From an uncultured Gammaproteobacteria bacterium (lineage in GTDB: Bacteria; Pseudomonadota; Gammaproteobacteria; Natronospirales; JAIVGZ01): a stretch of DNA of 64,000 bases. Location of the stretch: contig CAZKFT010000001.1 of NCBI GenBank assembly GCA_964552205.1, positions 50,705 to 114,704 of the forward strand, written 5' to 3'. The position numbers were made by a program, and so were the translations under genes. Positions 1 through 64,000 of the stretch are shown piece after piece (the stretch's first letter is position 1; every line of letters starts with the position of its first letter). The notes below the pieces were generated by a model that was given only the letters and a program-made list of their open reading frames with translations, was not told the DNA's origin and ran no database searches.

Positions 1-2
1 TG

Positions 3-896
3 ATGTATGGCTCGTACCGGGGCCCTCGTGAACTGCTCTGGTTGATCGGCATGCTGATTTATCTGGTCTTGATGGGTGAGGCCTTCATGGGCTACATGCT
101 GCCCTGGGGCCAGATGTCCTATTGGGGCGCACAGGTCATCATTTCGCTGTTCGGGACTGTGCCCTTCATCGGGCCCGAGTTGGCCGAGTGGATCAGGGGT
201 GACTACTTCATCTCTGACGCGACCTTGAACCGCTTCTTCGCCCTCCATGTCATTGCTCTTCCATTGGTGCTGTGTGGCCTGGTGGTCGCGCATATCCAGG
301 CGCTGCATGAGGTGGGGTCGAACAACCCGGACGGTATCGAAATCAAGAAGCTCAAGGGGCCGGATGGTCACCCGGTGGATGGTGTCCCGTTCCATCCGTA
401 CATGACCGTCAAGGACTTGGTGGGGGCGACGGTGTTCCTCATCTTCTTCGCCATTATCGTGTTCTTCATGCCGGAATTCGGTGGCTTGTTCCTGGAGCCA
501 GCGAACTTCATCCCGGCTGACCCCTTGGTGACCCCGGAGCACATCGCGCCGGTGTGGTATTTCACTCCGTTCTACTCGATCCTCCGCGCGATTCCACACC
601 CGTTCCTGGGGGTGGTGGCAATGGGCGCGGCGGTCATGATCATGTGCTTCCTGCCATGGTTGGATCGTAGTCCGGTGAAGTCCATCCGTTACAAGGGTCC
701 GATCACCAAGATTGCACTCGCGCTATTCGTGGTGTCGTTCATCGGTCTCGGGGTGCTGGGCCTCCTGCCGGTGACAGAGCTGTACACGATCCTCGCCCGG
801 GTACTGACGGTGATTTACTTCGCGTTCTTCCTGTTGATGCCCTGGTATTCCGCCATCGACAAGACCAAGCCGGTTCCGGAAAGGGTGACGCACTGA
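3..896 (+). CDS. petB: cytochrome b subunit of the cytochrome bc1 complex (5' end cut by window edge)
   Basis: The ORF is open to the window start. The translation (GYMLPWGQMSYWGAQVI, APVWYFTPFYSILR) matches conserved cytochrome b helices. It is followed by cytochrome c1 with a TGATG stop/start overlap. Confidence 0.9.
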   Translation: MYGSYRGPRELLWLIGMLIYLVLMGEAFMGYMLPWGQMSYWGAQVIISLFGTVPFIGPELAEWIRGDYFISDATLNRFFALHVIALPLVLCGLVVAHIQALHEVGSNNPDGIEIKKLKGPDGHPVDGVPFHPYMTVKDLVGATVFLIFFAIIVFFMPEFGGLFLEPANFIPADPLVTPEHIAPVWYFTPFYSILRAIPHPFLGVVAMGAAVMIMCFLPWLDRSPVKSIRYKGPITKIALALFVVSFIGLGVLGLLPVTELYTILARVLTVIYFAFFLLMPWYSAIDKTKPVPERVTH

Positions 897-1636
897 TGAG
901 AAAGCTGCTCGCAATTCTCCTGGCCACGATGCCTCTGACGCTGCTCGCTGCGGCCAAACCTGCCATTGAGTTGGAACCGGCGAATATTGACATCACCAAC
1001 AAGCCGTCCCTGCAACGTGGGGCAGCGCTGTTCGTGAACAACTGCATGGGTTGTCATTCCTTGCAGTACATGCGCTGGGATCGTGTTGGCAACGACATCG
1101 GGCTGTCGGTTGAACTGGTCCAGCGCTATCTGCAGGTGACGGGCGAAAGGCCGGGCGAGTTGATGGAAATCGCCATGCCCCCGCATGATGCTGCAGAGTG
1201 GTTCGGCATCGCTCCGCCTGACTTGTCGCTGGTGACCCGCAGCCGCAGCGGTCTGGGCTTTGGTGCCATCAAGGGTACAGACTGGGTTTACAACTTTTTG
1301 CTCACTTTCTACGTTGATGAGTCCCGCCCCATGGGCGTGAACAATCTTGTGTTCCCGGATGTCGGCATGCCGCACGCGCTTTGGCACCTGCAGGGCATGC
1401 AGCGCGCCGTGTTTGACGACGACGATTTTGTCCGCTTCGAGCAGATCAGCGAAGGAAGCATGACGCCCGATGAATATCGGCGGGCGGCACGTGATCTCAC
1501 CACGTTCCTGGCTTACATCGCTGACCCGATGAAGGCTGAGCGCGAGGCTTTGGGCGTTAAGGTCATTGCCTTCCTGTTGTTTTTCCTGGTACTCGCGTAC
1601 CTCCTCAAGCGCGAGTATTGGAAAGACGTGAGCTGA
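896..1636 (+). CDS. petC: cytochrome c1
   Basis: It has an N-terminal signal peptide, a CMGCH heme-binding motif (CXXCH) and a C-terminal hydrophobic anchor (VIAFLLFFLVLAYLL). It lies directly downstream of cytochrome b. Confidence 0.85.
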   Translation: MRKLLAILLATMPLTLLAAAKPAIELEPANIDITNKPSLQRGAALFVNNCMGCHSLQYMRWDRVGNDIGLSVELVQRYLQVTGERPGELMEIAMPPHDAAEWFGIAPPDLSLVTRSRSGLGFGAIKGTDWVYNFLLTFYVDESRPMGVNNLVFPDVGMPHALWHLQGMQRAVFDDDDFVRFEQISEGSMTPDEYRRAARDLTTFLAYIADPMKAEREALGVKVIAFLLFFLVLAYLLKREYWKDVS

Positions 1637-1684
1637 TTGCGCGTGGCGAGAAAGCCCAAGAGCTCCGAGGTCGCCCTGCTGGCA

Positions 1685-2314
1685 ATGGAGCTTGCGGCCA
1701 ACCGTCGCTCCACGCTGACTTTGTTCACACGGTCACTCTGTGCACGCAGCCATCGCGTGCGCATGGTGCTGTCCGAAAAGAACATCCAGTGCGACCTGGT
1801 CTTGGCCGATGGCGATGAGCTGCCCGAAGACCTGCCGGAACTGAACCCGTACGGCACGGTTCCTACCCTCGTTGACCGGGGGCTCGTCCTGTATGAGCCG
1901 CGCATCATCATGGAGTACCTTGATGAGCGCTTTCCGCACCCGCCGCTGATGGCAGTGGATCCCGTTGCCCGCGCGCACGCACGACTCGCCATCTGTCGCA
2001 TCGAGCAGGATTGGTACTCGCTGCTCGATCATCTGGAAGGCCGCACCCAGAAAGACGCAGAGAAAGCGCGGAAAAGACTGCGCGAGAGCCTCATCGCATC
2101 CAGCGACCTGTTTGCTGCAAAGCCATTTTTCCTGAGTGATGAATTCTCCCTCGTCGACTGCGCGGTTGCTCCGATTCTTTATCGTCTGGAGCGTTGGGGG
2201 ATTGAACTGCCCGCCGTCTCCGGAAAATCCATTCACCGCTATTGCGAGCGAATATTCAAACGCGACGCCTTCCGTGCCAGCCTGACGGAGCTGGAACGCG
2301 AAATGCGCCAGTAG
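1685..2314 (+). CDS. sspA: stringent starvation protein A (GST-like)
   Basis: The sequence aligns by eye to E. coli SspA (LNPYGTVPTLVDRGLVLYEPRIIMEYLDERFPHPPLM). I chose the ATG at 1685 over the TTG at 1637 because it gives the typical ~210-aa length. sspB follows. Confidence 0.85.
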   Translation: MELAANRRSTLTLFTRSLCARSHRVRMVLSEKNIQCDLVLADGDELPEDLPELNPYGTVPTLVDRGLVLYEPRIIMEYLDERFPHPPLMAVDPVARAHARLAICRIEQDWYSLLDHLEGRTQKDAEKARKRLRESLIASSDLFAAKPFFLSDEFSLVDCAVAPILYRLERWGIELPAVSGKSIHRYCERIFKRDAFRASLTELEREMRQ

Positions 2315-2315
2315 G

Positions 2316-2738
2316 ATGAATTCCCAGCGCCCTTACCTTGTTCGCGCGATTCATGAGTGGATCTGCGACAACAACGAAACCCCGCTCATCCTTGTCGATG
2401 TGACTCACACTGGTGTGAAAGTACCGGACGCATTCGTGCAGGACGGGCGTATTGTGCTCAATGTCTCTCCCTCTGCAACGGACGCGCTGCAACTGGGAAA
2501 CGAACTCATTGCATTCTCAGCGCGGTTCAACGGTGTGTCGGAGTTGGTGTCGGTGCCGGTCAGCTCGGTGCTTGCGGTGTATTCGAGAGAGAGCCAGCAC
2601 GGGATGCTGTTTGCCGCGGGTGAGGAAGGCGAGATCGCATCGTCAGGCCTGGATGATGATGACGACACCGATCCAGATGGGCCACCAGGCGGCGAGCCGC
2701 CGCCGCGCAAGCGTTCGCACCTGCGAATCGTCAAATAA
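2316..2738 (+). CDS. sspB: ClpXP adaptor SspB
   Basis: It has the N-terminal RPYLVRAIHEWICDN motif, an acidic linker and a C-terminal LRIVK ClpX-binding tail as in E. coli SspB (LRVVK). Confidence 0.85.
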   Translation: MNSQRPYLVRAIHEWICDNNETPLILVDVTHTGVKVPDAFVQDGRIVLNVSPSATDALQLGNELIAFSARFNGVSELVSVPVSSVLAVYSRESQHGMLFAAGEEGEIASSGLDDDDDTDPDGPPGGEPPPRKRSHLRIVK

Positions 2739-3060
2739 TCAGAACTCGCCGTGTTCGATGATGCGACCACCCTCGTGGGGGAGGTCCAGAGATTGAACGC
2801 GGTCTCCCAACATCACAATTGCCCCGGTGTCACGGACGACGCCATCGCGCGTGAACTCGAAGCGATAGCGTCTCTGGATGCGTACACGGCCATCCTGGCA
2901 CCGTTTCAAGGTCAATCCATCCAACGCGACCGTTCCATCCAGCAACTGCAAGCCGTGTGCCTCGCAGGAGCGGCGACAGGTGACCATGGCGTGTTCTCGC
3001 GCCCGGAGCGAGTCCACCCACAGCCAGACGATGGCTCCCAAGAGCGCTAGCCAGGCGAGT

Positions 3061-3068
<8 letters not shown>
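2739..3068 (-). CDS. small membrane protein, DUF3301-like
   Basis: It has an N-terminal TM helix (LAWLALLGAIVWLWV) followed by a conserved-looking soluble domain. The ATG at 3068 overlaps the upstream gene's stop by 8 nt (ATGAGTGA). The family call is from memory only. Confidence 0.5.
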
Positions 3069-5029
<1,961 letters not shown>

Positions 5030-5401
5030 TCAGAGGCGGAGCCGGAGTGCGTTTCGCCACCACTGGATCTCCGGAAACCGGGAACCGCCAGAGACCGTCA
5101 CCACATCACCCCGAACGGGCAAGGAGTCACCCAGCCCGCTGTCGGCGAGATACTCGCGGACAGTGTTGGTGATGCGTCGGCACTTGCGCTCATCCACCGA
5201 TGTGCGAATTTCCGCGTGTGGCCGACCGGGGCGTGCCCGGACCTCGATGATGACCAGTATTGGCCCATCCCGCATGATGAGATCGAGTTCGCCGCGCCGC
5301 CCCCGCCAGTTGCGGGCAACAAGTGACAGGCCTCGGTGCTCGAGCCAGTCCTGCACCCGTCGCTCGGCAGCCTGCCCAAGCGCGTGGCGCGGATCCGTCA
5401 T
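5030..5401 (-). CDS. yraN: YraN family (UPF0102) endonuclease-like protein
   Basis: The ~124-aa product has the GELDLI...EVR... pattern of the YraN family. The ATG at 5401 overlaps the lpoA stop (ATGA). Synteny supports the call. Confidence 0.7.
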   Translation of the reverse strand: MTDPRHALGQAAERRVQDWLEHRGLSLVARNWRGRRGELDLIMRDGPILVIIEVRARPGRPHAEIRTSVDERKCRRITNTVREYLADSGLGDSLPVRGDVVTVSGGSRFPEIQWWRNALRLRL

Positions 5402-7269
5402 CAGCGCAAGGGGCGTGCCGTCCCGTTCACGAAATGCGCCCAACTGAGTACGCGGTGAATCCTGCGCTGATGGTCGATGTGCAGGGACCCGGTTGCCGCA
5501 GGAACGGGTTCACTGAGCAAGGCCGGGTCGTGGCGCAACACGGGCGCAAGGCGGTAAGCGTCAAAGCCCAGAGCATACAGCCGGGTATTGCGTTCCATCG
5601 CCCCGCCGTAGTGGGCCGTCAATTCCCTCTGGCTGGCGGCGACCGTTGCATCTGGAGCGATTGTCCACGGCATGTCTGTGAAGGCGACGCCATTCATGTC
5701 CGCATCCTGTGCACGGTTGGGGACGCCCGCATACACATGGGACGACGCGTACACCGGCAGGTCGGAGGCGTGATGGAATCGCAACTGCGGCCGCAGCGCG
5801 CGCCCCTGTTGCGGATTGCCGATGAGGAAGATGAATTTGGCATCGCGTCGTCTGCGCGGCTCCCATTGAAGATTGAGGTTGAGGACGCTGCGAAGCACTT
5901 GCTGGCGCGCTCGGCTCTCATCAATGGTCAGGCTGCGAATGATGGGCGCGCTGTGGTCCTGTTGTTGGGGGTTGTATAGCTCTGCCGCCACCAGGGTGCC
6001 CCCCAGTTCTTCGTATCGCTCACGGAACGCCTGCAACATGCGTAGGCCCAGTTCGTTGTCCGGAACCAGTGCGATGCCCATATCGAGGCCCTGCAGTGCG
6101 GCTCGCTCGGCGATCTGGTAAGCCTCTTCTTCCGGTACCAAGCCGAACTGGAACAGGTTGTCTGGCCCGGCCTCGTCAAGATCCAGTGTGTTCAAGGCCA
6201 GTACAGGGACCTCCAACTGACCGAGGCGGGCAAGTGCCGCTACGGCATCCTTCTGCAAAGGACCGATGATGAAATCCACCCCATCGTTCACGGCTTCGCG
6301 GTAGCGCAACACGGCAATCTCCGCATCACCTTCAGTATCGTAGATGCGCAAGCGCGGCCTGCGCCCGGTGTCTGATCCTTGAAAATGCGCCGCAATGAGT
6401 CCGTCTCTGACCGCCGCCGCTGCTGCCGCAAAACGCCCACTCAAAGGCAGGATGAGCCCGATTTCCTGTACACCCGTGGCTACGCGCCTTTGCTCCGCCA
6501 CCAACTGCGGAACGAAGCGGTCCCATGCCGGATGTCCAGGGTGTTCACGACGCCATGCTTGCAGCGCGGAATCGAATCGAGCCGGATCCTGCCACGCGAG
6601 CTTGCGCACATCGGCGAGTTCGAACCAACCGCGCAAGATGGGTTCGTCGTCATACTGGATGGACGCCGGATCCACTCTGCGAATGGCGCTCCAAATGCGT
6701 TGTTGATTGTCTTCGCGATCGCGCGAGGAAGTCAGAGTCGCTTCACGCGCAACCAGATCCTGGACCGCCAGGTCGTAGTATCCGAGTTCGCTGTAGGCGC
6801 GAGCGCGGACATCCAGCGCGCGACCGGCAAGCGCTTGCGGAAGTCCCGCTGGAGACCGAGGCAGTAGTGCGATGGCATCATCCGGCCGCATGTCCAAAAG
6901 CGCGAGCTCCGCCAACGCGATGAGGAGTCGAACTCGGTCGAACGGGTCAAGCTGATTCTCGTCGACTCTGACCAATTGTCGGCGTGCGCTCTCGGCATCC
7001 TCCAGTTGCAACCACAACTCCGCCGATTCCAGGCGCAACGCGTTCGCCAGGGCGCTGCCACTCCGGTCAGCACTCCGACCGTAAAGCGAAGCGGCTTCCT
7101 GGGTCCGACCTTGTTCTGCCAAACGCGCCGCTGCCTCCGCCTCGGACTCCGGCGTGGACGTCGGTCGGGGCTGGGGTCCGGGACAGCCGCTCAAAGCAAC
7201 CGACACTGTTGCAATGAGCAGAGCCAAGCGAATTGTTCGGGCTTGCATAGGCATGGGCGAAACCACCAA
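5401..7269 (-). CDS. lpoA: penicillin-binding protein activator LpoA-like lipoprotein
   Basis: It has a lipobox (ALSGC), a TPR-like N-terminal half and a periplasmic-binding-protein-like C-terminal half. It sits divergent from rsmI and upstream of yraN as in E. coli. The true start may be an internal Met a few codons in (about 7248-7254). Confidence 0.7.
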   Translation of the reverse strand: MVVSPMPMQARTIRLALLIATVSVALSGCPGPQPRPTSTPESEAEAAARLAEQGRTQEAASLYGRSADRSGSALANALRLESAELWLQLEDAESARRQLVRVDENQLDPFDRVRLLIALAELALLDMRPDDAIALLPRSPAGLPQALAGRALDVRARAYSELGYYDLAVQDLVAREATLTSSRDREDNQQRIWSAIRRVDPASIQYDDEPILRGWFELADVRKLAWQDPARFDSALQAWRREHPGHPAWDRFVPQLVAEQRRVATGVQEIGLILPLSGRFAAAAAAVRDGLIAAHFQGSDTGRRPRLRIYDTEGDAEIAVLRYREAVNDGVDFIIGPLQKDAVAALARLGQLEVPVLALNTLDLDEAGPDNLFQFGLVPEEEAYQIAERAALQGLDMGIALVPDNELGLRMLQAFRERYEELGGTLVAAELYNPQQQDHSAPIIRSLTIDESRARQQVLRSVLNLNLQWEPRRRRDAKFIFLIGNPQQGRALRPQLRFHHASDLPVYASSHVYAGVPNRAQDADMNGVAFTDMPWTIAPDATVAASQRELTAHYGGAMERNTRLYALGFDAYRLAPVLRHDPALLSEPVPAATGSLHIDHQRRIHRVLSWAHFVNGTARPLR

Positions 7270-7293
7270 GATGGAATCCCAGTATCTGGGTGG

Positions 7294-8151
7294 GTGAACA
7301 GGGTGTCAATCGAACGCGGAACGCTGTACATAGTGGCTACGCCCATAGGCAATCGGGCTGACATTAGCGAGCGCGCACGGGCTGTGCTGTCCGAAGCGAC
7401 ACTGGTGCTCGCGGAAGATACGCGCAGAACCCGTCCCCTGTTGCGCGAGCTTGGTATAAAAACACCCGTAACCGCGCTGCACGACCACAACGAGCGCTCC
7501 CGCGTGGAAGCCCTGCTGGAGCGCCTGGGGGACGGCGAAACACTCGCGCTGGTGAGTGATGCGGGGACGCCCTTGATCAGTGACCCGGGCTTTCTGTTGG
7601 TCCGCGCGGCGCGGGATCGGGGAATGCCTGTCCGACCGATACCTGGCCCCTGCGCGGCCATTGCCGCCCTGTCTGTCGCCGGGATACCCGCAGACCGATT
7701 TGCCTTCGAAGGTTTCCTGCCGTCGAAACCAGCAGCGCGGAGAAAGGAGTTGGTCGCGCTGCAACACGAGACGCGCACGCTGGTGTTCTATGAAGCCGTG
7801 CATCGCATCAGGGAAACACTCGATGATCTCGCGGACATCTTCGGCCCGGATCGCCGAGCGAGCGTTGCGCGTGAGCTCACCAAACTGCATGAAACAGTGC
7901 GCGATGGCACCTTGGGAGAGCTCGCGGCGTGGGCCCGTCAGGATGAGGATGTATTGCGCGGTGAGATCGTGTTGGTGGTGGAGGGCGGTGTTGCCGCCAC
8001 TGCTACCGCAGTGAATGCGCGCACGCTGGTCACCGAACTCGCCAACGAGTTACCTGCAGGAAAAGCGGCTGCAATTGCAGCCAAACTCACCGGTGAGTCG
8101 CGTAAACAGCTTTACCAATGGCTCATCGACCACGGCGAGCGGAAGGAGTAG
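7294..8151 (+). CDS. rsmI: 16S rRNA (cytidine1402-2'-O)-methyltransferase
   Basis: It carries the LYIVATPIGN motif and tetrapyrrole-methylase-fold motifs (DTRRT, SDAGTPLISDPG). The start is uncertain: GTG at 7294 or GTG at 7303. The long upstream ORF extension is antisense to lpoA. Confidence 0.8.
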   Translation: MNRVSIERGTLYIVATPIGNRADISERARAVLSEATLVLAEDTRRTRPLLRELGIKTPVTALHDHNERSRVEALLERLGDGETLALVSDAGTPLISDPGFLLVRAARDRGMPVRPIPGPCAAIAALSVAGIPADRFAFEGFLPSKPAARRKELVALQHETRTLVFYEAVHRIRETLDDLADIFGPDRRASVARELTKLHETVRDGTLGELAAWARQDEDVLRGEIVLVVEGGVAATATAVNARTLVTELANELPAGKAAAIAAKLTGESRKQLYQWLIDHGERKE

Positions 8152-8511
8152 GAGCCAGCCGATAAGCCGGGTTCTGTCGGGGACAGTCATTCATCTGGGA
8201 CGCACGTCACCGTGCGCCTCTAGCGACCTACCCGGAAGCCGTGCGGGCCACACGTTGCAGCGCGACGGATCGCGCGCATGCTTCCCTATTTGGTCTTGCT
8301 CCGAGTGGGGTTTTCCGTGCCGCGAACCGTTACCGGACGCGCGGTGCGCTCTTACCGCACCTTTTCACCCTTACCGGCGCCGAAGCGCTTAGGCGGTATG
8401 TTTTCTGTGGCACTTTCCGTCGGCTCGCGCCGCCCAGGCGTTACCTGGCACCCTGCCCTGCGGAGCCCGGACTTTCCTCTGCGTTGCCGCAGCGACTGTC
8501 TGGCTGACTCC
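8151..8511 (-). ncRNA. rnpB: RNase P RNA (bacterial type A)
   Basis: The reverse complement reads GGAGTCAGCCAGACAGTCGC...GAGGAAAGTCCGGGCTCC...GGGTGCCAGGTAACGCCTGG...ACAGAACCCGGCTTATCGGCTGGCTCC. These are the universally conserved RNase P RNA blocks, and the 5' and 3' ends pair to form P1. Confidence 0.85.
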
Positions 8512-8518
8512 AGCGCGC

Positions 8519-8524
8519 ATTGTA
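8519..8524 (-). promoter_or_regulatory. putative -10 element (TACAAT) for rnpB
   Basis: On the minus strand, TACAAT lies 7 nt upstream of the inferred mature 5' end GGAGTC. I found no convincing -35 element. Confidence 0.35.
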
Positions 8525-8677
8525 CGCGCCGAAGGGTAGCGCCACGGATAAACCTAATCCGGTGGATTAGGAAGCCATTCCAAGGCCATGATTTCATTGA
8601 CCCACTTTGACCCCCATCCCACCTCCAAAAGCGCTCGTAAGTCCCTGTTCGCGCTTAAAAAAATACTCAGAATGTCC

Positions 8678-8707
8678 TTGACGGACGGCTTCTGACGCAC
8701 CTATAGT
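8678..8707 (+). promoter_or_regulatory. putative sigma70 promoter of the dcw cluster (Pmra-like)
   Basis: TTGACG (8678-8683) is followed by an 18-nt spacer and TATAGT (8702-8707), about 55 nt upstream of the mraZ start. Confidence 0.5.
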
Positions 8708-8712
8708 GTCCG

Positions 8713-8741
8713 TGGGTGGGAAAAAGTGGTGATTAATGGGC
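8713..8741 (+). promoter_or_regulatory. MraZ operator-like TGGG direct repeats
   Basis: TGGGA (8717), TGGTG (8727) and TGGGC (8737) have exact 10-bp phasing, and an extra TGGG sits at 8713. This is the same architecture as the E. coli MraZ binding site (TGGGN repeats with 5-nt spacers). Confidence 0.55.
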
Positions 8742-8763
8742 AATCCTCACCCCGGGGGACGTC

Positions 8764-9216
8764 TTGTTTAGAGGAATCAACAGCATAACGCTGGACGCGA
8801 AGGGCAGAGTGGCTATCCCGGTCCGTTTTCGTGAGCGTTTGCAGGCGGAAGCCGACGGCCAGGTCGTGGTCACGGTGGATAGCGCGCGCTGCTTGTTCCT
8901 CTATCCATTGCCGGAGTGGGAGCTGGTCGAGCGCAAGCTCGTGCAGTTGCCATCGCTGAATCCCCACACCCGTCGCCTTCAGGGCTTGTTGATGGGTCAC
9001 GCCACCGATCTTGAGCTAGACAGCCACGGACGCATCCTGTTGCCGCCACCCCTTCGGGAGTTCGCGCAACTCGAGCGTCATGTCGTGCTGATTGGCCAGG
9101 GCAACAAATTCGAATTGTGGGATGAAACGCGTTGGAACGAACGTCGCGAGGGGTGGCTTGAGGATAGTGCGGATGACACGCCGCTTCCTGCCGAACTCGA
9201 GACGATTTCGTTGTGA
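8764..9216 (+). CDS. mraZ: division/cell wall cluster transcriptional regulator MraZ
   Basis: The product starts (M)FRGINSITLDAKGRVAIP like E. coli MraZ. It has a TTG start with a GGGGGA Shine-Dalgarno upstream, and two SpoVT/AbrB-like halves. Confidence 0.9.
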   Translation: MFRGINSITLDAKGRVAIPVRFRERLQAEADGQVVVTVDSARCLFLYPLPEWELVERKLVQLPSLNPHTRRLQGLLMGHATDLELDSHGRILLPPPLREFAQLERHVVLIGQGNKFELWDETRWNERREGWLEDSADDTPLPAELETISL

Positions 9217-9228
9217 GGCTGGAAGCCA

Positions 9229-10152
9229 ATGCAAGAGCACCTGCCGGTACTGCTCGCGGAGGTGCTGGAGCAATTGCAGGTACGCCCTGGCGGTGTGTAT
9301 GTGGATGGGACATTCGGCCGGGGAGGGCACGCGCGCGAGGTGCTTGCGCGGATTGGGCCCGGCGGGCGATTGGTGGCGTTCGACCGCGACCCCGATGCGG
9401 TCAGCGTGGCGACGCGGGAATTCGGCAGCGATGGGCGATTCATGATTGAGCGCGCAGCGTTTACCAATCTGGAGCGAAAGGCCGCGGAATGGGGTCTGAC
9501 TGGCACAGTCGACGGCATCCTGGTCGATCTGGGCGTGTCGTCCCCACAGCTTGACGATGCAGAGCGTGGTTTCAGCTTTCTCGCGGATGGTCCGCTGGAT
9601 ATGCGCATGGACCCGGACAGTGGCGTTTCCGCCGCGGAGTGGTTGCAACACACCCCCGAATCGGAACTTCTGCGGGTTCTGCGCGAGTATGGCGAGGAGC
9701 GTTTCGCGCGCCGCATCGTACGCGCCATCGTGGCGCGCCGGGCTACAAGCCCGATGACCCGGACAAGTGAACTCGCAGAGTTGGTAGCAAGCGCAGTTCC
9801 CTCCCGCGAACCCGGAAAGCACCCGGCCACCCGGACCTTCCAAGCTGTGCGCATCGCGGTCAACGGCGAACTCGATGAGCTTGAGGCGTTCTTGCCGCAG
9901 TGCGCGCGTGTGCTCAAGCCAGGCGGGCGTCTGTGTGTCATCTCCTTCCACTCGTTGGAAGACCGCATGGTCAAGCGCTTCCTTCGCGGGCCATCCGAAC
10001 CGACAGACGGGCCGCGTGGCTTACCCCGAATCGTGGCTGATGGCCCGCGCATGCGGCCACTCGGGCGCGCCATTCGCGCTGGGCGCGATGAGCTCTCCAG
10101 TAACCCGCGTGCACGCAGTGCGGTGCTGCGCACCGGGGAGCGGATCGTATGA
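9229..10152 (+). CDS. rsmH: 16S rRNA (cytosine1402-N4)-methyltransferase
   Basis: It has an HLPVLL start, the GTFGRGGH SAM motif and DLGVSSPQLD. It holds the canonical position after mraZ. Confidence 0.9.
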   Translation: MQEHLPVLLAEVLEQLQVRPGGVYVDGTFGRGGHAREVLARIGPGGRLVAFDRDPDAVSVATREFGSDGRFMIERAAFTNLERKAAEWGLTGTVDGILVDLGVSSPQLDDAERGFSFLADGPLDMRMDPDSGVSAAEWLQHTPESELLRVLREYGEERFARRIVRAIVARRATSPMTRTSELAELVASAVPSREPGKHPATRTFQAVRIAVNGELDELEAFLPQCARVLKPGGRLCVISFHSLEDRMVKRFLRGPSEPTDGPRGLPRIVADGPRMRPLGRAIRAGRDELSSNPRARSAVLRTGERIV

Positions 10153-10418
10153 AGCTCGCCAACCTCATCTTCGCCACAGTTGCAGGCCTGCTTTTCGTCT
10201 CAGCTATTGCACAGGTGTACGTCGTGCACCTCAATCGGACTTCCTTCACGCAACTGCAGCAGATGCAAGCGCAGCGCGACGAAATGAATCTCGAATGGGG
10301 TCGTCTGCAGATTGAGCAGGCCGCTTGGTCAACACATTCCCGCATCGAGCAGGTGGCCAGCCAGCAATTGCAGATGAAGATGCCGTCACCGTCAACTGTG
10401 GTCATCGTGCGCCGATGA
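10149..10418 (+). CDS. ftsL: cell division protein FtsL
   Basis: The 89-aa bitopic protein has one TM helix followed by a coiled-coil-like region. It lies between rsmH and ftsI with ATGA overlaps at both ends. Confidence 0.75.
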   Translation: MKLANLIFATVAGLLFVSAIAQVYVVHLNRTSFTQLQQMQAQRDEMNLEWGRLQIEQAAWSTHSRIEQVASQQLQMKMPSPSTVVIVRR

Positions 10419-12121
10419 GTCACCAGGGCAACAAGCAGGTGTGGCAGCTTCGCAGTCTTTCCGTGCTCGTCGTGTTCGCGCTGCTGGCCATCACACTGGT
10501 GGCGCGCGCGGTACAAATCCAGGTGATGGATGGCGCTTTCCTCACGGCGCAGGGAAACGCACGCCACTTGCGGACTGTTGAAGTACCAGCCCACCGCGGC
10601 ATGATTCTCGACCGCCATGGTGAGGCTCTGGCCGCAAGTACCCCGGTGGATTCCATCTGGGCCAATCCATCAGAAGTACTGGCGCATGGTGAGATTGATG
10701 ATTTGGCCGCCGCACTCGGAATGGAGCGCGCGCGCTTGCAGGCGATGTTGGTCGAGCGGCAGGACAGGCAGTTCGTCTGGTTACGCCGCCACCTTGCGCC
10801 GGAAGAGGCACAGGTGGTCAGCGAGCTCCGGGTGCCCGGTGTGCACAGTGTCCGTGAGTACCGTCGTTACTATCCGGCAGGTGAAGTGACTTCCCATGTA
10901 CTTGGGTTCACCAACATCGATGATGCTGGACAAGAGGGAATCGAACTCGCATTTGACGAATGGTTGAGAGGGGAGCCCGGTAGCAAGCGTGTCCTGCGTG
11001 ATCGTCTTGGTCGCGTGGTTGCTGATGTGCAAAGCCTGCGCCAGCCGCGTCCCGGGCGGGATCTCACCCTGACCATTGACCGCAGGATTCAATATCTTGC
11101 TTACCGCGAGTTGCGTCAGGCCGTCACCGATCACGGCGCTCGCAGCGGAACGTTGGTCATGCTCGATGCACAGACCGGCGAAATCCTTGCGATGGTGAAC
11201 CAGCCGGCCTTCAATCCCAACAACCGGCAAGACCGGATTGCGGAGCGCTATCGCAACCGGGCGCTTACGGATGTCATGGAACCGGGCTCGAGCTTCAAGC
11301 CCTTTGTCATTGCTGCAGGTCTGGCCAGTGGCAGATTCCATCGGGGTTCCATAGTGGACACCGGGGCGGGGCTGTTGCAGGTCAGGGGCGGCACAATCAC
11401 AGACCCGCAGCCGCTGGGTGCTATCGATCTTGCAACCTTGTTGAGCAGGTCCAGCAACGTTGGCGCGAGCAAGGTGGCGCTGGCATTGGACCCGGAAGCA
11501 CTCTGGGTGATGTTGCAACGCTTCGGGTTCGGGCAGGTCACCGGCGTAGGGTTCCCGGGAGAACAATCCGGACAGCTGAACCATTTCATGCAGTGGCGTG
11601 AGCTGGGGCAGGCGACCTTGTCCTACGGATACGGCGTTGCGGTGACGCCTCTGCAACTTGCACAGGCGTATGCAGTCATCGCTGCCGATGGTGTGCGTCA
11701 CCCGGTATCACTGGTGGCGCGCGAGGAGTTTGAGCAGGGCGAACGGGTCCTGCCGGTTCAGGTCGCTCATGACATCCGTCTGTTGATGGAGGTTGGCATC
11801 CGCGCTGGGGGTGCAGCTGCGAGTGCCGGCGTGCAAGGGTACCGGGTTGCGGGCAAGACCGGCACAGTGCGCAAGTCCATCGAAGGTGGGTACGCAGACG
11901 ATCGTCATTTCGCGGTGTTTGCAGGGATGGCCCCTGCATCGTCGCCGCGACTGGTTGCTGTCGTCATCATTGATGAACCCTCTCGTGGCGAGTACTACGG
12001 TAATCGGGTCGCCGCTCCGGTGTTCAGCAGGGTCATGGCGGGCGCGCTTCGATTGATGGACATCCCGCCAGACAACATCGATGCACCACCTTCGGTGATT
12101 GTGGCCAGGGGGCGGCCATGA
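10415..12121 (+). CDS. ftsI: peptidoglycan D,D-transpeptidase FtsI (PBP3)
   Basis: It has an N-terminal TM helix and the transpeptidase motifs SSFK, SRSSN and KTGT. The ATG at 10415 overlaps the ftsL stop. Confidence 0.9.
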   Translation: MSHQGNKQVWQLRSLSVLVVFALLAITLVARAVQIQVMDGAFLTAQGNARHLRTVEVPAHRGMILDRHGEALAASTPVDSIWANPSEVLAHGEIDDLAAALGMERARLQAMLVERQDRQFVWLRRHLAPEEAQVVSELRVPGVHSVREYRRYYPAGEVTSHVLGFTNIDDAGQEGIELAFDEWLRGEPGSKRVLRDRLGRVVADVQSLRQPRPGRDLTLTIDRRIQYLAYRELRQAVTDHGARSGTLVMLDAQTGEILAMVNQPAFNPNNRQDRIAERYRNRALTDVMEPGSSFKPFVIAAGLASGRFHRGSIVDTGAGLLQVRGGTITDPQPLGAIDLATLLSRSSNVGASKVALALDPEALWVMLQRFGFGQVTGVGFPGEQSGQLNHFMQWRELGQATLSYGYGVAVTPLQLAQAYAVIAADGVRHPVSLVAREEFEQGERVLPVQVAHDIRLLMEVGIRAGGAAASAGVQGYRVAGKTGTVRKSIEGGYADDRHFAVFAGMAPASSPRLVAVVIIDEPSRGEYYGNRVAAPVFSRVMAGALRLMDIPPDNIDAPPSVIVARGRP

Positions 12122-13617
12122 GCGCTGCAGCCCGTTTGTCATCGTTGTTTGACGGCTACGCCGTAGTGTCCCCATCCGTTGATGTGCAGGTGACGGGAGT
12201 TGCGCTGGACAGTCGGCAGGTCAAGCGTGGCGATTTGTTCCTCGCATGCGCAGGCGCCAAATCGCACGGTTTGGCATGGCTTGCTGATGCCGTCTCCAAC
12301 GGTGCAGTAGCCATAGCGTGGGATCCTGCGGGTTGGGATGGCACGCCGTCGTTTCCCGTGGGCGTGTCCGCTGTTCAGGTCAGCGATCTTCACGCGATAG
12401 TTGGGCGCATTGCAGCCAGATTTCACGGGAATCCGTCGCACTCGGTGCCAGTCCTCGGAGTCACTGGTACGAACGGCAAAACATCCGTGACGCACCTGTT
12501 GGCAGAGGCGCTGAGCGCCTCGGGGCAGCCATGTGGCCTGCTGGGCACCTTGGGTTACGGGCTTCACGGCAATCTTCAGCGGCCAACGCACACCACACCC
12601 GACGCGACTCGCATACATGCGCTGTTGGCAGCAATGCGTGACCAGGGTGCTGGCGCAGTAGCGATGGAAGTCTCTTCACATGCGCTGCAGCAGGACCGCG
12701 TGGCAGGCGTGCGGTTTCGTGCGGCGGTGTTCACCAACCTGACCCGCGACCACCTCGATTACCACGGCGATTTCGAAGCCTACGGTGAGGCGAAACGGCG
12801 CCTGTTCGAATCCGAAGGTCTGGAAGCTGCAATCATCGCTGTGGACGATGCATTCGGGCGTGAGCTGATGCAGTCACTGCCGGCCGGTGTCCGTTCGACC
12901 GTGGTAGGCGATGAAACGGTGGTCGGGACCGCGGAGCGATTCGTGGCCATCACAGAAGTTCACCCCCATCCCAGCGGCATGGACATCAGTCTGGAGACGC
13001 ACGCAGGCCCAGCGTGTATCAAGACGCAATTGCTCGGCCGATTCAATGCAACCAATCTTGCTTTGGCCACCGGCGCACTGCTTGAGATTGGCCTCAAGCT
13101 TGATGATGTCGTTCGCTTCCTGGCGGCAAGCCGCACCGTGCCGGGGCGGATGGAGGCATTTCACGGCGACGCGACACACCCCGTGGTGGTAGTGGACTAC
13201 GCGCATACCCCTGACGCACTCGAGCAGGTTCTGAAATCTGCCAGAGACCATACGCATGGGCGTCTGGTCTGTGTTTTCGGTTGTGGTGGCGACCGTGATC
13301 GCGGCAAGCGCCCGATGATGGCCGCAGTTGCAGCATCGTGGGCAGATGAGTGCATCGTCACCGATGACAACCCGCGGAATGAGGACGCCGCGGCGATCAC
13401 GAACGACATCATCGAAGGCTTTCCCTCAGCAGCACGCTGGCGAGTCGAGCATGACCGCGGTCGTGCCATCGCTGAAGCCATCGCCGATACCACGGTGGGA
13501 GATGTCGTCGTCATCGCGGGAAAAGGGCACGAAGATTATCAACTGGTCGGCGATCGAGTGCTGCCCTTCAGCGACCGCGACGCGGTTATGTCAATTCTGC
13601 AAGGTGGTGCCGCATGA
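12118..13617 (+). CDS. murE: UDP-N-acetylmuramoyl-L-alanyl-D-glutamate--2,6-diaminopimelate ligase
   Basis: It has the Mur ligase P-loop GVTGTNGKTS and DNPR (in TDDNPRNED), the DAP-specific motif. It holds the dcw position. Confidence 0.9.
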   Translation: MSAAARLSSLFDGYAVVSPSVDVQVTGVALDSRQVKRGDLFLACAGAKSHGLAWLADAVSNGAVAIAWDPAGWDGTPSFPVGVSAVQVSDLHAIVGRIAARFHGNPSHSVPVLGVTGTNGKTSVTHLLAEALSASGQPCGLLGTLGYGLHGNLQRPTHTTPDATRIHALLAAMRDQGAGAVAMEVSSHALQQDRVAGVRFRAAVFTNLTRDHLDYHGDFEAYGEAKRRLFESEGLEAAIIAVDDAFGRELMQSLPAGVRSTVVGDETVVGTAERFVAITEVHPHPSGMDISLETHAGPACIKTQLLGRFNATNLALATGALLEIGLKLDDVVRFLAASRTVPGRMEAFHGDATHPVVVVDYAHTPDALEQVLKSARDHTHGRLVCVFGCGGDRDRGKRPMMAAVAASWADECIVTDDNPRNEDAAAITNDIIEGFPSAARWRVEHDRGRAIAEAIADTTVGDVVVIAGKGHEDYQLVGDRVLPFSDRDAVMSILQGGAA

Positions 13618-14972
13618 GCGGGACCACGCTGGGCATGCTCGCGCGCACCACAGGCGGTCGCCTGACCGGAGCGGATGTGGCATTCCAGGGCATCAGCACT
13701 GATACCCGCAAACTGCGCGCAGGCGAGCTGTTCGTTGCCTTGTCAGGGCCGAACTTCGACGGTCATGCGTTCCTCAGTGCGGCCCGTAGCATGGGTGCAG
13801 CCGGGGCCTTGGTAGGTCGTGAGGTCAGTGACGCGTTGCCGCAGGTTGTCGTTGACGACCCACTGGCGGCGCTTGGCGTTTACGCCAAAGCGTGGCGGCT
13901 GCAGTTCACCGCGCCCTTGGTCGCATTGACCGGTAGCAACGGCAAGACCACCACCAAAGAGATGATTGCATCCATTCTCGGGCAGCGCGGCCCGGTACTG
14001 GCAACACGCGGCAATCTCAACAATCACATTGGTGTCCCGCTCACCTTGCTCGAACTTGAGGCGACGCATTGGGCTGCCGTAGTGGAGATGGGCGCAAATC
14101 ACGCGGGTGAAATCGCCTACCTTGCGAGCCTTGCTGTGCCAACGGTGGCGCTGGTCACCAACGCGGGGCCATCACACCTCGAGGGATTCGGGACGATCGA
14201 GGGAGTCGCGAAGGCGAAGGGGGAGATTTACCAGACGCTTCCGCAAGACGGCTGTGCGGTCATCAATGCGAATGATGCCTATGCACCCCTGTGGCGTGAG
14301 TTGGCGGAGAAGCACCGACAAGTCGAATTTGGCGTGGATGTCGCCGCGGATTTCCAGGTGGCGAGTTCAGACATTGCAAGCGGGCCGGATGGCGACCAGA
14401 CCTTCGTTGTGACCTGTGCGTCAGGTCGCCATGAGATCCGGTTGCCGCTGGCCGGACGTCATAACGTTCACAACGCGTTAGCCGCCACCGCCGCTGCAAC
14501 CGCTGCAGGCGCGAGCATGACTGATGTCGTCAAGGGATTGTCGGTTGCCAGAAGCGTTGGCGGTCGGCTTCGTGCCGTGAATCTTGCCAACGGCGCGCGC
14601 GTCGTTGATGACACCTACAACGCCAACCCTGCCTCCTTGCAGGCCGCTTTGATGGCATTTCAGGCATCTCGGCTGTGGCTGGTCCTTGGCGACATGGGCG
14701 AGCTTGGCCCAGCGGGTCCGGCGCTGCATCGCCAATCCGGCGAAGGCGCACGCGCCGCCGGCGTCGAACGCCTGTTCTCACTTGGAACACTCAGTGCCCA
14801 TGCATCAGAGGCATTCGGTGCTGGCGCGGAGCACTTCGAGAACATCTCGGAACTGACGGAACACGTTGTCGGCTTGTTGGAGCCGGGCGTAACAGTTCTG
14901 GTCAAAGGGTCACGCAGTATGCGGATGGAACGGGTCGTTGCTGCGTTGCAAGACAGGGCGGGGGTGAACTGA
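13614..14972 (+). CDS. murF: UDP-N-acetylmuramoyl-tripeptide--D-alanyl-D-alanine ligase
   Basis: It has the Mur ligase P-loop ([12 protein letters not shown]), holds the dcw position and has an ATGA overlap with murE. Confidence 0.9.
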
Positions 14973-14973
14973 C

Positions 14974-16056
14974 ATGCTTCTTTGGCTGACTGAGTGGCTC
15001 ACCCAGTTCCATACCGGGTTCAATGTATTCCAGTACCTCACGATGCGCGCCATTCTTGGCGTGTTGACAGCGCTCGCATTCTCGCTGGTGTTCGGCCCTG
15101 CGATGATTCGCTGGCTGACCCGTTACCAGATTGGTCAGACGGTACGCGATGACGGGCCGCAATCCCACCTGAAGAAGGCTGGCACACCGACCATGGGCGG
15201 TGCACTCATCCTGGTCGCGATATTCATGTCCACATTGCTGTGGTCAGACCTTGGTAATCGCTTTGTGTGGGTTGTGCTGGGCGTCACCGTTGCGTTCGGT
15301 GCTATTGGCTGGGTGGATGATTACCGGAAGCTGGTGCTGCGCGATCCCAAGGGATTGCCTGCGCGCTGGAAGTTCTTCTGGCAGACGGTGGCGGGCCTTG
15401 CCGCCGCGATAGTGCTTTACATGACTGCGAAGGCACCGAATGAAACGGCACTGATTGTGCCGTTCTTCAAGGATGTGGTGTTGCCACTTGGCCCGTTCTA
15501 CATCGTGCTGACATGGCTTGTGATTGTCGGTACCAGCAACGCTGTCAACTTGACCGACGGCCTCGACGGGCTCGCCATCCTCCCCGCCGTTCTGGTCGCA
15601 GGGGGTCTCGGGGCAATTGCCTATGCGACCGGCAACGTGAATTTCTCAAGCTACTTGCAGATTCCATACGTGCCCGGGGTGGGGGAGACCGTAGTGTTCT
15701 GCGGTGCTTTGGTGGGTGCGGGCCTCGGTTTCCTGTGGTTCAACACCTACCCCGCTCAGGTGTTCATGGGAGATGTGGGTGCACTCGCCATTGGGGCGGC
15801 GCTGGGCGCGGTGGCGGTGGTTTCCCGACAAGAGTTGGTGCTGCTCATCATGGGTGGCGTCTTCGTGGTGGAAACCGTCTCGGTCATCCTTCAGGTGGCG
15901 TCTTTCAAGCTCACCGGGAAGCGGATTTTCCGGATGGCACCGTTGCATCACCACTATGAATTGAAAGGGTGGCCGGAGCCGCGCGTCATTGTGCGGTTCT
16001 GGATTATCACAGTCATTCTCGTGCTCGCCGGTCTGGCGACGCTGAAGCTCAGGTAG
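14974..16056 (+). CDS. mraY: phospho-N-acetylmuramoyl-pentapeptide transferase
   Basis: The 360-aa polytopic membrane protein carries the conserved [18 protein letters not shown] and MGDVGALA.G motifs. Confidence 0.95.
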
Positions 16057-16060
16057 ACGG

Positions 16061-17428
16061 ATGCTCGACGGAGGAATGGCAACAGTGCAAACGATGCATG
16101 ACCGGGTGGAGACAGCAAGCAGGGCCCTGGTCATTGGTCTGGGCGCTACCGGCCTGTCCGTCGCCCGGTGGTTGGCTGCGCGTGGCGTGTCGGTGGCCAT
16201 CACCGATAGCCGCGAAAGACCGCCCCAGGTCGACGCGCTGCGCGCCCATCTTCCGGATGTTGCGTTGTTCCTCGGTGGTTTCTCCCAGGCAGCCCTTGAG
16301 CGTGCAGATGTAGTGGTGCTGTCTCCCGGTGTATCTCGGGACGAACCAATCGTCCAGGCTGCATTGGCTTCCGGGCTGCAAGTGATTGGTGATATCGAAC
16401 TGTTTGCGCGCAATGCCAAGGCGTCGGTCATTGCGGTTACCGGCTCCAATGGCAAGAGCACTGTAGCGACGCTGGTTGCCCGAATGGTGGAGAACTCCGG
16501 CCGCCGTGTGCTCGCAGGAGGCAACCTCGGCACCCCCGCACTCGATTTGCTTGCGGAGCCCGCACCGGAATTCTTCGTGCTTGAGCTCTCCAGCTTTCAA
16601 CTCGAGTCAACTGATTCACTCGACGCGCTGGCGGGTGCGATTCTCAATGTGTCGCCAGACCATCTCGATCGCTATCCAGGGATTGACGCATATGCGGCGG
16701 CGAAGACCCGTATTTGGCGGGGGAGCGGTGTGGTGGTCGCCAACCGTGACGACGAAGTCGTCGTCGCTGGTGTGCCAGCCGATCGCGACGTGGTCTGGTT
16801 CGGGCTCAATCCACCCGCTCGTGGAGCCGATTTTGGATTGTCGACGGATGGTTGGATCATGCGTGGCACCACCCGGGTGATGCCTGTTGCCGATGTCCTC
16901 ATGCACGGCAGACATAACCTCGCAAACGCGATGGCTGCGCTGGCGTTGGGGACGGCTGCGGGACTGCCGATGGCACCCATGGTCGAGATTCTCAAGCAGT
17001 TCCGTGGTCTTCCGCACCGGATGGAGCTGGTTGCGGAACACAATCAAGTGCGCTGGTACAACGATTCAAAGGCGACGAATGTTGGGGCCATGCTTGCAGC
17101 GGTCGCTGGCATGGACGGGCCGCTGGTTCTCATTCTCGGAGGAGACGGAAAAGGTCAGGACTTCGCCACATTGGTTCCGGCACTTCGGGGCAAGGCACGC
17201 GCAGCGATATTGATTGGGCGGGACCGAGGGCGGATTGCAGCGGCCATTGAGGGAGTCTGCGACATTCTGGAAGTGGATGACATGCACGCCGCTGTGCGCG
17301 CAGCGGCGACTGTAGCCAACGCCGGGGATGCAGTGCTCTTGTCTCCTGCCTGTTCCAGTCTCGACATGTTCCAGAATTTCGAGGCCCGTGGTCGCGCTTT
17401 CATGGACGCAGTGAGGGGTCTGCAATGA
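16061..17428 (+). CDS. murD: UDP-N-acetylmuramoylalanine--D-glutamate ligase
   Basis: It has the Rossmann-like VIGLGATG motif and the Mur ligase P-loop VTGSNGKST. The start could be an internal Met (16076 or 16094). Confidence 0.9.
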   Translation: MLDGGMATVQTMHDRVETASRALVIGLGATGLSVARWLAARGVSVAITDSRERPPQVDALRAHLPDVALFLGGFSQAALERADVVVLSPGVSRDEPIVQAALASGLQVIGDIELFARNAKASVIAVTGSNGKSTVATLVARMVENSGRRVLAGGNLGTPALDLLAEPAPEFFVLELSSFQLESTDSLDALAGAILNVSPDHLDRYPGIDAYAAAKTRIWRGSGVVVANRDDEVVVAGVPADRDVVWFGLNPPARGADFGLSTDGWIMRGTTRVMPVADVLMHGRHNLANAMAALALGTAAGLPMAPMVEILKQFRGLPHRMELVAEHNQVRWYNDSKATNVGAMLAAVAGMDGPLVLILGGDGKGQDFATLVPALRGKARAAILIGRDRGRIAAAIEGVCDILEVDDMHAAVRAAATVANAGDAVLLSPACSSLDMFQNFEARGRAFMDAVRGLQ

Positions 17429-18612
17429 CGGCAGCCTCGATCCGTATCAACGCCAGCGGCACAAGCACGGGATTGCGCCGCGCACCCGTGCCGGCTCTGG
17501 CGGACCCAATGCTGCTTGGCATCGCGCTCACGCTGGCCATGGTCGGGCTGGTCATGGTCGCGTCGTCATCAATCTCACTCGCTGACCGCAATACCGGAAT
17601 GCCGTTCTACTACCTGCAGCGGCAGATGGTGTTCGCGATCGCCGGTTTCGCCGGTGCCTGGGCCGCTACGCTCATCCCGATGCGGTTCTGGGAGCGCTTA
17701 GGAATCGTTTGGTTGGCCATGGCCTTCGCATTGTTGTTGTTGGTGCTGGTGCCGGGTATTGGCCACGAGGTGAACAATGCGCAGCGCTGGATCTCGCTCG
17801 GCTTTTTCGGTCTACAGGCGTCCGAGCCGGCGCGCGTCCTCATCCTGATGTACATCGCGGGTTACCTGGTGCGGCATGAGCAGGTGGTTCGCAGTGAATT
17901 CGGGGGGTTTGCAAGACCCATGGTGGTGTTGGCGATGGCTGCTGCCTTGTTGCTTCTGCAGCCGGACTTTGGCGCGGCAGTGGTCCTTCTGGTGGCAGCG
18001 CTCGGAATGATCTACATGGGTGGCGTCATGATGCGGCACTTCCTTGCAGTGGGTGCCATCGTCACTGTCGCAATGGCCGTCATGGTGTGGATCTCCCCCT
18101 ATCGCTTGCGCCGACTACTCGGTTTCCGAGACCCATGGGCAGATCCTTTCGACAGCGGCTTCCAGTTGACCAACTCCCTGATTGCCGTCGGTCGGGGCGA
18201 GTGGTTCGGTGTCGGTCTGGGTGGCAGCGTGCAAAAACTTTTCTATCTCCCTGAGGCGCACACCGACTTCTTGTTCGCGGTGTTTACAGAGGAGTTTGGT
18301 CTGTTCGGTGCGGCACTGCTCATCACAGCCTTCTTCGTGCTGGTATGGAGGGCAATGGCCGTCGGCAGGGCAAGCGCGCGTGCTGGAAAGTTTTACGGTG
18401 CATGGTTGGCATTCGGGATCGGCATCTGGTTGGGGACTCAGGCCTTCGTGAATATCGGCGTGAATCTTGGCGCGTTGCCGACCAAGGGTTTGACACTGCC
18501 GCTGATGAGTTACGGGGGCAGCAGTCTGATGGTGACCAGTGGCGCAATTGGCATCCTGTTGCGCATCGCGCACGAAGCGCGCATGTCACTGCCTGTGGGG
18601 GCCGCACGATGA
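17425..18612 (+). CDS. ftsW: peptidoglycan glycosyltransferase FtsW (SEDS family)
   Basis: It is a 10-TM-like SEDS protein (QPAE-like SEPARV, LPEAHTDF, PLMSYGGSS). It holds the dcw position. Confidence 0.9.
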   Translation: MTAASIRINASGTSTGLRRAPVPALADPMLLGIALTLAMVGLVMVASSSISLADRNTGMPFYYLQRQMVFAIAGFAGAWAATLIPMRFWERLGIVWLAMAFALLLLVLVPGIGHEVNNAQRWISLGFFGLQASEPARVLILMYIAGYLVRHEQVVRSEFGGFARPMVVLAMAAALLLLQPDFGAAVVLLVAALGMIYMGGVMMRHFLAVGAIVTVAMAVMVWISPYRLRRLLGFRDPWADPFDSGFQLTNSLIAVGRGEWFGVGLGGSVQKLFYLPEAHTDFLFAVFTEEFGLFGAALLITAFFVLVWRAMAVGRASARAGKFYGAWLAFGIGIWLGTQAFVNIGVNLGALPTKGLTLPLMSYGGSSLMVTSGAIGILLRIAHEARMSLPVGAAR

Positions 18613-19688
18613 CGCGCGGCCCCATCATGGTCATGGCTGGTGGAACCGGCGGGCATGTATTCCCGGCGCTGGCGGTCGCCGAACGCCTACGTGGGGACGG
18701 TTGGTCGGTTTTCTGGCTCGGGACAGCCTCAGGGCTGGAAGCCAAAGTCGTTCCTGCCCACGGATTTGATGTGGAATGGGTTAAGGTCAGCGGCCTGCGC
18801 GGCAAAGGGCTAACGACAAAACTTGCTGCGCCGTTCCGGGTCGCAGCTGCAATTTGGCGCTCGTTGTCGGTGATACGCAAGCGCAAGCCCGTCGCCGTTC
18901 TTGGCATGGGCGGCTATGTCTCCGGGCCGGGCGGCGTTGCCACTTGGCTGTCGGGTCGACCACTGGTGATTCACGAACAAAACTCCACCGCTGGTCTCAC
19001 CAACAGGTTGTTGGCCTGTGTCGCCAAACGCGTTCTTACCGGGTTCCCGGGTGTGCTGCCCAAGGGTGAGTGGATCGGCAACCCGGTGCGTCGTGAGATT
19101 GCAGAGTTGCAGGCACCAGCACAGCGCTTCGAAGGTCGTAGCGGACGTCTGCGTCTGCTGGTACTGGGCGGAAGTCAGGGCGCGCGTGCCATCAACGAGG
19201 TTGTGGTTGCGGCAGTGGCAAGCATGTCGGCCGACGAGCGGCCTTCTGTGCGCCATCAGTGTGGTGAGAAATGGCTGGCCGAGGCACAAGTAGCTTGGAA
19301 GAACGCGGGCGTTGATGTCGACCTTGTGCCATTCATTGACGACATGCCCGGAGCCTATGCCTGGGCTGACATCGTCCTGTGTCGGGCAGGTGCGTTGACG
19401 GTCGCAGAGCTTGCTGCTGCGGGGGTGGCCAGCATCCTGGTGCCGTTCCCGGCGGCGGTGGATGACCACCAGACCGGAAACGCACGTTTTCTTGCTGACT
19501 GTGGTGCGGGAGAGCTGATGCCTCAAGCAACGCTGGAAGCAAGTGCGCTTGCGAAACGCCTGGCCGGGTTTTCAAGAAATCGCGACAGCCTGTTGCAGAT
19601 GGCGGAGCGCGCCAGATCCATGGCCAAGACGTCGGCAGGCGCGGCATTGGCGGACGCGTGTGTCGCTGTCGCCGGAGGTGGCGCATGA
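18609..19688 (+). CDS. murG: UDP-N-acetylglucosamine--N-acetylmuramyl-(pentapeptide) pyrophosphoryl-undecaprenol GlcNAc transferase
   Basis: It has the N-terminal [16 protein letters not shown] motif. The ATG at 18609 overlaps the ftsW stop. The 5' ORF extension is out of context. Confidence 0.9.
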
Positions 19689-21115
19689 GCCCACTGTCCA
19701 GCATGCCTCTTGATCCGATGCGTCGCGTGCAGCGCGTGCACTTCGTCGGCATTGGCGGCTCTGGCATGGGCGGCATCGCGGAAGTCCTGCTCAACCTCGG
19801 CTACGAAGTCACGGGCTCTGATGCACGTGCGAGCGCCGTCACACGGCGGCTGGAGTCTCTCGGCGCGCGAGTGGCCATCGGGCACTCCGCGCAACATGTC
19901 GAGGGCGCGGGCGTAGTGGTGGTGTCGAGCGCTATCAAGCAGGACAACCCGGAGCGCGTGGCGGCTCTGGAACACCGCATCCCGGTTGTGCCCCGCGCCG
20001 AGATGCTCGCCGAACTCATGCGATTCCGGATGGGTGTGGCAGTGGCGGGGACCCACGGCAAGACCACAACCACCAGCTTGGTGGCGGCCGTGATGGCCGA
20101 AGGTGGCTTGGACCCGACCTTCGTCATAGGCGGGCGGGTCAAGAGTTCGGACAGCCATTCACGCCTCGGGGGCAGCCGATGGCTGGTCGCAGAGGCCGAT
20201 GAGAGTGACGCTTCTTTCCTCTATCTGCAGCCGCTCATTGCCGTGGTCACCAACATCGATGCCGACCACCTCAGCGCCTACGAAGGAGACTTTTCAAGGC
20301 TGCGCGCAACCTTCGTCGAGTTCCTTCATCACTTGCCGTTCTATGGACTGGCGGTCCTGTGCATTGATGATCCGGTCGTACGGGGTCTGTTGCCGGAAGT
20401 CACCCGCCCTGTCGTGACTTACGGGTTGTCAGAGGACGCGGATATCCGCGCTGTCGACATCACTCAAAAGGGCATGGTGACCCGATTCAAAGTCATCCTG
20501 CGCGGACGGACCCTGGACGCGACCGTCAGTCTCAACATGCCGGGTACACACAATGTGTTGAACGCGCTCGCCGCCATTGCCGTGGCAGAGGATGTAGGAG
20601 TCGATGAAGTCGCTTACGGCGCTGCGCTCGCTGGGTTCCAGGGGGTGGATCGCCGGTTCCAGTTGCACGGTGATATTCAAACCTCGCGAGGATTGGTTAC
20701 CTACATCGACGACTATGGCCATCACCCGCGCGAACTGATGGCGGTTCTGCGCGCTATCCGCGATGGCTGGCCTGGTCGCAGGATTGTGATGGCGTTCCAG
20801 CCTCATCGCTACACGCGCACCCACGATTTGTTCGATGACTTCGCGGAAGTGCTCTCGGAACCAGAAGTGCTGCTCCTGACAGATGTCTATCCTGCGGGTG
20901 AGGCGCCGATTGCCGGGGCGGACACCAACGCATTGGTGAAGGCAGTCAGGGCGCGCGGCGGCGTAGAGCCCATGGTGGTGACTGCCCCCGGCGATATAGG
21001 TCTTGCACTACTTGATGTGATAGCGGATGGCGACATCGTGCTCACCATGGGTGCGGGCGATATCGGCGGCGTTGCCGCAGGCCTTCCGGGGCAATTGTCC
21101 GGGGGTGCGGCATGA
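19685..21115 (+). CDS. murC: UDP-N-acetylmuramate--L-alanine ligase
   Basis: It has [17 protein letters not shown] and the P-loop GTHGKTTTT. The ATG at 19685 overlaps the murG stop. Confidence 0.9.
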
Positions 21116-22059
21116 GCCTGCGAGGCCGGTACGGGAAAGTGGCCGTCATCTACGGCGGGCTGGGAGCAGAGCGCGAGGTGTCACTCAACAGTGGCAAGCG
21201 CGTGCTGGCCGCTCTCCAGACGCAGGGCATTGACGCTCACGGTGTGGATGCTGACTCCAACCTGTTGCACGCATTGCAAGAGGGGCGCTTTGACCGCGCG
21301 TTCATCGTGCTGCATGGCACGGGCGGTGAAGACGGGCGACTGCAAGGCGCACTCGAGTGGTTGGGCCTGCCATATACGGGATCCGGCGTGCTCGGTTCGG
21401 CATTGTCCATGGACAAGCTCCATTGCAAGCACATCTGGAGTGCATTGGACTTGCCTACGCCCGCATTCGTGATGCTCGGTTCCACCGCAGACTGCGAACT
21501 TGCTGTCGCGGAGCTTGGGTTGCCTCTGATTGTCAAGCCCGCGCGCGAGGGTTCCAGCGTGGGCATGTCGAAAGTGAATACCGCTTCGGAAATTGAAGCC
21601 GCTTACGCGGTGGCGCGTGAGTACGACAGTTGTGTCATTGCGGAACGCTGGGTCGGCAACGGGGAATACACGGTGTCCTTGCTGGGTGATCAGGTGCTTC
21701 CCGCCATCAAGATCGAGACCCCGCGCGCTTTCTATGACTACGCAGCCAAGTACACAGAGGACACCACCCGTTACCTCATTCCTTGTGGTCTGGATGAAGC
21801 CTCAGAATCGGAGCTTGCGCAACTCGCAGCGCTCGCGTTCAAGGCCATCGGTGGTGAGGGTTGGGGACGCGTGGACGCGATGCGGGATGCGGACGGGACC
21901 TTCCATCTGATAGACGTGAATACCGTGCCCGGCATGACCGACCACAGTCTCGTGCCGATGGCTGCAAAAGCACGGGGTATCAGTTTCGAGGAGTTGTGTG
22001 CGCGCATCCTGGACACCAGCTTCGTGGACCGTGACCCGGCGACGGGAGGTGCCCGATGA
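21112..22059 (+). CDS. ddl: D-alanine--D-alanine ligase
   Basis: It has ATP-grasp motifs ([30 protein letters not shown]-like [10 protein letters not shown]). It holds the dcw position. Confidence 0.9.
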
Positions 22060-22826
22060 GCGCGCGCCGTCGCAGGAAGCAGGCACCGAAGGGGCCGGCA
22101 TTGCGCTCGCGTCTGCTTATAGGTGGGACCGCGGTGGCCGTGGTTGCTGCAATCGGCGGCGTAGGGTTTTTCGCCTGGGAATACCGTGATTCGCTTCCGC
22201 GCTGGCCAGAGGATGGATTGACGCCCGTACAACGCGTGGTGGTCGAAGGTCCGTTCGAACACGTTACGACCGGCGAAGTCGAAGATGCGGTCCTGCCGCA
22301 CCTGACTGGCAGTTTCTTCACGGTGAACTTGGCGGCCATCCAGAACGCGACGGAAGCACTGCCCTGGGTGGCGCGTGCACAGGTGAAGCGGGAGTGGCCG
22401 GATGGCGTCCACATCGTGGTGACCGAGGAGCGTGCCGCCTGGTTGTGGGGTGATGACGCCTTACTCAATGAGCGCGCGGAACTCTTTGTGCAAGGCGTCC
22501 AAAGCCGTCCGCAGGGGCTACCGCGGCTGGATGGCCCAGCAGGATCGGAGCGCGTCGTTGCCGAGCGCTACCTGGATCTGGACCACACCCTGTCCAACTG
22601 TGCCATGCGCATTGCGCGCATGGAGGTGGATGGGCGAAGGGCTTGGCGCGCAACGCTGGATGGCGGACTGGTCCTTCATTTGGGAAGGCAGGACGCGCAG
22701 GCACGCGCCTCACGGTTCTGTGATGTCGTGCTCGTCGCGTTGGCGCCACGGTTGCGGCAGGTCGCATACGTGGACATGCGTTACACGAACGGGTTTGCAG
22801 TTGGTTGGCGAGTTCAAGGGGGTTAG
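22056..22826 (+). CDS. ftsQ: cell division protein FtsQ
   Basis: It is a bitopic protein with a basic N-terminus, one TM helix and a POTRA-like domain. It lies between ddl and ftsA. Confidence 0.8.
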   Translation: MSARRRRKQAPKGPALRSRLLIGGTAVAVVAAIGGVGFFAWEYRDSLPRWPEDGLTPVQRVVVEGPFEHVTTGEVEDAVLPHLTGSFFTVNLAAIQNATEALPWVARAQVKREWPDGVHIVVTEERAAWLWGDDALLNERAELFVQGVQSRPQGLPRLDGPAGSERVVAERYLDLDHTLSNCAMRIARMEVDGRRAWRATLDGGLVLHLGRQDAQARASRFCDVVLVALAPRLRQVAYVDMRYTNGFAVGWRVQGG

Positions 22827-22831
22827 AGCAG

Positions 22832-24064
22832 ATGTCGAGGAAATCGGAAAAGAACCTAATCGTCGGTCTCGATATCGGGACCTCGAAGGTAGTTGCCATC
22901 GTCGGCGAGATTGGCCCTGACGGCACACTCGAGATCATCGGTATCGGATCGCATCCATCCAAGGGCCTACGCAAGGGCGTGGTGGTCAATATCGAGTCCA
23001 CCGTCGAGTCCATTGAGCGGGCGGTCGAGGAGGCGGAGCTGATGGCCGGGTGCGAAGTGCACTCGGTGTTCACCGGCATCGCCGGCAGCCATGTGCGCAG
23101 TCTCAACTCGCACGGCATCGTTGCCATCCGGGACAAGGAAGTGACCGCTGGAGATGTGGACAGGGTTATCGACGCCGCCCGTGCAGTGGCCATTCCGGCC
23201 GACCAGAAAATCCTGCACATCCTTCCGCAGGAGTTCGTGATCGACAACCAGGATGGCATCAAGGAGCCCATCGGCATGTCCGGGGTGCGCCTCGAAGCCA
23301 AGGTGCACATCGTGACCGGGGCACTGTCAGCGGCTCAGAACATCATCAAATGTGTCCGCCGATGTGGCCTTGAGGTGGATGACATCATCCTGGAGCAGAT
23401 CGCCTCCAGCTATTCCGTCCTGACTGAGGACGAGAAGGGGCTGGGTGTGTGCCTGGTCGATATCGGCGGCGGCACCACCGACATTGCCGTGTTCACGGAT
23501 GGGTCTATCCGACACACGGCAGTCATCCCGATTGCCGGCGACCAAGTCACCAACGACATTGCCGTCGCACTGAGGACGCCGACCCAGTACGCCGAGGAAA
23601 TCAAGGTCAAGTACGCCTGCGCGCTACCCAACCTGGCCAGCCCGGACGACACCATCGAAGTACCTAGTGTTGGCGACCGCCCGCCACGGCGACTTGCGCG
23701 CCAGACGCTGGCAGAAGTGGTGGAGCCGCGTTACGAGGAACTCTTCTCACTGATTCACAGCGAGCTCCGTAGGAGCGGCTTTGAAGACTTGTGCGCCGCG
23801 GGAATCGTGCTTACCGGCGGAAGCTCGAAGATGGAAGGCGCGGTGGAACTCGCCGAAGAGGTGTTCCACATGCCGGTGCGGCTGGGGATGCCCCAGGGCG
23901 TCACCGGTCTGTCAGATGTGGTGCGCAACCCGATTCACGCAACAGGTGTCGGGCTGTTGATGTTTGGGATGCAAAGCAATTCGCGCCGATCGCATATGCC
24001 GATCGGCGGTGGAGCAAGAGAGCTCTGGGAACGGATGAAAAGCTGGTTCCAGGGCAATTTCTGA
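22832..24064 (+). CDS. ftsA: cell division protein FtsA
   Basis: It has actin-fold motifs (VGLDIGTSKV, DIGGGTTD) and a C-terminal amphipathic helix (WERMKSWFQGNF). The ATG at 22832 follows the ftsQ stop. Confidence 0.9.
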   Translation: MSRKSEKNLIVGLDIGTSKVVAIVGEIGPDGTLEIIGIGSHPSKGLRKGVVVNIESTVESIERAVEEAELMAGCEVHSVFTGIAGSHVRSLNSHGIVAIRDKEVTAGDVDRVIDAARAVAIPADQKILHILPQEFVIDNQDGIKEPIGMSGVRLEAKVHIVTGALSAAQNIIKCVRRCGLEVDDIILEQIASSYSVLTEDEKGLGVCLVDIGGGTTDIAVFTDGSIRHTAVIPIAGDQVTNDIAVALRTPTQYAEEIKVKYACALPNLASPDDTIEVPSVGDRPPRRLARQTLAEVVEPRYEELFSLIHSELRRSGFEDLCAAGIVLTGGSSKMEGAVELAEEVFHMPVRLGMPQGVTGLSDVVRNPIHATGVGLLMFGMQSNSRRSHMPIGGGARELWERMKSWFQGNF

Positions 24065-24097
24065 TGTTAGGCAACGACAAGCAACAAGGGGGCAACA

Positions 24098-25255
24098 ATG
24101 ACTTTTGAACTGATGGATGCATACAGCCAGAACGCTGTAATCAAGGTGATAGGCGTGGGAGGCGGTGGCGGAAATGCCGTGGCCCACATGGTCAACGCAG
24201 GTATCGAGGGCGTGGATTTCATCTGCGCCAACACCGATGCGCAGGCACTGAAGAACACGTCCACGCGTACCGTGTTGCAGCTGGGCTGCAACATCACCAA
24301 AGGGCTTGGCGCGGGCGCCAACCCGGAGGTCGGAAAGCAGGCAGCACTGGAAGACCGCGACCGTATCGAAGAGGTGATTGCTGGCAGCGACATGCTGTTC
24401 ATCACCTGCGGGATGGGCGGCGGTACGGGTACAGGCGGAGCACCCATCGTGGCGCAGGTGGCGCGCGAGCTGGGAATCCTCACCGTGGCCGTGGTGACCA
24501 AGCCGTTCCCCTTCGAAGGGAAGAAGCGTATGGGCATCGCCATGCAGGGTATCGAGGAACTGTCCAAGCATGTGGACTCCCTCATCACCATCCCCAACGA
24601 GAAGTTGCTGACCGTCCTCGGTAAGCAGGTCACGTTGCCGGATGCTTTCCGCGCGGCAAACGATGTCTTGATGAATGCGGTACAGGGCATCGCGGAACTG
24701 ATCACCCGCCCCGGCCTAATCAATGTGGACTTCGCGGACGTGCGTACCGTGATGTCAGAGATGGGCATGGCAATGATGGGTTCCGGGGTTGCTTCCGGAC
24801 CGGAACGGGCACGGGAAGCCGCAGAGGCCGCCATCCACAGCCCGCTGCTGGAGGACATCAATCTGGCTGGCGCTCGCGGCATTCTGGTCAATGTGACCGC
24901 TGGCAACGACCTGTCCATCGGCGAGTTCGAGGAAGTCGGCAACGCCGTCGGCGAATTCGCCGCGGAGGATGCCACGGTGGTCGTCGGTACCGTGATCGAC
25001 CCGGATATGACCGGGGAGCTGCGGGTAACCGTGGTTGCCACGGGCCTCGGCCTTCCAGCTGTCGCACGTCGCCCAGTCGAAGACAAACGCCCTGAAATCA
25101 AGGTGGTCAAGCAGGTCGCCAACTCGGATGTCAATTACGAGGACCTAGATCGCCCGACGGTGATTCGTCGTGGCAAGGCCGAAGAGGCCGGTCCAAACCG
25201 CAACGACCCGGCATACCTCGATATTCCGGCGTTCCTGCGGCGCCAGGCGGACTGA
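24098..25255 (+). CDS. ftsZ: cell division GTPase FtsZ
   Basis: It has the tubulin signature GGGTGTGGAP, NTDAQAL and the C-terminal conserved peptide DIPAFLRRQAD. Confidence 0.95.
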   Translation: MTFELMDAYSQNAVIKVIGVGGGGGNAVAHMVNAGIEGVDFICANTDAQALKNTSTRTVLQLGCNITKGLGAGANPEVGKQAALEDRDRIEEVIAGSDMLFITCGMGGGTGTGGAPIVAQVARELGILTVAVVTKPFPFEGKKRMGIAMQGIEELSKHVDSLITIPNEKLLTVLGKQVTLPDAFRAANDVLMNAVQGIAELITRPGLINVDFADVRTVMSEMGMAMMGSGVASGPERAREAAEAAIHSPLLEDINLAGARGILVNVTAGNDLSIGEFEEVGNAVGEFAAEDATVVVGTVIDPDMTGELRVTVVATGLGLPAVARRPVEDKRPEIKVVKQVANSDVNYEDLDRPTVIRRGKAEEAGPNRNDPAYLDIPAFLRRQAD

Positions 25256-25282
25256 CCGTCCGGCGAGGATGCGACCAGTTCC

Positions 25283-25311
25283 ACGGCGGCGGGCAAGCCC
25301 CCGCTCGCCGT
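25283..25311 (+). other. GC-rich stem-loop downstream of ftsZ (no T-tract)
   Basis: ACGGCGGCGGG-caagcc-CCCGC(T)CGCCGT forms an 11-bp stem with one bulge. There is no U-run, so it may be an mRNA 3' stabiliser or a weak terminator. Confidence 0.3.
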
Positions 25312-25388
25312 CGTGGGAGCTGCAGCCCAACCCCTGATGAATCAAAAAGTTGCGCTGCTTTTTAACACTGTGTTAATGTTCGCCCGGC

Positions 25389-26297
25389 ATGCTCAGACAG
25401 CGAACTTTGAAGAATACTATCCGTGCGACCGGAGTTGGACTTCACTCCGGCGATAAGGTGTACCTGACGCTGCGTCCCGCAGCGGTCAATTCTGGCATCA
25501 TTTTTCGTCGCGTAGACCTTGACCCTGTGGTTGAGATTCATGCGCATGCGGAAAACGTCGGTGAAACCCAACTGTCCACCACGCTGGTCGAAGGTGGCGC
25601 AAAAGTGTCCACGGTGGAGCATTTGCTGTCGGCGATTGCGGGACTGGGTATCGACAATGCGTATGTCGACCTGAGCGCTGCCGAGGTCCCCATCATGGAC
25701 GGCAGTGCTGGTCCATTCGTGTTCCTTCTGCAGAGCGCGGGTATCGCGGAGCAGAATGCGCACAAGCGTTTCATCCGGATCAAGAAAACCGTCGAGGTCC
25801 GAGAGGGCGACAAATGGGCGCGTTTCGAGCCCTACGAGGGCTTCAAGGTTGGCTTCCAGATTGACTTCGATCATCCAGTCTTCAAAAAGCACCGTCAGTC
25901 GGCAGAAATAGACTTTTCCAGCACTTCCTTCGTCAAGGAAGTGAGTCGTGCGCGCACCTTCGGGTTCATGCGCGACATCGAATACTTGCGTGAGCGCAAC
26001 CTTGCGCTGGGTGGCAGCTTGGACAATGCCGTGGTCGTGGATGATTTCCGTGTCCTGAACGAGGACGGCCTCCGTTACGAGGACGAGTTCGTCAAGCACA
26101 AGATTCTGGATGCCATCGGCGACCTTTATCTTCTTGGTCATAGCCTCATCGGGGCATTCAATGGCTACAAGTCCGGGCATGCATTGAACAACAAATTGCT
26201 ACGGACACTCATGGCGGATGTCACGGCCTGGGAAGAGGTCACATTTGATGACCCGGCCGCCGCACCTATTTCCTACCTGGCCCCGGTCACCATTTAA
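25389..26297 (+). CDS. lpxC: UDP-3-O-acyl-N-acetylglucosamine deacetylase
   Basis: The [21 protein letters not shown] start matches E. coli LpxC residue for residue. [10 protein letters not shown] and GHALNN are also conserved. Confidence 0.95.
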
Positions 26298-26737
26298 CGT
26301 TTTGCGTGTTCGGCCAGGCGTCTCAACGCCGCGGCCAGGGGTGCGTGCTCGACACTGGCGGCAGTACTTTCCAGGATCCGAGCGGCTTGCGGGGAGAGTG
26401 TCAGAGGGTCACTGATGGCGGGTGGCTCGACCATGGGCCGGTGTTGGAGGACCACGCGGCACTCGGAAACGGGTGTGCCAGCGGCTTCAAGCTTTCGTTG
26501 GATTTCCGCGGTGTGGTACCGTAGCCGCGTCGCCCAGCTGCCCGTATCGGCTGCCAGGGTAAGACGTCCCTCCTGATAACCGGTGACGGTGCAGTGGGGG
26601 AGTAGCTCGGGGTTCAGGACCCCGGCAACGAGTTTATCGATCTTGGACAAGTGACGAGCGCGCTCTGTGAGCGATGCGAGCATGGGTCCGGGGGCGGACA
26701 GTAGATGACGAGGCCTGTTGTTAAGTGGGTCAGTCAT
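26294..26737 (-). CDS. DUF721 domain protein (DciA-family candidate)
   Basis: The pattern ([36 protein letters not shown]) is typical of DUF721. The lpxC / DUF721 / M23 / secA synteny matches pseudomonads. The ATG at 26737 was chosen; the longer ORF extension overlaps the M23 gene. Confidence 0.65.
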
Positions 26738-26752
26738 GGGGGAAGAGAGTAG

Positions 26753-27676
26753 ATGAACCTGATACTCCTGACAAAGCGGCATGGCCGCCCAATCACACTG
26801 AACCTCGGTGCGCCCGCGGTCATGGCTGTCGTTGGTACAGCCGTGCTGCTCCTTTGCGCATTGGCATTCATGGTCGGTGGCGTCTGGAGCGGGTGGCAGG
26901 GTGAGCGCGACGCCCGCGCCAGGACCGATGCCTGGCAGCAGGAAATCGCGCGCCAGCGCGCGGAGATCGAGGATGCAAAGCTGGCGGCCCGGGAAGGACT
27001 GGATGCTCTTGCCCTGCGGCTCGGTCAGGCCCATGCCCATATCCTGCGTCTGGATGCCCTTGGGCAGCGGCTGACCCGTGTGGCGGATCTGGAGTTGGGC
27101 GAGTTCGACTTCGAGCAACTCCCAGCCTTGGGGGGACCAGAGGAGCGCACGGGTGACAGCCTGTCCGCCGTTGATTTCATCACTGCCTTGGACAATCTCT
27201 CTGTGCAGTTGGCCCACCGTCAGCAGCAACTCAACGTGCTGGACAACCTGTTGCTGAATCGCAACCTACAGCGGCGGGTCCTCCCTGCGGGCAGGCCGGT
27301 AGTATCTGGCTGGATTTCCTCGCATTTCGGTATGCGCAACGATCCTTTCACCGGGCAACGAGCCCACCATGGCGGTATCGACTTCGCGGGCCGCGAGGGC
27401 TCCCAAGTGGTGGCGGTCGCTGCAGGCGTGGTCACCTATTCCGGTGACCGGTTCGGCTACGGCAAGATGGTAGAGATCAACCACGGCAATGGGTATGTCA
27501 CCCGCTACGCCCACAACCGCGAGAATCTGGTTCAGGTCGGTGATGCAGTGAAAAAGGGTGACCACATCGCCCATATGGGCATGACCGGTCGAGCCACCGC
27601 GCCCCATGTCCATTTCGAGGTCCTGCACAACGGACGTGGGGTCAATCCCCTGCAGTACATCCGCGCAGTCAACTAA
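26753..27676 (+). CDS. M23 family metallopeptidase (LytM-domain, membrane anchored)
   Basis: It has an N-terminal TM helix, a coiled-coil region and a C-terminal LytM motif set (HHGGIDFA, GDHIAHMGMTGRATAPHVHFEV). Confidence 0.8.
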   Translation: MNLILLTKRHGRPITLNLGAPAVMAVVGTAVLLLCALAFMVGGVWSGWQGERDARARTDAWQQEIARQRAEIEDAKLAAREGLDALALRLGQAHAHILRLDALGQRLTRVADLELGEFDFEQLPALGGPEERTGDSLSAVDFITALDNLSVQLAHRQQQLNVLDNLLLNRNLQRRVLPAGRPVVSGWISSHFGMRNDPFTGQRAHHGGIDFAGREGSQVVAVAAGVVTYSGDRFGYGKMVEINHGNGYVTRYAHNRENLVQVGDAVKKGDHIAHMGMTGRATAPHVHFEVLHNGRGVNPLQYIRAVN

Positions 27677-27754
27677 GCCTCGTCCCCAGACCCTCCGTGC
27701 ATCCGTCGGATGAGGTATCATTTCGCCCTTTGACAGTCCCGGGTCCGTAAATCC

Positions 27755-30475
27755 ATGTTCTTGAGCAAGTTCTTCAGTCGCATCTTCGGTAGTCGTAACG
27801 ACCGGTTCCTTCGTACGCTGAACAAACGCGTAGCGGAGATCAACGCTCTGGAGCCTGCCATGCAGGCGCTCGCAGACGGCGAACTTCGTGCAAAGACAGC
27901 TGAGTTCCGCCAGCGGTTCGCCGATGGCGAGACGCTGGATGCGCTGCTTCCGGAGGCCTTTGCGGTGGTAAGGGAAGCGGGTCGGCGAACGCTCGGGATG
28001 CGCCACTTCGATGTACAGCTCATTGGTGGCATGGTCCTGCATCAGGGCCGCATCGCGGAGATGCGTACCGGTGAGGGTAAGACTCTTGTCGCCACGCTGG
28101 CGGCCTACCTGAATGCCTTGAGTGGCAAGGCCGTGCATGTCATCACCGTCAATGACTACCTCGCGCGACGCGATGCCCGCTGGATGGGCAAGATTTACGA
28201 GGCCCTTGGCATGAGCGTCGGCGTGGTCGTGCAGGGGCAGGATCCGGCCACCAAGCGTGCGGCCTATGCTGCGGACATCACCTACGGGACGAACAACGAG
28301 TACGGGTTTGACTACCTGCGGGACAACATGGCCTTCCGCAAGGATGACAAAGCCCAGCGGGATCTTGGCTTTGCCATCGTTGACGAAGTGGACTCCATCC
28401 TGATCGACGAAGCGCGTACGCCACTCATCATCTCCGGCCCGGCAGATGACCATACCGACATGTATGTCGCCGTGAACAAACTCATTCCCAAGCTGAAGCA
28501 ACAGGAAGAAGAGGGTGACCCGGGCGACTTCACTGTGGACGAGAAGGTTCGGCAGGTCTTCCTCACCGAGGATGGCCACGCCCACGTTGAGGAGTTGATG
28601 ATGTCGGCGGGTTTGCTGCGCGAGGGCGAGTCTCTCTATGACGCCGCCAACATCCAGCTCATGCATCATGTGAACGCGGCGCTGCGCGCGCATTCGCTGT
28701 TCACGCGGGATGTGGAGTACATCGTCCAAGACGGCCAGATTGTCATCGTGGACGAGTTCACCGGTCGTACCATGCCAGGCCGCCGGTGGTCAGAAGGGCT
28801 GCATCAGGCGGTGGAGGCCAAGGAAGGCGTCAAGATCCAGAATGAGAACCAGACGCTCGCCTCCATCACCTTCCAGAACTACTTCCGCATGTATGGAAAA
28901 CTCGCGGGCATGACCGGTACGGCAGATACCGAGGCCTTCGAATTCCAGCAGATTTACGGGCTTGAGGTCATCGTCATCCCGACCAACCAGCCCATGGTCC
29001 GCAATGACATGTCCGACTTGGTGTTCCTGACGGCGGAAGAGAAATACCGCGCCATTATCGTGGACATCCGGGACTGCAGAGAGCGTGGCCAGCCGGTGCT
29101 CGTAGGCACCGCCTCCATCGACACCTCAGAGCACCTGTCGCGCCTGCTGGAGAAGGAGAAGATTCCGCACCGCGTGCTCAACGCCAAGCAGCATGAAAAG
29201 GAAGCGGAAATCATTGCCCAAGCAGGCCGCCCCGGAGTGGTGACCATCGCGACCAATATGGCTGGCCGCGGTACCGACATCGTGCTCGGTGGCAGTCTGG
29301 ACTCGGAACTGGAATCTCTGGGAGAGGACGCGCCCAAGGAAGAAATCGCGAAGGTGAAGGCTGATTGGCAGAAGCGCCATGAGACCGTGGTGGCCGCCGG
29401 TGGCTTGCATATCATCGGCAGTGAGCGCCACGAGTCCCGTCGCATCGACAACCAGCTACGCGGTCGCGCCGGCCGTCAAGGTGACCCGGGCTCGTCGCGC
29501 TTCTATCTGTCCATGGAAGACAACCTCCTTCGCATTTTCGGAGCCGGCAGGGTCACCAACCTGTTGCGCAAACTCGGTGTGGAGGAAGGTGAGGCCATAG
29601 AGCACCCATGGGTCACCAAGCAGATAGAGCAGGCACAGCGCAAGGTCGAGGCGCACAACTTCGACATCCGTAAGCAGTTGCTCGAGTACGATGACGTCGC
29701 CAACGACCAGCGCAAGGTGGTCTACGAACAACGCAATGAGCTGATGGAGACCGATGACATCTCCGAAGTCATCACCAACATCCGCCAAGATGTGGTCGAG
29801 GCGCTGATTGACACCTACATTCCGCCGCGCAGCCTGGATGAGACATGGGATGTCGAGGGGCTGGAGACCGCTTTGGAGCGGGACCTCGCGGTCAAACTGC
29901 CGGTGCAGCAGTGGCTGGACGACGATGATCAGCTGGACGAGACGGGCTTGCGTGCGAGAATTCTCGAAGAAGTCGAGAGGTCATACAACGGTAAGTTGGA
30001 GCAGGCCGGCCCTGAGGTGATGCGCCATTTCGAGAAGGCGGTCATGTTGCAGGTGTTGGACCAGCTGTGGAAGGAGCATCTGGCAGCGATGGATTATCTG
30101 CGCCAGGGTATCCACCTGCGTGGGTACGCGCAGCGCAATCCGAAGCAGGAGTACAAGCGCGAGGCATTCGCGATGTTCCAGGACCTGCTGGAACGCCTCA
30201 AGCACGAAGTCATCACTGTCCTATGCAAGGTTCAGGTAAGGGCCGAGGACGATGTGAAGAAAATGGAAGAGCGCAAGCAGCCACAGCCCTCTCGCATGAG
30301 TTTCCAGCACGCTGAGGCGCCCAACGCGGTTGCCGGTGGTCCTGCACCCGCTGACGGTGGGTCAGCACAACAGCAGCAGCCATTCGTGCGGGATGACCCT
30401 AAAGTCGGACGCAACGACCCCTGTCCTTGTGGGTCTGGGCAGAAGTACAAGCACTGCCACGGCAAGCTTTCCTAA
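27755..30475 (+). CDS. secA: preprotein translocase ATPase SecA
   Basis: The 906-aa product has Walker [10 protein letters not shown] and the DEAD-like [18 protein letters not shown] motif. It also has the C-terminal zinc finger [14 protein letters not shown]. Confidence 0.97.
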
Positions 30476-30481
30476 GGCACC

Positions 30482-31396
30482 GTGGAGCGCTTGCATGTCG
30501 TCGCTGCCGTTCTCACGCGCAGCGATGGCAGCGTTCTCATCAACCAGCGCCTACCGGGTACCCACATGGCCGGGCGCTGGGAGTTTCCCGGCGGCAAGCG
30601 TGAACCCGGCGAAACCCCTTTTGCGGCATTGGCCAGAGAGCTCGACGAGGAGCTGGGTATCAAGGTTCTCGCAGCCCGGCCGCTCATGCGCATCCGCCAC
30701 GACTACCCTGAGAGGAAGGTTCTGCTCGACTGCTGGCGGGTTGATACATGGTTGGGAGCGCCAAGGGCACGGGAAGGTCATCCACTGGCCTGGGTGCAGC
30801 CCACGAGCTTGCAAGAGCATGACTTGCTGGAGGCAGACCTGCCGCTGATTGGTGCCCTGACGCTACCCCCACGCTACGCGATCACGCGTGACGGGACACC
30901 GACACAGGTCCTGGCGAACATCGAGCGCTTGGCGTCATCGGGACACCAGCTTATCCAGCTGCGATCCCATCACGCCGCAGAGCTCGCCCGGAAGGCCTTG
31001 CACCTATGTCAGGCGCGCGGTGCGCGGCTGATGATCAATTCAGACGCGGCCACCGCTTTGAAGCTCGGGGTCGATGGCGTGCACCTCAATACGGAACGAC
31101 TCATGTCGCTCACAAGTCGAACGCTACCCGCGAGCATGTGGATGGCTGCCAGCTGCCATGATTACGCAGAACTCGCACACGCTGTGCGTATCGGATGCGA
31201 CTTTGCGGTGCTCGGCCCGGTCGCAGCGACCGCTTCCCATCCGCGCGCCACCGGCATGGGCTGGAAGGCATTCGCGACGCTCGCAGATGGTGCAGGCATC
31301 CCGGTGTACGCTCTCGGCGGTATGGGAGAGGAAGATATCCCGACTGCGTGGAAACACCACGCACAGGGTATTGCCGGAATTTCAGCCTGGAACTGA
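30482..31396 (+). CDS. bifunctional-type Nudix hydrolase (MutT-like) fused to a ThiE-like TIM-barrel domain
   Basis: The N-terminal part has a perfect Nudix box, GKREPGETPFAALARELDEELGI (GX5EX7REUXEEXGU). The C-terminal half has thiamine-phosphate-synthase-like motifs (GVDGVHL, SCHD, FAVLGPV, YALGGM). Confidence 0.75.
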   Translation: MERLHVVAAVLTRSDGSVLINQRLPGTHMAGRWEFPGGKREPGETPFAALARELDEELGIKVLAARPLMRIRHDYPERKVLLDCWRVDTWLGAPRAREGHPLAWVQPTSLQEHDLLEADLPLIGALTLPPRYAITRDGTPTQVLANIERLASSGHQLIQLRSHHAAELARKALHLCQARGARLMINSDAATALKLGVDGVHLNTERLMSLTSRTLPASMWMAASCHDYAELAHAVRIGCDFAVLGPVAATASHPRATGMGWKAFATLADGAGIPVYALGGMGEEDIPTAWKHHAQGIAGISAWN

Positions 31397-31398
31397 CC

Positions 31399-32199
31399 TC
31401 AGAAGACGCAGCAAACCAGTTTGAACGGAACATCCTCGGTAGTTTGCACCGGGCGGGCATTCAGCTTTGGGTATTCCAGAAAGCGAACGCTGAACCGATG
31501 TTTGCTTCCCGATATCTCCGGGTACCACGGGGCGTCTGCTGGTAGCAGGATTCGTATCAGATGGCAGGGTGTTCCCGAATCCAATGTCATCTGGAACATG
31601 CCGCCATTCGCCAAGCCATCAGTCGCACCGGCGCTGTTGCGAATCAGGTTGAGAATCAGGCGCAGGGCTCGTCGCAGGGGCTCCAATGTGCCCATCCATT
31701 GTTCGAGATCTGCTTGGCGGCGTTCTTGCGGCTGACCCAGCCAGAAGTGATAAGCAGGCAAATCAAACTCGCATGTTCCGCCGGGAATCGAGCTGCGGTT
31801 ACGGATGGTGTTAAGGAACTCATGGTCGCGCAAGGGTTGGGTGAGTGAACCGGCCTCGTGCAGTGCTTCGACACGCGCATCGATTTCTCCAAGCAATGCA
31901 GTCAGGCGTCCCTCATCCACACCCGGGTTCGAGCTCAGCCTGCCGAGCATCGCGGCGTGTCGCTCGAGTTCCTTGATCACATCGGTGCGCATTTCGCCAC
32001 GGCCGATGATGGAAAGGATTTCCAGCAGACGATGAATCGCGGCACGGCTATCCCAAGTGCTGCCGCCCTCCAGGGCATGCCTTGCCTCGCTGAACAAGAA
32101 CTCCAAGCGCATGAATGTCCGTACGCGCTCGTGCAGGGGCTGCTCGTAGCAAATCTGTCGGGGTTGGGACTGCATGGCCACTTCTTGCATGGTGCCCAT
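31399..32199 (-). CDS. zapD: cell division protein ZapD (YacF family)
   Basis: YEQPLHERVRTFMRLEFLF resembles the ZapD N-terminus. It lies between coaE and mutT as in E. coli. The start may be one of three nearby ATGs (32199, 32190 or 32175). Confidence 0.75.
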   Translation of the reverse strand: MGTMQEVAMQSQPRQICYEQPLHERVRTFMRLEFLFSEARHALEGGSTWDSRAAIHRLLEILSIIGRGEMRTDVIKELERHAAMLGRLSSNPGVDEGRLTALLGEIDARVEALHEAGSLTQPLRDHEFLNTIRNRSSIPGGTCEFDLPAYHFWLGQPQERRQADLEQWMGTLEPLRRALRLILNLIRNSAGATDGLANGGMFQMTLDSGTPCHLIRILLPADAPWYPEISGSKHRFSVRFLEYPKLNARPVQTTEDVPFKLVCCVF

Positions 32200-32211
32200 T
32201 CTGGACGAGCC

Positions 32212-32853
32212 TCAGGGTGCTGGCAAACGCAGGCCCGGGCGCCCTGGATCACCCCGGACGGCGATATCCCTGTAGAGCGCATCAAGCACCTGTACTTCGC
32301 CCAGCAGGGTGGCGATATCGCGGCTGTTGTCGAGTACATCATCTGCCAATTCCAAGCGCCCCTGGCGTGAGGGTTGTGCCGCGAGGATACCGTCCACGAC
32401 TTGCTCGGAGCGATAATCCCGCGCCCTGAGCCGCTCCCTTTGCAGTAGCGGCGGCAGGTCAACGACCAACACCCGGTCCACGGTCTTGCCTATGTCCTCG
32501 CGACGCAGCAGGGGTATCTCCACAATGCAGTAGTCACCTCCGGCGGCGGCTATGTCTTCGCGAAGTCGGTCACGTACCGCTGGGTGAAGCAGGGTTTCAA
32601 GGTCAAGTCGGGCGGTGGTGTCGTTGAAGACGACATCAGCCAGGGCTGCCCGGTTCAGGCTGCCGTCACTCGCGAACACGTCGTCACCGAAGCGTGTGCG
32701 AATGTCCTGAAGCAATGGAGAACCGGGGGCAGTTAACTCATGGGCAATCGCATCCGCCGAGTGGACCGGCACGCCAAGCGATCTGAACACATCCGCGACG
32801 GTGCTCTTCCCGGACGCGATACCACCGGTCAGGCCGATGCGCAGTGGGGTCAT
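32212..32853 (-). CDS. coaE: dephospho-CoA kinase
   Basis: It has the P-loop GLTGGIASGKST at the N-terminus. It lies downstream of pilD, the common pilBCD-coaE synteny. Confidence 0.9.
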   Translation of the reverse strand: MTPLRIGLTGGIASGKSTVADVFRSLGVPVHSADAIAHELTAPGSPLLQDIRTRFGDDVFASDGSLNRAALADVVFNDTTARLDLETLLHPAVRDRLREDIAAAGGDYCIVEIPLLRREDIGKTVDRVLVVDLPPLLQRERLRARDYRSEQVVDGILAAQPSRQGRLELADDVLDNSRDIATLLGEVQVLDALYRDIAVRGDPGRPGLRLPAP

Positions 32854-33725
32854 CCAATCCCGGCGATGCGCAGGTAGGTGCGGTTGATTTCCTCACCCCA
32901 GATCAAGGCTATCCAGCCGGCCGCTGCGAGATAGGGACCGAATGGCATTGGCACCTCGCGGCCCAAGCGTTGCAGAAGAATCAAGCCGATGCCTACGATG
33001 GCGCCGACAGCTGCAGACAGGAGAATGATGGAAGGAAGCGCCTGCCAACCCAGCCACGCACCTAGCATGGCCAGCAGTTTGAAATCGCCGTAGCCCATGC
33101 CTTCCTTGCCAGTGACAAGCTTGAACAGCCAATAGACACTCCACAGCGACAGGTAGCCAGCAGCTGCGCCGAGGATGGCTTCCTGCGGTGTCGTGCCACC
33201 GGCCAGCAGGCTGAAGACCAAGCCGAGCCAGAGCATTGGCAGGGTGATTGCATCTGGCAATAGTTGGTGGTCGAAATCGATCATCGTCAACGCGATGAGC
33301 GACCAGGTCAGCGCGAGCGCACCGAGGCACTCCCAAGTAAAGCCAAAATGGTTGGCCACAACGACGCCCATGAGGGCGGCGGTGAGTTCCACTACCGGGT
33401 AGCGGGCACTGATTCGGGTGCCGCAGGCACTGCACTTGGCTCGCAGGAGGAACCAGCTGATAACCGGGATATTCTCCCACGGCCGGATTGGGTTCTCGCA
33501 TCCCGGGCATCGGGACCCGGGTGTTACAAGGTTATAGCGTGGGGCCGGTGCGGGCTCCTGTTCCGGCTGCAGCAGCAGCGTGCATTGTTCGCGCCACTCC
33601 CTGTCGAGCATCTTGGGCAGGCGGTGGATGACGACGTTGAGGAAACTGCCAATGATCAGTCCGGTGGTGAAAACGACGGCCATGAAAAGCCCCGCATGCA
33701 CCTGCATCAGTTCGACGAATGTCAT
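32850..33725 (-). CDS. pilD: prepilin peptidase / N-methyltransferase
   Basis: The polytopic membrane protein has cytoplasmic CxxC...CxxC (CPGCENPI, CSACGTRI) and the A24 aspartyl motifs (GYGDFKL, FGPYL). Confidence 0.9.
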   Translation of the reverse strand: MTFVELMQVHAGLFMAVVFTTGLIIGSFLNVVIHRLPKMLDREWREQCTLLLQPEQEPAPAPRYNLVTPGSRCPGCENPIRPWENIPVISWFLLRAKCSACGTRISARYPVVELTAALMGVVVANHFGFTWECLGALALTWSLIALTMIDFDHQLLPDAITLPMLWLGLVFSLLAGGTTPQEAILGAAAGYLSLWSVYWLFKLVTGKEGMGYGDFKLLAMLGAWLGWQALPSIILLSAAVGAIVGIGLILLQRLGREVPMPFGPYLAAAGWIALIWGEEINRTYLRIAGIG

Positions 33726-33743
33726 CGTGACGAGCCGCCCAGA

Positions 33744-34973
33744 CTAGACGGCGGCACCCATCGCGAAAATGGGCAGATACATTGCGACGACGAGGCCACC
33801 AACGAGGACACCCAGGATGGCCATGATGAGCGGCTCCAGCAGACTGGACAGCGAGTCCACGGCGTTATCCACCTCCGCTTCATAGAAATCAGCCACCTTG
33901 GCGGACATCGAGTCCAGCGAACCTGATTCCTCACCGATGGCAATCATCTGCACCACCATGTTCGGGAAAAGTTCCGTCTGTGCCATGACCACCTGTAGCT
34001 GCGTGCCGGTTGATACCTGATCCTTCATCCGGCGGGTTGCCGTTTCATAGATGATGTTGCCGGTCGCGCCAGCCACCGAATCCAGTGCCTCAACCAAGGG
34101 CACACCAGCTGCGAACATGGTGGACAAGGTACGGGCGAAGCGGGCGATTGCGGCCTTGGTCAGGATGTCGCCGATGACCGGGAGTTTCAGGGATATACGG
34201 TCTATGGCTTCCCTCAGTTTTCGTGAGCGCTTTTTCCACTCAATGAATCCGTATCCGGCAGCGCCCATGCCAATCCCGAAAATGAATCCATAGCTTTGAG
34301 CCAACTTCGAGAGGTTCACGACGAACTGCGTGAATGCCGGCAGCTCCGCACCGAAGCCGGCGAACAGTTCCTCGAACATCGGGATGACGAAAATCAACAG
34401 CACGGCCGTGACGATGAACGCCACCACCAGCACCGCGGTCGGATAGAAAAGTGCCTTCTTGATTTTGGCCTTGATGGCCTCGGTCTTTTCCTTGTAGGTG
34501 GCGAGTTTATCCAGCATCGTTTCCAACGCGCCTGCCTGCTCTCCGGCTTCAACGAGGTTCACGAACAGGTCGTCAAAATAGAGTGGGTGACGCGCAAGTG
34601 CCTCAGCCAGATTGTTGCCACCCTCGATGTCCTGCTTGATGGTCAGGATGAGGTCGGACATGCGTGGATTTTCGTGGCCGCGCCCGATGATCTCGAAGGA
34701 TTGCACCAATGGCACGCCAGCGGTCATCATCGTCGCCATCTGGCGCGAGAAAATGGCGATATCCAGAGCCGAAATCTTCTTGCCGGACGCACCACCGCTA
34801 CGCTGCTTCTTGATCTTGACCGGGGTGATGCCCTGTTTGCGTAGCAGCGCCTTGACCTCGGCCTCGCTCGCAGCAACGGTCTTACCCTTCTGCCGAGCGC
34901 CACGACGGTCCGTACCCTCCCATTTGAAGGTATCGTCTTTCTGAACTTTCTTTTTGGCAGCAGCGTCAGCCAT
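33744..34973 (-). CDS. pilC: type IV pilus inner-membrane platform protein PilC (GspF family)
   Basis: The 409-aa product has two GspF repeats and 3 TM segments. It lies between pilB and pilD. Confidence 0.9.
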   Translation of the reverse strand: MADAAAKKKVQKDDTFKWEGTDRRGARQKGKTVAASEAEVKALLRKQGITPVKIKKQRSGGASGKKISALDIAIFSRQMATMMTAGVPLVQSFEIIGRGHENPRMSDLILTIKQDIEGGNNLAEALARHPLYFDDLFVNLVEAGEQAGALETMLDKLATYKEKTEAIKAKIKKALFYPTAVLVVAFIVTAVLLIFVIPMFEELFAGFGAELPAFTQFVVNLSKLAQSYGFIFGIGMGAAGYGFIEWKKRSRKLREAIDRISLKLPVIGDILTKAAIARFARTLSTMFAAGVPLVEALDSVAGATGNIIYETATRRMKDQVSTGTQLQVVMAQTELFPNMVVQMIAIGEESGSLDSMSAKVADFYEAEVDNAVDSLSSLLEPLIMAILGVLVGGLVVAMYLPIFAMGAAV

Positions 34974-34984
34974 GCTTCACCCTA

Positions 34985-36709
34985 TTAATGACTGGAAATG
35001 ACTCGATGGAGTTCGTCTACGCCCATCAATCCCTGTTTGACCTTCAAGACACCCGAGCGCCCGAGGTCATTGATACCTTCCTTCTCGGCTTGTGCAGCGA
35101 TATCCATGGAGTTGCCACCTTCCATGATGATACGTCCCGTTGCCTCAGATAGCGGCATGACCTGATAGATACCGACACGCCCCTTGTACCCACTGCCACC
35201 GCAAATGTCACAGCCACCCGGTTTGTAAATCGTAAACTGGTCGGCGAAGTCCTCCTCACGAAAGCCTGCCTTGAGCATCTGCGCCTTGGGAAGCTCATGC
35301 TCGACCTTGCACTTGCACAGGCGACGTCCCAGTCGCTGAGCGATGATGAGGTTCACGGAGGAGGCGATGGCAAATGGTGCGACACCCATGTCCACCATCC
35401 GAGTCAGTGTTTTTGGTGCATCGTTGGTGTGTAGCGTGGACAACACCATATGGCCGGTCTGCGCGGCCTTGATGGCGATCTCGGCAGTTTCAAGGTCACG
35501 AATTTCGCCGACCATGATGATGTCCGGGTCCTGGCGGAGGAAGGCCTTCAGCGCCGCGGCGAAGGTCAGGCCGACTTTCGGGTTAACGTTGACCTGGTTG
35601 ATGCCATACAAGTTGATTTCCGCCGGATCCTCAGCAGTCGAAATATTGCGGTCTGCGGTATTGAGAATGTTGAGGCCGGTATACAACGACACGGTCTTAC
35701 CTGAACCGGTCGGCCCCGTGACCAGAATCATCCCGTAGGGCTGGTGCAAGGCATTCATGTACAGCTCTTTCTGGTCCGGATCGTAGCCCAGCATGTCGAT
35801 GCCCAAGGTCGCGCTCGACGGGTCGAGAATACGCATCACGATCTTTTCGCCGAACAAGGTCGGGCAGGAGTTCACGCGGAAGTCGATGGCGCGCGTCTTG
35901 GACAGTTTCATCTTCATGCGCCCGTCCTGCGGGACGCGGCGCTCGGCGATATCCAGCCGTGACATCACCTTCAGTCGCGCGGCAATCTTGCCGGACAGCG
36001 CCACTGGCGGCGATGCCACTTCTTGCAACATTCCGTCGATGCGGAAGCGCACGCGGTAGGCCTTCTCGTAGGGCTCGAAGTGCAAGTCCGACGCGCCACG
36101 GTTGATAGCATCCAGCAGCATCTTATTGACGAAGCGGACCACCGGGGCGTCCTCGACATCTTCCCTGCCGACAGCAGGTTCATCGTCTTCCTCGCCACTG
36201 GTGATATCCAGATTTTCGAGGTCGTCGTCCGCACCTGCCAGGTCGGACATCCGGGTGTCCATCTTGGCGAGCGCCGTTTCGATCGCTTTGCCGAGTTTGT
36301 CCTCCTCGACAACGATGGCTTCTACGGTATGACCGGTCTGGAACTTGATTTCATCCAGGGCTTGCATATTGGTCGGGTCCGAGACCGCCAAGAACAGCCG
36401 CTTGCCACGCTGGTACAGGGGCAGTACACGGTGGAGCTTGATGAGCTTCTCATCGACCAGCTTGAGTGGCGCCTGGTCCAAGTCGACAGCGCTGAGGTCT
36501 ACCGCTGGCGCACCAAATTCAGAGGCCGCCGCGTTCGCGATTTCCCGCGCACCGACCATCTTCTTCTCGACCAAGTGGGAAACGAAGGATTTCTTCTCCG
36601 AGGCCGCGTCCTGTGACGCGGTAGCGGCGGCATCCTCGGACAACAGGCCGTCCAGTACCAGTCGACGGGCCAGTCCGCTCAGGTTTGCCTTGATGGTTGG
36701 TGTTGCCAT
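34985..36709 (-). CDS. pilB: type IV pilus assembly ATPase PilB
   Basis: It has Walker A GPTGSGKT, Asp/His boxes and a tetracysteine motif (CKC...CDICGG). The ATG at 36709 was chosen; the 137-codon upstream extension runs through the terminator and the pilA 3' end. Confidence 0.9.
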   Translation of the reverse strand: MATPTIKANLSGLARRLVLDGLLSEDAAATASQDAASEKKSFVSHLVEKKMVGAREIANAAASEFGAPAVDLSAVDLDQAPLKLVDEKLIKLHRVLPLYQRGKRLFLAVSDPTNMQALDEIKFQTGHTVEAIVVEEDKLGKAIETALAKMDTRMSDLAGADDDLENLDITSGEEDDEPAVGREDVEDAPVVRFVNKMLLDAINRGASDLHFEPYEKAYRVRFRIDGMLQEVASPPVALSGKIAARLKVMSRLDIAERRVPQDGRMKMKLSKTRAIDFRVNSCPTLFGEKIVMRILDPSSATLGIDMLGYDPDQKELYMNALHQPYGMILVTGPTGSGKTVSLYTGLNILNTADRNISTAEDPAEINLYGINQVNVNPKVGLTFAAALKAFLRQDPDIIMVGEIRDLETAEIAIKAAQTGHMVLSTLHTNDAPKTLTRMVDMGVAPFAIASSVNLIIAQRLGRRLCKCKVEHELPKAQMLKAGFREEDFADQFTIYKPGGCDICGGSGYKGRVGIYQVMPLSEATGRIIMEGGNSMDIAAQAEKEGINDLGRSGVLKVKQGLMGVDELHRVISSH

Positions 36710-36750
36710 GCCACGCACTCCCCCGGGGTCATTATCTGGCGAGTATACAA

Positions 36751-36786
36751 AAGAAACGGGCGCCCGGAGGGCGCCCGTTGTTTTGG
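36751..36786 (-). terminator. Rho-independent terminator after pilA (bidirectional hairpin)
   Basis: A 10-bp perfect GC-rich stem AACGGGCGCC/GGCGCCCGTT (36755-36764 / 36770-36779) has a 5-nt loop. On the minus strand it is followed by TTTCTTTT. Confidence 0.6.
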
Positions 36787-36818
36787 CCGTACTTCCGGCC
36801 ACTAGCGAGACTACTGGA

Positions 36819-37304
36819 TTAAGGAGCGGTGCCCGTACCCGTGCCAGTACCAGCAGCCAGTCCACCGCGGCAGACGGTCGGGAGGTACTTGTCCTCGATA
36901 GAGCCATCCGGGGTGCCACAGGTCCAGCGAGCGGTCGCATCGGCGTAGGCCTGAGCCAACTCGCCTGCAGCACGACCACCGACAGTGATCTGCAGCTGGA
37001 CGGTGCCAGCAGCGTTGTCACTCGCGGCGATACGCAGGGCGGTACAGATTGGGGCGGTGCCGCTACCCGTGCGGACCGGGACCAGATCTGCGAACTGGGC
37101 GTCATCCGGCCACGTACCATTCATCGCCCAGTGCTCCATGATCGGGGTACGTGCTGCACCCAGGAGGCCTACGCACTCAGACACCTGTGCGCGGGTGATG
37201 TAATCCTGATAGGCCGGAATCGCGACTGCGGCCAAGATGCCGATAATCGCAACCACGATCATCAGTTCGATCAGGGTAAAGCCCTTCTGAATATGCTTTG
37301 TCAT
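36819..37304 (-). CDS. pilA: type IVa major pilin
   Basis: It has the leader MTKHIQKG followed by [25 protein letters not shown] (class III signal, Glu+5). A C-terminal disulfide loop is [24 protein letters not shown] Shine-Dalgarno lies 7 nt upstream of the ATG at 37304. Confidence 0.9.
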
Positions 37305-37375
37305 TTCGGTGTTCTCCAATGTCATGCAGGTGGAACCAAGTTGGCGACCAAATGCGTCGTCGCTACCAGAGTACC

Positions 37376-37391
37376 TGCAAGGTCCGTGCCA
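37376..37391 (-). promoter_or_regulatory. sigma54 (RpoN) promoter of pilA
   Basis: The minus strand reads TGGCAC-GGACC-TTGCA, a perfect match to TGGCAC-N5-TTGCW. It lies about 70 nt upstream of the pilA ATG and downstream of pilR. Confidence 0.75.
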
Positions 37392-37450
37392 ATGTGGCCT
37401 TCCCCGTGTTTTCAGTGGCTTGAGAGAGTGGCCTTGGTGTGAAATAGACG

Positions 37451-37480
37451 CAAAATGTCAAAAAGTGACAAAAATGTCAG
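37451..37480 (-). promoter_or_regulatory. candidate PilR upstream activating sites (TGTC motifs)
   Basis: The motifs TGTCA-N5-TGACA-N4-TGTCA lie 80-100 nt upstream of the -12/-24 element. P. aeruginosa PilR sites contain a TGTC core (from memory). The last motif overlaps the pilR stop. Confidence 0.4.
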
Positions 37481-38790
37481 TCCAGGCCCAGTTTCTTGAG
37501 GCGATAACGCAATTGGCGGAAGCTCATGCCCAGCGCTTTGGCAGCAGCAGTTTTGTTCCAACGGGATTGCGCAAGCGCTTGTTCGATACGTTCGCGCTGA
37601 ATTTGGTCGAGTTCATCCGGTAGCGATTCCACTGTAACGCCGTCGCCTCGGGCGGTCTCACGCAACAAGATATCGTCCTCCTGGATGGCCTCCCCGTCCG
37701 CGAGCGTCATGGCACGCTCAAGCACGTTTTCAAGCTCCCGGACATTGCCCGGAAAGGCATAGGACTCCAACCGCGCCAACGCCCCGGGCGCCAGCACCAT
37801 GTTTGGAAGCCCCAACTCCCCGGCCAGTTTCTGTATGAAGTGGGTGGCCAGGCAGGGGATGTCCGCTACGCGTTCCCGCAAAGCAGGCACATGCAATTCG
37901 ATGACATTGATGCGGTAGTACAAGTCTTCCCTAAACGTTCCAGCCGCCACCATGCTGGCGAGATCCTTATGGGTGGCGGACAGGATGCGGACATCCACAG
38001 GGATTTCATGGGGTGCGCCGACCGGGCGCAATGACTTTTCCTGTATCACACGCAGCAGTTTGACCTGCATGGGAAGCGGCAAGTCGGCCACTTCGTCGAG
38101 AAACAGGGTTCCGCCTTCTGCGGCCTGGAACAGGCCTGGTTTATCCGCCACCGCCCCCGTAAAGGAACCTTTGCGATGCCCGAAAAACTCCGACTCCATC
38201 AGCTCGCTGGGAATGGCGCCACAGTTCACCGGTACGAACGGTGCCGTCCGTCGTGGCCCGCCGTCATGAATCATGCGGGCCACCAGCTCCTTGCCTGTGC
38301 CGGACTCGCCGCTGATATGCACCGGTGCCTGACTACGGGCGACCTTGGCCACCAGCTTCCTGACCTGCTGCATCTGCGGCGATATACCCAGAAGATTTGG
38401 GGCCGTCCGTGGAGTCAGCTCGGCGTCCCGAGTCACCCTCAAGGCTGCGTCCACCAGCTTGCGCAGGTCAGCAAGGTCCACCGGCTTGGAGACAAAATCG
38501 AAGGCGCCGGCCTTTAGCGCCTGTACCGCAGATTCGACATTACCGTGGGCAGTGATGACAGCGACCGGCAAGCTGGGTAGATGGATCTGAATCCACTCAA
38601 CGATCTCCAGCCCACTTCCGTCGGGCAGGCGCATGTCGGTCAAACAGAGGTCAAAACTTCGCGACTGCAGAAGCTTGATGGCATCGGCCTTGGTGGCAGC
38701 CTGCGCCGACTGAATGTCCATGCGTCGCAGCGTCAGGTCCAGCAGCTCGCGGATATCGGGTTCGTCGTCAATGATGAGGGCGGTCGGCAC
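37477..38790 (-). CDS. pilR: sigma54-dependent response regulator PilR
   Basis: It has a receiver domain (DDEPDIRE...D...K), an AAA+ domain with GESGTGKE and ESEFFGH (GAFTGA-region), and a C-terminal Fis-type HTH. It lies adjacent to pilS and pilA. Confidence 0.9.
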   Translation of the reverse strand: MPTALIIDDEPDIRELLDLTLRRMDIQSAQAATKADAIKLLQSRSFDLCLTDMRLPDGSGLEIVEWIQIHLPSLPVAVITAHGNVESAVQALKAGAFDFVSKPVDLADLRKLVDAALRVTRDAELTPRTAPNLLGISPQMQQVRKLVAKVARSQAPVHISGESGTGKELVARMIHDGGPRRTAPFVPVNCGAIPSELMESEFFGHRKGSFTGAVADKPGLFQAAEGGTLFLDEVADLPLPMQVKLLRVIQEKSLRPVGAPHEIPVDVRILSATHKDLASMVAAGTFREDLYYRINVIELHVPALRERVADIPCLATHFIQKLAGELGLPNMVLAPGALARLESYAFPGNVRELENVLERAMTLADGEAIQEDDILLRETARGDGVTVESLPDELDQIQRERIEQALAQSRWNKTAAAKALGMSFRQLRYRLKKLGLD

Positions 38791-38794
38791 GGCG

Positions 38795-40366
38795 TCAGAT
38801 TACCCAGCGGTTGGCTTCCGCGAAGCTTATCCGAAAACAGCTTCCGCCATCATTGCGCGGATGGTAGGAGAGGCGCGCCTGATTGCATTCGCACAGCTCA
38901 CGGGCGATGAACAGGCCCAGCCCGGTGCCCTGTGCGCTGGCGCTGTAAAAAGGTTCGAAAATGTGCTGGACGATGCCGGGGTCGATGCCGGGCCCGCGAT
39001 CCAGTACTTCCAGCGAGACGGCGCCGGTGCCCGCTACCCGCGTCACCAACTCGAGGCCTCCGGCACGACCATGGCGCAGTGCGTTCTCACAAAGGTTCCA
39101 CAGAACCTGTTGCAAGTGGCTTGGGTCCATGCGAACGGTCAGGGCGTCGGGCACCTGCACCTTGAGCTCACTCGCCGGAAGGTCATGGGTGTCGCGGAAC
39201 TCGTCGCCGAAAGCCTTCAACCAGCTCCCCAAATCCAGATTTTCGGGGCGCGTCTGTTCGCGCCGCGATAGCTGCAACACATTCTCGATGATGGTGTTCA
39301 CCCGCGCCGTCTGCGTGCGAATGATTTCGGTGAGACGATGCTCCTCGGGTCCCGCCTGTGAAGATTCTTCCAGCAGCTGCCCAGCATGACTGAGGGCGCC
39401 CAGTGGGTTGCGGATTTCGTGGGCGATGCTCGCGGTCAGCCGCCCAAGTGCGGCAAGCTTCATGGACTGCATGCGTTCGCCCACGACACGCGAGTCCTCG
39501 AGGAACACCAGAGTTCCACCACTCTCCGTCCCTGCTCCCAGTCGGGTCAGGTGCGGAATGATTACCGTGCCGCTGGCGGCACCGGGTAGTGTAGGTGGCT
39601 CATCCCAAGGCCGGTTGCGCCAGTCCCTCATGCACTGCGAAAGCATCGGGGACACGGAACGCAGAGCCTTCCCTCGGATGGAATCGCCCGCACCCAGCAA
39701 GGCCGCTGCAGACGCATTGTGCATGCGGATGCGTTCATCATCGTCCACGACAATAACGCCGGTCTGAAGGTGCTGGATGACGTACTCATTGAGCTGCGCC
39801 AAGTTCGCCAGATCCACCCCTCGCTGTTCTGCCAGGGCCTCGCTCTCTCTGGCTTGGCTCGCCAACAGGTGTCCGACCACAGAGGTGGTGAACAGGATGA
39901 GGCCAAGTATGCCCGCCTGCGTGTAGCCGCCAATGGCAATCAGGCCAGCCAACTGGGCGTATACCTCTGCGCCGAGCATGGCCAGGGTCGCGATGGCCGC
40001 GAACAATACCGCAGAGCGCTGTGGCGCCATGATGCTGCCAACCGCCACGGGGACGAACAAAAGCCCGCCCAGGCCGCTGCGGGCACCGCCGCTGGCGTAC
40101 GCGAGCAAGGTGATGGCCAGGATGTCCACCAGCAGCTGGCCATACAGCTGGATGAGGGGAGCAGGGCGGCGCAACAGCAAGGTAACCGCAGAAAACAGGC
40201 CAAAAACCAGATAGAGCCCGGCTGTCCACAGGAAGAGGTCCGGACTGCTTGCCCCGAGGCTACGGCCCTGTTCCCCACCCAAAACCAGTACAAACAGGCT
40301 ACCTGCCGCGACCACGCGGTAGAGATTCAGGAGGCGGAGGGGCCGGTGCGCAGTCGGCGGGTTCAT
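38795..40366 (-). CDS. pilS: sensor histidine kinase PilS
   Basis: It has about 6 N-terminal TM helices, a PAS-like linker, the H-box [10 protein letters not shown], and N/G boxes ([21 protein letters not shown]). It lies upstream of pilR. Confidence 0.85.
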
Positions 40367-40453
40367 CCCGATAATGTATCAGTCTTTGATTTAACAGCCC
40401 GCCTCCCTCAAAATACACGGCTTCGCCCAGCCCCCAACCAGCCGGAAGACAGC

Positions 40454-41623
40454 ATGAACCTGCACGAATACCAGGCAAAACAACTGTTCGCCGAATACGG
40501 CATCTCCGTTCCCACAGGTCGCCCCGCCTCCAGTCCGGATGAGGCAGTGGCCGCAACCGCTGCGCTCGGTGGAGCCAAGTGGGTGGTCAAAGCTCAGGTC
40601 CATGCCGGGGGACGCGGCAAGGGCGGTGGCGTCAAAGTCTGCGACAGCGCCGACAAAGTCCGGGAAGCGACAGCTGCAATGCTCGGAACTCATCTGGTCA
40701 CCCACCAGACCGGCCCCGAAGGCTTGCCAGTGAACATGGTCTATGTGGAGTCCGCGTCGGATATCAAACGAGAGCTCTATCTGAGCCTGCTGGTGGACCG
40801 TGGCAGTGAGAAGGTCGTCATCATGGCCTCGACCGAAGGCGGGATGGATATCGAGGAGGTCGCGGAAAAAACCCCGGAGAAGATTCTGTCGGTCATGGTC
40901 GACCCCGCCGCAGGGTTGCAGCCATGGCAGAGTCGCCGCCTTGGCTTCGGTCTGGGCCTCGACAAGAAGCAGCTTGGGGAATTCGCGGCACTGCTCGCCG
41001 GCTTCTACAAGATGTTCATCGAGCGTGACTGTGCGTTGGTGGAAATCAACCCACTCATCGTCACGGCTGAGGGAACCCTGCTTCCGCTGGACGGCAAGCT
41101 GAACCTCGATGGCAACGCGCTTTATCGCCAAGGCGAACTGGCGAAGCTGCGGGATCCCAGCCAGGAAGACGAGGCTGAGCGTGAGGCGGCAAAACACGAT
41201 CTCAATTACGTGACTCTGGATGGGGACATTGCCTGCATGGTGAATGGCGCCGGTCTCGCCATGGCGACCATGGACATCATCAAACTGCATGGCGGTGCGC
41301 CGGCCAACTTCCTGGATGTGGGCGGTGGTGCAACCAAGGATCGGGTGTCGGAAGCATTCAAGCTCATCCTGTCCAATGATGATGTGCGCGCCATTCTCAT
41401 CAACATCTTCGGTGGCATCGTCCGTTGCGACATGATTGCCGAGGGCATCATTGCCGCGGTGAAGGAAGTGGGTGTCACGATTCCCATCGTCGTGCGCCTC
41501 GAGGGCACCAATGTGGAGCAGGGCCGCAAGCTTCTTGCTGAAAGCGATTTCGACATCATCGCCGCCACCGACCTCACCGACGCCGCCAAGAAGGCGGTCG
41601 CTGCCGCAGGAAAAGCATCATGA
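40454..41623 (+). CDS. sucC: succinyl-CoA synthetase beta subunit
   Basis: The [12 protein letters not shown] start is identical in style to E. coli SucC. The 5' ORF extension (39719-40453) is antisense to pilS. Confidence 0.95.
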
Positions 41624-42489
41624 GCATTCTCATCGACAAGCACACCAAGGTCATCTGCCAGGGTTTCACCGGCAAGCAGGGTACTTTCCATTCCGAGCAG
41701 GCCATTGCGTATGGCACGCAACTCGTCGGCGGTGTGACACCGGGCAGGGGTGGCGAGACCCATCTGGACCGTCCTGTGTTCAACACCGTGCACGATGCGG
41801 TGGCGGGCACCGGCGCTGATGCGACCATGATCTATGTGCCGGCTCCGTTTGCCGCCGACGCCATCCTCGAGGCAGCCGATGCCGGAATCAAGCTCATTGT
41901 CTGTATCACCGAGGGCATTCCTGTACTGGACATGGTCCGGGTCAAGGCGGCGCTGCGCGGGTCTGATATCCGTGTGGTCGGGCCGAACTGCCCGGGCGTG
42001 ATTACGCCGGGTGAGTGCAAGATCGGCATCATGCCGGGGCACATACACCAGCCTGGCAGAGTCGGTATCGTGTCGCGTTCCGGCACACTGACCTACGAGG
42101 CAGTGCACCAAACCACGAACAACGGACTCGGTCAGTCCACCTGCGTCGGTATCGGTGGTGATCCGGTCCGCGGTACCGGGTTCATCGATGTCCTACGCAT
42201 GTTCGAAGCGGATGCGGCCACCGATGGCATCATCATGGTCGGCGAAATCGGCGGCAGTGACGAGGAAGCCGCTGCCGAGTTCATCAAGGACCATGTCTCG
42301 AAGCCGGTGGTCGCGTATATCGCGGGCGTCACCGCACCACCCGGAAAGCGTATGGGCCATGCCGGCGCCATCATCTCCGGGGGCAAGGGCACAGCTGCGG
42401 AGAAGTTCGCAGCACTCGAGGCCGCTGGCGTCAGCACGGTACGTTCACCCGCTGAATTGGGCGAGGCCATGCTGAAGGCGCTGTCCTGA
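41620..42489 (+). CDS. sucD: succinyl-CoA synthetase alpha subunit
   Basis: It has [24 protein letters not shown] and the catalytic His region (SGTLTYE, MGHAGAI). It has an ATGA overlap with sucC. Confidence 0.95.
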
Positions 42490-42500
42490 CGACAGCCCGT

Positions 42501-44117
42501 GTGAAGCTCGCGCTCGCGCAGCTTGACCTCCTGGTCGGTGATGTCACCGGCAACGTGTCGCGCATCGTCGCCACCGCTGCGCACGCGCGCGACGTGTTGC
42601 ATGCGGATATCGTCATCTTCCCGGAGCTCACGCTTACCGGCTACCCTCCCGAGGACCTATTGCTTCACGCTGGCCTGCGTGAGCGGGTTGCGGCTGGCCT
42701 CACTCGCGTGCGTGACGAGGTCAATGGGATTGGTGTCATCATCGGCTTGCCGGAATGGGAAGGTGACGACTGCTTCAACAGCGCTTTCCTCGTGCACGAT
42801 GGACGCATCGTCGGCAAGTATCGCAAAACCTTGCTTCCCAATTACGCGGTCTTCGACGAAAAGCGCTACTTCACACCCGGCCATGAACCTTGCGTGGTGG
42901 AGTTCGCTGGTATGCGGATTGGCCTCACCATTTGCGAGGATCTCTGGTTTCAGGGGCCCAGCCAGGATTCGGTCAACGCCGGCGCGGAGGTCCTTGTGAA
43001 CATCAGCGCCTCTCCATTCCAGATAGGGCGGCAAGCCCACCGCGAGCAGAACATCTTCGGAAGCCGTGCCCGCGAGACCGGCGTACCCGTTGTGAGTGTG
43101 AATCTCGTCGGCGGCCAGGACGAGCTGGTGTTCGACGGTGGGTCCATCGTGATGGACGGGAACGCGGAAGTACGGGTTCGCGCGCCATCCTTCGTCGAGG
43201 CAGTCGCCGTCGCTGAGCTCGAACGTGATCCGGCGGGCCACGTTGTGGTTGCAGGGGGCGAACTGGCGGCAGAACAGGGCATGGAAGAGAGCGTCTGGCA
43301 CGCCCTTACGCTGGGCATCCGGGATTACGTGGAAAAGAACGCGTTTCCGGGTGTGGTGCTCGGCCTGTCTGGTGGTATTGACTCCGCGCTGGTGGCGACG
43401 CTGGCGGTGGATGCACTCGGTGCAGACCGCGTGCAGACCGTGATGATGCCATCACGCCATACTTCGGCCATGAGCGTGGAGGATGGTGCATTACTTGCCC
43501 ATACACTGGGGACCACGCATCGCGAAATCAGCATAGAGCCGGCCTACAGTGCGTTACTGGAGTCACTTTCGCCCTCATTCGGGTCGAAGCCCGTGGACAC
43601 GGCAGAGCAGAACCTTCAAGCGCGCGTGCGCGGCACCATCCTGATGGGCTTGTCGAACAAGTTCGGATGGTTGTTGCTGTTGACGGGCAACAAGAGCGAG
43701 TTCGCTGTCGGATACTCCACGCTTTACGGCGACATGGCAGGTGGCTTTGCACCACTGAAGGATTGCAGCAAGACCCTGGTCTATGCCCTAGCCCGGTGGC
43801 GCAACGGTGATGAAGTGGTGATTCCTCGACGGTCCATCGAGCGGCCACCCAGCGCCGAACTCGCACCTGGCCAGTTGGACCAGGATACCCTGCCGCCCTA
43901 TGCGGAGTTGGATGCCATCATCCGCGATGCCATCGAACTGGAATTGTCACAAGAGGAAATGGTACGGAGAGGGCACGATGCCGATGCTGTCGCGCATGTG
44001 GTCTCCCTGATCCGGAGGAATGAGTACAAACGGCGCCAGGCCGCCCCGGGAGTGCGGATCACCGGACGCGCTTTCGGTCGCGACCGGCGCTACCCGATTA
44101 CCTCCGGCTACCGCTGA
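42501..44117 (+). CDS. nadE: glutamine-dependent NAD+ synthetase
   Basis: It has an N-terminal CN-hydrolase domain (FPEL, ICEDLW) plus a C-terminal NAD synthetase PP-loop, GLSGGIDS. It has a GTG start. Confidence 0.9.
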   Translation: MKLALAQLDLLVGDVTGNVSRIVATAAHARDVLHADIVIFPELTLTGYPPEDLLLHAGLRERVAAGLTRVRDEVNGIGVIIGLPEWEGDDCFNSAFLVHDGRIVGKYRKTLLPNYAVFDEKRYFTPGHEPCVVEFAGMRIGLTICEDLWFQGPSQDSVNAGAEVLVNISASPFQIGRQAHREQNIFGSRARETGVPVVSVNLVGGQDELVFDGGSIVMDGNAEVRVRAPSFVEAVAVAELERDPAGHVVVAGGELAAEQGMEESVWHALTLGIRDYVEKNAFPGVVLGLSGGIDSALVATLAVDALGADRVQTVMMPSRHTSAMSVEDGALLAHTLGTTHREISIEPAYSALLESLSPSFGSKPVDTAEQNLQARVRGTILMGLSNKFGWLLLLTGNKSEFAVGYSTLYGDMAGGFAPLKDCSKTLVYALARWRNGDEVVIPRRSIERPPSAELAPGQLDQDTLPPYAELDAIIRDAIELELSQEEMVRRGHDADAVAHVVSLIRRNEYKRRQAAPGVRITGRAFGRDRRYPITSGYR

Positions 44118-44871
44118 GGCGTGAGCTCGCCTCCGGGTGGTTCAGCGCAATCACGCGGGCGACATCATCCGCCAAATCATTCATTTCCAGATTGCGGTAG
44201 GCATTGTGCAGGATGACCAGCGCCTCAATCGCGCTGGGTGTCTCGTCGTACTGTTCGATGACGGTTCGCGCACGGGTGGCGGCACTGACCCAAGCACTCA
44301 AGGTCATGTAGTAGCGCGCAACATACAACTCGTGACGCGCAAGCTGGTTACGCAGGAACACCATGCGTTGCTGCGCGTCCGGCACGTAGCGGCTGGCGGG
44401 ATAGCTGGTGACCAGCAATTGGAAACTCTGGAAGGATTGGCGCGCCAGTGACGGGTCGCGCCGGGCGGGGTCCACACCGAAAGCTGCATCCATCACATTC
44501 AGACTGCGGTCAAAGTTGATCAGTCCGCGCAGGTAATGCACATAGTCCATATCGGGATGCCGCGGCTGCTCGCGTAGCAATCTGTCCGCTGCTGCCTCCG
44601 CCTGCTCGAAGCTGCGGGCTTTGTAGTGTGCGAAGATGATTTCCAGTTGCGCTTGCTGTGCTTCCGCGCTGAACGGGAAGCGGGATTCCAGCTGCTGGAA
44701 CATGACCACTGCCAATCCGAAGTTGTTGACGTCGATGGCCCTCTGCGCCCCTGCATACAAGGCCGGTGCATCCATCCTGGTCATGTCTACCTGGGTACGG
44801 GAACCGGAACACGCGGTAAGCGCTGTTAGGGCGATGGACAGGCAAAGCAGGACAACGGTACGCTTGAACAT
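44098..44871 (-). CDS. bamD: outer membrane protein assembly factor BamD
   Basis: It has a lipobox (LTAC) and TPR-like repeats. It sits divergent from rluD as in E. coli. The ATG at 44871 gives a normal signal peptide; an alternative start is at 44910. Its 3' end overlaps nadE by 20 nt. Confidence 0.8.
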   Translation of the reverse strand: MFKRTVVLLCLSIALTALTACSGSRTQVDMTRMDAPALYAGAQRAIDVNNFGLAVVMFQQLESRFPFSAEAQQAQLEIIFAHYKARSFEQAEAAADRLLREQPRHPDMDYVHYLRGLINFDRSLNVMDAAFGVDPARRDPSLARQSFQSFQLLVTSYPASRYVPDAQQRMVFLRNQLARHELYVARYYMTLSAWVSAATRARTVIEQYDETPSAIEALVILHNAYRNLEMNDLADDVARVIALNHPEASSRLSGSRR

Positions 44872-44937
44872 GGATATAGGAGACCAAGATGACTTGCGGA
44901 AGTTCAGCATTCTACCGGCCGCTGGCCATGGCGGCCA

Positions 44938-45906
44938 GTGGGTCTCGGGATGAGGGGTGAATCATTGCGCCGTGAGGCGCTGGTTCCTGCGGAGCAGGCA
45001 GGTGCGCGCGCAGACATCGCCTTGGCGGCCCTTTGGCCCGAATTCTCCAGGTCACGCATCCAGCGCTGGATCAAGGATGGTCAGGTCACACTGGATGGAA
45101 AGGTGGTCCGTCCGCGCGATCCGGTCCCTGCTGGTGCCAAAGTGGTGCTCGCCACGACCCTGGAGCCGGTCGGGGACGACCTTCCAGAGCCCATAGGGCT
45201 GGATGTCGTCTACGAAGACCCGCATCTGATTGTCATCAACAAGCCCTCAGGCCTGGTCGTGCATCCCGGTGCAGGAAATCGGCAGGGGACCTTGGTCAAC
45301 GCACTGCTGAATTTTGCCCCGGAGCTGGTCCGCCTCCCGAGGGCTGGCTTGGTACACAGGCTGGATAAGGACACCTCGGGCCTGCTGGTCATCGGTCGTA
45401 CGGTACCCATCCACACCCGCTTGGTCGAAATGATGCAGGCCAGGGAAATCGCTCGCGAGTATCGAGCCTTGGTCAATGGGGTTCCCACCGGGGGCGGCAC
45501 CATCGATGAACCCATTGGGCGCCACCCAACCGACCGTACCAGGATGGCCATACGCGATCAGGGTCGCGCTGCGGTCACGCATTTCACCGTCATCGAGCGC
45601 TTTCGTGCGCACGCGTTGCTGGCAGTCAAACTGGAAACCGGCAGGACGCATCAGATACGCGTTCATCTCGCCCACCGCCGTTACCCGATTGTGGGTGACC
45701 CTGTATACGGTCGTCGCCAGCTTCTGCCGTCAGCTCCGTCCGAAGCGCTGATTGAGGCGCTACGGTCGTTTCGACGCCAAGCACTGCACGCAGCCCGCCT
45801 GTCGTTCACGCATCCCGGAACAGGAGCGCCTGCCGAATTTGAAGCGCCACTTCCTGCTGATTTTGAGCAGGTGATTGCGACACTGAGAGAAGATGCTGGC
45901 GCCTGA
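44938..45906 (+). CDS. rluD: 23S rRNA pseudouridine synthase RluD
   Basis: It has an S4 domain plus the catalytic motif HRLDKDTSGLLV. It shows synteny with bamD and pgeF. Confidence 0.85.
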   Translation: MGLGMRGESLRREALVPAEQAGARADIALAALWPEFSRSRIQRWIKDGQVTLDGKVVRPRDPVPAGAKVVLATTLEPVGDDLPEPIGLDVVYEDPHLIVINKPSGLVVHPGAGNRQGTLVNALLNFAPELVRLPRAGLVHRLDKDTSGLLVIGRTVPIHTRLVEMMQAREIAREYRALVNGVPTGGGTIDEPIGRHPTDRTRMAIRDQGRAAVTHFTVIERFRAHALLAVKLETGRTHQIRVHLAHRRYPIVGDPVYGRRQLLPSAPSEALIEALRSFRRQALHAARLSFTHPGTGAPAEFEAPLPADFEQVIATLREDAGA

Positions 45907-46540
45907 ATGGCCGGTGCCTGGTCATGTGCGCGCCGTCCTGACGCTCAAGGGAGAGTCTTTGCCCCACGAGCTACCGGCGGAGCCCTGCTGGCTGCAGCAG
46001 GTTCATGGCCGCGAGGTTGTCAGGCCACGCGCGGGTGAACAGAATCTGGTCGGTGATGCGGCAGTCGCAACGCTGCCTGGAATCGTCTTGGCGGTGCGCA
46101 CTGCAGACTGCCTGCCGGTGGTTTTTGCGGCTCAAGACGGGAGTGCAGTGGCTGTCGCGCACGCCGGATGGCGTGGCTTGGCAGCGGGTGTCCTCGAGGC
46201 AACAGTCGAAGCCATGGCCTTGGCCCCGGCGCGCTTGAGCGCGTGGCTGGGGCCGGCGATTGGCTGGGATGCATTCGAAGTAGGCCCGGAGGTTCGTGAA
46301 GCCTTGCTCATAGGAGATCCGGGTGCGGGGGCGCAATTCCGACCAGGGAGGGACGACCGGTGGCATGCAGACCTTGCAGGACTTGCGCGTCGGCGCTTGA
46401 TGACTTTGGGGCTCACCGCCATCAGTGGCGGTTCGTGGTGCACCGTCAGTGAGCCGAGCCGCTTTTACTCCTATCGCCGCGGCGACGAAACCGCGAGAAT
46501 GGCAACCTTGGTGTGGATGGAGATGGTAACCAAAGCATGA
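45893..46540 (+). CDS. pgeF: YfiH/PgeF family (peptidoglycan editing factor / polyphenol oxidase-like)
   Basis: It has conserved TADCLPV and HAGWRG motifs and ...CT...FYSYRR. It lies downstream of rluD as in E. coli. It is somewhat short (215 aa), so the start is uncertain. Confidence 0.75.
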   Translation: MLAPEWPVPGHVRAVLTLKGESLPHELPAEPCWLQQVHGREVVRPRAGEQNLVGDAAVATLPGIVLAVRTADCLPVVFAAQDGSAVAVAHAGWRGLAAGVLEATVEAMALAPARLSAWLGPAIGWDAFEVGPEVREALLIGDPGAGAQFRPGRDDRWHADLAGLARRRLMTLGLTAISGGSWCTVSEPSRFYSYRRGDETARMATLVWMEMVTKA

Positions 46541-47316
46541 GCCTGCTGTTTGCGATTTTGTTGTTTTGTCTTCTCGGCGGCGTCGTGTCTGCAGTCGCGG
46601 CGGCGGCCTTCCTGTTGTTGGACGAAACGCGCAGAAACCGGCTATTGCCGCACTTCGTCAGCTTCGCCACCGGAGCACTGTTGGGCGCGGCGTTTCTCGC
46701 CTTGTTGCCGCATGCCCTTTCCCATCCCGAGGTTGGCGATTTCCATCTGGTTGGCTTCGCGGTGTTGGCGGGCCTCGTCGGGTTTTTCATCCTGGAAAAG
46801 GTTTTGCTGTGGCGGCATTGCCATCACGAAGACTGCGATGTGCATGCAGTTGAGGACCATCACCGGGACCGCGCTGCCGGCATGATGGTCCTGGTCGGCG
46901 ATGGTATGCACAACTTCATCGACGGTGTGCTCATCGCTGCGGCGTTCCTCACCGATTTTCACCTTGGCGTTGTGACCGCACTGGCCGTTATCGCCCATGA
47001 AATTCCGCAGGAAGTCGGCGACTTGGCGGTGTTGCTCCATGCTGGATATGGCCGAGCCAAGGCCTTTTTATTCAATATTGCTGCAAGCCTCACGACGGTC
47101 GTGGGCGGCGCCCTGGGGTACTTCGCGCTTGCTGGCGTAGAGCATGTCTTACCCTATGTCCTGGCGGTTGCCGCTTCGAGTTTCATCTATGTGGCCATTG
47201 CTGACCTGATTCCCGCCATGCACCGCCGTTCGGATACCCGCACGTCCGTGGCGCAGGTCGCCCTCATTCTGGCCGGTATCACGGTCATCTACCTGGGTCA
47301 TACCTTCTTGCACTGA
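46537..47316 (+). CDS. ZIP family metal (zinc) transporter
   Basis: It has about 8 TM helices, a His-rich loop (HCHHEDCDVHAVEDHHRD) and the ZIP signatures HNFIDGV and HEIPQEVGD. The ATG at 46537 overlaps the pgeF stop. Confidence 0.8.
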   Translation: MSLLFAILLFCLLGGVVSAVAAAAFLLLDETRRNRLLPHFVSFATGALLGAAFLALLPHALSHPEVGDFHLVGFAVLAGLVGFFILEKVLLWRHCHHEDCDVHAVEDHHRDRAAGMMVLVGDGMHNFIDGVLIAAAFLTDFHLGVVTALAVIAHEIPQEVGDLAVLLHAGYGRAKAFLFNIAASLTTVVGGALGYFALAGVEHVLPYVLAVAASSFIYVAIADLIPAMHRRSDTRTSVAQVALILAGITVIYLGHTFLH

Positions 47317-47328
47317 GGGTGAGCAGGG

Positions 47329-47357
47329 CTTGATTCCTGCGCGGACAGGCCCAATAT
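47329..47357 (+). promoter_or_regulatory. sigma32 heat-shock promoter of clpB
   Basis: CTTGATT, a 14-nt spacer and CCCAATAT compare with the consensus CTTGAAA-N13-15-CCCCATNT. It lies about 30 nt upstream of the clpB ATG. Confidence 0.55.
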
Positions 47358-47388
47358 CGGGCTTATTCATGCATTCCAGGACACAGCC

Positions 47389-49971
47389 ATGCGCCTCGAC
47401 AAACTGACAAGCAAGTTCCAGATGGCGATTTCCGACGCGCAGTCGCTTGCCGTCGGGCGCGATCACGCCTTCATCGAGCCAGCCCACCTCATGGTCGCCC
47501 TGCTGGACCAAGAGGGCGGGGGAGTGCGGCCGCTGCTTGCTGCTGCCGGTGTCAATGTGAACCGGCTTCGTTCCCAATTGGGAGACACCCTGGACCGGAT
47601 GCCCAGGGTAGAGGGCAATGCAGGTGAGGTTCATGTGTCGAACGAACTGGGGAAGATTCTCAACTTGTGCGACAAGTTCGCACAGAAGCGAAAAGACCAG
47701 TACATCTCCTCGGAACTGTTCTTGCTGGCGGCGATGGAAGCTGGTGGCCAGCTCGCCGAGGCGCTCACACAGGCAGGTGCGGTCAAGGGTGCGCTCGAGA
47801 AAGCCATCGATGAAGTTCGAGGTGGACAGTCGGTGCAGGATCCCAACGCGGAGGAGCAGCGGCAGGCACTGGAGAAGTACACCATTGATCTGACCGAGCG
47901 CGCAGAGCAGGGCAAGCTCGACCCGGTCATCGGCAGGGACGAGGAAATTCGTCGCGCGATTCAGGTTCTGCAACGCCGCACAAAGAACAACCCGGTGCTG
48001 ATTGGAGAGCCAGGCGTGGGTAAAACCGCCATTGTCGAAGGGCTGGCCCAGCGTATCGTCAACGGCGAGGTGCCCGAGGGCCTCAAGGACAAGCGTTTGC
48101 TTTCGCTGGACATGGGATCGCTCATTGCGGGTGCGAAGTTCCGCGGAGAGTTCGAGGAACGCCTCAAGGCTGTTCTCAGTGACCTCTCGAAACAGGAGGG
48201 CCGCATCATCCTGTTCATTGACGAGGTGCACACCATGGTGGGCGCGGGCAAGGCCGAGGGTTCGATGGATGCCGGCAATATGCTCAAGCCTGCGCTGGCA
48301 CGCGGTGAACTCCATTGCATCGGTGCAACCACGCTGGACGAATACCGAAAGTACATCGAAAAGGATGCAGCCCTCGAGCGTCGATTCCAGAAGGTTTTCG
48401 TGGCCGAACCCAGTGTCGAGGACACCATCGCCATCCTGCGCGGCCTTAAAGAGCGATATGAAGTCCATCACGGCGTGGACATCACCGATCCGGCCATCGT
48501 TGCTGCCGCGACACTATCGCATCGTTACATCAGCGATCGACAGTTGCCCGACAAGGCAATCGATCTCATCGACGAGGCAGCCAGCAGGATTCGCATGGAA
48601 ATTGACTCCAAGCCAGAGGAGCTCGACCGCTTGGAGCGACGCATGATTCAGCTGAAAATCGAGCGAGAAGCGCTCAAGAAGGAAACCGACGATTCATCGA
48701 AGAAACGTCTGGCGCAGTTGGACGAGGAACTCGCCCGGCTTGAGCGGGAGTTCGCGGACCTTGAGGAAATCTGGCGTTCGGAGAAGGCAGCCGTCCAGGG
48801 CAGTACACACATCAAGGAAGCACTGGAACGCGCACGCCTGGAATTGGAGACGGCGCATCGCGCCAGCGACTTGGCGCGCATGTCGGAATTGCAGTACGGC
48901 CGCATCCCGGAGTTGGAAAAGCAGCTCAAATCGGCGGAGTCTGCGTCAACAACCGAGTTCAAGCTGCTGCGCAACCGCGTGTCCGATGAGGAAGTGGCGG
49001 AGGTGGTTTCCAAGTGGACCGGCATCCCGGTTTCAAAGATGCTGGAAGGCGAGCGCGACAAGCTTCTACGCATGGAGGAAGCGCTGGGCCAGCGCGTTGT
49101 GGGGCAGAAAGAAGCGGTCAGCGCGGTTTCAAATGCCATCCGCCGTACCCGGGCGGGCCTTTCCGATCCCAATCGTCCCAGTGGTTCGTTCATGTTTCTC
49201 GGACCAACCGGAGTGGGTAAGACGGAGTTGACCAAAGCCCTGGCACACTTCCTGTTTGACACCGAGGATGCGCTGGTTCGAATCGACATGAGCGAGTTCA
49301 TGGAGAAGCACTCGGTGGCACGGATGATTGGTGCACCTCCTGGCTATGTCGGATATGAGGAGGGCGGATACCTCACGGAAGCCGTACGCCGCCGCCCTTA
49401 CTCCGTCATTCTTCTGGATGAGATCGAGAAAGCCCACCCGGATGTGTTCAACATACTGTTGCAGGTACTGGACGACGGTCGCTTGACGGATGGACAGGGA
49501 CGCACTGTTGACTTCCGCAACACCGTCATCGTGATGACTTCCAACCTCGGATCGCAGGTCATTCAGGAGATGGCGGGTGAGGAGAACTATGCGCGCATGA
49601 AGGATGCTGTCATGGAAACACTTGTCCAACACTTCCGCCCGGAGTTCCTGAATCGTGTGGACGACGTGGTCGTGTTCCATCCACTAGGGCAGGACGAAAT
49701 CCGGCGTATCGCGGACATCCAACTCGATTTTCTGCGCGCGCGTCTTTCCGAGCGGGATATCACGCTTGAGGTCAGTCAGTCTGCACTGGAAAGGCTCGGC
49801 AAAGCGGGGTTCGACCCGGTCTATGGCGCAAGGCCCTTGAAGCGAGCCATCCAGCAACAACTGGAAAACCCGTTGGCGCAACGCATCCTGCAGGGTGAGT
49901 TTGGTCCTGGGGATATAGTCAAGGTTGAGGGCCATGACTTGGGTTTGGCGTTTAGCCGCAATTCAGCGTAA
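47389..49971 (+). CDS. clpB: disaggregase chaperone ClpB
   Basis: The 860-aa product has two AAA+ modules ([16 protein letters not shown]), a long middle coiled-coil and typical Clp N-repeats. Confidence 0.97.
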
Positions 49972-51423
49972 GGGTTCGCAGGCCTGACTTGGCTGGCCAA
50001 GGCAATCGATGACGGTCTTACGCAACCTGTCTGGAAGCGTATCAATGGTGGAAATGACACCATGTTCCAACCATGGCGCTTTCAGGGTGAAAAGGAGATC
50101 GAGATGTCGTTGGACATCGAGGGATGACATTTCATCAGGCTCCGGTACATGATGCATGCTGTCGAGCCGGAGGCCGTGGTCTCCCTGGATGAGGATGATG
50201 GCATCGGGATTCGATGCACTCACGATATCAACGACTCGCATGATGCGTGCGTGAGTGCAAAGGACTTGCTCAGCATAGGTTTCTTCTATAAGGGCTGCTG
50301 AGAGGTGTGGGGGAATCTGCCCACTCAGCAGGTCCAGAACGACCCACCTGTCCCTGCTGGCCAACCCACATTCCGAATCTAGTACATACGGAAAATGGGG
50401 GAGCATCAGGTGTATCAGATATGCCTTTCCATCCCTGCGCGTTCCGAAATGGGAATCAAGGTCATCCAAGAGCCCTAGCATGGTGACCGGTCGCGGAAAG
50501 ACTACTTTCCCCCTCATGTCGCCTAACCCCAGACCATGCAAAAGGGCGATACCACGCACGGACTTTGTGCTCAGGTAATCCGCCCTCAATACATCGACCA
50601 CGATTCGCAACCTTCCACCATTCAACGTTCCGAATCTGGCCATCTGGCGACCGCTGATGTTGCGGTTGTAGGTGTGGCAGGAGGCGACTTCCGGATCACA
50701 CAATTCTAGGAAATTGCTCTGGACGATCGTGACATCATAGCCAAACTCGCGGAGAATGCCGGGATAACCTGCATTTACGATAGAGTAACTGAATTGGCCC
50801 CTATGCCGATCGACATCCCCCCCGAACGTGGCACTCAGGGACCTGACAGTCGAACCGGAGGTCGCACGTGTCGACTCGAAGATTGTGAATCCTCGATCCG
50901 TATAGTCCTGCAACAATCTGCTTGACGCGAGGGCAGGATGAATCTCAGCCATTGCGGCATGAGAGGCATTCTCGTCAATGATGATGTGCAGGAATAAGGG
51001 TGTTGAGGTGTTTTCGATCGGGTAGGTCGGAAGCGGAGTGTCCAGTATTTCTTGGTTGTACGATACAACCGCAGCCAGCAGGAAGACCACCGCGAAGGTA
51101 CCGACACCTCGTCGTACTCCCTCACCCCAAGCGGAGCGGAGTAAGAAGTAAAGAATCGGCAGGACCGCAATGGCAATGACATCGATTGATATGAAGTACG
51201 CGTCTACCAACCAATAGCCCAAGAAGGCCAGTATGAATGAACTAAACGCCCTTGAGCGTGCGGCGAGGGCGGACAATGCAATACCCATTAAAACTGCCAC
51301 AGAACCGACGACCAGTGTCTCGAAGCTGGCCAGCGAGTAACCGACATCCAATAAGTGCGGCAATAGAATTGCCAGCAACATCGCAGAAAAATACAACGTC
51401 CAAGTTCTCACGCTCAGTTGCAC
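49963..51423 (-). CDS. membrane protein with alkaline-phosphatase-superfamily (sulfatase / LTA-synthase-like) domain
   Basis: It has 4-5 N-terminal TM helices. The soluble domain has LFLHIIIDE near its start and ILIQGDHG near its end, resembling the metal-ligand motifs of sulfatase-fold enzymes. GC is lower than in flanking DNA. The family call is tentative. Confidence 0.55.
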
Positions 51424-52823
51424 CTGAAGCTGAAAAGGACGCGGCCCCCAGCCGATAGCTCGCGCTCATCGGTGATATCCGCGAATTCACCCAAGTAAGC
51501 ACGGAAGGTCTCCAAGCCATAGTCTACGAAGATATCCTCACGTGACTGGAGCATCTGCCTAACCATAATGTCGCTCTTCGGGACAAATTCGATAATCCCA
51601 CTGCGTGCAAGGCTTGTAATCCACTGGACGGCTTCTCGCAATGGAATGTTCTGTCCGATGGTCATATGGTGGATGAGCGCGAGAGCAAATATCGCATCGG
51701 GGCGTCCACGCTGGGATAAATCCTTGCGCTCGCTCAACCGCCAACCCAGGCTGGGGCTTGGATCGACACAGTTCATGACCAGAGGCAGCATGCCGGGATA
51801 CCTCTGCCTGGTCTGTTGGTATGCATATTCAAGCGCGTCAAGGTCGCTATCCAGGACTGCTGCGAATGATGCGCCAGCATCCAGAGCGGCAATGGAAAAA
51901 TCGCCCGAGTTTCCACCCAGGTCCCAAACGGACGTCACGCCTTCGAGCTGTACGAAGTTCGCGACGAACTGCCGCTTCGAGTTCCTAGTGTCATCGGAGT
52001 AACTGTTCACCGATGCGTACTGTTGCCAATAGGTCCCTTGCTTTCGAGCAGACTCCAAGCTTGCTATCAACCGATGCATCTCCGTGAGCAATACTCTATA
52101 TCGGCCTCTTGCCAGTTCCGGCGTACCGCTAACCGTGACAGAATCCGATGAGGTCACCCGCTGCGACTTGGCTTGCAGGGTGATATGCATGATGCCACTC
52201 AAGGTGAGCCACCTGCGCCAAGCCGGTAATAGCGCTGTGGCAGTCGCCAAGTCGATACCGTCAATGGAACCCCTCAGGAATGGCTGGAACGGGATGCCGC
52301 TCCAAGCCTCGAGCAAGAGTGGCACTAGGAACAGTCTGGTGAACTGGTTGTACCCCGCCCACGGTTCTCCCTCCCGGTACGGCCGGAGCGAGAGAATGTC
52401 GACGTGGATTGGTCTACCGTTATTGAACTGCATGTTATAAGGAGTCGCATCCGACAGCACGAAGCCTCGGTCCAGTGCCACCGTCTGGAGCTCTAGATGC
52501 TTGAGCGCTGCGTCCTTGAGCTGAGTGAACGTCCACTCGTAGGGGTATGTCACCAACTGAAGGCGGGGATGTTCGAGGACAACTGCCGGTGTCTCCCCAC
52601 GTGGCCCGCACAGGAGTCTGCGCAGGTCGTTGTCGATATCCACCCGCGTCGTCGGGATAAGCAATCCGCGGCCAATCAGTTCATCGAGCAGCCCGCAGTT
52701 CTCTAACGCAATGAAGCTTTCGCTCGCGGTCGAGTTGACCGTCCTAAGGACTCGTTGATCAAGATGGAAAACGTAGCCGGATGGGTCTCGGAAGGAGCCT
52801 GGGTCGCGGGACACGGTCGTCAA
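51414..52823 (-). CDS. class I SAM-dependent methyltransferase with N-terminal accessory domain
   Basis: The C-terminal half has motif I (VWDLGGNSGDFS) and a post-I acidic residue (VLDSD). The ~250-aa N-terminal domain starts GSFRDPSGYVF. It overlaps the downstream gene by 10 nt. Confidence 0.65.
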   Translation of the reverse strand: MTTVSRDPGSFRDPSGYVFHLDQRVLRTVNSTASESFIALENCGLLDELIGRGLLIPTTRVDIDNDLRRLLCGPRGETPAVVLEHPRLQLVTYPYEWTFTQLKDAALKHLELQTVALDRGFVLSDATPYNMQFNNGRPIHVDILSLRPYREGEPWAGYNQFTRLFLVPLLLEAWSGIPFQPFLRGSIDGIDLATATALLPAWRRWLTLSGIMHITLQAKSQRVTSSDSVTVSGTPELARGRYRVLLTEMHRLIASLESARKQGTYWQQYASVNSYSDDTRNSKRQFVANFVQLEGVTSVWDLGGNSGDFSIAALDAGASFAAVLDSDLDALEYAYQQTRQRYPGMLPLVMNCVDPSPSLGWRLSERKDLSQRGRPDAIFALALIHHMTIGQNIPLREAVQWITSLARSGIIEFVPKSDIMVRQMLQSREDIFVDYGLETFRAYLGEFADITDERELSAGGRVLFSFRCN

Positions 52824-52849
52824 GAATCATCGCTCCTGCAAGGCGGGTG

Positions 52850-53086
52850 TCAGTCTTCGTCCTGAGGCGGGATGGGTTTGCGCGTAAACAGCGCGATAAT
52901 GCGTTCCCTGATACTGCGAACACCTGCCATGACTGCTGCTACGCCGGCAATCAGGCCCTGGATTATCAGGCTGCCCGTGACGGGATCGATGTAGGCATGC
53001 GCCTCCAATGGGATTGCCGTCAGGAGGAATATCACGACAACAGTGTTCAGAGTTCGCATGGCATTCAACCGCGTATCCGTTATCAT
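52850..53086 (-). CDS. small secreted/membrane protein (signal peptide + YIDPVTGS motif + TM helix)
   Basis: If the start is at 53059, it has a signal peptide MRTLNTVVVIFLLTAIPLEAHA. The mature part is YIDPVTGSLIIQGLIAGVAAVMAGV followed by a basic tail. It lies 26 nt upstream of the methyltransferase. The start is unresolved (53086 or 53059). Confidence 0.45.
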   Translation of the reverse strand: MITDTRLNAMRTLNTVVVIFLLTAIPLEAHAYIDPVTGSLIIQGLIAGVAAVMAGVRSIRERIIALFTRKPIPPQDED

Positions 53087-53138
53087 GGGGCCAGAATATC
53101 ACCTTCCCATGGATTTCGCAGGTATGGAGTCGACGACC

Positions 53139-54263
53139 ATGAAGGCACTAGTTTATGGTGTGATAGTAGTCGGTGTGACCGTTGCAGGGCCGGTTGTGGC
53201 CGAAACCTATCAGTCCACCCACCACTCCTTCCGGACAGCCACCCTACTTGAAGGGCTTGAGCATCCGTGGAGTATCGCTTTTCTTCCGGATGGTGGTTGG
53301 CTAATCACCGAACGACCCGGGCGGTTGCGGTTTGTCCGTGATGGGCAACTGCTTGACCACCCAGTATCAGGGGTGCCCCCGGTTCATGCGGAGGGTCAAG
53401 GTGGTTTGCTTGATGTGGTCCTCCACCCCAGATTTTCCGACAACGGATTGGTTTACCTGAGTTACTCCAAGCGGTGTACGGAGTCAGGAAACACCACGGC
53501 AGTGGGCCGGGGCGTATGGCGTGATGGCGCATTGCACGGGTTCGAGGAACTCTATGAAGCGGATGCCTGTGCTCCGCGGGGACGCCATCATGGATCGCGC
53601 ATCGTATTCGACAATGACGGTTACATGTTCGTCACGGTCGGTGACCGGGGCGTTCAGGACCGCGCCCAGGAGCTTTCGGACAATATCGGTGTTGTACTTC
53701 GCCTGAACGATGACGGCAGTATTCCGAAGGATAATCCATTTGTCGGGAACCCCGAGGTCCATGATGCCAACTGGTCCGTCGGACACCGGAATGCACAGGG
53801 CATTGCGGTACACCCGGAGACTGGGGATATCTGGTCACACGAACATGGCCCTCGCGGCGGAGATGAGTTGAATCTGGTGCGTCGAGGACGGAACTATGGA
53901 TGGCCGGTTGCGACATTCGGAATCGAGTACAACGGCCGCACCATAAGTGAAATCACACACCAGCAGGCAGGAATGGAGCCGCCGGTAAAGCAGTGGACCC
54001 CTTCCATTGCTCCAAGTGGGCTCGCCATTTACGTGGGCGATGCATTTCCGACTTGGCGGAATGATTTTTTCGTTGGTGCACTTGCCCACCAGCAGGTTGT
54101 ACGTATCCGCTTTGATGGTCACGTCGAAATCGAAGAGGAGAAGTTGCTGGACCGCACGCATGGGAGGATCCGCGATGTGCGGGTTGGGCCCGACGGATTG
54201 ATTTATGTCCTGACGGATGATCGCAACGGCCGCTTGATTCGCTTGGAACCAATTGACAGATAG
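53139..54263 (+). CDS. PQQ-dependent soluble sugar (glucose/sorbosone) dehydrogenase, YliI-like
   Basis: It has a signal peptide and beta-propeller motifs (LEHPWSIAFLPDG, GHRNAQGIAVHP, EHGPRGGDELN, RDVRVGPDG). GGAG lies 9 nt upstream of the ATG at 53139. Confidence 0.8.
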   Translation: MKALVYGVIVVGVTVAGPVVAETYQSTHHSFRTATLLEGLEHPWSIAFLPDGGWLITERPGRLRFVRDGQLLDHPVSGVPPVHAEGQGGLLDVVLHPRFSDNGLVYLSYSKRCTESGNTTAVGRGVWRDGALHGFEELYEADACAPRGRHHGSRIVFDNDGYMFVTVGDRGVQDRAQELSDNIGVVLRLNDDGSIPKDNPFVGNPEVHDANWSVGHRNAQGIAVHPETGDIWSHEHGPRGGDELNLVRRGRNYGWPVATFGIEYNGRTISEITHQQAGMEPPVKQWTPSIAPSGLAIYVGDAFPTWRNDFFVGALAHQQVVRIRFDGHVEIEEEKLLDRTHGRIRDVRVGPDGLIYVLTDDRNGRLIRLEPIDR

Positions 54264-55563
54264 AATCGTGGGCGCGAGTGATGCAGGCCAGGAGAAGCTG
54301 GTACGCCAGTTGGGGGTCTGGGGCATCTGGCTGTTGGCGGTCAACAGCATGGTTGGCGCTGGCATTTTCGGCGTACCGGCGGGTGCTGCGGCACTGCTTG
54401 GGCCGTGGAGCCCTTTGGTATTCGTGGGCTGCGGTTTGTTGCTCGGCGCGGTCATCTTGTGCTTCGCGGAGTTGGCAAGTTATTTCCGCAGTACCGGTGG
54501 TCCCATTCTGTACATGCAGTCCGCGTTCGGGCCCTTGGCTGGGTTCCAGACCGGTTGGGCGTTCTACGTTGCGCGCGTGACCGCGTTCGCGGCCAACCTG
54601 AACCTGTTGGTCGCCTCTATCGCGTTTTTCTGGGAAGGCGCTACCGGCGGTGTGGAGCGCGTGCTGCTCATGGCTGTCATTGTCGGCGCGTTGGCTTGGG
54701 TCAATGTGATCGGTGTCCGCGAGGCCATGCGGTCAATCGGTGTACTGACGGTTCTGAAGTTCTTGCCTCTCATCTTGCTGGTAGTGTTCGGGATTACACG
54801 TATCGACGGTGAGGCGCTGCCACTCGCAAGCACGCCATTCCCTGCCGCAATGGATATCGGCACTGCAGCCTTGTTGGTGATCTATGCGTTTGTAGGCTGG
54901 GAGGCAGCAGTGGTGCCTGCCGGGGAAACCCGCAACCCGTCGCGTGATGTTCCACGGGCGTTGTTCTGGGCGCTCGGGCTGGTCACACTCCTATATGTGG
55001 CGGTGCAGACCGTTGCAGTTGCCGTGTTGCCGGACCTTGCCACCTCCGAGCGTGCATTGGTCGAGGTAGGGGCAGTGTTGTTTGGGCCTGTGGGCGCCAT
55101 ACTTCTGACCGCCGGTATCGTCGTTTCTGTCGGCGGGAACATCGCGGGGACGATGTTCACTGCACCGCGCATCACCTACTCGATGGCGCGAGAGGGCGGC
55201 TTGCCGCGCTGGTTCTCGGAGGTTCACCCTCATCACCGGACGCCGCGCAACTCAGTGGTATTTCTGGCCGTGCTGGTCTTTGTGCTTGCTGTCTATGGTT
55301 CCTTCATCTGGCTTGCTGCCATGAGCGCACTGGTACGGGTACTCATCTACATGGGCTGCATCGCGGCCATGCCGAGATTGAGGAAGCGCCATGGGTTCCA
55401 GACGGACGCCTTCCGAACTCCCGGTGGCTGGTCCATACCAGTGGGGGCATTCCTGGTCTGCGGCCTCTTGCTGACCCAAGTGAGCGCCCAGTCTGTGATG
55501 GTGACTTCCGTGTTTCTGCTCGCAGGTGCGGTGCTCTATTGGCTGGTACGTCAACGGGCATGA
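54253..55563 (+). CDS. APC superfamily amino acid permease
   Basis: It has about 12 TM helices and the N-terminal NSMVGAGIFGVP motif typical of APC transporters. The start is uncertain (TTG 54253 or GTG 54268). Confidence 0.8.
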   Translation: MTDRIVGASDAGQEKLVRQLGVWGIWLLAVNSMVGAGIFGVPAGAAALLGPWSPLVFVGCGLLLGAVILCFAELASYFRSTGGPILYMQSAFGPLAGFQTGWAFYVARVTAFAANLNLLVASIAFFWEGATGGVERVLLMAVIVGALAWVNVIGVREAMRSIGVLTVLKFLPLILLVVFGITRIDGEALPLASTPFPAAMDIGTAALLVIYAFVGWEAAVVPAGETRNPSRDVPRALFWALGLVTLLYVAVQTVAVAVLPDLATSERALVEVGAVLFGPVGAILLTAGIVVSVGGNIAGTMFTAPRITYSMAREGGLPRWFSEVHPHHRTPRNSVVFLAVLVFVLAVYGSFIWLAAMSALVRVLIYMGCIAAMPRLRKRHGFQTDAFRTPGGWSIPVGAFLVCGLLLTQVSAQSVMVTSVFLLAGAVLYWLVRQRA

Positions 55564-56711
55564 CCAGATGGGCGCTGCCCCTCGCAGTTGCGTTGGCACT
55601 GTGCGGGTGTGAATCACGACCTGCGGCTGACACCCCGGAGATATCAATGGAGTTGGGAGAAGTTTCGGGCTCTCATATGACTCTGGCTTACCTGTCTTCC
55701 ACCCCCATTGAGACTTTGCGATTTCACGAGACAGGCGGGTATTTCAGGGAGCGCAGATGGGAGGTTCTGACTGCAGGGTATGTCATTGCGCGTGACGGGG
55801 CTGCCCAGCTTGTGCAAGTAGACGACGGTGCGGAAGCTCAGCTAGCGGTGGAGGTGAGAGTCAACCTGGAAGCCGATTCACACCCGCGCAGGTATGACCA
55901 TGCTGTACGTTTCACCAACGGCTGGACTGCGATCTATTCGGGGTATCTTGATGCCGTGGGTATGGTGGCCAGCAAACCAACCTACATCGTGCTCGGACTC
56001 GCAGATTGGAATGAGGGCGGCGGCATCCGTTACCTGGTCGATCCGGCGCTACCGGAGTGGATGAGCTATTCCACCATGCGGCACCTCCCTAGCATTCTTG
56101 AAGTGTACCGCGAGCGCTTCGAGCTCGAGCTGGGGGTTCCGGTGCAGGTGTTGATAAGTTTTCATCCGCACTCCGATGTTACGGAACTAAGGGGTGCGGC
56201 ACTCCCTGGGCAGATCCACGTCGGGGTGCATGGAACGGAGTGGCAAGAAGATTCCCCTTGGGCTGAGCGGCGCTTGCATCAATTGATTGCCCATGAAGCA
56301 GCGCACCTGTGGAACGCAGGGCTTGTGCGCTATGCCGAAGGTACCTCGCCATCATTGTACGAAGGCGGTGCCGAGGCGCTGGGTATACGTGCCTTGTTCA
56401 CCCTTGGGCTGGTTGACGATGCGATGATGTTGGCGAGCGCAGACGAGGTCGCTGAGCGTTGCCTCGCTGGGACCGTACGCCGCGACTATGCCTGCGGACA
56501 CGACCATGCAAACCAGATTGAAAGGCAATCACTGGCCCAGGGTGGACCGGATCTCTTCAGCTTGTGGGGTCAGCTATTGCGCGACGCGCAGTCCGGTGAC
56601 GGACATTACGACGAGCACGCCTGGGAGGCCGTAGTGGCCTCCGCAGGCGCGGGCATCAGTCCTTGTCGTGGTGATACAGGTGCACATCGCGCTGTGGGAA
56701 CGGGATGCTGA
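55560..56711 (+). CDS. putative lipoprotein with gluzincin zinc-peptidase motif (HEXXH-X18-E)
   Basis: It has a lipobox (LALCGC) after the ATG at 55560, which overlaps the permease stop as ATGA. HEAAH (56292-56306) is followed 18 residues later by E (LYEGG), the M1-type spacing. I recognise no other family signature. Confidence 0.55.
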   Translation: MTRWALPLAVALALCGCESRPAADTPEISMELGEVSGSHMTLAYLSSTPIETLRFHETGGYFRERRWEVLTAGYVIARDGAAQLVQVDDGAEAQLAVEVRVNLEADSHPRRYDHAVRFTNGWTAIYSGYLDAVGMVASKPTYIVLGLADWNEGGGIRYLVDPALPEWMSYSTMRHLPSILEVYRERFELELGVPVQVLISFHPHSDVTELRGAALPGQIHVGVHGTEWQEDSPWAERRLHQLIAHEAAHLWNAGLVRYAEGTSPSLYEGGAEALGIRALFTLGLVDDAMMLASADEVAERCLAGTVRRDYACGHDHANQIERQSLAQGGPDLFSLWGQLLRDAQSGDGHYDEHAWEAVVASAGAGISPCRGDTGAHRAVGTGC

Positions 56712-57477
56712 TGCCTTCCTTGTCAAAACGCTTCTTGATGGCCTCCGTCAAGTCCCAATAGACCGCCCAGTAATCCTCGGTATTCACCCAGGGGCGAACA
56801 ATCCAGTCAATGCTTGAGTCACCGTGGGCATGCATCTTGATGGTTGGTGCCGGGTCTTTGAGCACGCGCTCATCCGCGTCAAGAATGCTGGCCAATGTTA
56901 CTCGCACCTTGTCGGCATCATCGTCGTAGCTGACACTCGCAGTCAGGTCCACACGGCGAGTCGGGTGGGACGAATAATTGACAATCGTGCCGCCCATCAT
57001 CTGACCATTGGGTACGACGATGCGCTTGTTGTCCGGCGACTTGAGTATGGTGGTGAAAATCTGTACTTCTTCGACCACACCCGCGACGCCTCCTCCCTCC
57101 ACGAAGTCCCCAATCCGGTAGGGCCGGAAGATGATGAGGAGCACGCCCGCCGCAAAATTGGCCAGCGAACCCTGTAATGCCAGCCCTACGGCGAGGCCAG
57201 CGGCACCGATGATCGCAATCAGTGAAGTCGTCTGCACGCCCAGCTGCCCGACGGCTGCCAGAACCACAAACACCAGCAGGATGGTGTGGACGATATTCGC
57301 TGCGAACTTAACCAGCACTGGTTCTACGCTTGCTCGTTCCATTGCCTTGATGACGAGGCCTTTCAGCGCTTTGGTAATCCATCGTCCAATCAAGAAGATT
57401 GCAATCGCGGCGACAATGTTCATTCCGAAATGCGCGCCAGATTCCGAGATTGACGCCAATAATGCATCTGTATCCAT
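56656..57477 (-). CDS. mscS: small-conductance mechanosensitive channel MscS
   Basis: It is co-linear with E. coli MscS (GAAGLAVGLALQGSLANFAAGVLLIIFRP, VQIFTTILKSPDNKRIVVPNG, ISIPFPQRDVHL). GGGAG lies 5 nt upstream of the ATG at 57477. Confidence 0.85.
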   Translation of the reverse strand: MDTDALLASISESGAHFGMNIVAAIAIFLIGRWITKALKGLVIKAMERASVEPVLVKFAANIVHTILLVFVVLAAVGQLGVQTTSLIAIIGAAGLAVGLALQGSLANFAAGVLLIIFRPYRIGDFVEGGGVAGVVEEVQIFTTILKSPDNKRIVVPNGQMMGGTIVNYSSHPTRRVDLTASVSYDDDADKVRVTLASILDADERVLKDPAPTIKMHAHGDSSIDWIVRPWVNTEDYWAVYWDLTEAIKKRFDKEGISIPFPQRDVHLYHHDKD

Positions 57478-57497
57478 GGGGCTCCCATCCTTCATGG

Positions 57498-58511
57498 TTA
57501 TTTGCCTAACATGTACATTTGCCACAGTTCCTTGTGGCTGATGCGAAGCAATGGCTCGATGGCAAGTCTGCCGACGGTGCCGATGCTAGCTTCCAGATAT
57601 TTCAATTCCTGGAACATCGACTTGACGAGATTATCCGGCTCCGGATTGAATCCCGCTTCGCGCATCATCAGCAAGCCTTTTGCTCGCAAGGAAAGCTCCG
57701 TGTAGAGGCGAAGATAGCACAACAAGTCAGCCACAATTGGTCCGTGAAATCTGTCTCGTAGTTCGTGCAGGTAACGCCCGACAGGTGAATCGGACAGCTG
57801 CCCGGAGTTGATTAATGCAAGCAACTCCGCGTCGGTATCGAAGCCGGTGCCTAGCCAAAGTCGCATCTCCTTCTCGCTCTCCTGGAAAATCATGTACATC
57901 AGTGGCGGCAGGATGACCAGGATTCCCAGGGTTGAGAAGATGGGTGAGAAGAAGAAGTGATTGAAAATCGAATGCAACACCACCGCAACAATCATGCCCG
58001 GTGTAAAGGCGGCCACCCCTGCTGAGCCACCCTTGTCGACCACCGCCAACCCCATCATGGCGAAAATTCCGGTAGCGCCACCGTGCATGATTGCGGTGCC
58101 GAAACCACGCACAATCCAGACACCAACATGCTCATCGGGAAACATACGCAGGTAATACACGTTCTCGATTACGGCGAAGCCCGCGCCAACCGCAAAGCCG
58201 AATATGGCCGCATCGATCAGGAACCCTATGCGCCGAGCCCGGATAAGGGCGACGATGACAGCCCCCTTCAGGATCTCCTCGACCAAGGGCGCGATGTACC
58301 GCGACAGCATGGTCCGATCCACATCGAACAGTGCTACCAGTTGTTGGTTAACGAGGTAGCTGAGCCCAGCCACGCAGGTCCCCGCGAGGATGACAAAAAT
58401 GACTGACTTGAGGCTGACGAGCTTGAAACTGTCCAGCGCTAACAGAGCAGCAAGAAACCCCAGAACCGGCAAAATGCCAATTGCCAGGCCGATGAGAAAA
58501 TCAGCGCTCAC
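57498..58511 (-). CDS. prsW: PrsW family intramembrane metalloprotease
   Basis: It is polytopic with the PrsW motifs (PLVEEILKG, FGFAVGAGFAVIEN, TAIMHGGATG) plus a ~120-aa cytoplasmic tail. The GTG start directly abuts the stop of the upstream gene (TGA-GTG). Confidence 0.75.
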   Translation of the reverse strand: MSADFLIGLAIGILPVLGFLAALLALDSFKLVSLKSVIFVILAGTCVAGLSYLVNQQLVALFDVDRTMLSRYIAPLVEEILKGAVIVALIRARRIGFLIDAAIFGFAVGAGFAVIENVYYLRMFPDEHVGVWIVRGFGTAIMHGGATGIFAMMGLAVVDKGGSAGVAAFTPGMIVAVVLHSIFNHFFFSPIFSTLGILVILPPLMYMIFQESEKEMRLWLGTGFDTDAELLALINSGQLSDSPVGRYLHELRDRFHGPIVADLLCYLRLYTELSLRAKGLLMMREAGFNPEPDNLVKSMFQELKYLEASIGTVGRLAIEPLLRISHKELWQMYMLGK

Positions 58512-61460
58512 TCAGAGTATCTTCAGCGAAAGCATCCACTCGCTACCGGCGCGGTCCCGCCCCTGGAAGCCGACGGCATATCCTGCCGACAAGGTCATGT
58601 CGAACCAGTGCAAAACCGTGAACCGCAAGTCAATCTGCGTGCCGACAGTCGCATAGTTGCGCCGCCGCAAGGTGCTGTCGGGCTCTGTCGACAGCAAGGA
58701 GACAAACAGGGCAGGGCGCAGCCATGTCAGGTATGCGCCCGGAGAACCGACATTCTCGAAGACCTTCGGGGGCAGGTTCAGTTCGACAGTGTGCCTTGCG
58801 AAATTGCGGCCACCCAGTTCGTTGATTTCGAATCCCGGGAACGAGAAATGCTCGCGGTAGCGTTTGATCGACCCACTGTCCACATAGTTGTTCCCGAAGC
58901 CGCCGAAATAGTGATTGGCAAACGGGTTGGTGCGGTTGCCGAAGCCGAAGCCGAGTGCGCTCCGGAACCAGATGGAGGAGTGGTCCATGGGCAGGGGAAT
59001 GCCGAAGTCATAAGCACCACGCACGGTGGCCACGGTTTCCCCGCCAGCATTGCTGAAGTTCGCGACTGCGTTCCAGGTCACACCCTTTTCATCGTCCACT
59101 GCCCCGAGGGAACGTAGGGTATGGGAGAAATGAAGCCCCGTCTGAAGCGAGATGAGACGGTCGAAAGCCGTGCCGATATTCTGGAAGTCCGGGAGCGTAT
59201 CCAGATTGGTGTAAATCGCGAAGTCAGTACGCCAGTCCAGTGTGCGCGGGCTGTCGAAGACGATGGAATGGTCATAGCCGAGCGTGGCCGCCATGCCTTT
59301 GCGGCTACGTTGAGTTGGACCAAAAATGTCGTAGAAGTCCGACCTGTTCCAGGACAATCCAGCGCGCCATGAAAGGTATTGGTACCGTAGCGCGATGTGT
59401 CCGCGCTCATTCGAGGGCAGGCCACCATCCGGCGTGTACGCAACCGTGATGCCCAGGTTGGCCAGATTGAGGGGGTCTGCGATGTTGGCGTGAACACCGA
59501 GGCCGATGGTTTCCTTGTAACCCTGTAGCACCGGATACAGGCTTTGAAGACCAAGTTCACGAAGCGGCACATAAGGACCAGACCCAGTAATCAGCTCATC
59601 CGGGTTGACGGTACTTGGTGGCGCTACCTGCCAGGTTGTCACCACCGGGTGTTTGCGAGCGAGCTCAGCGCCGAGGAAGGTTATCGCACTGACCGACTCC
59701 AGAGGCTGGGGGTCAATCAGTACAGGCGTGAAGCCCGCCCCCGTGTAGCTGTAGGCCACCAGTTGGCCATCAGCCCGCGGTATAGGTCGGACGAAGCCCG
59801 TTTCGGCATTGGTCACCGCCGCCATTTCTCCGGTCTCGATGTCGAAGCGGAAAATGTTCGATACGCCGGTGTAGTAACTGCTCCCGTACACATACTTTCC
59901 ATCCGGGGAGAACACAAAGCCTTCAGGTACGGCTTGACCGAAGTCGAACTGGCGGTGGGCCTGCACGTTGCCCGCGAGTAACTGGTCCACTTCCCACAGG
60001 CGCAGGAACTGGTCCCCGTTCACTTCGCTGATGGACGCTGACAACATCTTTCCATCGGGCGAGATATCCAAATCATAGGGCACAACCCCGTAAGGGAAGG
60101 TGTGCACTTGGTTCCAGCTGTCGTATGGGAACGGAATTCGTACAAGAGTTGCGAGACCATTCAGGTGGCGCACCCCAATTAGTGACCGATCGGCGGGGTT
60201 GAAGGCCATCTCGCCGATGCGCGCATCCTTAAGCAGTATCCGCTCGTTGCCACTGTTGACATCAAGCGCCACGATGTCGCGCATCGAGTAGTTGTCTGTG
60301 GTGTAGAAGAGGGTGCCCGATTCGCGGTCGAATGCCGTGGAGGTGACACGGTAGAGCATCGCTCCTTTCAGGTCTGCGAGCTGGCGGATGGAACCATCCT
60401 CAAGGCTCAATGCACCAATGTGGCCAATGACGCCAGGATAACGGAACGCTCCATAAAGCAGTCCTTTCTCTTCATCGAGGAAGGACCGCGACACTGAGCC
60501 GAGTGCACGGCTGGTCAGGGCGCGATACGGCGTGATTGGGTGTTCCTGTACCCGCTCAAGGTTGCGTGTCTGGAAGTCACGCTCGAAGCGAATCCAGTCC
60601 TGCCAGCCTTCCTCCAGAGGCATTCCGAATACGCGTTCGAAGTCTGCTGAGTAGTATCGGGCGCTACCTTCATCGCGGCGAAGCCAATCCACGAGTTTCT
60701 CCGGGGAGTGCTCATAGGCCAGCCAAGTCATGAATCGGGTGCCGTAGAGATAGGCGTTGACCCCGACCTGAAAGTCGATACGCGTGCCACGAGAGACAAG
60801 CCCAAGTGGGTCGAAGAACTGCGCGTCATCGCGCACCATCGCCCGGAAGACCATCTCGTCGTAGCCGCCCTGGGCGCGACCCAGACCGCCACCCATGTAG
60901 GTTTCGAAAAAGGTTGCGCTGCCTTCGAGGTACCAGCGCGGCACGATGAAACGAGGAACCGTCAGGTAGGAGTAAAGGAGGGTTTCCGGATTGCGTCCAT
61001 CGGGCATGACCTTACCACGGAAAATCCTGCGCCAGCGTGCATCCTGCTCGGTCCACATGTCCATGGTCGCCACATGCACGAGCTCGTGGTTCATCAGCGT
61101 GTACATGCGCTCAGCGGCCGGGTAGGTCTCGAAGGTGTGTGAGAGCGGGGCGATATCGAAGCGCAGGGTGTTCACGGGCTGCGCACTCGCGGAAGCATTG
61201 CCGTAATCGCTGAAGTCCTTGAGCATGACCGTGGTCCGCTCCCAGGGCTCCCAACCGAACACCCGCCGCTGCCAACGCAGGGAATTGATGAAGGTCGGGA
61301 TGGCGTACGGGACCAGGTAGTTCAGCGTGGGGTCGAAATAAACGATGCGGACATCGTCAGTTTCCGTGGAGGTCAAGAAAAGCGGGCTGCTGTCCTCGTC
61401 CCCGGAAGCGGTCGTCGAAAGCATCAACAAACCGACCATCGCAAGTGCACGACTCAACAT
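58512..61460 (-). CDS. large secreted multi-domain protein: HEXXH peptidase-like N-domain, TolB/PD40-like beta-propeller region, C-terminal Omp85-like beta-barrel
   Basis: It has a signal peptide (MLSRALAMVGLLMLSTTASG) after the ATG at 61460, with GGAGG upstream. HELVH is at 61074-61088. The middle region has repeated ...SPDGK... propeller-blade signatures. The C-terminal ~350 aa has alternating aromatic/Gly-rich strands (FGGFGNNYVD, LSAGYAVGF). Domain calls are by eye. Confidence 0.7.
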   Translation of the reverse strand: MLSRALAMVGLLMLSTTASGDEDSSPLFLTSTETDDVRIVYFDPTLNYLVPYAIPTFINSLRWQRRVFGWEPWERTTVMLKDFSDYGNASASAQPVNTLRFDIAPLSHTFETYPAAERMYTLMNHELVHVATMDMWTEQDARWRRIFRGKVMPDGRNPETLLYSYLTVPRFIVPRWYLEGSATFFETYMGGGLGRAQGGYDEMVFRAMVRDDAQFFDPLGLVSRGTRIDFQVGVNAYLYGTRFMTWLAYEHSPEKLVDWLRRDEGSARYYSADFERVFGMPLEEGWQDWIRFERDFQTRNLERVQEHPITPYRALTSRALGSVSRSFLDEEKGLLYGAFRYPGVIGHIGALSLEDGSIRQLADLKGAMLYRVTSTAFDRESGTLFYTTDNYSMRDIVALDVNSGNERILLKDARIGEMAFNPADRSLIGVRHLNGLATLVRIPFPYDSWNQVHTFPYGVVPYDLDISPDGKMLSASISEVNGDQFLRLWEVDQLLAGNVQAHRQFDFGQAVPEGFVFSPDGKYVYGSSYYTGVSNIFRFDIETGEMAAVTNAETGFVRPIPRADGQLVAYSYTGAGFTPVLIDPQPLESVSAITFLGAELARKHPVVTTWQVAPPSTVNPDELITGSGPYVPLRELGLQSLYPVLQGYKETIGLGVHANIADPLNLANLGITVAYTPDGGLPSNERGHIALRYQYLSWRAGLSWNRSDFYDIFGPTQRSRKGMAATLGYDHSIVFDSPRTLDWRTDFAIYTNLDTLPDFQNIGTAFDRLISLQTGLHFSHTLRSLGAVDDEKGVTWNAVANFSNAGGETVATVRGAYDFGIPLPMDHSSIWFRSALGFGFGNRTNPFANHYFGGFGNNYVDSGSIKRYREHFSFPGFEINELGGRNFARHTVELNLPPKVFENVGSPGAYLTWLRPALFVSLLSTEPDSTLRRRNYATVGTQIDLRFTVLHWFDMTLSAGYAVGFQGRDRAGSEWMLSLKIL

Positions 61461-61516
61461 GTCACCCCTCCCCAGTGGCATCCGACCCTGCCACGCATGG
61501 TCGCACATTCCTGGGG

Positions 61517-61557
61517 TCAAAAAGAAACCGCCGGCCCCTGGGAGGCGACCGGCGGTT
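61517..61557 (-). terminator. Rho-independent terminator after the repeat-protein gene
   Basis: A 9-bp stem AACCGCCGG/CCGGCGGTT (61526-61534 / 61549-61557) is followed on the minus strand by TCTTTTTGA. It lies 26 nt after the stop at 61583 and about 60 nt before the next ATG. Confidence 0.6.
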
Positions 61558-61582
61558 GCTTGGACTGCTTAGACGGGCTGGA

Positions 61583-63463
61583 TCAGCGCGTCTCGAAAGC
61601 CCTCATCAAGGCCTGGGCGAACTGCGGATGCTGCGCCATGGCCGCGAACGCCTGCGCATTCTGCGACAGAGCGGCGAAGGCCTGTGGGTACTGGGCAAGC
61701 ACCATGAACGCTTGTGGCTGCTGTGACAGCGCCGCGAAGGCCTGCGGATGCTGTGACATCGCTGCAAATGCCTGCGGATGCTGTGACAGCGCTGCGAAGG
61801 CCTGCGGATGCTGTGACAGCGCTGCGAAGGCCTGTGCACTCTGCGACAGCGCAGCGAAGGCCTGCGGGTGCTGCGACATGGCTGCAAACGCCTGCGGATG
61901 CTGGGACAGTGCCGCGAACGCCTGCGGATCCAGTGCCATGGCGGCAAAGGCCTGCGGGTGCTGTGCCATGGCCGCGAAGGCCTGCGGGTGTTGGGCCAGT
62001 GCTGCAAAGGCCTGTGGCTGCTGCGCCAGCGCCGCGAAGGCCTGTGGCTGCATGGCGAATGCCGCAAAGGCCTGCGGGTGCTGCGCCAAGGCCGCGAAGG
62101 CCTGCGGGTGCTGGGCCAGCGCTGCAAAGGCCTGTGGCTGCTGCGCCAGCGCCGCGAATGCCTGAGGCTGCTGCGCCATGGCCGCAAACGCCTGCGGTTG
62201 CAGTGCGAAGGCTGCGAAAGCCTGTGGGTGCTGCGCCAGGGCCGCGAAGGCCTGCGGATGTTGCGACAGTGCTGCAAAGGCCTGTGGCTGCTGCGCCAGA
62301 GCCGCGAACGCCTGCGGCTGCTGTGCCAGGGCCGCGAAGGCCTGCGGGTGCTGCGCCAGCGCCGCGAAGGCTTGCGGGTGCTGCGCCATGACCGCGACTG
62401 CCTGTACCTGTTGCGACAACGCAGCAAAGGCCTGTGCATCCTGGGCCAGTGCGGCGAATGCCTGCGGGTACTGACCTGCAGCGGCGAAGGCCTGCGGATC
62501 TTGGGCCAGTGCTGCAAACGCCTGTGGCTGCTGTGCCATCGCGGCGAAGGCCTGCGGGTACTGCGCCATCGCCTGGAAGGCCTGTGGATATTGCGCTAAA
62601 GCAGCAAACGCCTGCGGATGCTGCGACAGGGCGGCAAAGGCCTGCGGCTGCTGTGCCAAGGCCGAGAAAGCCTGCGGGTGCTGTGCCAGCGCCGCGAAGG
62701 CCTGCGGATGTTGCGCCATGGCCGCGAAGGCCTGCGGGAACTGCGCAAGGACCTCAAAAGCCTGCGGGTGCTGCGACATGGCGGCGAACGCCTGCGGGTG
62801 CTGCGCCATGGCAGCAAACGCCTGCGGGTACTGCGACATAGCCGCAAAAGCCTGTGGCTGCTGTGCCAGTGCAGAGAACGCCTGGGCATCCATCGACATG
62901 GCAGCAAACGCCTGTGGCTGCTGTGCCAAGACCTCGAAGGCCTGCGGGAATTGTGCAAGGACCTCGAACGCCTGCGGGGATTGCGCCATGGCGGCGAATG
63001 CTTGCGGATGCTGTGACATCGCTGCAAATGCCTGCGGCTGCTGCGCCAGAACTTCAAAGGCCTGCGGGAACTGTGCAAGAACCTCGAAGGCCTGCGGGAA
63101 CTGCGCCATGGCGGCGAAGGCCTGCGGGAACTGCGCCATCGCAGCGAGTGCCTGCGGGTGCTGCGCCAATGCCTGGAATCCAGGGTCTTGGGCCATCGCA
63201 CGGAATTCAGGATCGCTGACCATCCGCTCGAACAGGTCGGTCTGCATCAGCTGGGTGATGCCTTGGTCGCCAAGCGCAACATCATCAGCGCTCATTTGGG
63301 GTGCACGGTAACGCTCCGCCGGAGCGATGGTCCCCGCGACGGTCTCTTCCGCCGGCGGATAGTTGGAGCCAAAATAGGCCACTGCACCGAGAGCCACGAT
63401 GGCGCCGCCAGCGATGACCCACATCTTCGGCGTGCTAAACACGCCCCCCTTTACGTCACTCAT
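61583..63463 (-). CDS. single-pass membrane protein consisting mostly of ~53 tandem PQAF decapeptide repeats (no family recognised)
   Basis: The ATG at 63463 has AGGGGGA about 8 nt upstream. The N-terminal part has a TM helix (MWVIAGGAIVALGAVAYFG). Repeats run from residue ~84 to the C-terminus. Unit-to-unit DNA differences fall mainly on third codon positions of this frame (CCG/CCA, TTC/TTT, GCG/GCA/GCC/GCT). A terminator follows. Confidence 0.8.
   Translation of the reverse strand: MSDVKGGVFSTPKMWVIAGGAIVALGAVAYFGSNYPPAEETVAGTIAPAERYRAPQMSADDVALGDQGITQLMQTDLFERMVSDPEFRAMAQDPGFQALAQHPQALAAMAQFPQAFAAMAQFPQAFEVLAQFPQAFEVLAQQPQAFAAMSQHPQAFAAMAQSPQAFEVLAQFPQAFEVLAQQPQAFAAMSMDAQAFSALAQQPQAFAAMSQYPQAFAAMAQHPQAFAAMSQHPQAFEVLAQFPQAFAAMAQHPQAFAALAQHPQAFSALAQQPQAFAALSQHPQAFAALAQYPQAFQAMAQYPQAFAAMAQQPQAFAALAQDPQAFAAAGQYPQAFAALAQDAQAFAALSQQVQAVAVMAQHPQAFAALAQHPQAFAALAQQPQAFAALAQQPQAFAALSQHPQAFAALAQHPQAFAAFALQPQAFAAMAQQPQAFAALAQQPQAFAALAQHPQAFAALAQHPQAFAAFAMQPQAFAALAQQPQAFAALAQHPQAFAAMAQHPQAFAAMALDPQAFAALSQHPQAFAAMSQHPQAFAALSQSAQAFAALSQHPQAFAALSQHPQAFAAMSQHPQAFAALSQQPQAFMVLAQYPQAFAALSQNAQAFAAMAQHPQFAQALMRAFETR
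61605..63215 (-). repeat. tandem 30-bp repeat array (about 53 units, in-frame, coding)
   Basis: The plus-strand consensus is gccgcgaaggcctgcgggtgctgcgccagc, repeated head-to-tail without spacers. The first and last units are degenerate (DPEFRAM, DPGFQAL, HPQFAQAL). Confidence 0.9.
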
Positions 63464-63568
63464 CTTTGTATCCCCCTGAAGTGCCGGGTTGCCCCGGGTT
63501 CGTTACCGTAGTTGTAGAAAGTACACCCAATGCCCGATGAAAGTTGGTGCTACACATAAAAAAAGTCG

Positions 63569-64000
63569 TCAATCAATTGTCGGTACTGGCAAAAAATCCT
63601 CAAAAATCAATTCATTATCCCTGTACAGGCGGTAAGGGACGCGCTCGGCGGCGCCGCTCAAGAGCACCGCAAAGCGTCGTCCACCGCCAAGCTGCATGTC
63701 GAGTTGGTCACCGTTGAGCTCCAGCGTTGGAGCATCTTCTCCTGCGCCCAAAACGCCGACCACCTTCAAACTATCCGACAGCGGGACCACCAACCTGAAG
63801 GGATTTTCGGTTTCCAGATTGATCGCCATTACCAGGAAAGACTCGGTGCGCTGCAACTGCAGTGAGCCGCTTACGCCAGAACTGCCGAAATTCGACTGCC
63901 GCGTGGTGGGGCCGTGCGTTCCTTCAATGCCGGCGGCCATGGTGCCCGCCATACGGTGCCACTCACCAGGCGCATCGGATGGAGGACCCAGTATCACCCC
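63569..64000 (-). CDS. hypothetical protein, C-terminal part only (ORF runs off the window end)
   Basis: The ORF is open to position 64000, has the same orientation as the repeat gene and has high GC3. I recognise no motif. Confidence 0.4.
   Translation of the reverse strand, partial: GVILGPPSDAPGEWHRMAGTMAAGIEGTHGPTTRQSNFGSSGVSGSLQLQRTESFLVMAINLETENPFRLVVPLSDSLKVVGVLGAGEDAPTLELNGDQLDMQLGGGRRFAVLLSGAAERVPYRLYRDNELIFEDFLPVPTID

What the first reader, a model, noticed from the sequence alone, without database searches (positions are those of the whole stretch)
56656..63463. Candidate envelope module: repeat protein -> beta-barrel-tethered HEXXH/propeller protein -> PrsW intramembrane protease -> MscS
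Four co-directional minus-strand genes are packed as an operon-like string. The repeat gene is separated from the next gene only by a hairpin terminator. The stop of the 982-aa gene directly abuts the prsW GTG (TGA-GTG). prsW is followed 20 nt later by mscS with its own Shine-Dalgarno. PrsW-family proteins are known as site-1 proteases that cleave single-pass membrane anti-sigma factors (B. subtilis RsiW). Here a single-pass membrane protein of extreme low complexity is encoded next to a PrsW homologue and a predicted outer-membrane-anchored metallopeptidase. A third metallopeptidase-motif lipoprotein converges on the cluster. Inference, hypothesis 1: the repeat protein is the substrate or scaffold of a trans-envelope proteolytic or mechanosensing cascade. 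Inference, hypothesis 2: it is a multi-core polyprotein processed into many PQAF-containing peptides, analogous to multi-core RiPP precursors, although no dibasic or other obvious cleavage sites are present. No sigma factor, anti-sigma domain or transporter is visible in the window, so the output of such a system is unknown.
Basis: inference. Interest (0 to 1): 0.8.

Follow-up and report, generated by a model that had tools for sequence, protein, structure and literature searches.

The report
Conserved envelope-sensing protease module behind an ECF sigma
Three of the four flagged genes (a membrane-anchored repeat protein, a large outer-membrane-tethered zinc-peptidase and a PrsW membrane protease) form a widespread, unstudied gene module that sits behind a sigma/anti-sigma pair just beyond the window edge, and it probably switches on genes by cutting up the repeat protein.

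Summary
Comparative genomics splits the proposed four-gene module.

REP (the repeat protein), BIG (the 982-aa protein) and PrsW are a real conserved unit:
- PrsW directly follows BIG in 75 of 80 genome loci.
- In a scan seeded only on the PQAF repeat, BIG follows REP in 27 of 27 testable loci and PrsW follows BIG in 13 of 13.
- MscS and the convergent HExxH lipoprotein are local neighbours, found in 0 of 80 and 0 of 44 loci.

In a contig whose BIG is 94% identical, and in 38-41 of 41 loci with enough flank, the locus continues upstream: GAF-PP2C-HATPase, STAS, ECF sigma, anti-sigma. In most lineages the anti-sigma domain is fused to REP.

REP's conserved part is a membrane helix plus the motif GT[IV]xPAxRYRAxQ. 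The repeats vary freely between lineages.

BIG is predicted as signal peptide, gluzincin-like HExxH domain, TolB-like propeller and a barrel of about 16 strands. It has no family-level Pfam assignment.

Best reading: regulated proteolysis of the anti-sigma/REP protein by BIG and PrsW, resembling SigW-RsiW-PrsW. This mechanism is inferred. The RiPP idea is rejected.

The parts
63569..64000 (-). 3' part of an anti-sigma factor gene, cut by the window end. It encodes the C-terminal, probably periplasmic, domain. The N-terminal anti-sigma domain, the ECF sigma gene, the STAS gene and the GAF-PP2C-HATPase gene lie beyond the window.
   Evidence: Aligns along its length with the C-terminal half of the 243-aa ORF of L081, whose BIG is 94% identical to the window's. 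That ORF hits NCBIfam anti-sigma models NF052375 (E 2e-8) and NF010501 (E 2.5e-8), and Pfam DUF4880 weakly.
61583..63463 (-). REP: a single-pass membrane protein with a short cytoplasmic N-tail, a TM helix, a conserved juxtamembrane handle and about 52 x 10-aa PQAF repeats.
   Evidence: Homologues are always followed by BIG (27 of 27).
63368..63424 (-). REP transmembrane helix (residues about 14-32, MWVIAGGAIVALGAVAYFG), preceded by Lys residues and followed by an acidic stretch. This predicts N-in, C-out.
   Evidence: Read directly from the sequence. The equivalent helix is present in 46 related loci.
63296..63334 (-). Conserved juxtamembrane handle GTIAPAERYRAPQ (REP residues 44-56). It continues into ...DV.LGDQ..TQLMQT.
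   Evidence: The regex G[TS][IVLM].P[AS].R[YF] matches upstream of BIG in 46 of 52 eligible loci and in the window. A degenerate form persists at 39% BIG identity.
61622..63168 (-). Tandem array of 30-nt (10-aa) PQAF units.
   Evidence: TRF: period 30, 51.6 copies, 74% matches, 0% indels. 62% of nucleotide differences fall at third codon positions, and only 1 of 1225 unit pairs is identical in DNA.
61519..61557 (-). Conserved inverted repeat AACCGCCGG-N14-CCGGCGGTT plus a T-run. It is terminator-like.
   Evidence: CCGCCGG-N3-16-CCGGCGG lies within 260 nt upstream of BIG in 54 of 70 loci, against 2 other occurrences in 1.21 Mb, and occurs once in the 64-kb window. No Rfam family matches.
58512..61460 (-). 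BIG: a 982-aa secreted three-domain protein.
60549..61376 (-). BIG N-terminal gluzincin-like peptidase domain (residues about 29-304). HELVH lies at 61074-61088 (residues 125-129) and the WYLEGSA motif around E179.
   Evidence: H125, E126, H129 and E179 are invariant in 40 homologues and kept in 25 of 27 distant representatives. Foldseek on the domain model hits M1 aminopeptidases and M9 collagenases (E 4e-6 to 5e-4, TM 0.41-0.49). The window protein has no Pfam hit. A faint Peptidase_MA_2 hit is on record for a 34% relative.
59715..60527 (-). BIG beta-propeller (residues about 312-582).
   Evidence: AlphaFold model. Foldseek top hits are TolB (E 5e-8). PD40 scores 22.0 bits against a cutoff of 20.9.
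58518..59585 (-). BIG C-terminal beta-barrel of about 16 strands (residues about 626-981).
   Evidence: DSSP strand pattern of the model, with pLDDT mostly 80-95. Omp85_2 scores 21.8 bits, just under its cutoff of 23.1. PF19143 is precomputed on several homologues.
57498..58511 (-). PrsW-family intramembrane protease with a conserved C-terminal extension of about 130 aa.
   Evidence: PF13367 E 4e-21. The motifs EE..K (77-81), FA..EN (112-117), H143 and H180...N184 are at least 95% conserved in 60 orthologues, and the C-terminal domain is also conserved. It lies directly downstream of BIG in 75 of 80 and 13 of 13 loci.
56656..57477 (-). MscS channel gene. It is probably co-transcribed here but is NOT part of the conserved module.
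   Evidence: Family assignment. It is absent from 80 genome loci and 44 metagenome loci and present only in the near-identical L081.

Best explanation
The flagged region is the downstream half of a conserved, uncharacterised envelope-signalling locus. Its full order is GAF-PP2C-(RsbW-like HATPase), STAS antagonist, ECF sigma, anti-sigma, REP, hairpin, BIG, PrsW.

Shown here:
- The gene order and its conservation.
- The family or fold of each part.
- REP's conserved element is a TM helix plus a juxtamembrane handle, while its repeats are interchangeable between lineages.
- The anti-sigma domain is usually fused to REP. In the window's lineage it is a separate gene.

Inferred mechanism:
1. REP, or the anti-sigma-REP fusion, sits in the inner membrane.
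2. Its long repeat region extends across the periplasm.
3. BIG is anchored in the outer membrane by its barrel and presents a propeller-gated zinc peptidase to the periplasm.
4. BIG engages the repeat region and trims it.
5. PrsW cuts near the conserved handle.
6. Together these cuts license intramembrane and cytoplasmic degradation of the anti-sigma moiety and release the ECF sigma, as PrsW, RasP and ClpXP do for RsiW and SigW.
7. The cytoplasmic GAF-PP2C-kinase/STAS partner switch supplies a second input.

MscS and the HExxH lipoprotein are unrelated neighbours.
For: Synteny starting from BIG:
- PrsW lies directly downstream in 75 of 80 genome loci. Three of the five exceptions are contig ends.
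- In 41 loci with at least 5 kb of upstream flank, GAF-PP2C-HATPase is present in 41, STAS in 41, ECF sigma in 38 and PrsW in 40.
- Nothing further up- or downstream is conserved.

Synteny starting from REP: 44 loci found by the PQAF DNA pattern alone. BIG follows in 27 of 27 testable loci and PrsW in 13 of 13.

Independent gene calls with precomputed Pfam hits show the same order in Myxococcales and Wenzhouxiangellaceae MAGs.

Domain identities.

The anti-sigma N-terminus is fused to TM, handle and repeats in most loci. Split forms like the window's occur in L059, L075, L081, L083 and L088.

BIG: AlphaFold pLDDT 82, pTM 0.81. Propeller matches TolB. N-domain matches M1 and M9 gluzincins. HExxH and E179 are invariant.

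PrsW catalytic motifs are conserved.

The triad of TM protein, BIG and PrsW persists at 34-39% BIG identity with different regulators.

Precedents from papers:
- RsiW is cleaved by PrsW, then RasP, then ClpXP (PMC5358783).
- The extracytoplasmic disordered region of the anti-sigma factor RsgI works even when scrambled or swapped (PMC9732909).
Against: - No experiment exists, and no direct evidence shows that either protease cuts REP or the anti-sigma factor.
- In the window's lineage the anti-sigma factor is a separate protein with its own TM and periplasmic domain. REP cleavage alone would therefore not free the sigma. REP may instead be a co-sensor or adaptor.
- Four loci (L005, L011, L067, L071) have REP, BIG, PrsW and the partner switch but no ECF sigma or anti-sigma domain. 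The sigma may not be the only output.
- The peptidase-domain model is of modest confidence (pLDDT 62), and the zinc-site geometry was not checked.
- Omp85 membership is just below threshold.
- A hairpin, and in many lineages a promoter-like element, separates REP from BIG. Co-transcription is not assured.
- Some distant BIG homologues lack PrsW.
Confidence: 0.6

Rival explanations
1. Mechanical tether or ruler rather than protease substrate. REP's repeat region bridges the inner membrane to BIG in the outer membrane, or probes the peptidoglycan mesh. Loss of that engagement, or force on it, exposes the handle to PrsW. BIG mainly binds REP through its propeller, and its peptidase has an editing or housekeeping role.
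For: The repeats vary freely in sequence and unit length while the handle is conserved. This is the pattern reported for the RsgI disordered region, where scrambled sequences still signal and mechanotransduction is proposed (PMC9732909). TolB-like propellers are protein-binding modules. Two distant BIG representatives have lost HExxH but keep the full architecture.
Against: HExxH and the downstream Glu are invariant in 40 close homologues and kept in 25 of 27 distant ones. That argues catalysis matters. The PQAF class looks helical and its peptide unit is under purifying selection, so it is not simply disordered.
Confidence: 0.2
2. BIG is an Omp85/TpsB-like translocon that exports the REP repeat region to the cell surface. 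This would make a surface-exposed sensor or adhesin tethered to the inner membrane.
For: A barrel of about 16 strands with a near-threshold Omp85_2 match. Low-complexity repeat proteins are typical surface passengers. REP and BIG are always adjacent.
Against: No POTRA domains: a peptidase and a propeller occupy their place. REP is anchored by an N-terminal TM helix and has no TPS-like secretion domain. This reading does not explain the conserved PrsW.
Confidence: 0.1
3. One reading: REP is a multi-core precursor processed into many PQAF peptides, like a RiPP.
For: About 52 near-identical 10-residue units next to two proteases.
Against: Orthologous positions hold unrelated repeats such as SGVQ, ASN, GRSVD, ATPS and NKDVQGNVTTY. 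The protein has an N-terminal TM anchor and is commonly fused to an anti-sigma domain. No maturase, transporter or immunity gene is conserved in the neighbourhood. There are no cleavage sites between units.
Confidence: 0.02
4. One reading: a combined proteolytic and mechanosensitive-channel cascade.
For: mscS starts 20 nt after prsW with its own Shine-Dalgarno. The arrangement is kept in the contig whose BIG is 94% identical.
Against: MscS is absent from all 80 genome loci and all 44 metagenome loci that carry the module.
Confidence: 0.03

Closest known systems
Bacillus subtilis SigW-RsiW regulated proteolysis (PrsW site-1, RasP site-2, ClpXP)
   Same: It has an ECF sigma, a single-pass anti-sigma factor and a PrsW-family membrane protease (PF13367; catalytic motifs conserved). 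Among specific NCBIfam sigma models, SigW ranks in the top three for the locus sigma. The cascade logic is taken from PMC5358783.
   Different: Here prsW is genetically linked to the system. This PrsW carries a conserved extra domain of about 130 aa and fails the PrsW equivalog cutoff (28 against 225 bits). The anti-sigma ectodomain is a variable repeat array with a conserved handle. An outer-membrane peptidase-propeller-barrel protein and a GAF-PP2C-kinase/STAS switch are added. The host is diderm.
RsgI/SigI sensing through an extracytoplasmic intrinsically disordered region (PMC9732909)
   Same: It is an anti-sigma factor whose extracytoplasmic segment is sequence-agnostic. Swapped or scrambled sequences still work in RsgI. 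Here, unrelated repeat types occupy the same position in orthologues.
   Different: RsgI uses autoproteolytic SEAL-domain site-1 cleavage and has no PrsW or outer-membrane partner. The PQAF class here looks helical and is under purifying selection.
FecI-FecR-FecA type cell-surface signalling (from general knowledge, not tested here)
   Same: It combines an outer-membrane barrel protein, an inner-membrane anti-sigma factor and an ECF sigma as a trans-envelope relay. The 243-aa anti-sigma has a weak DUF4880 (FecR N-terminal) hit.
   Different: BIG is not a TonB-dependent transducer and carries a peptidase and a propeller. No FecR periplasmic domain is present.
HsbR-HsbA and CrsR-CrsA partner switches (PMC6482189)
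   Same: These are three-domain proteins, sensor-PP2C-kinase/anti-sigma, paired with a STAS antagonist.
   Different: The sensor domain here is GAF rather than a receiver. The switch is linked to an ECF sigma and envelope proteases. In one lineage the HATPase is a separate gene.
Propeller-gated peptidases and clan MA(E) gluzincins (M1 aminopeptidases, tricorn-interacting factor F3, M9 collagenases; TolB-like propellers)
   Same: The fold matches for the N-domain and the propeller, and the HExxH plus downstream Glu.
   Different: No Pfam family covers the N-domain. I saw no M1-type GxMEN exopeptidase motif upstream of HELVH by eye in the sequence. Fusion to an outer-membrane barrel is, to my knowledge, undescribed.

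Membership tests
PrsW family intramembrane protease (Pfam PF13367) | Profile match above the gathering threshold | tested here: met
   75.8 bits against a cutoff of 23.5, E 4e-21, residues 35-205.
PrsW family intramembrane protease (Pfam PF13367) | Conserved catalytic motifs: EExxK/R, FxxxE, H, HxxxN (the motif list is from general knowledge) | tested here: met
   EEILK 77-81, FAVIEN 112-117, H143 and H180..N184 are at least 95% conserved across 60 orthologues.
PrsW equivalog (NCBIfam NF033739, orthologue of B. subtilis PrsW) | Score above the equivalog cutoff | tested here: not met
   28 bits against a cutoff of 225. It is a family member, not an equivalog, and carries an extra C-terminal domain.
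PrsW-type site-1 protease of an anti-sigma factor | Cleaves a single-pass anti-sigma factor | not testable with these tools
   Only genetic linkage to anti-sigma and REP genes was shown.
ECF sigma / anti-sigma pair | Sigma70 region 2 plus region 4 ECF-type sigma encoded in the locus | tested here: met
   It is not inside the window. In L081 (BIG 94% identical), TIGR02937 scores 107.9 bits against a cutoff of 42.9, with Pfam r2 and r4_2. It is present in 38 of 41 loci.
ECF sigma / anti-sigma pair | Adjacent protein with an N-terminal anti-sigma domain | tested here: inconclusive
   NF052375 E 2e-8 but 34 bits against a cutoff of 100. Weak zf-HC2 and DUF4880 hits. The characteristic LDGE..PEE...L......C/A..F..L pattern is visible in most loci.
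Clan MA(E) gluzincin metallopeptidase | HExxH plus a downstream Glu ligand | tested here: met
   H125, E126, H129 and E179 are invariant in 40 sequences and kept in 25 of 27 distant representatives. That E179 is the zinc ligand is inferred, not measured.
Clan MA(E) gluzincin metallopeptidase | Thermolysin-like catalytic fold | tested here: inconclusive
   All top-50 Foldseek hits are M1 or M9 peptidases (E down to 4e-6, TM 0.41-0.49), but the domain model has pLDDT 62. The window protein has no Pfam hit. A faint PF13485 hit is on record for a relative.
Omp85 superfamily | C-terminal 16-strand barrel matching an Omp85 profile | tested here: inconclusive
   About 16 strands in the model. PF19143 scores 21.8 bits against a cutoff of 23.1 and is precomputed on some homologues. 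No PDB sequence match.
Omp85 superfamily | N-terminal POTRA domains | tested here: not met
   The N-terminal region is a peptidase-like domain plus a propeller. There is no POTRA hit.
TolB-like / PD40 beta-propeller | Propeller fold and PD40 repeat match | tested here: met
   Foldseek TolB E 5e-8. PD40 scores 22.0 bits against a cutoff of 20.9 on the isolated domain.
STI1/HOP DP-type helical repeats | Profile match of the repeat region | tested here: inconclusive
   The window REP scores only 16.5 bits against a cutoff of 29.1. The relatives L075 (76 bits) and L034 (UBQLN1, E 1.7e-10) score well, but as many summed weak stretches.
MscS channel | MS_channel domains | tested here: met
   Four Pfam domains above cutoff. 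NF007662 scores 281 bits, below its subfamily cutoff of 321. It is a true MscS-family protein but not a module member.
Multi-core RiPP precursor | Leader peptide, conserved core sequence, linked maturase or transporter | tested here: not met
   It has a TM anchor instead of a leader. The core sequence is not conserved between orthologues. No maturase or transporter is conserved.

The most novel reading that the evidence does not exclude
This would be a trans-envelope 'proteolytic fuse' for diderm bacteria. The anti-sigma/REP protein sends a long, sequence-agnostic repeat filament across the periplasm into an outer-membrane-anchored, propeller-gated zinc peptidase. The state of that engagement (envelope spacing, peptidoglycan or outer-membrane integrity, or ligand load on the amphipathic PQAF repeats) sets the rate at which the filament is consumed. 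When the conserved handle is reached or exposed, PrsW fires and the ECF sigma is released. The signal is integrated with a cytoplasmic GAF-PP2C partner switch. That would be a new sensing principle and a new protein family (BIG).
Probability: 0.3. Interest if true: 0.85.

Novelty: new variant of a known kind. Interest (0 to 1): 0.72.

Why it matters
ECF sigma systems are a major form of bacterial signal transduction, but PrsW-type site-1 proteolysis has been worked out essentially only for Bacillus SigW. This locus shows a PrsW homologue hard-wired to an ECF/anti-sigma pair in many Beta- and Gammaproteobacteria, with MAG-level assignments to Myxococcota, Gemmatimonadota and other phyla.

It also brings in two unstudied components:
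- BIG is a large protein family with thousands of members and no family-level Pfam assignment. It joins a gluzincin, a propeller and an outer-membrane barrel.
- REP is an anti-sigma ectodomain made of interchangeable repeats behind a conserved handle.

Together they offer a testable route to how diderm bacteria relay outer-envelope information to the cytoplasm, and a diderm counterpart to the RsgI disordered-region sensor. A culturable carrier exists (Rhizobacter sp. Root404).

Tried and rejected
- Protein database search with the REP N-terminal 110 aa returned only 6 fragments, probably because repeat genes assemble and are called poorly. I used DNA-pattern and tblastn approaches instead.
- PDB sequence searches gave nothing useful for BIG, its barrel or PrsW.
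- Foldseek on the whole BIG model was dominated by the propeller. I re-predicted the N-domain alone, at lower confidence.
- Pfam on the isolated BIG N-domain and on the PrsW C-terminal extension gave no hits.
- PADLOC defence models gave none. Rfam on the hairpin region gave none.
- The main text of the ECF reclassification paper does not mention PrsW, STAS or SpoIIE, and its supplements are not held. I therefore could not assign the sigma to a numbered ECF group.
- A literature search for 'PrsW' alone was swamped by cardiology and polygenic-risk acronyms. More specific PrsW searches found no description of this module.
- The simple promoter and terminator scan missed the hairpin because of its loop limit, and found no sigma-70-like promoter in the window region.
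- The conserved palindrome is not universal. It occurs only 3 times in the 44 PQAF-class metagenome loci, so it is specific to some lineages.
- My crude regex for the fused anti-sigma domain under-counts fusions, so I give no exact fused-to-split ratio.

Full report
**1. Observation**

All the junctions check out:
- 25 nt after the REP stop there is a strong hairpin, AACCGCCGG/CCGGCGGTT at 61526-61557, followed by TTTCTTTTT.
- The BIG TGA abuts the prsW GTG.
- mscS starts 20 nt after the prsW TAA, behind GGATGGGAG.

PrsW and MscS are clear family members. REP has one hydrophobic helix near its N-terminus. About 52 copies of a 10-residue unit, A[LM][AS]Q[HQ]PQAFAA, follow without a single indel.

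The array is old, and the peptide rather than the DNA is what is conserved. 62% of nucleotide differences between units fall at third codon positions. The invariant Q-A-F is spelled with all synonymous codons. Only 1 of 1225 unit pairs is identical in DNA.

**2. Forward synteny test, starting from BIG**

BIG belongs to a very large family annotated everywhere as 'hypothetical'. It gave more than 6000 hits, at 60-65% identity across Beta- and Gammaproteobacteria and MAGs assigned to Myxococcota and Gemmatimonadota.

I fetched 80 genome loci around homologues and searched them with the window's proteins:
- PrsW is immediately downstream of BIG in 75 of 80 loci. Three of the five exceptions are contig ends. 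The other two, both Steroidobacteraceae, have room but no PrsW.
- A REP-like hit lies immediately upstream in at least 40 loci.
- MscS and the convergent HExxH lipoprotein occur in none.

**3. What lies beyond the window edge**

L081 is a metagenome contig whose BIG is 94% identical to the window's. It continues upstream of REP with a 243-aa ORF, an ECF sigma (182 aa), a STAS protein (97 aa) and a 567-aa GAF-SpoIIE(PP2C)-HATPase_c_2 protein. Pfam and NCBIfam confirm these domains.

The window's truncated ORF at 63569-64000 is the C-terminal part of the 243-aa protein. That protein hits anti-sigma models at E 2e-8.

In 41 loci with at least 5 kb of upstream flank, the counts are as follows:

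| Component | Loci with it (of 41) |
|---|---|
| GAF-PP2C-HATPase | 41 |
| STAS | 41 |
| ECF sigma | 38 |
| PrsW | 40 (the one miss is a contig end) |

Nothing further out on either side is conserved. Independent gene calls with precomputed Pfam hits show the same order in a Myxococcales MAG and a Wenzhouxiangellaceae MAG.

**4. Anatomy of REP**

In most loci the gene upstream of BIG begins with a typical anti-sigma N-terminus (LMHAVLDGEATPEEARELERxLAADPAAR..F..L). It continues through a linker and a TM helix, and ends in low-complexity tandem repeats.

The repeats are unrelated between lineages. Examples are GTARGLND, QLGQQG, SGVQ, ASN, SPNQS, GRSVD, ATPS and PQAF-type 10-mers.

What is conserved is the TM helix and a juxtamembrane handle, GT[IV]xPAxRYRAxQ...DVKLGD. 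The handle is found in 46 of 52 eligible loci and at REP residues 44-56 in the window.

In the window's lineage, and in L059, L075, L083 and L088, the anti-sigma domain is a separate gene of about 250 aa with its own TM and C-terminal domain. There REP starts directly at the TM helix.

Four loci have REP, BIG, PrsW and the partner switch but no ECF sigma or anti-sigma domain.

PQAF-type repeats recur in Gammaproteobacteria, Usitatibacter, Burkholderiales and Myxococcota loci. In relatives they score against the STI1/HOP-DP and ubiquilin repeat models. The window's own match is weak.

**5. Converse synteny test, starting from REP**

I scanned metagenome contigs with a degenerate DNA pattern encoding PQAFAA[LM][AS]QxPQAF. 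This returned 44 loci, and all are REP homologues:
- BIG follows directly in 27 of 27 loci with at least 700 nt of room.
- PrsW follows BIG in 13 of 13 loci with at least 500 nt of room.
- MscS and the HExxH lipoprotein appear in 0 of 44.

**6. BIG**

AlphaFold on a 40-sequence alignment gave pLDDT 82 and pTM 0.81. The model has four parts:
- a signal peptide;
- a mixed alpha/beta N-domain (about 29-304);
- a beta-propeller (about 312-582);
- a C-terminal barrel of about 16 strands (about 626-981).

Foldseek on the whole model is led by TolB (E 5e-8).

The N-domain modelled alone has lower confidence (pLDDT 62). All of its top 50 hits are clan MA(E) peptidases: the M1 aminopeptidases IRAP, ERAP1/2, LTA4H and F3, and M9 collagenases, with E values down to 4e-6.

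H125, E126, H129 and E179 (in WYLEGSA) are invariant in 40 homologues. They are kept in 25 of 27 full-length cluster representatives down to about 29% identity.

No Pfam model covers the N-domain. A faint Peptidase_MA_2 hit is on record for a 34% relative. The barrel scores just under the Omp85_2 cutoff, and there are no POTRA domains.

With an even-stranded barrel, the N-terminal domains should face the periplasm. This is an inference.

**7. PrsW**

The family's catalytic motifs are at least 95% conserved in 60 orthologues: EE..K, FA..EN, H143 and H180...N184. A C-terminal extension of about 130 aa with no Pfam match is also conserved. The protein is a PrsW-family member but not an equivalog of B. 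subtilis PrsW (28 against 225 bits).

**8. The hairpin**

A hairpin plus T-run lies between the REP/anti-sigma gene and BIG in 47 of 49 loci. Unusually for a terminator, the stem sequence itself is conserved:
- CCGCCGG-N3-16-CCGGCGG occurs within 260 nt upstream of BIG in 54 of 70 loci.
- It occurs only twice elsewhere in 1.21 Mb of locus DNA.
- It occurs once in the 64-kb window, at this position.

In most of those loci the T-run merges into TTGC(A/T)T. About 17 nt later comes TAT(G/C)CT, present in 47 of 61 loci against a background of 0.4%. This looks like a sigma-70-type promoter for BIG-prsW.

The window and L081 keep the hairpin but not the -10-like box. The palindrome is rare in the PQAF-class metagenome loci. 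No Rfam family matches.

REP and BIG are therefore probably separate or attenuated transcription units, even though they are always adjacent.

**9. Deeper relatives**

An exhaustive search found 2812 50%-identity clusters at E<=1e-3 and 636 at E<=1e-30. The three-domain length of about 980 aa is kept down to 26% identity.

| Locus | BIG identity | Context |
|---|---|---|
| L088 (low GC) | 39% | ECF sigma, 257-aa anti-sigma, TM protein with a degenerate handle and NKDVQGNVTTY repeats, BIG, PrsW. This is the same split architecture as the window. |
| L085 | 34% | A histidine kinase replaces the sigma module, but TM protein, BIG and PrsW remain. |
| L086 | 33% | A secreted repeat protein precedes BIG; no PrsW. 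|
| L084 | 26% | BIG stands alone and has lost HExxH. |

The oldest link seems to be a TM or repeat protein with BIG. PrsW is usually attached, and the regulators are interchangeable.

**10. Mechanism (inferred)**

The known logic is that PrsW, then RasP, then ClpXP destroy RsiW to free SigW (PMC5358783). By analogy I propose four steps:
1. REP, or the anti-sigma-REP fusion, is the sensor and substrate. Its repeat region extends across the periplasm.
2. BIG is anchored in the outer membrane. It admits unstructured or extended polypeptide through its propeller to the zinc site, as propeller-gated peptidases do, and trims the repeats.
3. PrsW cuts near the conserved handle. The remnant is cleared by an S2P and by cytoplasmic proteases encoded elsewhere, which releases the ECF sigma.
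4. The GAF-PP2C-kinase/STAS pair is architecturally like HsbR-HsbA and CrsR-CrsA (PMC6482189). It would add a cytoplasmic input, possibly by sequestering the same sigma.

The order of the BIG and PrsW steps is open. In the window's split form, REP may act as a co-sensor for the separate anti-sigma factor.

The free interchange of repeat sequences parallels the RsgI disordered region, which works when scrambled (PMC9732909).

**11. Rivals**

- REP as a mechanical tether or ruler, with BIG as its docking partner.
- BIG as a TpsB-like exporter of REP.
- The RiPP idea, which fails on non-conserved cores, the membrane anchoring and the absence of a maturase.
- The MscS-inclusive module, which fails on synteny.

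**12. Novelty and limits**

I found no paper describing this combination, no defence-system match and no Pfam family for the BIG N-domain. The system is best filed as a new variant of ECF/anti-sigma regulated proteolysis that contains a new protein family.

Limits:
- Everything mechanistic is inferred from synteny, motifs and predicted folds.
- Taxon labels come from MAG records.
- The 80 genome loci are the best-scoring ones, not a random sample.
- The peptidase-domain model is only moderately confident.
- The barrel was not fold-searched on its own.
- The sigma, anti-sigma N-domain and partner-switch genes are inferred for this organism from a related contig (BIG 94% identical), not read in the window.

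Noticed in passing
window 61519-61557 (- strand); L001-L080 just upstream of the BIG homologue: The terminator-like hairpin has a conserved stem SEQUENCE, CCGCCGG-N3-16-CCGGCGG. It is present in 54 of 70 loci, against 2 other occurrences in 1.21 Mb. In many loci it is followed by a sigma-70-like TTGC(A/T)T-N16-18-TAT(G/C)CT. It could be a protein-bound operator or attenuator rather than a plain terminator. It is rare in the PQAF-class metagenome loci (3 occurrences in 44 loci).
   Followed up: partly
L004, L006, L010, L013, L016, L026-L028, L031, L058, L076, L079 and others, immediately upstream of the GAF-PP2C gene (outside the window): A conserved motif GCTCTGTTACATTCTG, with variants CTGCTACATT and CTGGTACATT, sits just before the GAF-PP2C-HATPase gene in at least 13 of 39 loci. 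It resembles an extended -10 (TGnTACATT) and may be the locus promoter.
   Followed up: no
L005, L011, L067, L071: These are variants of the locus with GAF-PP2C-HATPase, STAS, REP (TM, handle and repeats), BIG and PrsW but no ECF sigma and no anti-sigma domain. The partner switch, or a sigma encoded elsewhere, may be the output there.
   Followed up: partly
L083 2566-4298 (Wenzhouxiangellaceae MAG): The GAF-SpoIIE phosphatase and the HATPase_c_2 kinase/anti-sigma are separate genes here, giving a classical RsbU/RsbW/RsbV-like triad. The PQAF REP gene is split into two ORFs (220 and 322 aa), probably by a frameshift or an assembly error in the repeats.
   Followed up: no
L085 1896-8533: A BIG relative at 34% identity keeps a TM protein upstream and PrsW downstream, but is preceded by a HisKA-HATPase_c histidine kinase instead of the sigma/partner-switch module.
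   Followed up: no
P0192 (L084) and P0137: Two distant full-length BIG representatives have lost the HExxH motif (NYQTTQ and DRESMQ). The first also lacks a PrsW neighbour. They may be pseudo-peptidase offshoots.
   Followed up: no
window 57498-57896 (PrsW residues about 206-337): The C-terminal extension of about 130 aa on PrsW is as conserved as the catalytic core but has no Pfam match. It may couple the protease to the cytoplasmic regulators.
   Followed up: no
window 61497-63311, both strands: Many long ORFs in other frames of the repeat region, such as 61497-62165 (+) at 222 aa and 61606-62517 (-) at 303 aa, are periodicity artefacts of the 30-nt repeat, not genes.
   Followed up: yes
window 55539-56711 (+): This convergent 390-aa lipoprotein has HEAAH and only a weak Peptidase_M1 hit (E 0.11). 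Its stop overlaps the end of mscS and its start overlaps the amino-acid permease gene (54253-55563). It is kept in L081 but in none of 124 other loci.
   Followed up: partly
window 51414-52823 (-): A 469-aa ORF with no Pfam family, only a very weak PrmA methyltransferase-like stretch at E 0.2.
   Followed up: no

What the first reader, a model, noticed from the sequence alone, without database searches (positions are those of the whole stretch)
61583..63463. A 626-aa membrane-anchored protein made of ~53 tandem 'A-L-A-Q-H-P-Q-A-F-A' decapeptides
Seen directly: after an 83-residue N-terminal part with one hydrophobic helix, the rest of the protein is a head-to-tail 10-residue repeat. Its PQAF core is nearly invariant. 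The few deviants are PQAL, AQAF, VQAV, PGFQ and PEFR. Variation is position-restricted: the residue before Pro is H/Q/Y/F/S/D/N, the residues after Phe are AA/EV/SA/QA/MV, then come L/M/F and A/S. Many differences between units are synonymous. For example, unit 62091-62120 compared with 62121-62150 has CCG>CCA, TTC>TTT and GCG>GCA. This argues for selection on the peptide rather than recent DNA amplification or assembly stutter. The composition is Ala/Gln/Pro/Phe rich with almost no charged residues, except in the 'EV' variants. One Pro every 10 residues does not match any repeat class I can name (not pentapeptide, TPR, Sel1, collagen or HubP/FimV-type). The slightly basic N-terminus weakly suggests an N-in topology, which would put ~530 repeat residues in the periplasm. 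That is much longer than the envelope is wide if the region is extended or helical. I consider this the best candidate for something undescribed in the window.
Basis: partly seen in the sequence, partly recalled or inferred. Interest (0 to 1): 0.85.

Follow-up and report, generated by a model that had tools for sequence, protein, structure and literature searches.

The report
Periplasmic decapeptide-repeat arm of envelope-stress module
The 626-residue protein is real and under strong selection: it is the most regular member of a widespread but unnamed bacterial family, whose roughly 54 ten-residue units are predicted to fold into a long rod of short helices in the periplasm, and which is always encoded with an outer-membrane protease-like protein and a PrsW membrane protease and often wired to a stress sigma factor.

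Summary
ORF 61583..63463 (-) encodes 626 aa. After a 19-residue hydrophobic helix and a conserved 50-residue segment come 54 in-register decapeptides with no indel (TRF period 30, 51.6 copies).

It is not an artefact. 49 of 51 units differ at DNA level. An independently assembled ortholog (L086) has the same length, with 186 synonymous and 24 non-synonymous codon differences.

It is not an orphan. A profile of its membrane-proximal core finds 611 clusters and 375 species genomes of Pseudomonadota, all labelled "hypothetical".

In every locus long enough, the gene is followed by two others. One is a ~1000-aa protein with a signal peptide, an invariant HExxH domain, a TolB-like propeller and a beta-barrel. 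The other is a PrsW-family intramembrane protease.

In beta/gamma lineages the repeat protein carries an N-terminal anti-sigma domain, or follows a separate anti-sigma gene, behind an ECF sigma and RsbU/W/V-like genes. The window has the split form and is cut inside the anti-sigma gene.

AlphaFold2 predicts one 8-residue helix per unit, giving an alpha-solenoid. Relatives, but not the window protein, weakly match STI1/DP-type Pfam models.

My best reading is inferred, not shown: a periplasm-spanning arm of a PrsW-dependent proteolytic envelope-signalling module.

The parts
61583..63463 (-). REP: complete coding sequence of the 626-aa decapeptide-repeat protein, stop codon included
   Evidence: ORF listed. 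The start ATG is preceded by AGGGGGA. The L086 ortholog has identical length, 96.2% aa and 88.1% nt identity, with 186 synonymous against 24 non-synonymous codon differences.
63368..63424 (-). Hydrophobic helix, aa 14-32 (MWVIAGGAIVALGAVAYFG): probable signal-anchor
   Evidence: AlphaFold2 helix 13-33. It is homologous to the transmembrane helix that follows the cytoplasmic anti-sigma domain in fused relatives. Cleavage after AVA by signal peptidase was not excluded.
63215..63367 (-). Conserved membrane-proximal core, aa 33-83 (YPP..GTIAPAERYRAPQ..DV.LGDQ..QLMQTD.FE)
   Evidence: Columns G44, R51, L64, G65, D66, M73 and Q74 are invariant across 59 family members. AlphaFold2 pLDDT is below 50 for residues 27-66, as expected for a conserved linear motif. 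I propose it as a docking or cleavage site; that is inference.
61595..63214 (-). 54 in-register decapeptide units, aa 84-623; the 51 canonical units lie at 61625..63154
   Evidence: AlphaFold2 predicts one 8-residue helix (P-Q-A-F-A-A-L/M-A) plus a 2-residue turn per unit, with pLDDT 75-86 over most of the array.
61586..61624 (-). C-terminal cap, aa 614-626 (QFAQALMRAFETR)
   Evidence: Related C-terminal motifs (NP.FA.AL..DP.F..AL) occur across the family, whatever the period of the middle repeats.
61519..61557 (-). Terminator-like hairpin with a U-run between REP and the next gene
   Evidence: Read from the sequence. Folding gives -29 kcal/mol, z = -2.9, followed by UUUCUUUUU. The consensus scan missed it because of its loop/inner-stem geometry.
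58512..61460 (-). BIG: ~982-aa secreted protein with an HExxH domain, a TolB-like beta-propeller and a C-terminal beta-barrel. The ORF extends to a TTG at 61520, but the ATG at 61460 with GGAGGGG upstream matches the ortholog's start.
   Evidence: AlphaFold2 gives pLDDT 81 and pTM 0.80. Foldseek's best matches are TolB. H145, E146 and H149 are invariant in 38 homologs. Several homologs have precomputed Omp85_2 hits.
57498..58511 (-). PrsW-family intramembrane protease, 337 aa, with a ~130-aa C-terminal extension; its start abuts the stop codon of BIG
   Evidence: Pfam PF13367, E = 4e-21. The EExxK (VEEILKG) and HxxxN (HSIFN) motifs can be read in the translation. It is present in every related locus that is long enough.
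63569..64000 (-). 3' part of a separate anti-sigma factor gene, cut by the window end
   Evidence: It aligns with the C-terminal periplasmic domains of the anti-sigma proteins of L006 and L008. It is 65% identical to the 243-aa protein between the ECF sigma gene and REP in L086.

Best explanation
What it is. REP is a single-pass inner-membrane protein, N-terminus in and C-terminus out. Its periplasmic part is a long alpha-solenoid rod built from about 54 ten-residue helix-turn units, capped by conserved N- and C-terminal motifs.

Where it sits. It is the first gene of a conserved three-gene cassette:
- REP;
- an outer-membrane beta-barrel protein carrying a periplasmic HExxH domain and a TolB-like propeller ('BIG');
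- a PrsW-type intramembrane protease.
In many lineages, including this one, the cassette is attached to an ECF sigma / anti-sigma pair with RsbU/W/V-like partner-switch genes.

Proposed mechanism (inferred). The rod reaches from the inner membrane towards BIG at the outer membrane. An envelope disturbance would change this contact, or the rod's occupancy by hydrophobic ligands. That would expose the conserved membrane-proximal motif to PrsW and/or BIG. Proteolysis of REP would then remove or alter the anti-sigma function. Where the anti-sigma domain is fused to REP this would be direct. In the split form seen in the window it would act through the neighbouring anti-sigma protein.

Shown here: the repeat, its selection, the family, the synteny, the domain fusions, and the predicted folds.
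Inferred: the topology of the unfused form, the rod's length, the contacts between the proteins, which protease cuts what, and the signal.
For: Real and selected gene.

Family size: 375 species genomes and 611 clusters at E<=1e-10.

Synteny: REP-BIG-PrsW is present in every locus long enough, among 85 loci. It was also found when starting from BIG homologs.

Link to sigma signalling:
- Fused anti-sigma-domain-TM-core-repeat proteins sit directly after an ECF sigma gene and GAF-SpoIIE / HATPase_c_2 / STAS genes.
- The split form (sigma, separate anti-sigma, REP) occurs in L006, L008, L086 and L089, and in the window.

Fold of REP: one short helix per unit, pLDDT 75-86. Foldseek finds only generic alpha-solenoids.

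Linear motif: the core is conserved but predicted disordered.

BIG: invariant HExxH; TolB-like propeller and barrel.

PrsW: Pfam PF13367. From established knowledge, PrsW is the site-1 protease for the anti-sigma factor RsiW in B. subtilis.

Stable array length: 626 aa in both the window and L086, and about 430-residue tails in many Sphingomicrobium genomes.
Against: - No experiment exists for any member of the family.
- In Alphaproteobacteria the cassette has no adjacent sigma or anti-sigma gene, so sigma control cannot be the core function.
- Tail length ranges from about 190 to 540 residues across the family, and the middle repeats have periods of 7, 9, 10 or 14 residues. This argues against a single fixed 'ruler' length.
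- The window protein lacks an anti-sigma domain.
- The unfused N-terminus has a possible A-x-A site, so it might be cleaved and released as a soluble periplasmic protein.
- The REP-BIG-PrsW genes could simply be the regulon (output) of the sigma factor.
- The AlphaFold2 model rests on a 14-sequence alignment of a repetitive protein, and I could not measure it.
Confidence: 0.45

Rival explanations
1. Periplasmic holdase or hydrophobic-ligand binder. The array would be a giant chain of STI1/DP-like units. Its Phe/Met/Leu-lined surface would bind unfolded outer-membrane proteins, lipoproteins, amphipathic peptides or lipids. BIG and PrsW would be the associated degradation machinery, and any signalling would be secondary.
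For: STI1-HOP_DP, XPC-binding and UBQLN1 Pfam hits occur in 18, 22 and 5 of 59 family members, some above the gathering score. The composition is rich in Phe, Met, Leu, Ala and Gln with almost no charge. The cassette exists without any sigma gene in Alphaproteobacteria.
Against: The window protein itself has no STI1-type hit. The Pfam scores are sums of short, low-complexity stretches. In a two-layer solenoid Phe and Leu/Met would be buried rather than exposed. In some lineages the middle repeats are replaced by unrelated 7- or 14-residue units, which fits a spacer better than a specific binding surface.
Confidence: 0.2
2. Structural tether or spacer only. REP would be a TolA- or Lpp-like strut linking the inner membrane to the outer-membrane protein BIG. 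It would help envelope integrity or set envelope spacing, without being a proteolytic substrate.
For: The architecture resembles TolA: TM anchor, long Ala-rich helical repeat, conserved C-cap. The partner has a TolB-like propeller. Array length is conserved within clades. The interior repeat sequence is interchangeable while the caps are conserved.
Against: This does not explain the invariable PrsW gene, the invariant HExxH of BIG, or the repeated fusion of REP to anti-sigma domains.
Confidence: 0.15
3. Low-complexity, largely disordered linker. The period would reflect replication slippage and homogenisation rather than a fold.
For: The composition is extreme (A+Q+P+F = 76%). Different lineages have independently homogenised different unit lengths.
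Against: There are no indels in 54 units and none between two genomes that are 12% divergent at DNA level, with strong purifying selection. Codon usage differs between units. AlphaFold2 gives helix-turn units at pLDDT 75-86. Divergent members such as P0335 have non-identical, solenoid-like repeats.
Confidence: 0.08
4. Assembly stutter, or an untranslated frame.
For: Many database relatives are fragments that end inside the array. Some long-read contigs are frameshifted there.
Against: The longest exact DNA repeat is 38 nt and 49 of 51 units are distinct. An independent metagenome assembly has an identical array length. 160 of 183 differences lie at codon position 3 of this frame.
Confidence: 0.01

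Closest known systems
RsiW / PrsW / sigma-W regulated intramembrane proteolysis (Bacillus subtilis)
   Same: An ECF sigma factor, a single-pass anti-sigma factor with an extracytoplasmic domain, and a PrsW-family membrane protease (Pfam PF13367). Fused relatives of REP have exactly the anti-sigma-domain / TM / extracytoplasmic-domain layout.
   Different: RsiW has a short, non-repetitive outer domain and no outer-membrane partner. Here the outer domain is a 190-540-residue repeat solenoid and the protease gene is physically linked. A ~1000-aa HExxH/TolB-like/barrel protein is always present. The window protein has lost, or never had, the anti-sigma domain. Cleavage has not been shown.
STI1/DP-type helical domains (Hop/Sti1 DP1-DP2, ubiquilin STI1, Rad23 XPC-binding; Pfam PF17830, PF23195, PF09280)
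   Same: Units of 10-11 residues that start with [N/D/S]-P, followed by a short amphipathic helix with Phe/Leu/Met. Recurrent Pfam hits occur in family members.
   Different: Those domains are eukaryotic, cytosolic and made of 4-6 helices. Here there are more than 50 units in a bacterial periplasm. The window protein itself gives no hit, and the similarity may be compositional.
TolA (with TolB) of the Tol-Pal system
   Same: An N-terminal TM anchor and a long alanine-rich helical domain of short tandem repeats in the periplasm. The partner has a TolB-type propeller at the outer membrane.
   Different: TolA domain II is a continuous charged helix (Lys/Glu/Ala) followed by a globular domain III, and works with TolQR. 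REP has Pro-punctuated 8-residue helices, almost no charge and no globular end domain. No sequence homology was detected.
[quoted passage not shown]
   Same: An anti-sigma factor whose periplasmic part connects to an outer-membrane beta-barrel.
   Different: FecR uses a globular C-terminal domain and a TonB-dependent transducer. Dma carries its own barrel. Neither has a repeat solenoid, a PrsW protease or an HExxH/propeller partner.
TamB-TamA (TAM)
   Same: An inner-membrane-anchored, periplasm-spanning repetitive protein paired with an Omp85-type barrel. There are weak Omp85_2 hits for BIG and its homologs.
   Different: TamB is a beta-sheet groove, not an alpha-solenoid. TamA has POTRA domains, not a protease-like domain and a propeller.

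Membership tests
STI1/DP-like domains (Pfam PF17830 STI1-HOP_DP, PF23195 UBQLN1, PF09280 XPC-binding) | Significant match of the protein to the family HMM | tested here: not met
   The window protein has no hit to these models at E<=1 or at E<=1e-3. Among 59 relatives, 18, 5 and 22 match at E<=1e-3. A few are above the gathering score: P0012 UBQLN1 32.3 bits against 27, and L060 XPC-binding 41 bits against 26.4.
STI1/DP-like domains | Compact 4-6-helix domain with a hydrophobic client-binding groove | not testable with these tools
   The AlphaFold2 secondary structure shows about 55 equal short helices. Coordinates and surfaces could not be inspected.
Class I (zinc-binding/ASD) anti-sigma factors | N-terminal cytoplasmic anti-sigma domain before the TM helix | tested here: not met
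   The window protein has only 13 residues before the helix. Fused homologs do carry such a domain, with weak zf-HC2 or RseA_N hits. In the window the domain lies on the separate upstream gene.
Class I anti-sigma factors | Gene directly downstream of an ECF sigma factor gene | tested here: inconclusive
   The window ends inside the upstream anti-sigma gene. In the L086 ortholog the order is sigma, anti-sigma, REP.
PrsW (site-1 protease) substrates | Cleavage of the extracytoplasmic part by PrsW | not testable with these tools
   The only evidence is strict gene linkage of REP and PrsW.
Named repeat classes (TPR, Sel1, HEAT, ARM, pentapeptide, collagen) | Match to the Pfam/NCBIfam repeat model and the class's unit length | tested here: not met
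   No such Pfam hits. There is only a sub-threshold NF047558 'TPR end-of-group' hit at aa 77-100 (22 bits against a cut-off of 32). The unit is 10 residues with one helix. Foldseek similarity to ARM/importin solenoids is generic (TM-score 0.2-0.36).
TolA | TolA domain III and TolQR partners; sequence match | tested here: not met
   No TolA hit in Pfam, NCBIfam or PDB. No tolQR genes lie next to the gene.
The unnamed REP family defined here | TM helix + 'YPP..GTIAPAERYR..LGDQ..QLMQTDAFE' core + Ala-rich short-period repeats + 'NP.FA.AL' C-cap, encoded upstream of BIG and PrsW | tested here: met
   The window protein is the most regular member, with lag-10 identity 0.73.

The most novel reading that the evidence does not exclude
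REP, BIG and PrsW form a previously undescribed trans-envelope proteolytic device of Pseudomonadota. In it, a periplasmic rod made of STI1-like ten-residue helices is anchored in the inner membrane and docks on an outer-membrane protease/propeller/barrel protein. The rod would report the state of the outer membrane, or the width of the periplasm, through its own cleavage. Different lineages would have plugged this device into ECF sigma factors by fusing or juxtaposing an anti-sigma domain.
Probability: 0.3. Interest if true: 0.8.

Novelty: new variant of a known kind. Interest (0 to 1): 0.6.

Why it matters
If the reading is right, it adds a widespread envelope-surveillance module to the short list of known ways in which Gram-negative bacteria signal across two membranes (RseA/DegS, FecR/FecA, Rcs, Tol-Pal). 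The module is present in hundreds of soil and water Pseudomonadota species.

It would also give PrsW-type proteases a first defined partner set in diderm bacteria.

It would be a bacterial, periplasmic use of an STI1-like helical unit.

The protein itself is a natural, near-perfect, charge-free 10-residue alpha-solenoid. That is of interest for repeat-protein folding and design.

The ~1000-aa HExxH/TolB-like/barrel partner has more than 6000 database clusters, all 'hypothetical'. It is an equally uncharacterised and very conserved family.

Tried and rejected
- Pfam, NCBIfam and PDB sequence searches of the window protein gave nothing usable. The Hyr1 hit at 27.7 bits is a sum of low-complexity stretches, and I disregard it.
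- Foldseek of the REP model found only generic solenoids.
- Exact-sequence cluster look-up of REP and six relatives found none of them in the collection.
- The ECF classification paper (PMC7826278) does not mention PrsW, SpoIIE or STAS contexts in its main text, and no supplements are held.
- Literature searches for a bacterial or periplasmic STI1-like repeat, for PrsW in diderms, and for a periplasm-spanning alpha-solenoid found no description of this family.
- An EcfG-type promoter (GGAAC-N15-18-[CG]GTT) upstream of REP was found in 0 of 67 loci that lack an adjacent sigma gene. I therefore dropped the general-stress-response regulon idea.
- PADLOC gave no hit for any cassette protein, so there is no support for an anti-phage defence system.
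- A profile of BIG against PDB sequences picked up only weak propeller hits and could not assign the HExxH domain to a peptidase family.
- The assembly-artefact and wrong-frame readings were rejected.
- Rfam over the whole window found only RNase P RNA.
Full report

ORF 61583..63463 on the minus strand encodes 626 residues. Its parts, in order:
- 13 N-terminal residues;
- a 19-residue hydrophobic stretch (MWVIAGGAIVALGAVAYFG);
- about 50 non-repetitive residues;
- from residue 84 to residue 623, units of ten with no insertion or deletion.

Tandem Repeats Finder gives period 30, 51.6 copies and 74% matches. In the 51 canonical units the positions are Q(51) A(51) F(49) A/E A/V L/M A/S Q(47) H/Q/Y/F/D P(46).

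2. IT IS A REAL, TRANSLATED, SELECTED GENE

At DNA level:
- 49 of 51 units are different;
- mean identity between units is 73%;
- the four Ala codons are mixed;
- the longest exact repeat is 38 nt;
- synonymous codon differences between units outnumber non-synonymous ones, 4340 to 3464.

A second, independently assembled metagenome contig (L086) carries the same operon. I found it through a 94%-identical neighbour protein. Its ortholog is also exactly 626 codons with no indel. Identity is 96.2% at protein level and 88.1% at DNA level, with 186 synonymous and 24 non-synonymous codon differences.

Within the array, 160 of 183 differences are at codon position 3 of this frame. The five other frames show the opposite pattern. 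Assembly stutter and wrong-frame explanations are therefore excluded. The long ORFs in other frames are by-products of the repeat.

3. IT BELONGS TO A LARGE, UNNAMED FAMILY

A first protein search found 17 relatives. They share a conserved segment just after the hydrophobic helix (YPP..GTIAPAERYRAPQ..DV.LGDQ.VAQLMQTDAFE.MVKDP.F.ALA), followed by Ala-rich short-period repeats.

A profile of this segment (A1) gave:
- relatives in 375 species-representative genomes;
- 611 clusters at 50% identity with E<=1e-10 among 1.84 billion representatives.

Among the best 80 loci, the hosts are Caulobacteraceae, Hyphomonadaceae/Terricaulis, Sphingomicrobium/Sphingomonas, Micropepsaceae, Lysobacterales/Rhodanobacteraceae, Usitatibacter and Burkholderiales, all from metagenome-assembled genomes. 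The closest units (AQHPQAFELM) are in a Wenzhouxiangellaceae genome.

Every source name is 'hypothetical protein'. Many database entries are fragments that stop inside the array.

Family members keep the N-cap and a C-cap (NP.FA.AL..DP.F..AL). The middle varies: 10-residue units in most, 9-residue units (NAQFQALAS) in Lysobacterales, and 7- or 14-residue units in a few. Tails run from about 190 to 540 residues. The window protein is the most regular (lag-10 identity 0.73) and among the longest.

4. THE GENE NEIGHBOURHOOD IS FIXED

In all 85 loci examined, wherever the contig reaches far enough, REP is followed by a ~1000-aa protein ('BIG') and a PrsW-family protease. The window has the same order:
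- BIG at 58512..61460;
- PrsW at 57498..58511, starting right after BIG's stop codon.

Starting from BIG homologs gives the same picture.

There are three architectures.

(a) Fused. An anti-sigma-like N-terminal domain, TM helix, core and repeats lie in one protein. The gene sits directly after an ECF sigma gene and GAF-SpoIIE (PP2C), HATPase_c_2 and STAS genes.

(b) Split. The sigma gene is followed by a separate 243-263-aa anti-sigma protein with its own periplasmic domain, and then by REP with a short N-terminus. This form is seen in L006, L008, L086 and L089.

(c) Stand-alone. Alphaproteobacteria have the cassette without a sigma module.

The window has form (b). The partial ORF 63569..64000 aligns with the C-terminal domain of those anti-sigma proteins and is 65% identical to the one in L086. 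The sigma, STAS and GAF-PP2C-kinase genes lie just beyond the window end.

5. PREDICTED FOLDS

REP. AlphaFold2 (14-sequence alignment, mean pLDDT 71.8, 75-86 over most of the array) gives one 8-residue helix (P-Q-A-F-A-A-L/M-A) and a two-residue turn (Q-H) per unit, about 55 helices in all. Residues 27-66, which hold the conserved motif, are of low confidence. Foldseek finds only generic alpha-solenoids such as beta-catenin and importins, with TM-scores of 0.2-0.36.

The array is therefore best described as an alpha-solenoid of unusually short helices. Assuming 2-3 helices per ~9.5 A of rise, it would be roughly 17-25 nm long, which is the order of a periplasm's width.

BIG. The model has pLDDT 81 and pTM 0.80. 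It shows a signal peptide, a helical HExxH domain (aa ~45-325), a beta-propeller (330-602) whose best structural matches are TolB (E = 3e-8), and a C-terminal beta-barrel (645-1001). H145, E146 and H149 are invariant in 38 homologs. Several homologs carry precomputed Omp85_2 hits.

PrsW. The EExxK and HxxxN motifs can be read in the translation.

6. RELATION TO KNOWN REPEAT CLASSES

The window protein matches no Pfam, NCBIfam or PDB family.

Across 59 family members, however, 22 hit XPC-binding, 18 hit STI1-HOP_DP and 5 hit UBQLN1 at E<=1e-3. A few are above the gathering score. These three models describe the same STI1-type helical unit: [N/D]-P followed by a short amphipathic helix.

The resemblance is a recurrent sequence signal but is built from short low-complexity stretches. 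I treat it as 'looks like', not as membership.

7. HOW IT MOST LIKELY WORKS

Shown here:
- the repeat and its selection;
- the family;
- the invariable REP-BIG-PrsW linkage;
- the repeated fusion or juxtaposition with anti-sigma domains;
- intact catalytic motifs in both protease-like partners.

From established knowledge: PrsW is the site-1 protease that starts regulated intramembrane proteolysis of the anti-sigma factor RsiW in B. subtilis.

Inferred model:
- REP is anchored in the inner membrane. The fused forms fix the N-in/C-out topology.
- Its solenoid extends across the periplasm and its conserved C-cap contacts BIG at the outer membrane.
- Envelope damage, or ligand binding, changes this contact.
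- The conserved membrane-proximal motif is then cut by PrsW and/or BIG.
- This inactivates the anti-sigma function and releases the ECF sigma factor.
- The RsbU/W/V-like genes would add a cytoplasmic input.

A terminator-like hairpin after REP (61519-61557; -29 kcal/mol, z = -2.9) suggests that REP is made in excess over BIG and PrsW.

Against a purely signalling role: Alphaproteobacteria have the cassette without a sigma gene, and tail length varies more than two-fold across the family.

The rivals are a holdase for hydrophobic clients, a passive TolA-like strut, and a disordered linker. They are scored separately in the Rival explanations section.

8. NOVELTY AND VERDICT

It is not unique, though. 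It is the extreme member of a widespread unnamed family inside a conserved, uncharacterised envelope module. That module combines known parts (ECF sigma/anti-sigma, PrsW, TolB-like propeller, Omp85-like barrel) in a new way.

I rate it a new variant of a known kind, with interest 0.6. The function is inferred from context only.

Noticed in passing
window 58512-61520 (-): The ~1000-aa neighbour (HExxH domain + TolB-like propeller + beta-barrel) belongs to a very conserved family: 60-94% identity and more than 6000 database clusters. Every member is labelled 'hypothetical', and only some have weak Omp85_2 or PD40 Pfam hits. It is as uncharacterised as the repeat protein.
   Followed up: partly
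window 57498-58511 (-): The PrsW-family protease is 337 aa, about 130 residues longer than the Pfam domain. It has a C-terminal helical extension of unknown role. Its start codon directly follows the stop codon of the upstream gene.
   Followed up: partly
window 63569-64000 (-): The window ends inside an anti-sigma factor gene. In the ortholog locus L086, the ECF sigma gene, a STAS gene and a GAF-SpoIIE-HATPase_c_2 fusion gene lie immediately upstream. The periplasmic domain of this anti-sigma protein has no Pfam match.
   Followed up: partly
window 61519-61557 (-): A strong hairpin followed by UUUCUUUUU lies between the repeat gene and the next gene. The simple terminator scan missed it.
   Followed up: partly
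window 56656-57525 (-): An MscS-type mechanosensitive channel gene overlaps the end of the PrsW gene by 28 nt and is also present in L086. It may belong to the same operon.
   Followed up: no
window 61445-63311, both strands: The repeat creates long spurious ORFs in five other frames, for example a Cys/Ala-rich 222-aa ORF at 61497-62165 (+) and Arg/Ser/Pro-rich ORFs. Gene callers on frameshifted long-read contigs translate these frames (P0006, P0007, P0014, P0017).
   Followed up: yes
L060 4579-6804 and 9965-11182: One Burkholderiales genome has two family members in the same cassette: a 741-aa fused anti-sigma form before BIG, and a 405-aa short-N-terminus form between BIG and PrsW.
   Followed up: no
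L018, L027, L034, L035, L040, L068, L077; L024, L046, L059: Relatives have replaced the 10-residue unit by 9-residue (NAQFQALAS), 7-residue (GSKAADL) or 14-residue (QKAFDANATDAAAR) units between the same conserved caps. The interior repeats have therefore been re-amplified independently in different lineages.
   Followed up: partly
window 8147-8511 (-): RNase P RNA, bacterial class A (326.7 bits). It is the only Rfam family found in the window.
   Followed up: no
window 49963-52823 (-) and 55539-56711 (+): Three large ORFs (486, 469 and 390 aa) have no Pfam match. They lie near a ClpB gene (47389-49971), a glucose/sorbosone dehydrogenase gene (53043-54263) and an amino-acid permease gene (54253-55563).
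   Followed up: no
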